Shown here: positions 1 through 33,805 of the stretch, piece by piece
Numbering within the stretch: the stretch's first letter is position 1
How the letters are laid out: every line of letters starts with the position of its first letter
NCBI GenBank assembly: GCA_018304385.1
Contig: JAGVWJ010000030.1
Location: forward strand, 1 to 33,805
DNA from: Candidatus Micrarchaeota archaeon
GTDB lineage: Archaea; Micrarchaeota; Micrarchaeia; Anstonellales; Bilamarchaeaceae
DNA length: 33,805 bases
Reading direction: 5' to 3'
The notes under the pieces: model-generated
The model's database searches: none
Seen by the model: only the letters and a program-made list of their open reading frames with translations
Told to the model about the DNA's origin: nothing
Translations under genes and position numbers: made by a program

Positions 1-12
1 CAGATAATACTC

Positions 13-1751
13 ATGTTTTTAAACTATAAAAATAACTATATAAAAAGGCTGGCTATGGTAATGAACCATACGCCTTGGGCAGTGGACAATATGAAAGAAC
101 GAAGCGCTGAACGTGTTGTTGGGATTACTGATTATTTCGTATCGCTTCCGCCAACAAAATATCTAATAATAGCGATAGTTTTACTTGGGTTTATATTCGG
201 ATTAATTATTAACTTTGGAAAATATAATGATATAGACCTTATTCTCAAAGGATCTGTAGACGGTATACTCCTATTATCAATACCTGCGCTAGTCTCTTCC
301 ATAGTTATAAAACTCATGATTAAAAAAATTTCATTCAAGCGCGTTGTAGCAACAACACTTGTTGGAGAGATAATATATACTATTACATACGCAGCAAGCT
401 TTTTTCTGAGCTCATACAACCCATCTTATGGAGAGATGATTGTTTTACTTGGGGCGGGCATTGCATTTATACTCTGGTATGCGGTTGCGCGATTAATATT
501 TATTCTGCGCTTTCGCTCTATTTTATTTGCAGTCATTCAACTATTGTTCCATCTAATATTTTTATTGAGTAGCAGTAAGATCTATGTAAGTGATGAACCA
601 ATTTTCTCTATTGCAAAGTTTTATGTTGCTGCGTTTGTATTGCTTGTTGCAATGTTTATTTTCTTCTTCATAGTAAACAGGCCATTAAAAAAGAGCTTCG
701 GCATAAGCAGCACAGATGCATTTAGTCATGTTGTAGGTCAATGGTTATACCAGGATAATGCCTTGGAAAAAACATTTGAATCTGTTGGCCAGGATGCAAA
801 AACCCTGCTTACACTATTTTCTTTTAAAAGAAAAAATGATAACATATTTCTAGTTGTGCCAAATGTGCATTTCGGACCTTTTGGCACGTTAGGTGGAAGC
901 GAATTCTCTCATCTAATTGCAAATGGATTATCAGCAAGATATAAAGCTAAGGCATTAGTGTTCCATGGAACTGCTACGCATGATCTGAATCCTGTTTCTA
1001 GCAAAGAGCTTGACAAAGTACTTGATGCTTTGGTTTAACACGCGCTCCGCTTGTAACAGAAGACATAAATTTTGGCGTTGGCTTATCTATTATTAATGAA
1101 GCTGAGAAAACCGTCTCTATTGCAGCAATCGCAGACCAGCATAATTCTGAGACTGGCGAAATAGTAAGCTTTGAGCCTGGCGATAAGGTAAGTTATAATT
1201 ATATAAGATCAGTTAACAATGCTTTATCAAAAAAACCAAAGTTTAAATCACTTAAAATAGGTTACGCAGAGCGCTATTTTGATTACAAATTTATAGGAAA
1301 GGCAGGGATAAAGGTGCTTGTTTTTTCATCTATGCCCGAATATGTTTTAGTGCTGGTTGATTCAAATGGAGTAGCCCCTGATTTTCGTGATAAGCTTATT
1401 AGCGAGATAAAAGATGTTGGTAAAAAATATAATAAAAACTGGCAAGTAGGTGTTTATACTACGGACACTCATCAAATAAATGTTGTTCGTGGCGTGCGCA
1501 ATCCACTTAGAGATGAAATCTCCTTAGTTGAAGAGATTAAGGCCGCAGTAGTTGAGGCAATGCTTGATATGCAATCCGCACAATTTTATGCAGCGAAAAA
1601 ATGGTTCGACATCCGAGTAATCGGTCCAAGACAAAGTATAGAAATTGTTTCTACATTGAATGCAACGATCTCACTTGCGAAATTTATTGCACCCTTGATT
1701 CTTATTGGTGGTATAGCTGCAGTTTTACTTATTCTAAGAAAAATAGGCTAG
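13..1751 (+). pseudogene. DUF2070-family archaeal membrane protein, split by a frame break at ~1026-1038 (pieces 13/91..1038 and ~1026..1751)
   Basis: Multi-TM N-terminus followed by VPNVHFGPFGTLGGS and FHGTATHDLNP, then TAA at 1036-1038. Frame 3 is open from 1026 and reads CFGLTRAPLVTEDINFGVG...IADQHNSETGE...DSNG...YTTDTHQIN into the 1314..1751 ORF. True start is uncertain (ATG at 55, 61 or 91). Confidence 0.75.
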
Positions 1752-2887
1752 ATGTTATTTCCGAATCTTTTTGGAGATATTAATTCTAAGAATGGATTAG
1801 ACTTTTCTTCCATAATGTCTATTATTTTTCTTCCAACAGTAGACCCAATTACTATTCCCTGATCACCCATGGCTATTGCTGCAAATACATTATCTTTTAT
1901 CCTACCTGCAATTGGAAGCAGATCTTTTGTTTTTGACCAGGAATCCCCCCATGTATGTTCTTGCATAAAATCAAGATTCTCATAGTAGTATTTTATCTTG
2001 TCCTTTGCTCCTTTGAAATAATATAATTCCAAAATTGCACGCGAATCATGCTCGTATATTATGTCATATTTATCTTCCAAAGTCCAGATTATCTTATGTT
2101 CTGGCCAAATAGCCTTTATCTGTGCTTCACTAAGTTTTTTACTTGCTAATATTACACTATTTTCAATAAAGAAATTCTTTTCCAAACCAAAAAATGGTTT
2201 TCTATTTGTTGCGAAAAGAAGCTTTTGAGTTTTTATTTTTGCTTTTGGTGTTTCAACAATTATAGAGTTGTTTTCTTCTTTATAGCTGATTAATGGAGAA
2301 CTATTATAGACTTCAATATTCGCAATTTTTGCTAACCCAACAGTATAAAGAGCTGGCGCGATCTTAATAACTGAATCTTGCTTTAATGCAGCAAGGAATT
2401 CTTTTCCAGTATAGTAATTTTTTATATCACTACTTTGTAATAACTCTCCTTGAAACCCGATACTCTTTAAACATGCTAATTCTTTTTCTAAAAATTCTTG
2501 CTCTTCTTCATTTTTTGCAACTATTAAAGCACCTGGTTTTCTTAGATCGCAAGAGAGGTTATCCTTTTCTATAATTTTCTCTATCAAACCTATACTCTCT
2601 TTGCTCTCTTCCCAAAGCATTTCTGCATTTTCTTTCCCATATAAATTTATAGAATCAACAAGATCTGTGCCAGTCCCATAATATAGGATACCAGAACTTG
2701 CACTGGTTGCTCCTGCACCAATTTCCTGCTCCTCTAGAACAACCACCTTATAGCCTTTTATCGCAAGGTGATAAGCAGAGGATATGCCTGCTATTCCAGC
2801 CCCTATGATTACAATATCTGCTGATGTATCTTTATCTAAAATTGGAAACTGCTCCTTTACGGGAAACAAAGGATTAGCTTGAGCCAT
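1748..2887 (-). CDS. FAD-dependent oxidoreductase, DAO/PuuB-like family
   Basis: Rossmann motif DIVIIGAGIAG, GAGATSASSGIL, C-terminal D-L-L-P-I-A-G and G-x-Q-G motifs. Substrate unknown. Confidence 0.85.
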   Translation of the reverse strand: MAQANPLFPVKEQFPILDKDTSADIVIIGAGIAGISSAYHLAIKGYKVVVLEEQEIGAGATSASSGILYYGTGTDLVDSINLYGKENAEMLWEESKESIGLIEKIIEKDNLSCDLRKPGALIVAKNEEEQEFLEKELACLKSIGFQGELLQSSDIKNYYTGKEFLAALKQDSVIKIAPALYTVGLAKIANIEVYNSSPLISYKEENNSIIVETPKAKIKTQKLLFATNRKPFFGLEKNFFIENSVILASKKLSEAQIKAIWPEHKIIWTLEDKYDIIYEHDSRAILELYYFKGAKDKIKYYYENLDFMQEHTWGDSWSKTKDLLPIAGRIKDNVFAAIAMGDQGIVIGSTVGRKIIDIMEEKSNPFLELISPKRFGNNI

Positions 2888-2920
2888 AATTTATATACTT
2901 AATCTGAGTTTATATAAGTT
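2888..2920. promoter_or_regulatory. 33-bp bidirectional promoter with two opposed TATA boxes
   Basis: TTTATATA at 2890-2897 (+) lies ~24 nt before msrB ATG 2921. TTATATAAA on the - strand at 2917-2909 lies ~22 nt before oxidoreductase ATG 2887. Confidence 0.6.
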
Positions 2921-3313
2921 ATGAAGATTCCAAAGAAAGAAGAAGAATGGAAGAAAAAACTAAGTCCTCAACAATACAAGATATTACGTGAACGCGGTAC
3001 AGAGATGGCATTTACTGGTGCATATTGGAAGAATAAAGAAAAGGGCATGTATGTTTGCGCTGGGTGCGGTGCTGAGCTATTTTCTTCTGAAAACAAATTT
3101 GAATCTGGCACAGGCTGGCCAAGCTTTTGGGAAGCAGTAGATAAGAAGAATATAGAACTAAAAGAAGATAATGAATTAGGTATGCGAAGAATAGAGGTTG
3201 TTTGCAAGAAGTGTGGCGGGCATTTGGGCCATGTTTTTGATGATGCACCGCAAACACCTAGCGGCAAGCGATATTGTATTAATTCCTGTGCACTTGAATT
3301 CAAAAAGAAATAA
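2921..3313 (+). CDS. msrB: Peptide-methionine (R)-S-oxide reductase MsrB
   Basis: GTEMAFTG, Zn ligands CAGC and [20 protein letters not shown], catalytic RYCINS. Confidence 0.97.
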
Positions 3314-3342
3314 TTATATAATTAGTATGTAAATGGATTAAC

Positions 3343-4842
3343 ATGAAAATTGGCACAATTATATCAACTGAAGAATCTCCTTCTACTTCTCAATTCATGT
3401 TTGTATTAGACAAAGATAAGGATACAGTAAAAAAAGGACAGTTTGTACAGGTAAATACAAAAGATGGCGAGCTTTTTGGATATGTAAACGAGCTATTTCG
3501 TGCGAATCGCTATTTTGAACGCGCTGAAAGCGTTGCTGAATATGAAAAAACAAACAGCATGAGTAAATTTCCAGTTGGAGAATGGGACTATTTATTAGGA
3601 GAGGTAAAAATACTTGGAACATTTAACAATGGAAGATTTTTACGTGCACATGCGCCACCTGCGCCTGGTGCAAAAGTAGGGATTGCAGATGATGAAATAC
3701 TAAAACATTTCCTTGGCTTTGTTGAAACTGGAATGAGCATTGGCAGCATACAACATCATAATGTAGATGCAAAAATAGATCTCACACGCTTGTTGCAAAA
3801 ACATCTTGCAATATTAGCTATGAGTGGCGCTGGAAAATCGCATCTAGCAAGCGTGCTTATAGAAGAATTACTTGAAAGAAAAAAAGAGCATGGAAGGATT
3901 GCAACTGTAATTATTGATATACATGGCGAGTATATTGGGTTTAAACTAGATGATAAATTTGGAGTAAAAACTACCTTGGTTGATGGAAGCGAGATTGCAT
4001 TTCCAGTGCGAAAGGTAACGCCTGAAATGATAGAAGAGTGGATGCCCACGCTTTCTGTTCCGCAACGCGAATTACTAAGACATGCAATGCATGATTTGAA
4101 GAAAACAGAAGGAAATTATGGGTTAAAGGAGATTGCCGAATACATAGAACAAAGCGATGTTGCCCGTGATGAGGTAAAAAGAACACTTAAGCGCGCTTTA
4201 TCAGAACTTAGAAGATACAAAATTCTTAGTACAAATAAAGAGAATCCGAATCTTCTTAATGATGTAAAACCTGGGGAGGTTTTAATTTTAGATTTTAGTA
4301 GTATAGATAGTTTAAGAAAAAAACAAATACTTGTTTCACTTATTGCACGCAGGCTGTTTAAGCTTAGGAAAAAAGAAAAAATTGCACCATTCTTATTATT
4401 GATAGAAGAGGCGCATAACTTTGCTCGTGAGAAGGCTGAGGCGCATGAGGCAATATCACGTAGCATTATTGAAACAATTGCACGCGAGGGTCGCAAGTTT
4501 GGTGCTTCACTTTGTTTGATTTCTCAAAGACCAGTAAATCTTTCTACTACTGCGTTATCTCAATGTTCAACTCATATTATACTGCGTGTAACTAATCCTA
4601 ATGATCTTGATCACATTCAAATGAGCGCTGAAGGAATAGATGCGCGTGTTGCTAAAAGTATAACTTCTTTGCGCGTTGGTGAGGCAATATTTGTTGGCGA
4701 GGCAGTTAATTATCCAATATTTGTGAATATTAGGGATAGAAAATCTACTAAGCGCGAGCGTGGATTGCCTTTGCACGAACAGGCTAAAACATTTGAAGAA
4801 ACTAGAAAGAAAAAAGAAGAACAGGTTGAAGCGTTTTTGTAA
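3343..4842 (+). CDS. herA: HerA-like (DUF87) ATPase with N-terminal HAS barrel
   Basis: KHLAILAMSGAGKS (Walker A), IIDIHGEY, LLIEEAHNF (Walker B), IAREGRKFG, LISQRP. Confidence 0.85.
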   Translation: MKIGTIISTEESPSTSQFMFVLDKDKDTVKKGQFVQVNTKDGELFGYVNELFRANRYFERAESVAEYEKTNSMSKFPVGEWDYLLGEVKILGTFNNGRFLRAHAPPAPGAKVGIADDEILKHFLGFVETGMSIGSIQHHNVDAKIDLTRLLQKHLAILAMSGAGKSHLASVLIEELLERKKEHGRIATVIIDIHGEYIGFKLDDKFGVKTTLVDGSEIAFPVRKVTPEMIEEWMPTLSVPQRELLRHAMHDLKKTEGNYGLKEIAEYIEQSDVARDEVKRTLKRALSELRRYKILSTNKENPNLLNDVKPGEVLILDFSSIDSLRKKQILVSLIARRLFKLRKKEKIAPFLLLIEEAHNFAREKAEAHEAISRSIIETIAREGRKFGASLCLISQRPVNLSTTALSQCSTHIILRVTNPNDLDHIQMSAEGIDARVAKSITSLRVGEAIFVGEAVNYPIFVNIRDRKSTKRERGLPLHEQAKTFEETRKKKEEQVEAFL

Positions 4843-5817
4843 TTACTTCTGTGCTAGCATTGTTGGTTTCCCTTTTGGGGCGATGAAATCATAAGAGATT
4901 ATCGCAACTGCGTCAAAAACATGCCCGAGTATATAACGAGTAGCAGATTCTTTTACTATGTGGCCACTAGAGATATGCGCCTGTGCTATCGCCGGCTCAT
5001 TTTCCTGCGAACCTAAATATTCAGATCCTGTATAAAGCGCTACATGTTCAACACGATATGGAATTCCATCCTTCCAAATTAGTTTATCCTTTGTATCGCT
5101 CTCATAAGTCTTTGCCATACTGGGACTTACTCTTTCTAAAAATGCTACAACATCACCTGGATGAGCATTGCTAAAAAAATTTAATACATTTGCAACTCTA
5201 TCACTGCGATTCTTGGGACCACGAAAAATATCTTTTTCTCCAAAAATTGCGTTCCCTTCTCCTCCTTCTAGCGCAGCTTTCAATGTATTCCCAACATTTG
5301 GGTTTAAAACAGCGCCGCCCGCCCTTAATGCATCTACAATAAATGTTGTGCAATCATAGACTTTACTTATTACGTAAATTTCTTTAGCAGTGAATCGCTC
5401 GTCAACTATGGCCAGAGGATGATAGTTATCTGGTAGCAGTGCTTGGGCGCTTTTCACAAGTTCCTTATCATCTACGTTAGTTGGTGCTGGTGCAACAGTT
5501 ACATAATTATTATCAATTCCAGGCCTAGTATAATTTATCACAGAAACTGGAAGTCCCTTGGCCATAGCTTTCATAACCCGTCCATCAGTTGGAACACCAG
5601 CCATATTGCCTTTTTTTATTATAGGAATATCCTCGCCTTCTGGGGTTTTTATGTGATCTAAAATTTTTCCTGGAGCAGTATTCTGTGCAATTATTCTATC
5701 TACTCTTTCAACAACAACAGCACGCTGCGTCTCTCTAAATTCATTATATGATAATAATCGTGACCTTTGCTCAGGTTTTGTTTCTATAGTTGGTTGAACT
5801 TCTTGCTTTTCTACCAT
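4843..5817 (-). CDS. Divergent NlpC/P60-superfamily (papain-like Cys-His) protein
   Basis: ELVKSAQALLPDNY, YDCTTFIVDAL (catalytic Cys), PGDVVAFL, EHVALYTG (catalytic His). No signal peptide. ATG directly follows the TAA of the upstream gene. Confidence 0.6.
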   Translation of the reverse strand: MVEKQEVQPTIETKPEQRSRLLSYNEFRETQRAVVVERVDRIIAQNTAPGKILDHIKTPEGEDIPIIKKGNMAGVPTDGRVMKAMAKGLPVSVINYTRPGIDNNYVTVAPAPTNVDDKELVKSAQALLPDNYHPLAIVDERFTAKEIYVISKVYDCTTFIVDALRAGGAVLNPNVGNTLKAALEGGEGNAIFGEKDIFRGPKNRSDRVANVLNFFSNAHPGDVVAFLERVSPSMAKTYESDTKDKLIWKDGIPYRVEHVALYTGSEYLGSQENEPAIAQAHISSGHIVKESATRYILGHVFDAVAIISYDFIAPKGKPTMLAQK

Positions 5818-6444
5818 TTATTTACCCCGCATAGATTTGATACTAGATTCGTTTGGTGTAACAGAAATAACCCCATCAAAATAGTTTCTTCTCATAAAAT
5901 CAATAAATGGTTCTTCGACAACAGCGTATTTTTCATCAAATGGGGAGGCGTGAATTATTTTACCATCTCCTACATAAATTGCAGTGTGCCAGACCCAATA
6001 ATTTCTCCCATTCTGCATAGCAACAGGTTTGTCATTTGGATTTATCATTTCATCTAGTAGAAGGATTACATCTCCGATTTTAAGATTCGCAAGAACATCC
6101 AACTTATAGCTCATAAAAACGATGGTCCTTTCTTCTCTATTTAATTGATTGATAAGTTGCGAAGGATATACACTCCATTTTTTCCAAGGCACTCCGAATA
6201 CTTCTTCTAGTGCCCTAAATATTAAACCAAGGCAGTCTAATCCCGGATATTTTTTAGTCATTCTACCCTCCCAATTGTAATTTACCCCTAAATATTTTCT
6301 TGCATGCGCAACCATACTATCACCAATATCTTGCCTAGATTCAACAGCTGGTTCTTTTTTAGCTAATAAATTTGTCGGTGCAGATGTTGCTGCAAATGCA
6401 AATAAAAATGCTGCTGCACGATATGTTAGTTTATGATTGAACAT
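5818..6444 (-). CDS. NlpC/P60 (C40) family peptidase, probably secreted
   Basis: Signal-like AAAFLFAFAATSA, ARKYLGVNYNWEG, GLDCLGLI, GDVILL, WHTAIYVGDGKIIHAS. Confidence 0.85.
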   Translation of the reverse strand: MFNHKLTYRAAAFLFAFAATSAPTNLLAKKEPAVESRQDIGDSMVAHARKYLGVNYNWEGRMTKKYPGLDCLGLIFRALEEVFGVPWKKWSVYPSQLINQLNREERTIVFMSYKLDVLANLKIGDVILLLDEMINPNDKPVAMQNGRNYWVWHTAIYVGDGKIIHASPFDEKYAVVEEPFIDFMRRNYFDGVISVTPNESSIKSMRGK

Positions 6445-6518
6445 GCTAACATTATATTTCGAAGAATTTAAATAGCAAACTATTATACATTTTTTAATCT
6501 TCTCCTAGAATAATAAGC

Positions 6519-7313
6519 ATGCGACAAATCCTAGCAATCTTATTATTAATATCATTTGCATTTTCTGTAACTGTTACTGAACCAGTAGGAATAGATGTTA
6601 AAAGCGGAGACCTTATTGAAGCAGGTGAAATTGGGCCTGGCCAGACTATTCTAATTACAGTAGAACCGCACGTAAGCGAAGGTGGAAAATTTGGTCAAGG
6701 TGGGGATTATGATCTTGCTATCCCAACTGACTTACCTGCTAACTGGGAAGGAAAACAAAGCAAACTATACGGCAAACCATTACAAATATTTATAACTGCT
6801 GCAAAGGATGCCCCAGAAGGCGAATATCTTGCCAATATTACTGTGCAGGATGCTAATGATGACAGAATAGATGAAATAAAATTTGCAGTAAAGATAAAAA
6901 TAACCTGGGATGTTCTTGATATTGATGTTACCCCTTCTGAAGTAAGTGTTGGGCCTGGCCAACCTGCTCGTTATGAAATATCAATAACTAACAAAGGAAC
7001 TGCAAGCGATGTGTTTGATGTTAGCAGCACTGGATTGAAAAAGTGGCAGTTTAAGCGGTCTGTGCATGTACCGCCAAAAAGCACAAAAACAGTTACTTAT
7101 GAACTAGTAGAAAATGATGAAGAAACGTATAATCCTACTATAATAGTGAGTTCAAGTGCAAGTAATTTAATAAAAAAAGAGAAAACAGTTAGTTTTAAGG
7201 TTAATACTAATTTAGTAAGCGATTATAAGGCAACCAACCATGGAGTAATAATAATGCCTATTTTTGAAAGCATGGTCTATTCGTTTATTGGGTTTATATC
7301 TAATTTATTTTAA
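6519..7313 (+). CDS. Secreted/membrane-anchored protein with Ig-like beta-sandwich segments
   Basis: Signal peptide MRQILAILLLISFAFS; beta-rich motifs APEGEYLANITV and PGQPARYEISITNKG; hydrophobic C-terminus. Confidence 0.65.
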   Translation: MRQILAILLLISFAFSVTVTEPVGIDVKSGDLIEAGEIGPGQTILITVEPHVSEGGKFGQGGDYDLAIPTDLPANWEGKQSKLYGKPLQIFITAAKDAPEGEYLANITVQDANDDRIDEIKFAVKIKITWDVLDIDVTPSEVSVGPGQPARYEISITNKGTASDVFDVSSTGLKKWQFKRSVHVPPKSTKTVTYELVENDEETYNPTIIVSSSASNLIKKEKTVSFKVNTNLVSDYKATNHGVIIMPIFESMVYSFIGFISNLF

Positions 7314-7331
7314 AAAATCTTTTTAGTATAA

Positions 7332-7736
7332 TTATCTAACCCCATAGTATGACTTTTCAGTGCCGGCGATAATAGAACACTCATTTGAAACTGGACACAA
7401 GGAATACTGTTGTTTACATCCGCCAGTTCTACAGATATCAACTGACCAATCAACGCTACATAAATTATTACCACTAGCATCAAAAAAAGGATTAATTCCG
7501 TGCCCACCACGGGTTCCGGCATATACCTCAAAAAAAACTTCTTTTTTTTCGTTAGTGCACTTTCTTAGCATGTAAAAACATTCTTCCCCGCAGTTATAAC
7601 TAAACTTTGAAGTAAGGTAACTTAAGTGAACGTTAAACGGAATTCTCTCAGAAAATAGTAATATTATGTCTAAAATATAGATAATAAAAACTAATAAAAT
7701 TGCAAAGATTAATAGAGTAATATATCTATTTTTCAT
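7332..7736 (-). CDS. Small N-terminally anchored 8-Cys protein (paralogue of 7873..8268)
   Basis: N-terminal TM helix and 8 Cys spaced like those of the neighbouring gene. Confidence 0.7.
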   Translation of the reverse strand: MKNRYITLLIFAILLVFIIYILDIILLFSERIPFNVHLSYLTSKFSYNCGEECFYMLRKCTNEKKEVFFEVYAGTRGGHGINPFFDASGNNLCSVDWSVDICRTGGCKQQYSLCPVSNECSIIAGTEKSYYGVR

Positions 7737-7872
7737 ATCCTTACCTTATTCCAATCTTTTCTTTAAATCTTTTAATTTTTTTGTTTTACTGTCTATTAAA
7801 AATGTTTCATAAAGATTAAAACGTTGGAAATTTTTCCATCAATGGTTTTGATCTTGATGGTGTATGTTTTAA

Positions 7873-8268
7873 TTATTGTAAATCCTTGCCCTCCCATTCA
7901 ACAATTTTCTTGCATTCTTTTATTTGCGGGCAGCCTTTATGAAAATCTTCTGGACAGCCACCTTTACATTCACCGAAAGACCATTTTGAGTCGCATATAA
8001 CCTGCCCATTATTATCTAGGTAAGTATCTCTTCCACTACCTTGCTGGCTACCCCCACCGACTAGATACACTGTACTCTGATTTATGTCCTTACATATCTC
8101 TATACTAGAAAAACAATAGTCACAAGAGTATTGAGATTTTAAATTATTGTATTGAAGTGAAACAAAGAAGGGTACTTGTTTAGTAAGAGTTATAACAATC
8201 ATTTCATATGAAAGCGCAATTAACAGAATAATAAATCCAAAAATAAGTAGAGTTACTTTCGTATCCAT
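7873..8268 (-). CDS. Small N-terminally anchored 8-Cys protein (paralogue of 7332..7736)
   Basis: AGGTGA SD before ATG; TLLIF TM start; 8 conserved Cys. Confidence 0.7.
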   Translation of the reverse strand: MDTKVTLLIFGFIILLIALSYEMIVITLTKQVPFFVSLQYNNLKSQYSCDYCFSSIEICKDINQSTVYLVGGGSQQGSGRDTYLDNNGQVICDSKWSFGECKGGCPEDFHKGCPQIKECKKIVEWEGKDLQ

Positions 8269-8286
8269 TTTTTCACCTTATATCTT

Positions 8287-9909
8287 TTACGAATTCTTTA
8301 ATTTTTTTTCTGATAAAAACGATTCATAAGTAAATAATCCCCATCCATTCGCATCAATTTCTCTTACTACGGCTACGCTAGATTTTAATGATTTTATAGT
8401 GTCATCTGCTTCTTCAAATAGGGAACAACTCTCTAGTTTACCTCTACAGACCCAACCTCTTAAAATTGGAATTAATTTTTTATTTGGATGCTGTTCCTTA
8501 AGCATTGATGCCCGTTTTTTAACTTCGTCATCACCTTCAAAACCGGCAAAGTAGGTGTATTCCATAGGCATAATCATATCTAAATATATTAAAATACCAT
8601 TCTGTCCAACCCCTTGTCTAGGACCTTCTCCTGCCTTAACATCGGCAGACAAAGTAACTTTTGGAAATCTTTCTCTTACCTGCCTTACAAAATCAGTAAC
8701 TGCATCAGCATTTACAATAACTTCATAACCTTCTGGAGAATCTGAATAGCGAATGTAATCCAAATTAATCCCTACCAAAGGATATCTCTTTCGATTTCCC
8801 AAAATCTCCGCTAATATTTTTAATTGATATTCAACAACCTGCGGATTTAATGGTTCTGCAAATTCCCTTAGTTGTATTACTTCTTCTGGCTTACCCCCTC
8901 CTGTTAAAGAACTAAAGAAATCTCCGATTGGTGTAAAAATATCTCTGTTTCGCATTGCAACTTGTGGTTGAATCTCTGCAGCGTACGGATCCCTGAATAC
9001 AGGAAACCATGCATGAAACCGTATTTCTTTTTTTGGTTTTTGGCCGTATGTACTTTTACAAGTAGTCATTAAATTTCCTATTGGATCAAAACCATTGTCA
9101 ATAGCCTGCTTGAAACTGGGACTTACACGCTCAGGATAATTTTTACTATCATAAAGCAGTTCTCCATAATTTCCACATCCCTTTCCTTCATGATCCACTT
9201 TGAATGGAAGAAAAACATCTGTGACGCCGCTTTCCTTAAGATCTTCACAAACACTTTTTAAGCTTCCGCCACCAACCAAGGTAGCTCTTCTAAATCCAGG
9301 CAACCCCGGAACAACTTTATCTCCTGCTGGATTTGTAGGAAATCCAGGCGGACCTTTTCTAAATCCAAAAGATTCATATAATTGTCCTTCACAAGGCCTG
9401 ATAAAAACAGCCCTGATTGTTTCATCTTTCTTTTTTGCTCCAACTCTCATGCATGTATATTTAGTAGCTCCGAGACCGCCTCCAGAACCGCTCATCTTCA
9501 AAATAAGATTACCATTCTTATCCAAATGGCCAGAGCCATTTCTGACACTAGTTGCAGTATTAAAATTATAAGTAAACCTTGTTTCGCTATCGAGCTCTAT
9601 TGGAAATTTTGCTCCACTTTGCGTAATGAGAGTGTATTTTCCATTCCTTTCTTTTATTGAAACTCTATTGCTTACCTGAACACCGAATGATCTGAGAATT
9701 TCCGTTTGACTATCCAAAGAACAGGAATATGTTCCAGCCAATGGATAGTTTTGCTTGCTTCCATCTTCTAATTTTTCCTCAATTTTATTCTTTGCAGCTT
9801 CAAAGTATCTAACCCCTTTTCTGAAGTACTCTGGCTTAAAATAATAGGTTGCAGCTACAGCTATTGCACTAACCAAAAGCACTTTTTTAGTGGTTTCCCA
9901 AAAGCCCAT
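8287..9909 (-). CDS. Membrane-anchored family-10-like glycoside hydrolase (GHL10, DigH/YddW-like TIM barrel)
   Basis: GVTDVFLPFK, GELLYDS, GFDPIG, RFHAWFPVF, PLNPQVVEY, GINLDYIRY, DMIMPMEY. N-terminal anchor plus an extra ~150-aa N-domain. Confidence 0.75.
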   Translation of the reverse strand: MGFWETTKKVLLVSAIAVAATYYFKPEYFRKGVRYFEAAKNKIEEKLEDGSKQNYPLAGTYSCSLDSQTEILRSFGVQVSNRVSIKERNGKYTLITQSGAKFPIELDSETRFTYNFNTATSVRNGSGHLDKNGNLILKMSGSGGGLGATKYTCMRVGAKKKDETIRAVFIRPCEGQLYESFGFRKGPPGFPTNPAGDKVVPGLPGFRRATLVGGGSLKSVCEDLKESGVTDVFLPFKVDHEGKGCGNYGELLYDSKNYPERVSPSFKQAIDNGFDPIGNLMTTCKSTYGQKPKKEIRFHAWFPVFRDPYAAEIQPQVAMRNRDIFTPIGDFFSSLTGGGKPEEVIQLREFAEPLNPQVVEYQLKILAEILGNRKRYPLVGINLDYIRYSDSPEGYEVIVNADAVTDFVRQVRERFPKVTLSADVKAGEGPRQGVGQNGILIYLDMIMPMEYTYFAGFEGDDEVKKRASMLKEQHPNKKLIPILRGWVCRGKLESCSLFEEADDTIKSLKSSVAVVREIDANGWGLFTYESFLSEKKLKNS

Positions 9910-10064
9910 AGTATAATATTATTTGTAGTGGTATTTAATAGTTAAGGCTAGAAGATGTAATTTTGTACAAGTTTTTTATAAAATGTATGTGCAAAACCAC
10001 AGAAAATAAGGGATTTAATGTTGTGGTACTAAGATTTATAAAGTGTTTGTGGTACAATATAACT

Positions 10065-10358
10065 ATGGCTGAAAACGTCCATAGAGAAGTCCCGGATAAA
10101 ACATATCACTTCCTTTTAACTACAGCTAAACGAGACGGAATTAACCGGATTTTTATTGGAATAGCCGTACCGGTGCGCGATATTCATGTAGGCGAGATGC
10201 GTCTTGGCGAGAGAATGGACGATTCCATTAGAAGAATAGCTAAAGAGATTGGATTTGATAATATTAAGATCAAGAAATATCTTGGGAAGTTTGATCTAAC
10301 TGCTGATGGTACGCCAATAAGGCAGTTTAATTTTGAGATAACTGCGAATGTTTATTAA
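10065..10358 (+). CDS. Small protein with a degenerate NUDIX-like fold
   Basis: ATG 10065 lies 23 nt after TTTATAAA (10035-10042), so I prefer it to the TTG at 9963. GERMDDSIRRIAKEIGF resembles a degraded Nudix box; KYLGKFD...RQFNF is typical of Nudix C-termini. Confidence 0.45.
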   Translation: MAENVHREVPDKTYHFLLTTAKRDGINRIFIGIAVPVRDIHVGEMRLGERMDDSIRRIAKEIGFDNIKIKKYLGKFDLTADGTPIRQFNFEITANVY

Positions 10359-10393
10359 CTTATTTAGCGTAATCAATTCAACTGGTTGAGGAC

Positions 10394-10921
10394 ATGAAAA
10401 AATTTCAAATAACTGTTTATGGTAGAGTTCAACGTGTTGGTTACCGCGATGCAGTTGCAGAAATAGCTAGAAAGTTAGGAATAAAAGGAACAGTGAAAAA
10501 CTTAGAGGACGAGGTTTCTGTTGAGATTATAGCTGAAGGAGAGGATAATAAACTTGGAGAGTTTGTAAAATTAATCAACATTAAAGACCATCCAATTGAG
10601 GTTGAGAAAATAGAGGTAAAGGAAGAGAAAACAACCGGGCAATTCAAATATTTTAAAATAACTAGGGGAGAACCAAACGAGGAATTGGGGGAGAGGATAG
10701 ATGTTGCCGGAAAACATCTTTATGACATCAAAAAATTACAGCTGACAAGCACTGAAAAATTAGACACAGTAGGCAATAAAATGGATAAATTTTCAGATGC
10801 AACCCAACAACAATTTCAACATTTAGACGGCAAATATCACAGTGTATCTGATAGATTAGGTAGTATCGATAATCATCTAAAAGAACTTGTAAATATTCTT
10901 AAACAATTCAAACCTAAATAA
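10394..10921 (+). CDS. acyP: Acylphosphatase with C-terminal helical/coiled-coil extension
   Basis: VYGRVQRVGYR and GTVKNLED signatures, followed by ~85 extra helical residues. Confidence 0.8.
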   Translation: MKKFQITVYGRVQRVGYRDAVAEIARKLGIKGTVKNLEDEVSVEIIAEGEDNKLGEFVKLINIKDHPIEVEKIEVKEEKTTGQFKYFKITRGEPNEELGERIDVAGKHLYDIKKLQLTSTEKLDTVGNKMDKFSDATQQQFQHLDGKYHSVSDRLGSIDNHLKELVNILKQFKPK

Positions 10922-11085
10922 TCTTCGTCAATCGTCCAACTTTTAGTTATAGTTCTACAACTTTTTTGTATGCTATCCAGAAGATTTATATAGATGTGTT
11001 ACGCGAATATCTGGGGGCAATTATTGGTTTGTCGGCAGGGCAGAAAAATGCCGACAAAGCTCTCGAAATCACAGGTGATTTCTCG

Positions 11086-11961
11086 ATGAGACTTGAATAT
11101 ATGCAAATGCCCAAAGTAGGGCCTTCTTCTGAACAGAGCAGACAGAGAAATTTATTTTCTAGAATTATTGGATCTAATTTAACTAGAGGAGCAGTAGCAC
11201 TAGGTACAATGCTATTGACGTCTGCCCCCTTGATTAGCAGGGCTGATGAGGGTGCGAAGGCTACGCCTGCTGCCAAATGCGAAAGCGAGTTCAAGGTTAA
11301 GAGAGATGATGTTTTACGAGCGTTGGAGAATGCTAGGGGAAAGGAGATTGATGTTACTAAAGGAGGCCAAGTTGTTGATATTAATTTTCTAAAGACAAGA
11401 TTAAAAGAAGGACGATCTGTTCCAAGAGATGCAGTAGTTGCTGTAGGTACTGCAAAGCAATTTAGATTCATACAGGCTGGAAATTTTGAGATATTTATTG
11501 ATCCTGTTAATAGTGAGATAACGATTTATAAAAAAGGGACGAAGACTTATAGAATTGAAGATCAAATTGGAGTAAGTGAGGGGGCGGCAGGATTCAGACC
11601 TGAAGATCGCGATTATTTCCCTGAACTTAAAGCTGATTTGAAGTATGCAACAGTCGTTCTAATCAATGCTGATACACTTGTTATGGCGGATGGATATAAA
11701 GTATATTTATATAATTCTGATGGTAGAGGTTTCATGACTTCTTTTAATGAGATTATGGCACTTAATTCAAAACCACTCGTAGGCTTTCTAACTAAGGAAG
11801 CTAGAATAGCTGCTGTTATTGCTAGGGATGATAGTCTAAGAGATATTAATGAAATCGTGTCTATAACTATTAACTCTCAAACATTAGCAAGTTCTGACCC
11901 AAGAAAAGTTTGTATTGAAGAAGGCGCATTAGCAGTATTAACTCCGCCCAACTCATTTTAG
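11086..11961 (+). CDS. Hypothetical exported protein
   Basis: AGGTGA SD at 11073 precedes ATG 11086. A basic leader is followed by hydrophobic GAVALGTMLLTSAPLISRA. Confidence 0.6.
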   Translation: MRLEYMQMPKVGPSSEQSRQRNLFSRIIGSNLTRGAVALGTMLLTSAPLISRADEGAKATPAAKCESEFKVKRDDVLRALENARGKEIDVTKGGQVVDINFLKTRLKEGRSVPRDAVVAVGTAKQFRFIQAGNFEIFIDPVNSEITIYKKGTKTYRIEDQIGVSEGAAGFRPEDRDYFPELKADLKYATVVLINADTLVMADGYKVYLYNSDGRGFMTSFNEIMALNSKPLVGFLTKEARIAAVIARDDSLRDINEIVSITINSQTLASSDPRKVCIEEGALAVLTPPNSF

Positions 11962-11996
11962 TTAAATATTAAAAGATAGCTAAACTATATTATAAC

Positions 11997-13280
11997 ATGG
12001 GCGACGAATTATTTGCTGATGAAAAGGCTCCTGCTAAAAAATTTAATCAAATACAATTTGTAGCAATACTAAAGCAGCTAGAAGAACATTTCCCAGCCAT
12101 CCAACCATTCATAGACCTCACAACTGGCCAAATAGTTAAGGGAAAAGAAAAAGAATTACGAGCGGCTATTGAAGGGGCCTGCACTGGGTATAAAGGTCCC
12201 CAATTAGATGGGCTAATTAAAGATTTAAAAGAAGCGTTAGCGAGCGCAAGAGAGGGAAATTTCGCCGAACTCGCAGATGTAGTTCAGGATATGAACTTTA
12301 CACATAAAAGAAATCACAAATTACATAAACAACTTGATCACGCAGTAGATCACTCTGATCATGGTACGAAGCATGATCACGAAGAAGAAGAAGCGCTAGT
12401 GAGAGGAAGCTTCGATGATTGGGCTGAAATACAACGACGCGAATATAACGTAGCCATGGCTGTGACACCTCTTAGATTTATTGCGCCACAAACATTAACT
12501 ATTCTTATGGATTTTGGTTTTAGCAGTTTTAATAATGAACCTCTTAAATTATGTGAAGTACAGTACCAAAGACTCACGGAACTACTTGCCCCAGAAGAAC
12601 TGACGCTATTAGAACAACTTAGGATAGTAGAAAGAATTAAAGGAGAGGCTTACAAAAGAGCTCAAGATAACCCAGAGGCACGGGCAGCACTAGCCGAGGT
12701 TGATACAATTCAGGAGGCAAAAGAATGCTGCATGAAATTCGGTCTCCTAACAGAATTCCAATTCAACAACATGCTTTCAGCAGAGCGCAATTGGGTAGAT
12801 TCAGTTGCAAGACAAGCGCAGATGCAACAACAAATGCAGCAAGTTCAAACCGCAAGCACACTAGCACTACTTAGAAATATGCAGGACTTCATAAATGAAA
12901 AAGAAAAAGATGAATGGAAAAATAGGAAAAGAAGAATGAGCGATGATGAAAAAGAACAAGCAAGAGAAGTAGAAGAAGAAAGAAAAAAGATAGCGAAGCA
13001 ACAAGAAGAATTCGATACTAAAGGATTACATGGGGACAAACAGTTCCAGGCAATATTCAATGAAAACCTAGAAAATAATCTGCGCGAGTTAGCAAGAAGA
13101 ACAAATGTAGACATGGAAGAGATAAAAAGATTGGCAGATATTGTAGAAGGCCAAGGAAAAGGAACTAGTGTAAGAATAGTAACAATGCAGGCAGAAATCG
13201 TGCTCGCAACACTTAATGCGTATGATACAACATTAACCTCATTGCCGCCAAGTGTTTATCAAAAATATCATAATGCCTAG
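11997..13280 (+). CDS. Hypothetical helical protein with His-rich and Glu/Lys-rich segments
   Basis: Long ORF, TATA-like box ~25 nt upstream, 8 His in 26 residues. Confidence 0.7.
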   Translation: MGDELFADEKAPAKKFNQIQFVAILKQLEEHFPAIQPFIDLTTGQIVKGKEKELRAAIEGACTGYKGPQLDGLIKDLKEALASAREGNFAELADVVQDMNFTHKRNHKLHKQLDHAVDHSDHGTKHDHEEEEALVRGSFDDWAEIQRREYNVAMAVTPLRFIAPQTLTILMDFGFSSFNNEPLKLCEVQYQRLTELLAPEELTLLEQLRIVERIKGEAYKRAQDNPEARAALAEVDTIQEAKECCMKFGLLTEFQFNNMLSAERNWVDSVARQAQMQQQMQQVQTASTLALLRNMQDFINEKEKDEWKNRKRRMSDDEKEQAREVEEERKKIAKQQEEFDTKGLHGDKQFQAIFNENLENNLRELARRTNVDMEEIKRLADIVEGQGKGTSVRIVTMQAEIVLATLNAYDTTLTSLPPSVYQKYHNA

Positions 13281-13315
13281 CATGTTTATAAACAGAACTT
13301 ATCATAAAAATAAAC

Positions 13316-14158
13316 ATGCAGAATCTTAATTTTAGAGAGCGCAAACCTGTAAGATTTACTAGGACAATTAGAAACTACCTAGTTATAGCAGCGCTTGCCA
13401 TGCCACTAATTTCTGTTGCACAAGAGACAGCAAAGGCACCAGCAGTGAGCAATGAGCAGAAAAAAGAAGAAAAACCGCTATCCAAAGCAGAAGAAAACGC
13501 GAGAAGAGCAATAAAATTTTTACATGAGTTTATTGCAAATCCTAATTATGTTACGAAAGTTGAGTTACTATCACTGCTAGAGCAAAGGGGCGCCTTAAAT
13601 GAGATTACAAGAATAACTAAAAGATATTACTCTGACACTTACAATCTATTCAAAAATTATAATGTCTGCAATGACAATAAGCAATTTGTAGCCAAAGATT
13701 TTCTTATTTATTTGGAAAGAATGATAAATGTTTATAATGAAGGAACAGAAGAAACAAACTGTGAGCTTGCATTTATTAAAGGTATAACCAGGGTCAATAA
13801 ATTAATGAAAGCATTCGGAAACATGCCAACAGATGAACAAAGGGTACAGCTAGAACAATGGCTTAATAAAGAATTTGGAGACGACGGCCAAGAGGTCTTC
13901 TCAAATTACGTTAATTATAAAATGGGCTTAAGAGAAATAAGCGGGTCAGAATACGAAGATGCAATAAAAATGCTTGCTACCATGGAAAAAAGCCACATGA
14001 TAGAACCAGCAGGTTGGATAGAAAAGGATGAAAAAATTAGAGCTGGAGAAGAAAGAAGGAATAAAATAATACTTATTTCTGTTATAGTGTTATTAGCACT
14101 TGCAAAACCTATTAATTACGTTATTAGAAGGTTTGGAAGTAATGAAGAGAGCGAGTAG
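13316..14158 (+). CDS. Hypothetical protein with signal peptide and C-terminal TM anchor
   Basis: TTTATAAA ~23 nt upstream; YLVIAALAMPLISVA signal; C-terminal IILISVIVLLALA. Confidence 0.7.
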   Translation: MQNLNFRERKPVRFTRTIRNYLVIAALAMPLISVAQETAKAPAVSNEQKKEEKPLSKAEENARRAIKFLHEFIANPNYVTKVELLSLLEQRGALNEITRITKRYYSDTYNLFKNYNVCNDNKQFVAKDFLIYLERMINVYNEGTEETNCELAFIKGITRVNKLMKAFGNMPTDEQRVQLEQWLNKEFGDDGQEVFSNYVNYKMGLREISGSEYEDAIKMLATMEKSHMIEPAGWIEKDEKIRAGEERRNKIILISVIVLLALAKPINYVIRRFGSNEESE

Positions 14159-14164
14159 ATGTAA

Positions 14165-15694
14165 ATGGAAAACGCAATATCTTATGTCATCAATAGAATT
14201 ATCCAAGACAAAGAATACGACTTGCAAAAACTAAAGAATGAAGCAGCAAAAAAATTCTCTTTAAAATTAGGAATAAGAAACAGCGATATAATCCAAAATA
14301 TTCCTAAAGAAAAATTAACTAAAGAACTATTGACACTACTTAGAAAAAAACCCATGAGAACGCGATCTGGGGTAACGCCCATAGCAGTAATGATAAGACC
14401 GAATGGATCATGTAATTACCAATGTATATACTGCCCATTTACTGGCAAGGCAGCAAAAAGCTACACAGGTGACGAGCCAGCAGCACTAAGATCAAGACAA
14501 AATAATTATGATCCATATCTACAAGCAAGATCAAGAATAAGACAATTTGAAATATCAGGTCACCCAACAGACAAATGCGAAGTAATAGTAATGGGCGGAA
14601 CATTTCTCGCAATGGAACAAGAATACAAAACATATTTCATAAAAGGAATATACGATGCGCTAAATGAATGCGAAAGTAGCAGCATTGCTGAAGCGAAGAA
14701 GATAAATGAAACAGCGAAACATAGAGTAATTGGTCTAACAGTTGAAACCAGGCCAGATGTTTGTATAGAATATATTGATGAAATACTAGATTATGGAGCA
14801 ACACGTGTAGAGTTAGGAGTGCAACATCCAAATGATGATATTTATAAAAGAACAAAACGAGGCCATCTAACTAATGCAGTAATTGATGCTACTGCAAAAC
14901 TGAAAGATGCTTCATTTAAAGTTCTCTATCACATCATGCCTGGATTGCCTGGCTCAAATCCAGCAAAAGATATTGAAATGCTAAAAAGAATATTTGATAA
15001 TTCTAATTTTAGGCCAGATATGCTAAAAATATATCCAACGCTGGTTATCCAAGGAACAGAACTATACAATATGATGCAAAAAGGCGAATTCGAGCCCTAT
15101 AGTTCTGAACAGGCAGCAGATGTTATATCAGAATTCTATAGGTATATCCCAAAATACGTTCGAGTTATGCGCATTCAACGTGATATCCCTGCAACGAACA
15201 TTGATCGCGGAGTTAAAAAAAGCAATTTACGCGAGTTAGTGGAAGAACAGATTAGAAAAAAGAAAATAAAAACAAATGAAATAAGAATGCGTGAAGTAGG
15301 ATTAAACAAAGCAGATACTGATGAATTTGAAATGCAAAGACTAAATTATGATGCTAGCAATGGTAAAGAAGTATTTTTATCATTTGAAAATAATGATTTC
15401 ATTGCTGGTTTTATTAGACTAAGAATTCCAGGTGAAAGCTGTAGGAAAGAAATAGATGTGAACACTGCATTAATTAGAGAGCTACATGTTTATGGCCAAG
15501 AAACAGAGATAAAAAAGAAAGGCAGGATACAGCATAAGGGACTAGGAAGCGAATTACTAGCAGAAGCAGAAAAAATAGCTAAAGAAGAATTTGATAAAAA
15601 AAGAATGATAGTAATTAGTGGTGTTGGAGTGAGGGAATACTACTATAAAAAAGGATATAAAGAATGCGGACCTTATGTTAATAAGATATTATGA
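14165..15694 (+). CDS. elp3: Elp3 tRNA U34 carboxymethyltransferase (radical SAM + KAT domains)
   Basis: CNYQCIYCP, KSYTGDEPA, MGGTF, ETRPD, TRVELGVQ, RIQRDIP, IRELHVYG, QHKGLG, VISGVGVREYY. Confidence 0.96.
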   Translation: MENAISYVINRIIQDKEYDLQKLKNEAAKKFSLKLGIRNSDIIQNIPKEKLTKELLTLLRKKPMRTRSGVTPIAVMIRPNGSCNYQCIYCPFTGKAAKSYTGDEPAALRSRQNNYDPYLQARSRIRQFEISGHPTDKCEVIVMGGTFLAMEQEYKTYFIKGIYDALNECESSSIAEAKKINETAKHRVIGLTVETRPDVCIEYIDEILDYGATRVELGVQHPNDDIYKRTKRGHLTNAVIDATAKLKDASFKVLYHIMPGLPGSNPAKDIEMLKRIFDNSNFRPDMLKIYPTLVIQGTELYNMMQKGEFEPYSSEQAADVISEFYRYIPKYVRVMRIQRDIPATNIDRGVKKSNLRELVEEQIRKKKIKTNEIRMREVGLNKADTDEFEMQRLNYDASNGKEVFLSFENNDFIAGFIRLRIPGESCRKEIDVNTALIRELHVYGQETEIKKKGRIQHKGLGSELLAEAEKIAKEEFDKKRMIVISGVGVREYYYKKGYKECGPYVNKIL

Positions 15695-15735
15695 TAGATA
15701 AATTAAAAGGAATTACAGTTATAAGGAGGTTCACG

Positions 15736-15951
15736 ATGCAAGCACTTGGCAAGGAGTTGCAAGGAATATTAAAAAGCATTAACTCAGCAAAAAATAAAGA
15801 AACGCTAATTGATAATAAGAAAAAGCTCAACCGTATAGCGAACTCGCTTAAAAAAGATAAAAAACTCTATGAGCAAACTAGAATATACATAAAATATCTT
15901 TATGAGAAAATAGAAAAGATGCTTACTGGAAAGGATATAATAATTGATTGA
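15736..15951 (+). CDS. Small basic hypothetical protein
   Basis: AGGAGGT SD at 15724-15730 precedes ATG 15736; alternative start 15691. Confidence 0.55.
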   Translation: MQALGKELQGILKSINSAKNKETLIDNKKKLNRIANSLKKDKKLYEQTRIYIKYLYEKIEKMLTGKDIIID

Positions 15952-15960
15952 GGTAAAAAA

Positions 15961-17490
15961 ATGGCATTCAAACAAAAAGAAGCTGATATTGTTCTAAATA
16001 GTTCAGCTATCCCTGACCATATTAAAAAAGTATATGTGACTCTGCCAGAAGATGAAAGAAAAACAATTTCTAAATTTTTATTAAACACATATGTTGACTC
16101 AAAAAATAGATGGGAGGAACTTTCTAACTTATACTTCTATGGCATAGATAGACCAGGGGGAGGATCGTTACAAACTAAACAACTATTTGCTGAAGTTTTC
16201 ATAAATTTAAATGGTGCTCAATTAGTAAAGGATGAACTATCTAAGCTTAAAGCCCCTGCTGAGGTTATAACCCTTTATGATAAGTTGCCGGAAGATGAAA
16301 AAGCCATTATAGCATATCATCTATTATTAGCTTATCAACATCTAAACGATGCTAGAATAACAGATACCATTTCCGAAATGGTTACAAGTAAAAATAATTT
16401 CTCCCCACAAGCAATAGAACTGTTCAAACGAGTTTTAAAAGATGCTGAAGACGCTACGATCGCTGGCATCAATTCATATCTAGAAGATATTAAGAAGCAT
16501 GTAAATAATGGGAGTATGCCACAAGAGAGATTCCTAGAGATAAAGGCAGATATGGAACTGGAGAAAGGACCTAAACTAAAATGGTTAAGAAAAATAAGAG
16601 AAACCCCAGCAGGCGTATCTTATGAAAAGGCATTCACTGCTGGAATCGAAGAAGTCATAAAAAAACAAGAAAGGACTGATGCTGCAGTTACCGTAAAAGT
16701 AGAGCACCAAGGTATTATTGAAGGCCAAACACGAGACAATACTATAAAAGCAATAAGACATGCACTAAATTCTTTACCTCAAACATTAGCTGAATTGGGT
16801 CTTTCTCCTGAACAAGTAGTTGAGTTTAGAGGAAAGTTACATGAAGTTACTTTCGTTTTAGTATCAGAAGAAGAATGGCAAAAAGAAGGATATGGAGATG
16901 ATGCAATTGGGTTATGTAGACCAGGGTCTGACACAATTCTATTACGCATTTCAGATGAATCAAGAGAATTTGCATTAGCACAAATGTATGGAACGGTCGT
17001 CCATGAGATTTTGCATCATTTAACTGAGGGTTATTCGAATAATTCTAGTTCTATGAGTTTACATGAAACATTGACAGAAGTGTTTGCAAATCTTGTTATT
17101 GCTAAAGAGCTCGGTCTTCCAACCGAATTCAGATTAAGAGAAAAACCAGGCGAGGCCATGCCTTCTAAAAGATTTGAAGTGAGTAGTATTGTTGATTTTT
17201 CTAATCCTTCTTACCATTCTTTAGTAATGAATGACGAATTTAATGAATTATTTGCGGTTATAGGTAGGCTAGAATGGCAAAAAGCCTATTTTTCAGGAGA
17301 TTATAAAGAAGTTAAAAGACAGGTCAATTTATACCTACCAAAAAATGAAGATGCGTTTGCATATTTATTTGGCGATAGTAATATAGAAGAATCAATAGCT
17401 GCTGCACTTAAAGACTTAAAACCAAATGATCCGTTGGACTGGACAAAAAAATTTGATGAGGCTAAAAGACCTTACGTTGTTAGAAAATAA
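15961..17490 (+). CDS. Putative zinc metallopeptidase (HEXXH plus downstream E) with duplicated N-terminal helical motif
   Basis: VVHEILHHL at 17002 followed by LHETLTE; AIGLCRP upstream; GAGGT SD. Confidence 0.6.
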   Translation: MAFKQKEADIVLNSSAIPDHIKKVYVTLPEDERKTISKFLLNTYVDSKNRWEELSNLYFYGIDRPGGGSLQTKQLFAEVFINLNGAQLVKDELSKLKAPAEVITLYDKLPEDEKAIIAYHLLLAYQHLNDARITDTISEMVTSKNNFSPQAIELFKRVLKDAEDATIAGINSYLEDIKKHVNNGSMPQERFLEIKADMELEKGPKLKWLRKIRETPAGVSYEKAFTAGIEEVIKKQERTDAAVTVKVEHQGIIEGQTRDNTIKAIRHALNSLPQTLAELGLSPEQVVEFRGKLHEVTFVLVSEEEWQKEGYGDDAIGLCRPGSDTILLRISDESREFALAQMYGTVVHEILHHLTEGYSNNSSSMSLHETLTEVFANLVIAKELGLPTEFRLREKPGEAMPSKRFEVSSIVDFSNPSYHSLVMNDEFNELFAVIGRLEWQKAYFSGDYKEVKRQVNLYLPKNEDAFAYLFGDSNIEESIAAALKDLKPNDPLDWTKKFDEAKRPYVVRK

Positions 17491-17491
17491 T

Positions 17492-18331
17492 CTAACTACT
17501 AAAAAACTTAACCACAAGCTCGCGCTCTTCATTATAGAAATCAACAAGCATTGCGTCCTGGTTTTTAAGCAAGGATAGATACTCTGACTGCAGATCTGCA
17601 AATTCTTTTTCTTCGGTTTCATTAAATATCTTAACCTGCTTTTCTGCATTTCTTAGCTGAATCCTAGTAGATATGAGTTTTATTTTGTTATTCAGTTCAA
17701 CCAAGTTATTGGCAATGCGCTCAGATACCCAGACATGTTTATTACCTAGGGCAACTGGCACCTCTACATCAAACTGCTTATCAATAGGTGGTTCAGCAGA
17801 AAGTGTGCCTTCATCAAGAAAGACCGGGACGCCAAGCCTTAGAAACAATCTAATCATTAGCACTCTTGCTTTTTCATCAGTATCAATAGAAATATCTTGC
17901 AGCAACTTGCCTTCCCTCAATGTATCAAGCAGCTTAGTTCTAACAACTACTGGAAGTTTGCTCAACAGGATGTTAATCTTTGCAATGTTTAACCGATTAT
18001 CAAAATTCTGTTTTAATAATACACCACGAGCAGAAAGCAACTCATAAATCTCTCCTTTCTTGGATTTTAATGCATCAAAGATTTCTGAGTCCATGAATTT
18101 TTTTAACTCGGTTGTAAAAGCGCTTATCTGTTTCTCATGAGGAAAAGCAATGCGCATACCCGCCTTTATTAGTTTATCAGTAATAGCAGCGATATGTGCA
18201 CTTACTAACTTAGCCTCATGCTTAATGTTTTCAGAATTATCAAATTTTGATTTGAACTCAAGCTCTGCGCGCTCTTTATTTAACTCTATTAATTTGGTTA
18301 TATCCGATAAGGTAATTACTATTTCTGGCAT
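17492..18331 (-). CDS. Hypothetical coiled-coil protein
   Basis: Long ORF; ATG 18331 with GTGA SD immediately after the Lon-like gene stop, preferred to 18376. Confidence 0.65.
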   Translation of the reverse strand: MPEIVITLSDITKLIELNKERAELEFKSKFDNSENIKHEAKLVSAHIAAITDKLIKAGMRIAFPHEKQISAFTTELKKFMDSEIFDALKSKKGEIYELLSARGVLLKQNFDNRLNIAKINILLSKLPVVVRTKLLDTLREGKLLQDISIDTDEKARVLMIRLFLRLGVPVFLDEGTLSAEPPIDKQFDVEVPVALGNKHVWVSERIANNLVELNNKIKLISTRIQLRNAEKQVKIFNETEEKEFADLQSEYLSLLKNQDAMLVDFYNEERELVVKFFSS

Positions 18332-18335
18332 AACA

Positions 18336-20075
18336 TCACTTTCTTCTAATATAGACAAGACCAATTGTAAATACAAATATAAAACCAGGTAAGCAGTTTA
18401 CGTTTTCTGGTTGAAGTTTGGATGATGCTGAAGTCTGCGGAAGAGCTGGCGGAGGTTGCACATCTGTTTTCTTATTAGATGAGGTTGAGTCTGGACTTAA
18501 TTTAATCAGCTTTGCAGAATCATGCAGTTCAGTAACAAGTTTATCTAGATCATCTGCATATTTCAAAAGACGATACGCACCAGCATTATCGCCAGTGCGG
18601 GAGATAAAAACAGCCTGCGACTGATAAATCTTGCCCCAAAGTGAAGATCGCTTTTCATTCTTTAATCTGTTTACAGTACTTGTAACTAAAAGCTCTGAAG
18701 ATGCAGAATTAATGGCATTATCTGACGCATACATGCTTTCAGCAAATGTTGCATCAAATGCTGCTGCACCGTAATTGCCAGCTTTGAAAGATATTTTAGC
18801 AGAATCAATATGGTCTAATATATCTTCATTGGTTATATTTAATTTCTCTAACTCAAGCAGTTTTTTCTGGGCCATGTGCTTCCATGAGGTTTCGTCTATC
18901 TGTTCGCCTTGTTCAATGCTCAAACCAGTTTTAACTAATAGGCTAGATATAACGCACCATGCATCAGCATACATAAGCTGGTTATATATAAAATATTTTT
19001 CTTCAGCCAACTGTGCAGCGCTAACATCCGTAGCACCTATTCTTTGGGTCGCCCATGACTTTCTTAGGTCAGCACCAATAAGCCATTCGAAATTTTTATC
19101 TGTTTTTTTAGCAGTTTGCAAACTATTAAGGCATTTGTTTATTGAATTAACCTTTTTGTTCAGATCAACAATATCTGGATTCTCAACATCTACTATTGTT
19201 GATGCATCAATATAATCTAAAAATGCCTCATTAGCAGCAGTGAATAAATACCCCTTTTCAATAAGCGCGTTTTGCCGTTCTAGCTCAACAAGAAACACAT
19301 CCTTTATCTCTTTTACCTCGCGCTCATCATCTTTTATGTTATTAACTACTTTTCTCTCGCCTTCTATAAGCTCTAATGTTATTTCTTTAAATTTATCAAG
19401 ATCAGATGCATCATACGATTCGATATTTTTTAATGAGCGATCAGGAATGGTCAATGGTTTCTTTTCTACCTCTCTGTTAAAAACCATAAATCCAATGGCT
19501 TCGTCAACATTTTCCACCTCAATTATTTCAAGATCAGAGGTTCTTTGTATATGTGATAGTATAACACGCTCATGCAATGAATGTTGAGGAGTAAGAAAAT
19601 ATTTTATATGATTCTTTGATAGCGCGCTGGCCTTTTCATAAAGCCCGCCAACACGACCAACCTTTCCGAATCTATCAACTGCGCCTGTTACTGTTGCATC
19701 ATCACGCACATGTTCTCCTTCTATCGCAGCATATGTTAAAACAGAGAACGCAACACCTGCGCTTGGGCCATCTACATATTCTGCAATATTCCCATCTATG
19801 CTTACAAGAATATTACAATCATCCAAAGATTTACCGAGTTTCGAAGCAACGTATATGACTGCATCATCAACTGATTTTTGCGTTGCAACACCAGTATTAG
19901 GAAAAGTAGATAGATATATCTCGCCTTCGCCTGGAACTGCCTTAATAGTTACTCCAACTAAACCGCCGCCATCTTGAACTACGGCTGGGATGGGATGACT
20001 TGCTTCACCGTTGCATGCTGCAAAGGACAGGCTAATAATTAATAGTATTATAATCGAAAGCTTGGCCCTGGTCAT
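18336..20075 (-). CDS. Exported Lon-type (S16) serine protease domain protein lacking an ATPase, with C-terminal sorting-like anchor
   Basis: Signal peptide; VDGPSAG (Ser) and VGGLYEK (Lys) dyad; DATVTGAV; Ser/Pro linker, then CLPGFIFVFTIGLVYIRRK. Confidence 0.85.
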   Translation of the reverse strand: MTRAKLSIIILLIISLSFAACNGEASHPIPAVVQDGGGLVGVTIKAVPGEGEIYLSTFPNTGVATQKSVDDAVIYVASKLGKSLDDCNILVSIDGNIAEYVDGPSAGVAFSVLTYAAIEGEHVRDDATVTGAVDRFGKVGRVGGLYEKASALSKNHIKYFLTPQHSLHERVILSHIQRTSDLEIIEVENVDEAIGFMVFNREVEKKPLTIPDRSLKNIESYDASDLDKFKEITLELIEGERKVVNNIKDDEREVKEIKDVFLVELERQNALIEKGYLFTAANEAFLDYIDASTIVDVENPDIVDLNKKVNSINKCLNSLQTAKKTDKNFEWLIGADLRKSWATQRIGATDVSAAQLAEEKYFIYNQLMYADAWCVISSLLVKTGLSIEQGEQIDETSWKHMAQKKLLELEKLNITNEDILDHIDSAKISFKAGNYGAAAFDATFAESMYASDNAINSASSELLVTSTVNRLKNEKRSSLWGKIYQSQAVFISRTGDNAGAYRLLKYADDLDKLVTELHDSAKLIKLSPDSTSSNKKTDVQPPPALPQTSASSKLQPENVNCLPGFIFVFTIGLVYIRRK

Positions 20076-20127
20076 GGAATTTTATTGAATAAACATATTT
20101 AAATTACTATGCAGGCTATTTTTTAAT

Positions 20128-20964
20128 ATGGAAACCAAAGAAAAACTAAATAATCTTAGGGCGTTTATAAAAAAATTAAATAATGCAATAATTGCTTATT
20201 CTGGCGGCATTGACAGCACACTAGTAGCAAGGATATGTAGGGATGAATTAGGAGAGAAGGCAATTGCAGTTACCGCAACATCGCCATCCTATCCAAAATA
20301 TGAATTAGAACAAGCAAAAAAGATTGCAAAAAAAATTGGAATAGAACATCTAATAATAGAAACACATGAAATAAAAAATGAGCAATATTTGAAAAATAAA
20401 TCAAATAGATGCTACTTTTGTAAAACTACGTTATACAGCGAGCTTGAAAAAATCGCAAAAGAACTTAATTATGAAAATATTCTAAATGGCATAAACGTAG
20501 ATGACTTAGGTGACTTTCGCCCAGGTATTAAGGCAGCAAAAGAATACAGGGTAATAAGCCCTTTAAAGGAAGTTGGGTTAACCAAAAAGGATATTATTGA
20601 GATAGCTGAACATTTGGGATTACCAAACTGGAATAAACCTGCATCGCCATGCTTATCATCACGCGTACCTTATGGCATAATGATTACGCCAGAGATATTA
20701 GAAAAAATTGAAAAGGCAGAGGGTGTTCTAAGAGATTTAGGGCTAATGCAATTTAGGGTAAGATACCATAAGGAGATTGCAAGAATAGAAGTAGAAAAGA
20801 AAGACTTTGAGGTTGTATTAGCGAATGCTGATCTAATAAATAAAAAATTCAGAGATATCGGGTTTGCATATACTTGTCTGGATTTACGCGGGTTTAAATC
20901 AGGCAGGCTAAATGAAATAAACGGGGTTTTTGATGAGAAACAAGAAAAAGAAATTGCCTTATGA
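20128..20964 (+). CDS. larE: LarE, ATP-dependent sulfur transferase for nickel-pincer nucleotide synthesis
   Basis: PP-loop IAYSGGIDS, RCYFCK, DDLGDFRPG, SPCLSSRVPYG, RVRYH, LDLRGFKSG. Confidence 0.93.
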   Translation: METKEKLNNLRAFIKKLNNAIIAYSGGIDSTLVARICRDELGEKAIAVTATSPSYPKYELEQAKKIAKKIGIEHLIIETHEIKNEQYLKNKSNRCYFCKTTLYSELEKIAKELNYENILNGINVDDLGDFRPGIKAAKEYRVISPLKEVGLTKKDIIEIAEHLGLPNWNKPASPCLSSRVPYGIMITPEILEKIEKAEGVLRDLGLMQFRVRYHKEIARIEVEKKDFEVVLANADLINKKFRDIGFAYTCLDLRGFKSGRLNEINGVFDEKQEKEIAL

Positions 20965-21610
20965 AGACTTATTCTTTTCAAAGGTTGATCTTGCGCGCGA
21001 GCGCATCAAAGGTTTTCCAGAGGTAATATTTTGCCAAGGAAAAACAATAGAACAGATAATTTCCATAATGCGAGCGCTTGCGCGCAATAAACAAAATATA
21101 ATGGCAACTCGTGCGAGCGAGCAAATTTTTAATATTGTGAAAAAGGAATTTGAAACTGCAAAATATAATACACATGCAAAGATCATTACTGTTCGGAATA
21201 AGGCGATTAAAAGAAAAAATGGGAAAATACTAATTATGAGTGCTGGAACTGCTGATATTCCTATTGCAGAAGAAGCAGCAGTAACAGCAGAATTTATGGG
21301 AAACAGAGTAGAAAGAATTTATGATGTTGGCGTTGCAGGATTGCATCGCTTGCTTAGAAATCTGAAAAAAATAAGAAACGCATCTGCAATAGTTGTTGTT
21401 GCAGGAATGGAAGGCGCGCTTCCAAGCGTTGTTTCAGGATTAACCATCAAGCCAGTTATTGCTGTTCCTACGCGCATTGGATATGGTGCGCATTTTAATG
21501 GAATCGCGCCATTGCTTACAATGCTAAACAGCTGCTCTCCAGGTATTGCAGTAGTAAATATAAATAATGGATTTGGCGCTGGATATTTTGCAAGCATAAT
21601 TAGTAGGTAA
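20930..21610 (+). CDS. larB: LarB, NaAD carboxylase/hydrolase (AIR-carboxylase-like)
   Basis: GFPEVIFCQGK, AGTADIPIAEEA, DVGVAGLHRL, AGMEGALPSVV, PVIAVPT, LNSCSPG. Start is TTG 20930 or ATG 20933. Confidence 0.93.
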   Translation: MMRNKKKKLPYEDLFFSKVDLARERIKGFPEVIFCQGKTIEQIISIMRALARNKQNIMATRASEQIFNIVKKEFETAKYNTHAKIITVRNKAIKRKNGKILIMSAGTADIPIAEEAAVTAEFMGNRVERIYDVGVAGLHRLLRNLKKIRNASAIVVVAGMEGALPSVVSGLTIKPVIAVPTRIGYGAHFNGIAPLLTMLNSCSPGIAVVNINNGFGAGYFASIISR

Positions 21611-23863
21611 TTATTTCTCTTTCCCTAATCTTTCTAAAACCGCTTTAACAATCATTGGCCAGGCAATTGTTGCATCTGAATAAACCTCTACTTGTCTGCC
21701 ACCTTCACTAATTGGCACAAATTTACCCCAACTGACACCTTCGGAATATGTACAACCACTATTTGAAACTATTATCCCGTTCGCAGCGAAATTATGGGCA
21801 TCATCTACGGTCATATCATACGTGTCTTCTTCACCGTAATATTCTATAAACATAACAAAATGGTTATCTGGACAATTATTATTGATCCAGCCCCTATTTA
21901 TCCCATAAATTTTCATTCTTTTATTAAAAACTTTAACTGTTATGTCAAGTCTCCTTGCTGCCTTTGTAATTATTCCGTTTTCTTTTACCAACGCATCTTT
22001 TACAGTAGCTTCGCTAATTCCTTTTATCCATCTCCCGTTTTTTTCATTGGAAACTATTGCTGATCGAACCTCTTGTGACAAAGAAAGCCATCTTTTAGCT
22101 GTTGCATTATGGGCATTTTGTAATCTTACTCTTCTTTCTTCCTCGTTAAGAGAATCCCAGTAGTTCTTAGCTATATTTGATCTCCTCAGTCTTTCCTCAT
22201 TTGAACTCAAAGCGTATTCTTTTCTCTTCTCGCATAATTCTTTATATCCCTCTTCACTTAAACCGTCCCAATAGGATCTTGACATTTGTTGCATTAGAAC
22301 TGGATCGCAATTTTCTTTAAGAGCTTGAATTCTCTTTTCTCTAGATTCATCTGATTCAGCAAAGCGATGATACCTAGCATGCTCTGCGAAATCTATAATG
22401 TCCAAATTTTCAATGGAATTATTCAAGGTATTATGATCAATATGGTGGACTGCGTAATTTGATGCCAATACCATTTGTTTCAACTCCTGCATAATAAATC
22501 TATGCTCGGCGATAGTTCTGCTGTTATTCAACCTTATAAATCTATATTCACCATGTTTATCCGCCTTGTAGTAAGAGTTAAATGGCATTAGTCTATCATT
22601 CTCTTTTAATTCAGATAATTTTTTATAAGTACCATCCCTAAGCATAAACTTATGATCTTGAGATGCAATAATTGAGTCGCTTTTAAATTCTCTTTTCCCA
22701 CTAACCCAACCAGAAATCCAACCATAAGTCAACTTATAAAGTTTTTTCTTACCAGTTGACCAAACTTGCCTTACGTTAGACAAAACTATTCTACCTTTTT
22801 GTGTATCATAAGAATAAACTGGAAAATTATATTTACCAACCAGATCTTTTATTGGAATTCCCTCTGGAAAAACTGATAAATCTCGTGGCGTATCTATCTT
22901 AGTATCGCCATGAAGACAAAGCCCCCCAAAATGTGTCGGCTCTGGACAGATGCGAACTGCATACTTAAATTTTTTAACATGGCCATTTCCCTCTTCTTCA
23001 CTAATATGGTATTTCGAATAATCCCCATTATCAATTAATCTCCATCTTATCAGATCAAGATACGGTCCAACCTGCTGCGCCCAATTGCGAGGTACACCCC
23101 CGCCAATAGTAAATATACCCAATGTTTTTGCTTTTAAAACGCGCTCAGTATAATCTTCTAAATCCAAAAACGGATCATAGCTCATATCCTTTCCTTTTTT
23201 TCTAAGCTCTCTTCTTATTAATGCAAGATCCAAGCCAAGCTCGCTATCAGTAAAAGCAGGAATATAAACAGGGACATTTTTATCATATGCTGATTTAAGT
23301 AAACCCCTGCCATTAACATTTTTATGTAAATATTCGCCAAGTTTTTTATTTATTTTATAACTACATGCAACTTCATTAAGGTCCCAACCAAGGATTTGAG
23401 ATTTAAATATTTCATATGCACGATTAAAATTAGTTTCAGGTTCTAGAGTATCATAAACCCGATTATAACCTCTTTTATAAAGTTCCGTATCTTCCATATC
23501 TGGGCGATATTTAAAATGCTCCATACCTGCTGACTCTATAAAACCATGCGCCATTAACGCACCTGTGCTCACAATCGCATCACACATGCCATTATCAATC
23601 ATGTCACAAACCAACAAACCCATCTTTGCAACAGTCATTGCACCAGAAAGTGTAAGCACTTTAAAACAGGATTCGTCTCTTACCATTGTTTCTAGAACAT
23701 CTGCAGCCTCACCTACATTGCGGCCTGCAAAAGCAGTATGACCCATTGCCCTTACTAAATCATCTATTGAGTTTATTTTTTCTAAATCCAAAGGCATTAG
23801 TGGTTCCAAATGATCAGAATGACCAGTTCCTAATTTTCTTAAATGTTTTTCTTTAGTAATCAT
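21611..23863 (-). CDS. Deoxyhypusine synthase-like protein (DHS/homospermidine-synthase superfamily) containing an intein; 364-aa extein
   Basis: TLSGAMT, IVSTGALMAH, NRVYD, PAFTDSELG, IGGGVPRNW, ICPEP..GGL | SGCTYSEGVSWGKF, DATIAWP; GGTG SD. Confidence 0.92.
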   Translation of the reverse strand: MITKEKHLRKLGTGHSDHLEPLMPLDLEKINSIDDLVRAMGHTAFAGRNVGEAADVLETMVRDESCFKVLTLSGAMTVAKMGLLVCDMIDNGMCDAIVSTGALMAHGFIESAGMEHFKYRPDMEDTELYKRGYNRVYDTLEPETNFNRAYEIFKSQILGWDLNEVACSYKINKKLGEYLHKNVNGRGLLKSAYDKNVPVYIPAFTDSELGLDLALIRRELRKKGKDMSYDPFLDLEDYTERVLKAKTLGIFTIGGGVPRNWAQQVGPYLDLIRWRLIDNGDYSKYHISEEEGNGHVKKFKYAVRICPEPTHFGGLCLHGDTKIDTPRDLSVFPEGIPIKDLVGKYNFPVYSYDTQKGRIVLSNVRQVWSTGKKKLYKLTYGWISGWVSGKREFKSDSIIASQDHKFMLRDGTYKKLSELKENDRLMPFNSYYKADKHGEYRFIRLNNSRTIAEHRFIMQELKQMVLASNYAVHHIDHNTLNNSIENLDIIDFAEHARYHRFAESDESREKRIQALKENCDPVLMQQMSRSYWDGLSEEGYKELCEKRKEYALSSNEERLRRSNIAKNYWDSLNEEERRVRLQNAHNATAKRWLSLSQEVRSAIVSNEKNGRWIKGISEATVKDALVKENGIITKAARRLDITVKVFNKRMKIYGINRGWINNNCPDNHFVMFIEYYGEEDTYDMTVDDAHNFAANGIIVSNSGCTYSEGVSWGKFVPISEGGRQVEVYSDATIAWPMIVKAVLERLGKEK
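21761..22918 (-). mobile_element. Intein (386 aa, residues 316-701) with HNH homing endonuclease
   Basis: Starts CLHGDTKIDTP after GGL; block B SQDHKF; block F/G TYDMTVDDAHNFAANGIIVSN followed by +1 Ser. Internal HNH motif AEHRFIM...VHHIDHNTLNNSIENL...EHARYH. Removing it restores GGLSGCTYSEGVSWGK. Confidence 0.92.
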
Positions 23864-23934
23864 AGCAACACCAAAAAATTTTTATCAATTTGTTCTTACA
23901 GCTAAAATTTAAATTACTTCTGTTAAAATCATCT

Positions 23935-24645
23935 ATGCGAATTTTATTAATTGATGCGTGTTTTGGGGTTACAACAAATAGGTTATTAGGTGCGCTATTA
24001 GGTTATAAAATAAAAATTAACGAGGTAAAAAATGGAATAAAGAAAATAAATTTTGGTAATACTAAAATAAAATTCGCTGTTAAAAATTACAAAAATGGAA
24101 AAATATTAAAAATTTCCAGTAATGATAAAGCAAAAGAAAGAAAATACCTAGAAATAAAAAATATAATAGAAAAAAGCAAATTAAACAGATCTGTTAAGAA
24201 AAAATTATTGAAAATATATAAAATAATTGCAAAGGCAGAATCAAAAATGCATAAAACAAGCATTGCAAATGTTCATTTTCATGAAATTGGAAAATTGGAT
24301 AATCTCGCAAAGATAGTTACAATTCTAATTGCATTAGAAAAATTAAAAATCAAAAAGATATTCTGTTCAAAGATAAATGTTGGATCTGGATTTGTAAACA
24401 CTGCGCATGGCAAGCTACCCGTGCCTGCACCAGCAACAAAGGAAATTTTAAATATATATAAACTACCATTTTACAAAAGTAAAATAAAAAAAGAATTAGT
24501 CACACCAAGCTCTGCTGCTATTTTGAAAGTAATAGTTGATGAATTTTATTCTGACCACAAGCCACTTGCCACTAGCCACAAGCTAATTAATGGTTATGAA
24601 GAAGAAAATAAATATCCTGTTAAATTACAAATTTTTAACCGCTAG
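23935..24645 (+). CDS. larC: LarC N-terminal domain (nickel insertase), divergent; C-terminal domain absent
   Basis: VHFHEIG, GSGFVNTAHGKLPVPAPAT, ELVTPSSAA. ATG 23935 (MRILLID) matches the usual LarC start. Confidence 0.8.
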   Translation: MRILLIDACFGVTTNRLLGALLGYKIKINEVKNGIKKINFGNTKIKFAVKNYKNGKILKISSNDKAKERKYLEIKNIIEKSKLNRSVKKKLLKIYKIIAKAESKMHKTSIANVHFHEIGKLDNLAKIVTILIALEKLKIKKIFCSKINVGSGFVNTAHGKLPVPAPATKEILNIYKLPFYKSKIKKELVTPSSAAILKVIVDEFYSDHKPLATSHKLINGYEEENKYPVKLQIFNR

Positions 24646-25194
24646 AATCCCTCGATCTGTTTTAAGAAATTGGTAGTTCTCAGATAGATAAAGTTTTTCT
24701 AGCTGGCTGCCACTCTCAAGAATGTAATCTTCTAAACCCCCTTTTGGTAAATCCTCGTTTAAGTAAGATAAAATGTATTTAAAGCCGCTGTTTTTTGCAT
24801 CATCTTCTCTTGTTTTTAATAATATCCTTCTAATACCACGGCCTTCATAAGAAAGCAAAACTGCCGGGTCTTCGACATAAATCGCATTTGCATCTCCGTT
24901 TCTTATTCCTTTTTCATTTTCATCATAATGTGCAGGCCAGGATAGACCTACGCCAATAAGCATACGGTTTACATAGCAACCAAAGCTCATATTATAGTCT
25001 ATAATCATTGCTACTTCCTTGTCAGTAACATCAAAAGAGCATTTTCTCATTACCTTAACTGCCTCTTCTAGGTCATCCCTGCTAAGTTTCTTTATTTCTA
25101 TTTCATCTTCATCTAACATATGTAGAAATTTTTTCTTGGGACCTACATCCTTGACTTCTTTTTTTTCATCCACTTTGAATGTTTCGCCTACCAT
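24625..25194 (-). CDS. GNAT-family acetyltransferase-like protein
   Basis: Motif-A-like VEDPAVLLSYEGRGIRRILL..AKNSG and LYLSENY; GGTG SD. Confidence 0.65.
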   Translation of the reverse strand: MVGETFKVDEKKEVKDVGPKKKFLHMLDEDEIEIKKLSRDDLEEAVKVMRKCSFDVTDKEVAMIIDYNMSFGCYVNRMLIGVGLSWPAHYDENEKGIRNGDANAIYVEDPAVLLSYEGRGIRRILLKTREDDAKNSGFKYILSYLNEDLPKGGLEDYILESGSQLEKLYLSENYQFLKTDRGILAVKNL

Positions 25195-25233
25195 CTGTGT
25201 ACACCTTATATCTTCTCATTCTTATAATAGAAA

Positions 25234-25635
25234 TTAAAAAACTCTTCTAATCCATTTTACCTGATCAAAATGACCATCAAATGAGTAAATAGAATTATCT
25301 TCTGTTTCACTCATTGCAGAGACGATCTGGGCATCAGTTAAACCCATCTTATAGATATTAAAGTTTTCTATTGTTTTTTCCCAAAGTATATCTGTTAGAA
25401 ATAATATTTGCAGCTTTGGCAAACTTAAAATTATACTAAGAGTTCTTCTTGCAAAATCTTCGCCTCTTATCTTAAAAAGATGGTTCACTACTTCATGAAC
25501 AATACCAGATGTAACGTAGATAACTTTTATTTCTTGATTCTCTTTTATTGCATTAATAATATTAAATGACTTAGGGTGATGCTTGTCATTGCTATTAAAA
25601 TAACCGATCCAAACATTCGAATCTACAAAAACCAT
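25234..25635 (-). CDS. vapC: PIN-domain (VapC-like) toxin
   Basis: VFVDSNVWIG, IVHEVVNHL, LTDAQIV, IYSFDGHFD. ATG 25635 follows GAGG just after the partner's stop codon. Confidence 0.85.
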   Translation of the reverse strand: MVFVDSNVWIGYFNSNDKHHPKSFNIINAIKENQEIKVIYVTSGIVHEVVNHLFKIRGEDFARRTLSIILSLPKLQILFLTDILWEKTIENFNIYKMGLTDAQIVSAMSETEDNSIYSFDGHFDQVKWIRRVF

Positions 25636-25639
25636 TTCC

Positions 25640-25873
25640 TCACTGATAAATATCAACATCTAGACAATCTATGTCTTTAGGCCCTTTGAAAATTAGCTTC
25701 TCTAGTTTTTCCCATGCCTTAGGGTCTTTTTTAAATCGTAATTTCCCTACTAGAAAATGTTCTTTTATTACCTCATCTGCACTAACCTTTCTTTTTTTCT
25801 CTGCTTGCGCTTGCCCTACTGCCACCATAACCATTTGGTAGGTTGTTTCCGAAACACGTAATGTTTTGTCCAT
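25640..25873 (-). CDS. Putative antitoxin (VapB-like, RHH-type N-terminus)
   Basis: 77 aa directly upstream of the PIN gene; KTLRVSETTY..., DEVIKE; acidic C-terminus. Confidence 0.7.
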   Translation of the reverse strand: MDKTLRVSETTYQMVMVAVGQAQAEKKRKVSADEVIKEHFLVGKLRFKKDPKAWEKLEKLIFKGPKDIDCLDVDIYQ

Positions 25874-25877
25874 ATGT

Positions 25878-25897
25878 ATACTTTGTATACAAAGTAT
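25878..25897. promoter_or_regulatory. Perfect 20-bp palindrome ATACTTTGTATACAAAGTAT, putative TA operator
   Basis: Sits between a TATA-like TTTTAATA (- strand, 25902-25895) and the antitoxin ATG at 25873. Confidence 0.7.
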
Positions 25898-25948
25898 TAA
25901 AAGGCTGATTAATGACCACAGACCTCATTACCTATAGCTTAAGGCCAA

Positions 25949-26287
25949 TTACATAAATCTCGTATTACAAACTGGGCAGCTCGTAAGATACGCTTCAGCT
26001 TGATAACCGCATATAGGACATTGAAAGTAAGTTTTTTTAGCCCTTTCTAATTCAGCCTCAAAGCTGTAATTGCACTTAACACACGCTTTAATATCCAATT
26101 CGTTCAGCTCTTCGCATTTTGGGCATTTTCTACGAAACATACTACCTATGCGCACACCGCATTTCTCGCAGCGTTCCCAAGATAAGTTTACCTGCTCGCC
26201 ACAACCTGGGCATTTCTGCCACTGACCTTTACCACTGCCTGAGCCAGTACCCTTAAGCACACCTTTAAGAAAATCTCCAAGACCCAT
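25949..26287 (-). CDS. Multiple zinc-ribbon (DZR-like) protein with amphipathic N-terminal helix
   Basis: Six CxxC motifs (CPGC, CEKC, CPKC, CVKC, CPIC, CPVC); TAATG overlap with the upstream ATPase. Confidence 0.8.
   Translation of the reverse strand: MGLGDFLKGVLKGTGSGSGKGQWQKCPGCGEQVNLSWERCEKCGVRIGSMFRRKCPKCEELNELDIKACVKCNYSFEAELERAKKTYFQCPICGYQAEAYLTSCPVCNTRFM
26234..26287 (-). repeat. Direct repeat copy A (first 18 codons of the zinc-ribbon gene); partner at 27516..27569
   Basis: 48/54 nt identical to 27516..27569; the first 26 nt are identical. Confidence 0.9.
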
Positions 26288-27441
26288 TATAACATCTTTT
26301 GGAATAATAAATTATCAATTATAAATTCACCAAATAACTTATGGAAAAGTTCGTATTTGCCTCTACCTACCTTTTTTATACAATTTTGCTGCAGAAGTCG
26401 CTTTATCTGCGTACCAATCTGATTAGACGCTTTTCCAACCATTTTTGATATTGTCTTCATTTCTAACGGCTTTTTACTTTTTGCGATTACGTTGAGGATT
26501 TTCTGCTCTTCCGGACTGGTTTTATCTAACATGTCCCTGAATAATTGATCACCAAGTTGTTTCATTATCATTGGTTTCAATACTTCATAATCCAAAAGCG
26601 ATAGTTCTCTCTTGTTTTGTTCAAAAAGCACATAACCAATTGTTTGTACAATATAAGGATGTCCTTGGCTATCATCTATAATTTTATTAATTAATTTCGT
26701 ATTAATATTTCTTTTAACTGTAAGAAATGGTTTCTCAATTGCTTCTTTTACTTCTTCTGGTTTCAGTGGACCTAATGTAACTGGAGTAAAAAATCTTGCA
26801 AGAGGTGAATGTAACTCTTTAATTTGCTTAAAAAGTCCTATTTTACCAGATAAAACAAGTATGTACCCGCAGTTATTTTCTGATAATCTCAAAAACACAT
26901 TTCTTAAGTATTGTAAAGAACCATTTATTTGTTCAAGTTGCTCTGCCTCATCCATCATGATAATTATTGCAGGTATTTTTCCTTTTATTTTGTCCCATAA
27001 CTCCTGAAGTCTATGTCTAAATTCGATTTTTGTCTCTATTGCTTTTTCTTCACGCTGCTCAAATTTTGCAACACCTAAAGAAACTGAGATATTGTATTTT
27101 TGAAAAAAATCTTTAAAGCGTTCAGCACTTTTATCAATTAAAGAATATACAATGCCCGCTCTTTTAATCTCTGCAAGAATTAGTAGCACCAATTCTTCTA
27201 TTGAATTCGTTGCTGGATCAAACTCTACTCTTACTATCAGACATTTCTGAGACTTCGATATATGCCCCAAATAACGTAATAAGGAGGTTTTTCCTATTCC
27301 GCGTTCACCTAAAATGGCTAAATGGTGTGGGTTTCCCTCCTGCGTATTCCTTAGATATTGTTGAAATCTTATTATCTCCTCTTTTCTACCAACAAAATAT
27401 TCAGGCTCAACAATGCCGCCCGGTCTAAAAGGATTTGCCAT
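26287..27441 (-). CDS. Archaeal AAA/STAND-like P-loop ATPase with C-terminal winged helix
   Basis: NPFRPG..PEYFVGRKEE, LGERGIGKTS (Walker A), IIIMMDEAE (Walker B), GHPYIVQ, wHTH-like tail. ATG 27441 with GTGA SD. Confidence 0.85.
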   Translation of the reverse strand: MANPFRPGGIVEPEYFVGRKEEIIRFQQYLRNTQEGNPHHLAILGERGIGKTSLLRYLGHISKSQKCLIVRVEFDPATNSIEELVLLILAEIKRAGIVYSLIDKSAERFKDFFQKYNISVSLGVAKFEQREEKAIETKIEFRHRLQELWDKIKGKIPAIIIMMDEAEQLEQINGSLQYLRNVFLRLSENNCGYILVLSGKIGLFKQIKELHSPLARFFTPVTLGPLKPEEVKEAIEKPFLTVKRNINTKLINKIIDDSQGHPYIVQTIGYVLFEQNKRELSLLDYEVLKPMIMKQLGDQLFRDMLDKTSPEEQKILNVIAKSKKPLEMKTISKMVGKASNQIGTQIKRLLQQNCIKKVGRGKYELFHKLFGEFIIDNLLFQKML

Positions 27442-27493
27442 TAAAATCACATTAAATTTATCATAATTAACTATTTAAACGTTTCTTTGTTAA

Positions 27494-27509
27494 AACAGTT
27501 AAAACTGTT
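27494..27509. promoter_or_regulatory. 7-2-7 palindrome AACAGTT-AA-AACTGTT upstream of the ATPase promoter
   Basis: Lies just after the mini-ORF stop and before a TATA-like TTTAAA (27474-27479). Function unknown. Confidence 0.35.
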
Positions 27510-27512
27510 AAA

Positions 27513-27569
27513 TTAGCTGCTTGAACCCGTACCTTTAAGCACGCCTTTAAGAAAATCTCCAAGACCCAT
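27513..27569 (-). CDS. 18-aa mini-ORF MGLGDFLKGVLKGTGSSS (repeat copy B; truncated duplicate of the zinc-ribbon gene start)
   Basis: ATG 27569, TAA 27515-27513. It has 6 differences from copy A, 5 of them synonymous. Confidence 0.55.
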   Translation of the reverse strand: MGLGDFLKGVLKGTGSSS

Positions 27570-27604
27570 GTTTATCAACTGCCCTCAGCCTTCAGCTTTG
27601 GGCC

Positions 27605-27629
27605 GTGAGCCTCGTTTCGTTTGGCTCAC
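27605..27629. repeat. Hairpin GTGAGCC-N11-GGCTCAC within a GC-rich intergenic element
   Basis: Perfect 7-bp stem read directly from the sequence; nearby repeated GCTCA motifs. Confidence 0.55.
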
Positions 27630-27656
27630 TGCTCATTGCTCAAGGCTCAATGCTTA

Positions 27657-30600
27657 TTATATACGTTCATATCTTCCTGTCATTGGGTTATATCTCATGC
27701 CAGAGGAACCACCAAGAAACTCTGGCTGATCGTACTTGTAATAATTTGTTGGGCTTAGAGTTGGTGATGCTAAATCCTTGGCAAGCGGGTGCCCCGTGTA
27801 TTGCTCTTCTACTGGTGCTGGCTTGTATCCCATGCCTTGGGCCTCAGCCTCAGCTTTATCACGCTCAGCTTTCTCCATTGATTCTTTTATAATTTGAAGT
27901 GGTCCACGGCCAGTTTCAGGATGATCTTCTTTCCTTTTTCTTTCTATTTGCTCTTGTGTTGTTTCTAGTTCATCTCTTTGAACAAAAAGAGAATCATATG
28001 CTGGATTAGAGATAATCTCCGTTTTTAACCTATCAACAATGTCCATTTCCGGTGCTTTACCTGGCTTATAATCCTTAGAAAACTCATCTGCTTTTTGCTC
28101 CAAATTCTGAACCTGCTGCATTAAGCCTTCGTATACTTGGCGTATCTAATTTATCTATTATTACTTGCAGAGCAGGATCCCTTTCTACACGCTTCTCTAA
28201 TTCAGCAACTAACTGCTCCCTAAAAGACCATATAACTCCAGTATCTATACCACTTAGACCAACTTGCTGTGCTGCATTTCCCATGTTTCCAACTGCATCT
28301 AACCCAAATGCCCTAGCACTTAATGCATCTCTATTCTCAGAAGGTGCAGCCATATAATCTTTCCATATTTTTTGCATTTCTTTTGATGCATCTGGAGAAG
28401 ATTCAGTTAATGAGGTACTAACCCCTTTTAAAAGAAGAATAGCGCATCTTGTGGATTTTGCTTGATAAATTCTGCTGTTGCTGCAACCATTTCAAGTCTT
28501 TCAGCATTTTGTTTATCTGTGCCAGGGGTTTGTGCAAGAGTAGTCGCGGCTAGATATAAATCCCGTTCACTAACATTTGGTCGATCTGGAACATCAAGCC
28601 TATTTAAATCAAAGTTTGGATTAGCTGAATATAAGGCAGATTGCATTGTAACTTTCGATATTGCTGTTTCTGCGTATTCAAAAGCCTTTCTGGATTTTTC
28701 CAAAAAGTCATCAAACTTCTTTGGATCAACTTTTTCTGTAGCATCTCCTATTGCGCTAAGAGTAACACCCGTATAAGCAAGAACCTGGGCATGACTCTCA
28801 AGAAGGGATTTCATATTTTTATCTACACTAGGATTACCTTCTAAAAGGGCACCAGTATTATTATATAAAAGATTTGCTGTTATTGCCTGCTGCTCGAACG
28901 CGCGCATGTTAGTTGCATCTTTTCTCAAACCAAGCAATTCGCCTTGCTTATCCCCAAGCGCTCCTCCAACCTCTCCAAAAAGGTTACTATTGCGCGGATC
29001 TGAAAGCATTTTAATAATTTGATCAACCTTCTTCGCTTTTTCATTAGAGTCTCCTTCACCATCTGCAGCAGCCACTGCGCGTTGTAAATCAGCTGCCATT
29101 CCGGTTAGTGTCTTGTCCTTTAATAAATCATGTAAAGCTTCTACAGTATCCTCTTTTCTATCGCCAAGCCCGGACATTTCAGGAGACGAATGAACCTGAA
29201 TAGTAAGCGCTGCAGCGCGCATTGTACTAAGCGCTTCTTGTATTGATGGTGCTAGTGCCTTTTTATCATCATCTGAAAGCGTGTTCCAATCACTGACTTT
29301 TCTACCAGTTAAACCCTTTGCAGCCTCTCCACCTTCTAAAGCAGCTTTACGCTCTTCTTCTGAACTCACAAAATAAAATGTAAGAACAGGCTTACCAGAG
29401 CTATCTACAGTAAGTGCGGCTACTGTTCCTCCTGCTTTTCCTCCTAATTCATCATAAGCTTTATGAAGAGATATTTCAGCAGCTCCATGAACCTTAATGC
29501 CTTCTAATTGCATATGCGCTTCAGCTAAGGCTGCCTTTGCCTCTTCAAACTTAATCAAAGCAGTGTCTCTTTGTTCATCGGTCTTCGCTTTATCTAATTC
29601 TTTTGTCGCATCAACCATATCCTTACTTAATCTTGCCATATCTTCCTCTGTTTTTTTCTTTAAACCATCTAAATTACCTGTTGCTTCTATTGTAGCCTTA
29701 CGCTCATCTGCTAACCTGCTGTCTTGAGCAAGTGTGGCAATGACCGCCTCTGCTTTTTCTGCTTTTTTTTGCGCTGCCTCTAACTCCTTTTCCAATATAT
29801 CTATCTTTTCCTTTGGTGCGCCTTCTTCCTTTGCCTTACCTAATTCCTCTGCTTTGGCAGTTGCCTGATCTCTTTCATCTTTTAAACCATCCATTTTTTG
29901 CTGTACTAAATCAAGCTTGACTTCAAAATTCTTTTGTGCTGTTGCTAAAATTTCTTGTGCACCCTTCAAACTATCTTCAGCATCTCTCAACTGTTTAGTT
30001 GATGTGTCAACAGCACCAGTTGCAGCTTGCACAGTTGCTTCTGTTTGTGTTACGGCCGCAGCTGTTTTTGCAGCGGTTTCCTCTGCTGCAGTTGCCTTTG
30101 CATTCGCTGCCTTTAACTCATTTTCCAATGCTTGTATTTCTGTTTTTGGTGCGCCTTCTTCTTTTGCCTTGGCCAATTCATCTGCCTTTGCAGTTGCCTG
30201 ATCTCGCGCTTCAGTTGCCTGCCCCTCGAATTTTGCTGCGTTTTCCTGCGCCTGTGCCAAGTTTTCCTTAGCCTCTTCTAATTTTTTCTGTCCTTCTTCC
30301 AGATTTATTTTATTTGTTTCTATATTAAGTTGAATTGTTACTACTGCAAGCTCCTGCTTCTTATATTCAAACATTGCCTGTGCTGCGGCTAATTCTGTTT
30401 GTCTTGTACCAAGTACATCTTGTGCTGCTGCCAATTGCTGTTGGGCTTGCCCTAATTGCATCGTAGCTAGATTCAACTGTACCTGTGCTTCTCTTTTCTC
30501 TTCAGCAGAGCAGGCACCTGGCTCATTACAAGCAGCAACTGCTGCCTGCGCGTTAGCTACAGAAGCCTGTGCATTATCTACATTTTGCTGTGCCTTATTT

Positions 30601-31956
30601 TTATCTTCCTCTGCTTTGTCTACTCCAGTCTGCGCTTGCTGCACTTCTCCTCTTGCAGCATTAACCTCTGCTTCCTTTGCATCTTTCTTTTCTTGTGTGG
30701 TTGTATCCTTGTAACCTAGCGCTACTACAACATTCATATCATAATATTTTCTTATTCCAGCCTCAATATCCCCACTTATCTCAATTGCAGTAGCGATAGA
30801 AAATGCTAATCTAGACAATGGAGCAAAAGAAGTAAGATCAAGACCTGCCCTAAGACTACCTAGAAAATCCTTAGCGTCGATAATTTTCATTATTCCCTTA
30901 CCGATGTCAGTTTTATTTTTTAAGAAGTCCAAACCCGCACTTGGCATCTCTTTAACTGTGTTCCAAAGTCTTGATGGCGCTGTCTTAAATAATTGCCCTA
31001 AAGACATTTTAGCAGTTGGACTTGTGCTTTTAAATCCTTTAGTGGCCTTTAAGTTGCCAAATGCCTTCATTGCCGTTCCATATCCAGCACCACTAAGTGC
31101 TGCTGCAAACCCCCCACCTTTTTCTGCATCTTCAGCTCCTAATACAGCCCGTCCACTTTCACTTGTTCCTGCCATGATGCCCTTTGCTAACCCTACTGCT
31201 ATCCCCATAACATCAAATCCAAACCCTCTTCCGCGCGCAGTGTATCTCAAATGTTTGCCAGCTCGGGGTGCAGAAAAATCAAACATACCGAATGGGTTTC
31301 TTCCAGAAAGATGAAGCGCACCCATAAGCAAAGAAAATATAACTACTAGTGGCAGGCAAAATGCAGGCATTACACCTCCTATTGGCGGGGGTGGTGGACA
31401 GTATTTATAACTGGCAAATGCAGATAGAACCTTTGACGGATTTTGTGGATCAACTGGCAGAACAACGCCAGATGCAAGCGGGATGTCTGCAACACCACCA
31501 ATTTCTCCAAGAACAATATATAAATTTATAATCATGGCAGCTGGTTTTATATGCATTAAAATCAAAGTTTGCAATACCTTCATCATTAGTATAAGCTAGT
31601 CTAAGTTCTTCAGTATCATCAGTAGGGTCTTCTTCATCTTCTCCTTTAGATGTTATATGCACCATTACTGGGGCGTTTTGTATTGCAGTACGATCAATAA
31701 CACCAGCAGCAAGAATTATTTCAACAAAAAAATTTCTTTCATTTGCAACTACAAACATCACAGATTCATCATAATCGCTCAAATCCTCGCAAAAAGGTCC
31801 GCACCCTCCTGCCAACCCTCCGGGAATAACACTTAAACCATCTACTGCCAGAGAAGGATCTATCCGACTATCGTCATCATCAATAATAAGCACAGGAATA
31901 TGACTTGTACTAAATGCAAGCGCAATAATAATTAATAATGGTAATAAAATTTTCAT
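27657..31956 (-). pseudogene. Large (~1430 aa if corrected) signal-peptide/TM/long coiled-coil protein broken by three frameshifts (~31512, ~28430, ~28140)
   Basis: ATG 31956 MKILLPLLIIIALAFS. Four overlapping ORFs (31450..31956, 28428..31586, 28084..28377 with frame open back past 28431, 27657..28121 with frame open back to 28145) join with single-base corrections to give 4299 nt. Confidence 0.65.
29812..30204 (-). repeat. Intragenic repeat: 60-nt units at 30145..30204 and 29812..29871 (53/60 identical, offset 333 nt = 111 aa)
   Basis: Encodes RDQATAKADELAKAKEEGAPK and RDQATAKAEELGKAKEEGAPK. Confidence 0.85.
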
Positions 31957-31957
31957 T

Positions 31958-33805
31958 TCATCCGCCTTCAGGTTCTTCTGGAATAAGTTGGCATTCAACC
32001 TTACGGTTTTTAACAGGAGATACGGCACCACATACCCCTGGATTAAAATCACCAATATCATTTATGCCACAATCTTCAAGTGGATCACCAGTTCCAGAAA
32101 ATATAACTGGGCCAACAACTCTGCCTGCAGTTTTTTTCTTAACAAATGTATAATTTCCAGAATCATCATCAAAACAACAAACCTCTGGCTTTGGGATACT
32201 TGATACTATATCTGGAGTGAGTACTGAAAGATCGCTAATATCATAATTGCCATGCAGCTCATCGCCATTCTGATCATAGAATGTGCATGATAAGGCACCT
32301 TCTTTATCTGTGCATTTGGTGCATGGCTCTGGAATAATATCATCAGAACAACCTAAAGTATCAGGATCTGTGAGAGGATCTAAGTCAGCTGGCACAATAC
32401 ATTGTTCTCCATTTGCGCATGCCTTATTACATTTGCCAAGGCTAATATCAATATTTGAACAAGGCTGGCAATACGCTGGGCTTTGTGTATACACTTTAGT
32501 ATAAACCGTAATTGGTTCATCTGCAGCTATCTTTCTTACGCCTTTTTCTAAGGAGCAGAATTGCTCTGATAATTTATAATATGTCTCTGGTGTTCCTGGC
32601 TGATCACCAACACCATCCTCAAGCTCTGAGATATCAGAGTAGATTATTCCAATTAAACCTGATTTTGCCAATTTTTTCTGTCTTGCAAACAAATAGGAAA
32701 ATAAACCTTGCTTTCTTTCCTTACTCCAGCAGCTGCTATCACTATCATCTAATGACATATCACTTATCAAAGAAAGTTTTTGGTTATACTCTGTGATAAC
32801 CGTAGTTGTAAGCCGATTCAGATGTCCCTCTATAAGTGAACCAAGGACAGAAGTACAGTAAGATGGATCTTCATTTGTAAATTCATGAGGAAAAAGTCTA
32901 AATGATATGACATTAACAAGTCTTTCATTAGGATCAAATATCTGTGGTTTATACGCCTTTATTTCTGCCAATGTAGCAAGATCATCATCTATTCTCTCAG
33001 TTCCCATTCTACTGCCTGGTAAGCCATTGCTTACCTTAAATGAATAGATGCATGTTTTACATGACTCTTTAGCATGTTGAAGCCTAGCATATAATTCATC
33101 AATCTCTGGTTTTATAATTGTTGGACTATCTTCTGTACCAATATTTATTTCTTGATGCACTTGTTCAAGGCTTATTGTGTCAACTATAAGTATAGATGGA
33201 CCTCTATCAATGATAGCATCTGCAACATAATCAGCATTATGTCTGATAGTATACCTAACACCAAAAGATTCTCTCTCCTCTGTAGGTACATTCCAATTGC
33301 TGTCATCAGTTGCATCAAATACTGGCAATATGCCTTCTTTTAGATATTGTGCTTGTTTTTCCTGGAGATAAACAGAATCAGGCAGTGTGTTGAAATAATT
33401 TTTAGGGTAAATGTCATCTGGACGGTCTGGATCATCTGCAGAAGGACAAGCCAATCTCTTTGGACCAGTTAGTGTAAGAGAAGGAACTTCAACACAAATT
33501 GTCCCAGCTTCAGTATGTCCGCCTTCACCACCTACTTTTCTATTTGTTATTTTGGTAGTTGGATTATATTCAGTACCTCTAGTTGTTATTATTTGTTTTG
33601 CTAATGTTATATAACTGCATGGCTCGCACCAACCAAATGTTTTTGCCACTGGCATTTTGGTATTTTGGTTATAATCACACACCCCTATCTTATCAGCACC
33701 TGCAGCTGGTGCCTTTATCATTACATAATTTTTAATAATAAGAAAATGCTTGTTATCATCTGAAAGCGCATGACAGTCTCCACCATCTGTTTCTTTAAAG
33801 CCAAA
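31958..33805 (-). CDS. Cys-rich, acidic, probably extracellular protein; 5'-truncated by the window edge
   Basis: The frame is open from 33805 (FGFKETDGGDCHAL...) through to TGA at 31958. Many Cys pairs, especially in the C-terminal third; the next gene's ATG follows 1 nt after the stop. Confidence 0.75.
   Translation of the reverse strand, partial: FGFKETDGGDCHALSDDNKHFLIIKNYVMIKAPAAGADKIGVCDYNQNTKMPVAKTFGWCEPCSYITLAKQIITTRGTEYNPTTKITNRKVGGEGGHTEAGTICVEVPSLTLTGPKRLACPSADDPDRPDDIYPKNYFNTLPDSVYLQEKQAQYLKEGILPVFDATDDSNWNVPTEERESFGVRYTIRHNADYVADAIIDRGPSILIVDTISLEQVHQEINIGTEDSPTIIKPEIDELYARLQHAKESCKTCIYSFKVSNGLPGSRMGTERIDDDLATLAEIKAYKPQIFDPNERLVNVISFRLFPHEFTNEDPSYCTSVLGSLIEGHLNRLTTTVITEYNQKLSLISDMSLDDSDSSCWSKERKQGLFSYLFARQKKLAKSGLIGIIYSDISELEDGVGDQPGTPETYYKLSEQFCSLEKGVRKIAADEPITVYTKVYTQSPAYCQPCSNIDISLGKCNKACANGEQCIVPADLDPLTDPDTLGCSDDIIPEPCTKCTDKEGALSCTFYDQNGDELHGNYDISDLSVLTPDIVSSIPKPEVCCFDDDSGNYTFVKKKTAGRVVGPVIFSGTGDPLEDCGINDIGDFNPGVCGAVSPVKNRKVECQLIPEEPEGG

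Follow-up and report, generated by a model that had tools for sequence, protein, structure and literature searches.

Some integrative elements enter a gene at one of its ends and bring a substitute for that end; phage 21 and the element e14 insert in the 3′ end of icd, and certain archaeal elements target tRNA genes. The SXT/R391 ICEs insert in the 5′ end of prfC, as stated in the part of PMC2791158 that cites Hochhut and Waldor (1999). Displacement of a gene end by another route is exemplified by the Vibrio T6SS effector-immunity arrays, which have been described as displacement arrays arising via homology-facilitated illegitimate recombination, or HFIR (PMC5361080).

The locus described here belongs to a MAG of a Candidatus Micrarchaeota archaeon (65 contigs, 1.53 Mb, 89% complete) and lies in a stretch of 33,805 nt, referred to below as the window. 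A gene for a P-loop NTPase, called the ATPase in what follows, has been inserted inside the start of a small zinc-ribbon gene, ZnR, and the first 18 codons of ZnR are present on both sides of the insertion. We read this arrangement, with a probability of about 0.5, as a recombination scar from the acquisition of a horizontally mobile, self-promoted ATPase gene.

Several properties are shared with the gene-end integrative elements: imperfect direct repeats that copy the target flank the insert, the target gene is restored and intact, a stub of it is displaced, the differences between the repeats are mostly synonymous, and the site is empty in relatives (20 of 20 related loci). More distant members of the ATPase family also adjoin tyrosine integrases and tRNA genes, as integrative elements do. 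Unlike those elements, the present one has no integrase nearby, carries a single gene in 1.2 kb, resides in a DPANN host, and has close homologues of its cassette that are devoid of a ZnR-like att segment. The likeness to HFIR, to the orphan tips of Rhs/CDI loci and to T6SS arrays would consist of a short homologous anchor, an illegitimate joint at the other end and the displacement of a resident segment as a fragment. What has been displaced here, in contrast to the HFIR arrays, is the 5′ end of a small housekeeping-like gene and not the 3′ tip of a toxin gene; a single event is seen rather than an array, with a second allele of ZnR as the candidate donor. We know of no demonstration of HFIR in DPANN archaea.

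Two other classes of element were considered and set aside. The single-gene unit at a defined site recalls an integron cassette, but neither IntI nor attC was found, the unit has a conserved TATA region of its own, and the flanking repeats are host gene sequence. For an IS or transposon, no transposase domain was present in the neighbouring ORFs, no inverted repeats were found at the cassette ends, and a 54-nt duplication is atypical. The features of the locus are the following.

27657-32061, minus strand: gene of the giant envelope protein, which natively precedes ZnR (blastx)
27570-27656, minus strand: GC-rich hairpin of 87 nt made of 7-nt repeats, with an NNTGAGC arm and a complementary arm (fold, nhmmer)
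27569-27513, minus strand: mini-ORF of 18 codons plus stop, product MGLGDFLKGVLKGTGSSS
27516-27569, minus strand: repeat copy 1, the mini-ORF without its TAA, probable displaced ZnR start (alignment)
27489-27512, minus strand: three direct TTTTAAC-type repeats (TTTAACAG, TTTTAACTG, TTTTAACAA) at the 5′ edge of the cassette (nucleotide conservation)
27472-27479, minus strand: archaeal TATA-box-like TTTAAATA, 30 nt upstream of the ATPase ATG (read from the sequence; kept in G025 and G110)
26287-27441, minus strand: P-loop NTPase of 384 aa, of nSTAND1 / AAA_16 / archaeal ATPase_2 type, acquired cargo (Pfam)
26234-26287, minus strand: repeat copy 2, codons 1-18 of the functional ZnR, overlapping the ATPase stop (alignment)
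25949-26287, minus strand: ZnR, triple zinc-ribbon protein of 112 aa, conserved lineage gene (Pfam DZR)
25234-25873, minus strand: VapB-like gene and PIN/VapC gene, second private insertion, between ZnR and GNAT (PIN domain, synteny)
24625-25194, minus strand: GNAT-like gene, native downstream neighbour of ZnR (synteny)

The two 54-nt copies align without gaps at 89% identity. Their first 26 nt are exactly the same and the differences fall at six sites (nt 27, 36, 42, 45, 49 and 54), five of which are synonymous changes at third codon positions, while the remaining one exchanges Ser for Gly at codon 17. The exact 26-mer was matched twice in the window, as opposed to no match in 100 shuffles, and a search of the 1.53-Mb genome with its 65 contigs returned two copies and no more. 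The relic was also recovered by a protein search (E = 3.7e-4), and no further ORF in the whole genome begins with the motif MG[LIVF]x[DENQ]hh[KRG]. An earlier note, made from the DNA letters alone, had described the duplicated 18-codon start with six differences, five of them synonymous, and the joining of ATPase stop and ZnR start in a TAATG overlap; the alignment bore out these points together with the coordinates that had been given. Its further statement that neither integrase nor transposase is present held for the 5 kb around the locus, where no gene for a tyrosine or serine recombinase was found inside or beside the insertion either; the single match to a tyrosine recombinase (PF00589) in the whole MAG is situated on a different contig (C15).

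Of 36 genomes of the same family, 35 have ZnR, each as a single copy, and the gene also recurs in most of the order. Its named database relatives are all from Micrarchaeota, the nearest being 76% identical in a search of 5.8 billion sequences, and the ZnR of the same-genus genome G002 is 77% identical to the one described here. The protein consists of an N-terminal amphipathic helix, a flexible and variable Gly/Ser linker and three CxxC...CxxC ribbons. Its N-terminus is conserved, with an invariant MG followed by an amphipathic L/I-x-D/E-h-h-K pattern, and residues 3-13 have a hydrophobic moment of 0.63. In the AF2 model the helix spans residues 4-11 and is followed by a low-confidence linker at residues 12-21 and then by the ribbons; the product of the 18 codons would therefore comprise the helix and most of the linker.

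The ZnR locus was compared in 20 related Micrarchaeota genomes, including the same-genus genomes G001 and G002. A recurrent gene order was observed, namely a 587-aa protein, the giant envelope protein, ZnR and a GNAT-like gene, with the end of the giant gene 1 nt (G001) or 23 nt (G002) from the ZnR ATG. The ATPase was upstream of ZnR in none of the 20 related loci, all of which are thus empty sites, and none of the ATPase matches across the family lies at the ZnR locus. Downstream, ZnR directly adjoins GNAT in 15 of the 20 loci, and in these relatives the VapB/PIN pair that separates the two genes here is absent. This pair is made up of a 77-aa VapB-like gene (25640-25873) and a PIN/VapC gene (25234-25659) that overlap by 20 nt, with a GC content of 0.32 and a PIN domain at E = 3.7e-10; a PIN toxin preceded by a small overlapping ORF is the arrangement of a type II VapBC, and the VapB-like antitoxin itself had no family match. 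Their absence from the related loci marks the ATPase as an insertion private to this genome, and the VapBC pair as a second, separate one.

These comparisons bear on two proposals of the earlier note. The ATPase and the zinc-ribbon protein had been treated as a pair; no relative examined has the two together, and so they are not a native pair, ZnR being a lineage gene and the ATPase an acquired one. A model of a cassette-insertion hotspot had also been put forward, in which incoming DNA brings its own allele of the 5′ end of the target and the repeat permits excision or swapping. Part of this model agrees with our results: the insertion is absent from every related locus, a copy of the gene start stands on either side of it, and the substitutions fit a second allele. 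The hotspot with swapping cargo finds no such agreement, as none of the related loci carried other cargo or a repeat at the site.

The upstream copy of the ZnR start has retained its native flank, which consists of the tail of the giant gene and a hairpin-ATG element. The giant gene is a single ORF in G001 (1787 aa) and G002 (1264 aa) and is split here into four ORFs (31450-32061, 28428-31586, 28084-28377 and 27657-28121). According to blastx, its N-terminal parts match the giant proteins of G001 and G002, with a change of frame near 31505, and its C-terminal tail (27785-27681) matches residues 1735-1770 of the G001 protein. The hairpin ends 12 nt before the ATG of the mini-ORF, and folding of 27430-27665 gave a dG of -66.8 and a z of -4.1. 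It had no match in Rfam and is a member of a dispersed family for which nhmmer located about 117 loci in the genome, including 29 of full length. At 21 of the full-length loci, an ORF of 60 aa or more begins at the 3′ end of the hairpin or within about 30 nt of it, usually with the ATG that closes the element. This family of heptad hairpins may merit more attention. The mini-ORF is an exception among the hairpin-linked ORFs because the gene has been severed after 18 codons. Its TAA sits in a TAATTT(T)AA(A)C motif that is common to the cassette of G025; the stop codon is thus cassette DNA, and it is the junction that sets the length of the mini-ORF. Most likely, then, the mini-ORF is the displaced original start of ZnR and a scar rather than a proven new peptide gene.

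On the other side of the junction lies the ATPase unit. The protein scored 52 bits against nSTAND1 (PF20703; cut-off 27.1) and 49.5 bits against AAA_16 (PF13191; cut-off 32.6), and its translation contains a Walker A motif, GERGIGKTS, and a Walker B motif, IIIMMDEAE, in keeping with an assignment to the nSTAND1 / AAA_16 group. The C-terminus is a winged-helix-like region with weak matches to CasR, Csa3 and RuvB_C HTH domains, and neither an effector domain nor a conserved partner gene was found for the ATPase. An AT-rich spacer of 72 nt separates the mini-ORF from the ATPase gene on the minus strand. At the nucleotide level, the 80 nt upstream of the ATPase ATG can be aligned between this genome, G025 and G110, and the conserved block holds, in this order, the three TTTTAAC-type repeats, TTTAAATA and a short leader. 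It begins directly after nt 54 of ZnR, which gives the left edge of the insertion. The ATPases of the three genomes diverge beyond an LFGEF motif, which places the right junction within the last ~30 nt before the ZnR ATG. What had been noted earlier as a palindrome is in reality two of the three direct TTTTAAC repeats in the ATPase's own conserved upstream region. As judged from the sequence, these repeats are a probable operator, and the conservation of the triple repeat upstream of the ATPase suggests autoregulation, while TTTAAATA would serve as the promoter. The block is conserved in two other genera; the ATPase gene, its triple TTTTAAC repeat and its TATA box move together as one unit. 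The GC content is 0.32 for the cassette, 0.43 for ZnR and 0.365 for the genome.

The distribution and surroundings of its relatives demonstrate that the ATPase is mobile. The best matches, at 69% (G110) and 64% (G025) identity, both come from other genera, followed at 45-48% by proteins of Deltaproteobacteria and metagenome contigs; paralogues from the same genus reach only 29-34%, plasmid relatives only 22-25%, and no match was obtained in the phage collection. The neighbourhoods of the relatives vary and are MGE- or defence-like, with integrase, AIPR and HNH genes. In G013 the order is tRNA-Glu, tyrosine integrase and a member of the ATPase family, and in G078 it is tRNA-His, tyrosine integrase, a family member and AIPR; within the DNA examined, none of these tRNA-integrase-ATPase elements showed an attR copy of the tRNA 3′ end. 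The homologue with 69% identity adjoins an integrase in a 6.7-kb segment of G110 that is bounded by a structured direct repeat of 145 nt (copies 87% identical; no match in Rfam). In G025 the cassette has an M50 gene as neighbour, and the surrounding synteny is not kept within that genus. Neither of these two close homologues carries a ZnR-like segment.

A scheme that accommodates these data would start from the native order of giant envelope gene, ZnR and GNAT. In this genome alone, the 1.2-kb unit composed of the triple TTTTAAC repeat, the TATA box and the ATPase gene is found directly after codon 18 of ZnR; what keeps ZnR whole is the second copy of these 18 codons 3′ of the ATPase. The functional ZnR has lost its hairpin-ATG context and would depend on the ATPase via the TAATG overlap, with its transcription probably starting at the ATPase promoter and its translation probably coupled to that of the ATPase. 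The copy on the upstream side would be the displaced start in the native hairpin-ATG context, halted by the cassette-supplied stop to yield the 18-codon mini-ORF. Most probably the two copies are alleles: each would have diverged within a complete ZnR gene, in one of two related genomes, before recombination anchored in the 26 nt they have in common joined them. The route may have been HFIR with DNA from a related strain in which the cassette was upstream of ZnR beforehand (analogue PMC5361080), or a Campbell-type integration of a small circle, for which e14 and phage 21 in icd, and SXT in the 5′ end of prfC (PMC2791158), would be the analogues.

It is the pattern of substitutions that points to a second allele. 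Under neutrality, the probability that at least five of six differences are synonymous is 0.005-0.009, and the probability that all six fall in the distal 28 nt (nt 27-54) is 0.02; on account of these values, neutral drift of both copies is unlikely. An estimate by hand in which only the relic is unconstrained gave a probability of about 0.04 for at least five of six. A perfect 26-mer followed by ~20% of mostly synonymous divergence is what would be expected of alleles that had been under purifying selection and then recombined via their identical stretch. Neither metagenome nor genome contigs matched a degenerate DNA pattern that covers codons 1-13, and no strain-level relative was present in any collection searched (nearest ZnR 76%; metagenome ATPases 45-48%). 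As neither donor nor strain-level relative was found in these collections, the weight of the second-allele idea is borne by six substitutions. At the putative illegitimate joint clear microhomology was not seen; the 26-nt anchor is present. The intact ATG, the reading frame and the good initiation context count against a scar, since they would also be expected of a functional peptide.

An alternative in which no donor is necessary would be that the illegitimate or replication-based entry of the cassette duplicated 54 bp in situ, possibly with ~10 nt more upstream, that the copies then diverged in place, with gene conversion holding the first 26 nt identical, and that the relic is non-functional. 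The empty sites and the edges of the insertion fit this account equally, the stretches upstream of the two ATGs share a weak similarity, TTGATAA, which hints at a repeat that may extend beyond the ATG, and there has been ample time since the split from G002, to judge from the 77% identity of the ZnR proteins. We nevertheless consider it unlikely, given that it requires both luck and a conversion tract to leave five of six differences synonymous and all six distal, and that a 54-bp target duplication is atypical of any known insertion mechanism.

That the 18-aa peptide is functional and kept by selection, whether it serves as a decoy or leader or is membrane-active, was the other model of the earlier note, and we regard it as rather improbable. 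In its favour, the mini-ORF has an undamaged ATG and frame and still lies in the native hairpin-ATG context for initiation, 17 of 18 residues have been kept alongside five synonymous changes, and the peptide would cover the predicted amphipathic helix and most of the linker. The mini-ORF is, however, unique to this genome: a search of 60 relatives with the ZnR protein yielded neither a mini-ORF nor a second match to the ZnR start, and no such ORF is present upstream of the two closest ATPase homologues, those of G025 and G110. In addition, the length of the peptide was set by the insertion, its stop being made of cassette DNA where the two meet; a conserved putative promoter of the ATPase itself lies in the 72 nt that follow, which leaves a leader role unneeded; and the apparent constraint is drawn from a sample of six substitutions.

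A more elaborate proposal would make the ATPase unit an integrase-less, self-promoted cassette that homes via a mimic of the ZnR start, using host homologous recombination, rewires ZnR to its own promoter and leaves behind a translated, amphipathic 18-aa peptide; at the giant envelope complex, this peptide would be a free decoy for the N-terminal helix of ZnR. We hold this to be very improbable; a dedicated homing cassette is disfavoured by the lack of an integrase, of a ZnR mimic on the close homologues and of a donor in the collections searched. It is also highly improbable that the locus is an assembly artefact, a chimeric contig of two co-occurring strains. The genome is a MAG of 65 contigs and the copies resemble two alleles, as such a chimera would predict, but the junction AGCAGC/TAATTTAAC could come from a shared k-mer only if one of the strains already possessed a ZnR-like segment upstream of the cassette, the exact repeat measures only 26 nt, and the copies are distinct and not collapsed. 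Hardly credible, lastly, is a relic of a second ZnR paralogue that was mostly deleted or overwritten on arrival of the ATPase. G007, G028 and G057 do have two ZnR copies, and an aquaporin relic elsewhere in this genome is best explained likewise, but same-genus genomes have one ZnR, the paralogues of other genera are on separate contigs and not in tandem, and the relic occupies precisely the native place behind the giant gene.

The aquaporin relic is a 77-nt 3′ end on C12 with mostly synonymous differences, and it was ascribed to a lost paralogue in view of the two MIP genes of G002. A genome-wide mechanism in which duplicated gene ends bracket insertions was also considered and rejected, as this relic was the best parallel to be found and the other candidates were either tandem paralogues or repeats of promoters or terminators.

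The genomes of DPANN archaea are small, and the ways in which genes are acquired by these organisms are little known. On the reading of the locus as a scar of ATPase acquisition, it is an example at the level of single bases of a promoter-bearing NTPase gene inserted inside the start of a core gene, where the core gene has been rescued by a duplicated start and would have been rewired to the promoter of the newcomer. It also advises caution, since a mini-ORF with mostly synonymous differences from its parent gene can be the scar of allelic recombination and not a selected peptide. If the second-allele reading is true, the locus would document short-homology recombination between related Micrarchaeota.

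A second insertion, private to the genome from which the window derives (G000), lies between the triple zinc-ribbon gene (ZnR) and the GNAT gene: a VapB-like/PIN (VapC) pair at 25234-25873 (minus strand), which separates two genes that are adjacent in 15 relatives. The pair has a low GC content (0.32), and no flanking repeats were found around it. The giant envelope-protein gene (27657-32061, minus strand) is broken up into four ORFs of 203, 1052, 97 and 154 aa, whose frames alternate; in two genomes of the same genus, G002 and G001, the gene is uninterrupted, with one ORF of 1264-1787 aa. It could be a pseudogene here or could rely on programmed frameshifts, or the breaks could be MAG errors. 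ZnR ordinarily follows the giant gene in the operon, so the split may have a bearing on ZnR expression.

Ahead of the acquired ATPase, three direct TTTTAAC(NN) repeats were observed directly 5' of a TTTAAATA box, and the repeats together with the box are conserved at the nucleotide level ahead of ATPase orthologues in three genera:
Window 27472-27512, minus strand: TTTTAAC(NN) x3 and TTTAAATA box
L103:10860-10940: TTTTAAC(NN) x3 and TTTAAATA box
L102:10530-10614: TTTTAAC(NN) x3 and TTTAAATA box
The repeats may act as an operator for the winged-helix tail of the ATPase itself.

Relatives of the ATPase were localized beside integrases. Locus L102 (contig C28 of G110, from another genus) contains a 145-nt direct repeat (5420-5565 and 12100-12245; copies 87% identical), which is strongly structured (fold z -6.6) and gave neither an Rfam nor a tRNA call. 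The 6.7 kb between the copies carry radical-SAM-like, carbamoyltransferase-like and TrmB genes along with the closest ATPase homologue, and a tyrosine integrase is found just beyond copy 2. A module composed of a tRNA gene, a tyrosine integrase and an ATPase-family member recurs in two related genomes, G013 and G078:
L100 (G013:C3) 3387-6194: tRNA/integrase/ATPase module
L101 (G078:C44) 8723-13030: the same module with an AIPR abortive-infection protein
The G013 integrase shows a weak double-zinc-ribbon match at its C-terminus. The module has the appearance of a micrarchaeotal integrative element.

Other repeats and relics were identified in G000. C12 (L089) carries a 77-nt remnant of the 3' end of an aquaporin (MIP) gene (21692-21768 versus 22568-22644; 83% identity, 2 amino-acid changes in 25 codons). 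The remnant sits 3' of an ORF of 250 aa, no counterpart of which was found in five relatives; because G002 has two MIP genes, a lost paralogue is its probable source. On C20 (L091), the two copies of a 99-nt direct repeat match perfectly (58052-58150 versus 59107-59205): one lies within an M23-peptidase-like gene, in its 5' region, and the other 94 nt beyond the stop of that gene. Either a recent duplication or a problem of assembly could explain this repeat. On C19 (L093), hairpin-containing 47-nt repeats (22973-23019 versus 24349-24395; 91% identical) flank a Schlafen/AlbA_2 + HATPase_c_4 gene directly after scpB, possibly another single-gene insertion.

Separately, G000 has a dispersed family of GC-rich hairpins, each made up of 7-nt units in tandem. 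Arm 1 comprises three to five NNTGAGC units, followed by a short loop and complementary GGCTCAN/GGCCCAN units, and the 3' end reads ...GGCAG, 6-12 nt, ATG. Some 117 loci occur in the 1.53-Mb genome, and 29 of these are full length. Members of the family include:
Window 27570-27656, minus strand: hairpin
C11:11991-12088: hairpin
C26:17332-17430: hairpin
C61:10589-10692: hairpin
C16:31410-31509: hairpin
C43:1924-2028: hairpin
C52:18507-18596: hairpin
C36:2364-2450: hairpin
C12:37141-37244: hairpin
In 21 of the 29 full-length loci, the 3' end coincides with, or shortly precedes, the start of an ORF that is 60 aa or longer. The strict pattern has 25 matches in G000, 1-6 in G002, G009 and G015, and none in 37 other relatives; the family has no Rfam match. 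These hairpins may be MITE/REP-like or a translation/processing element, and the family may be more novel than the ATPase/ZnR-start duplication.
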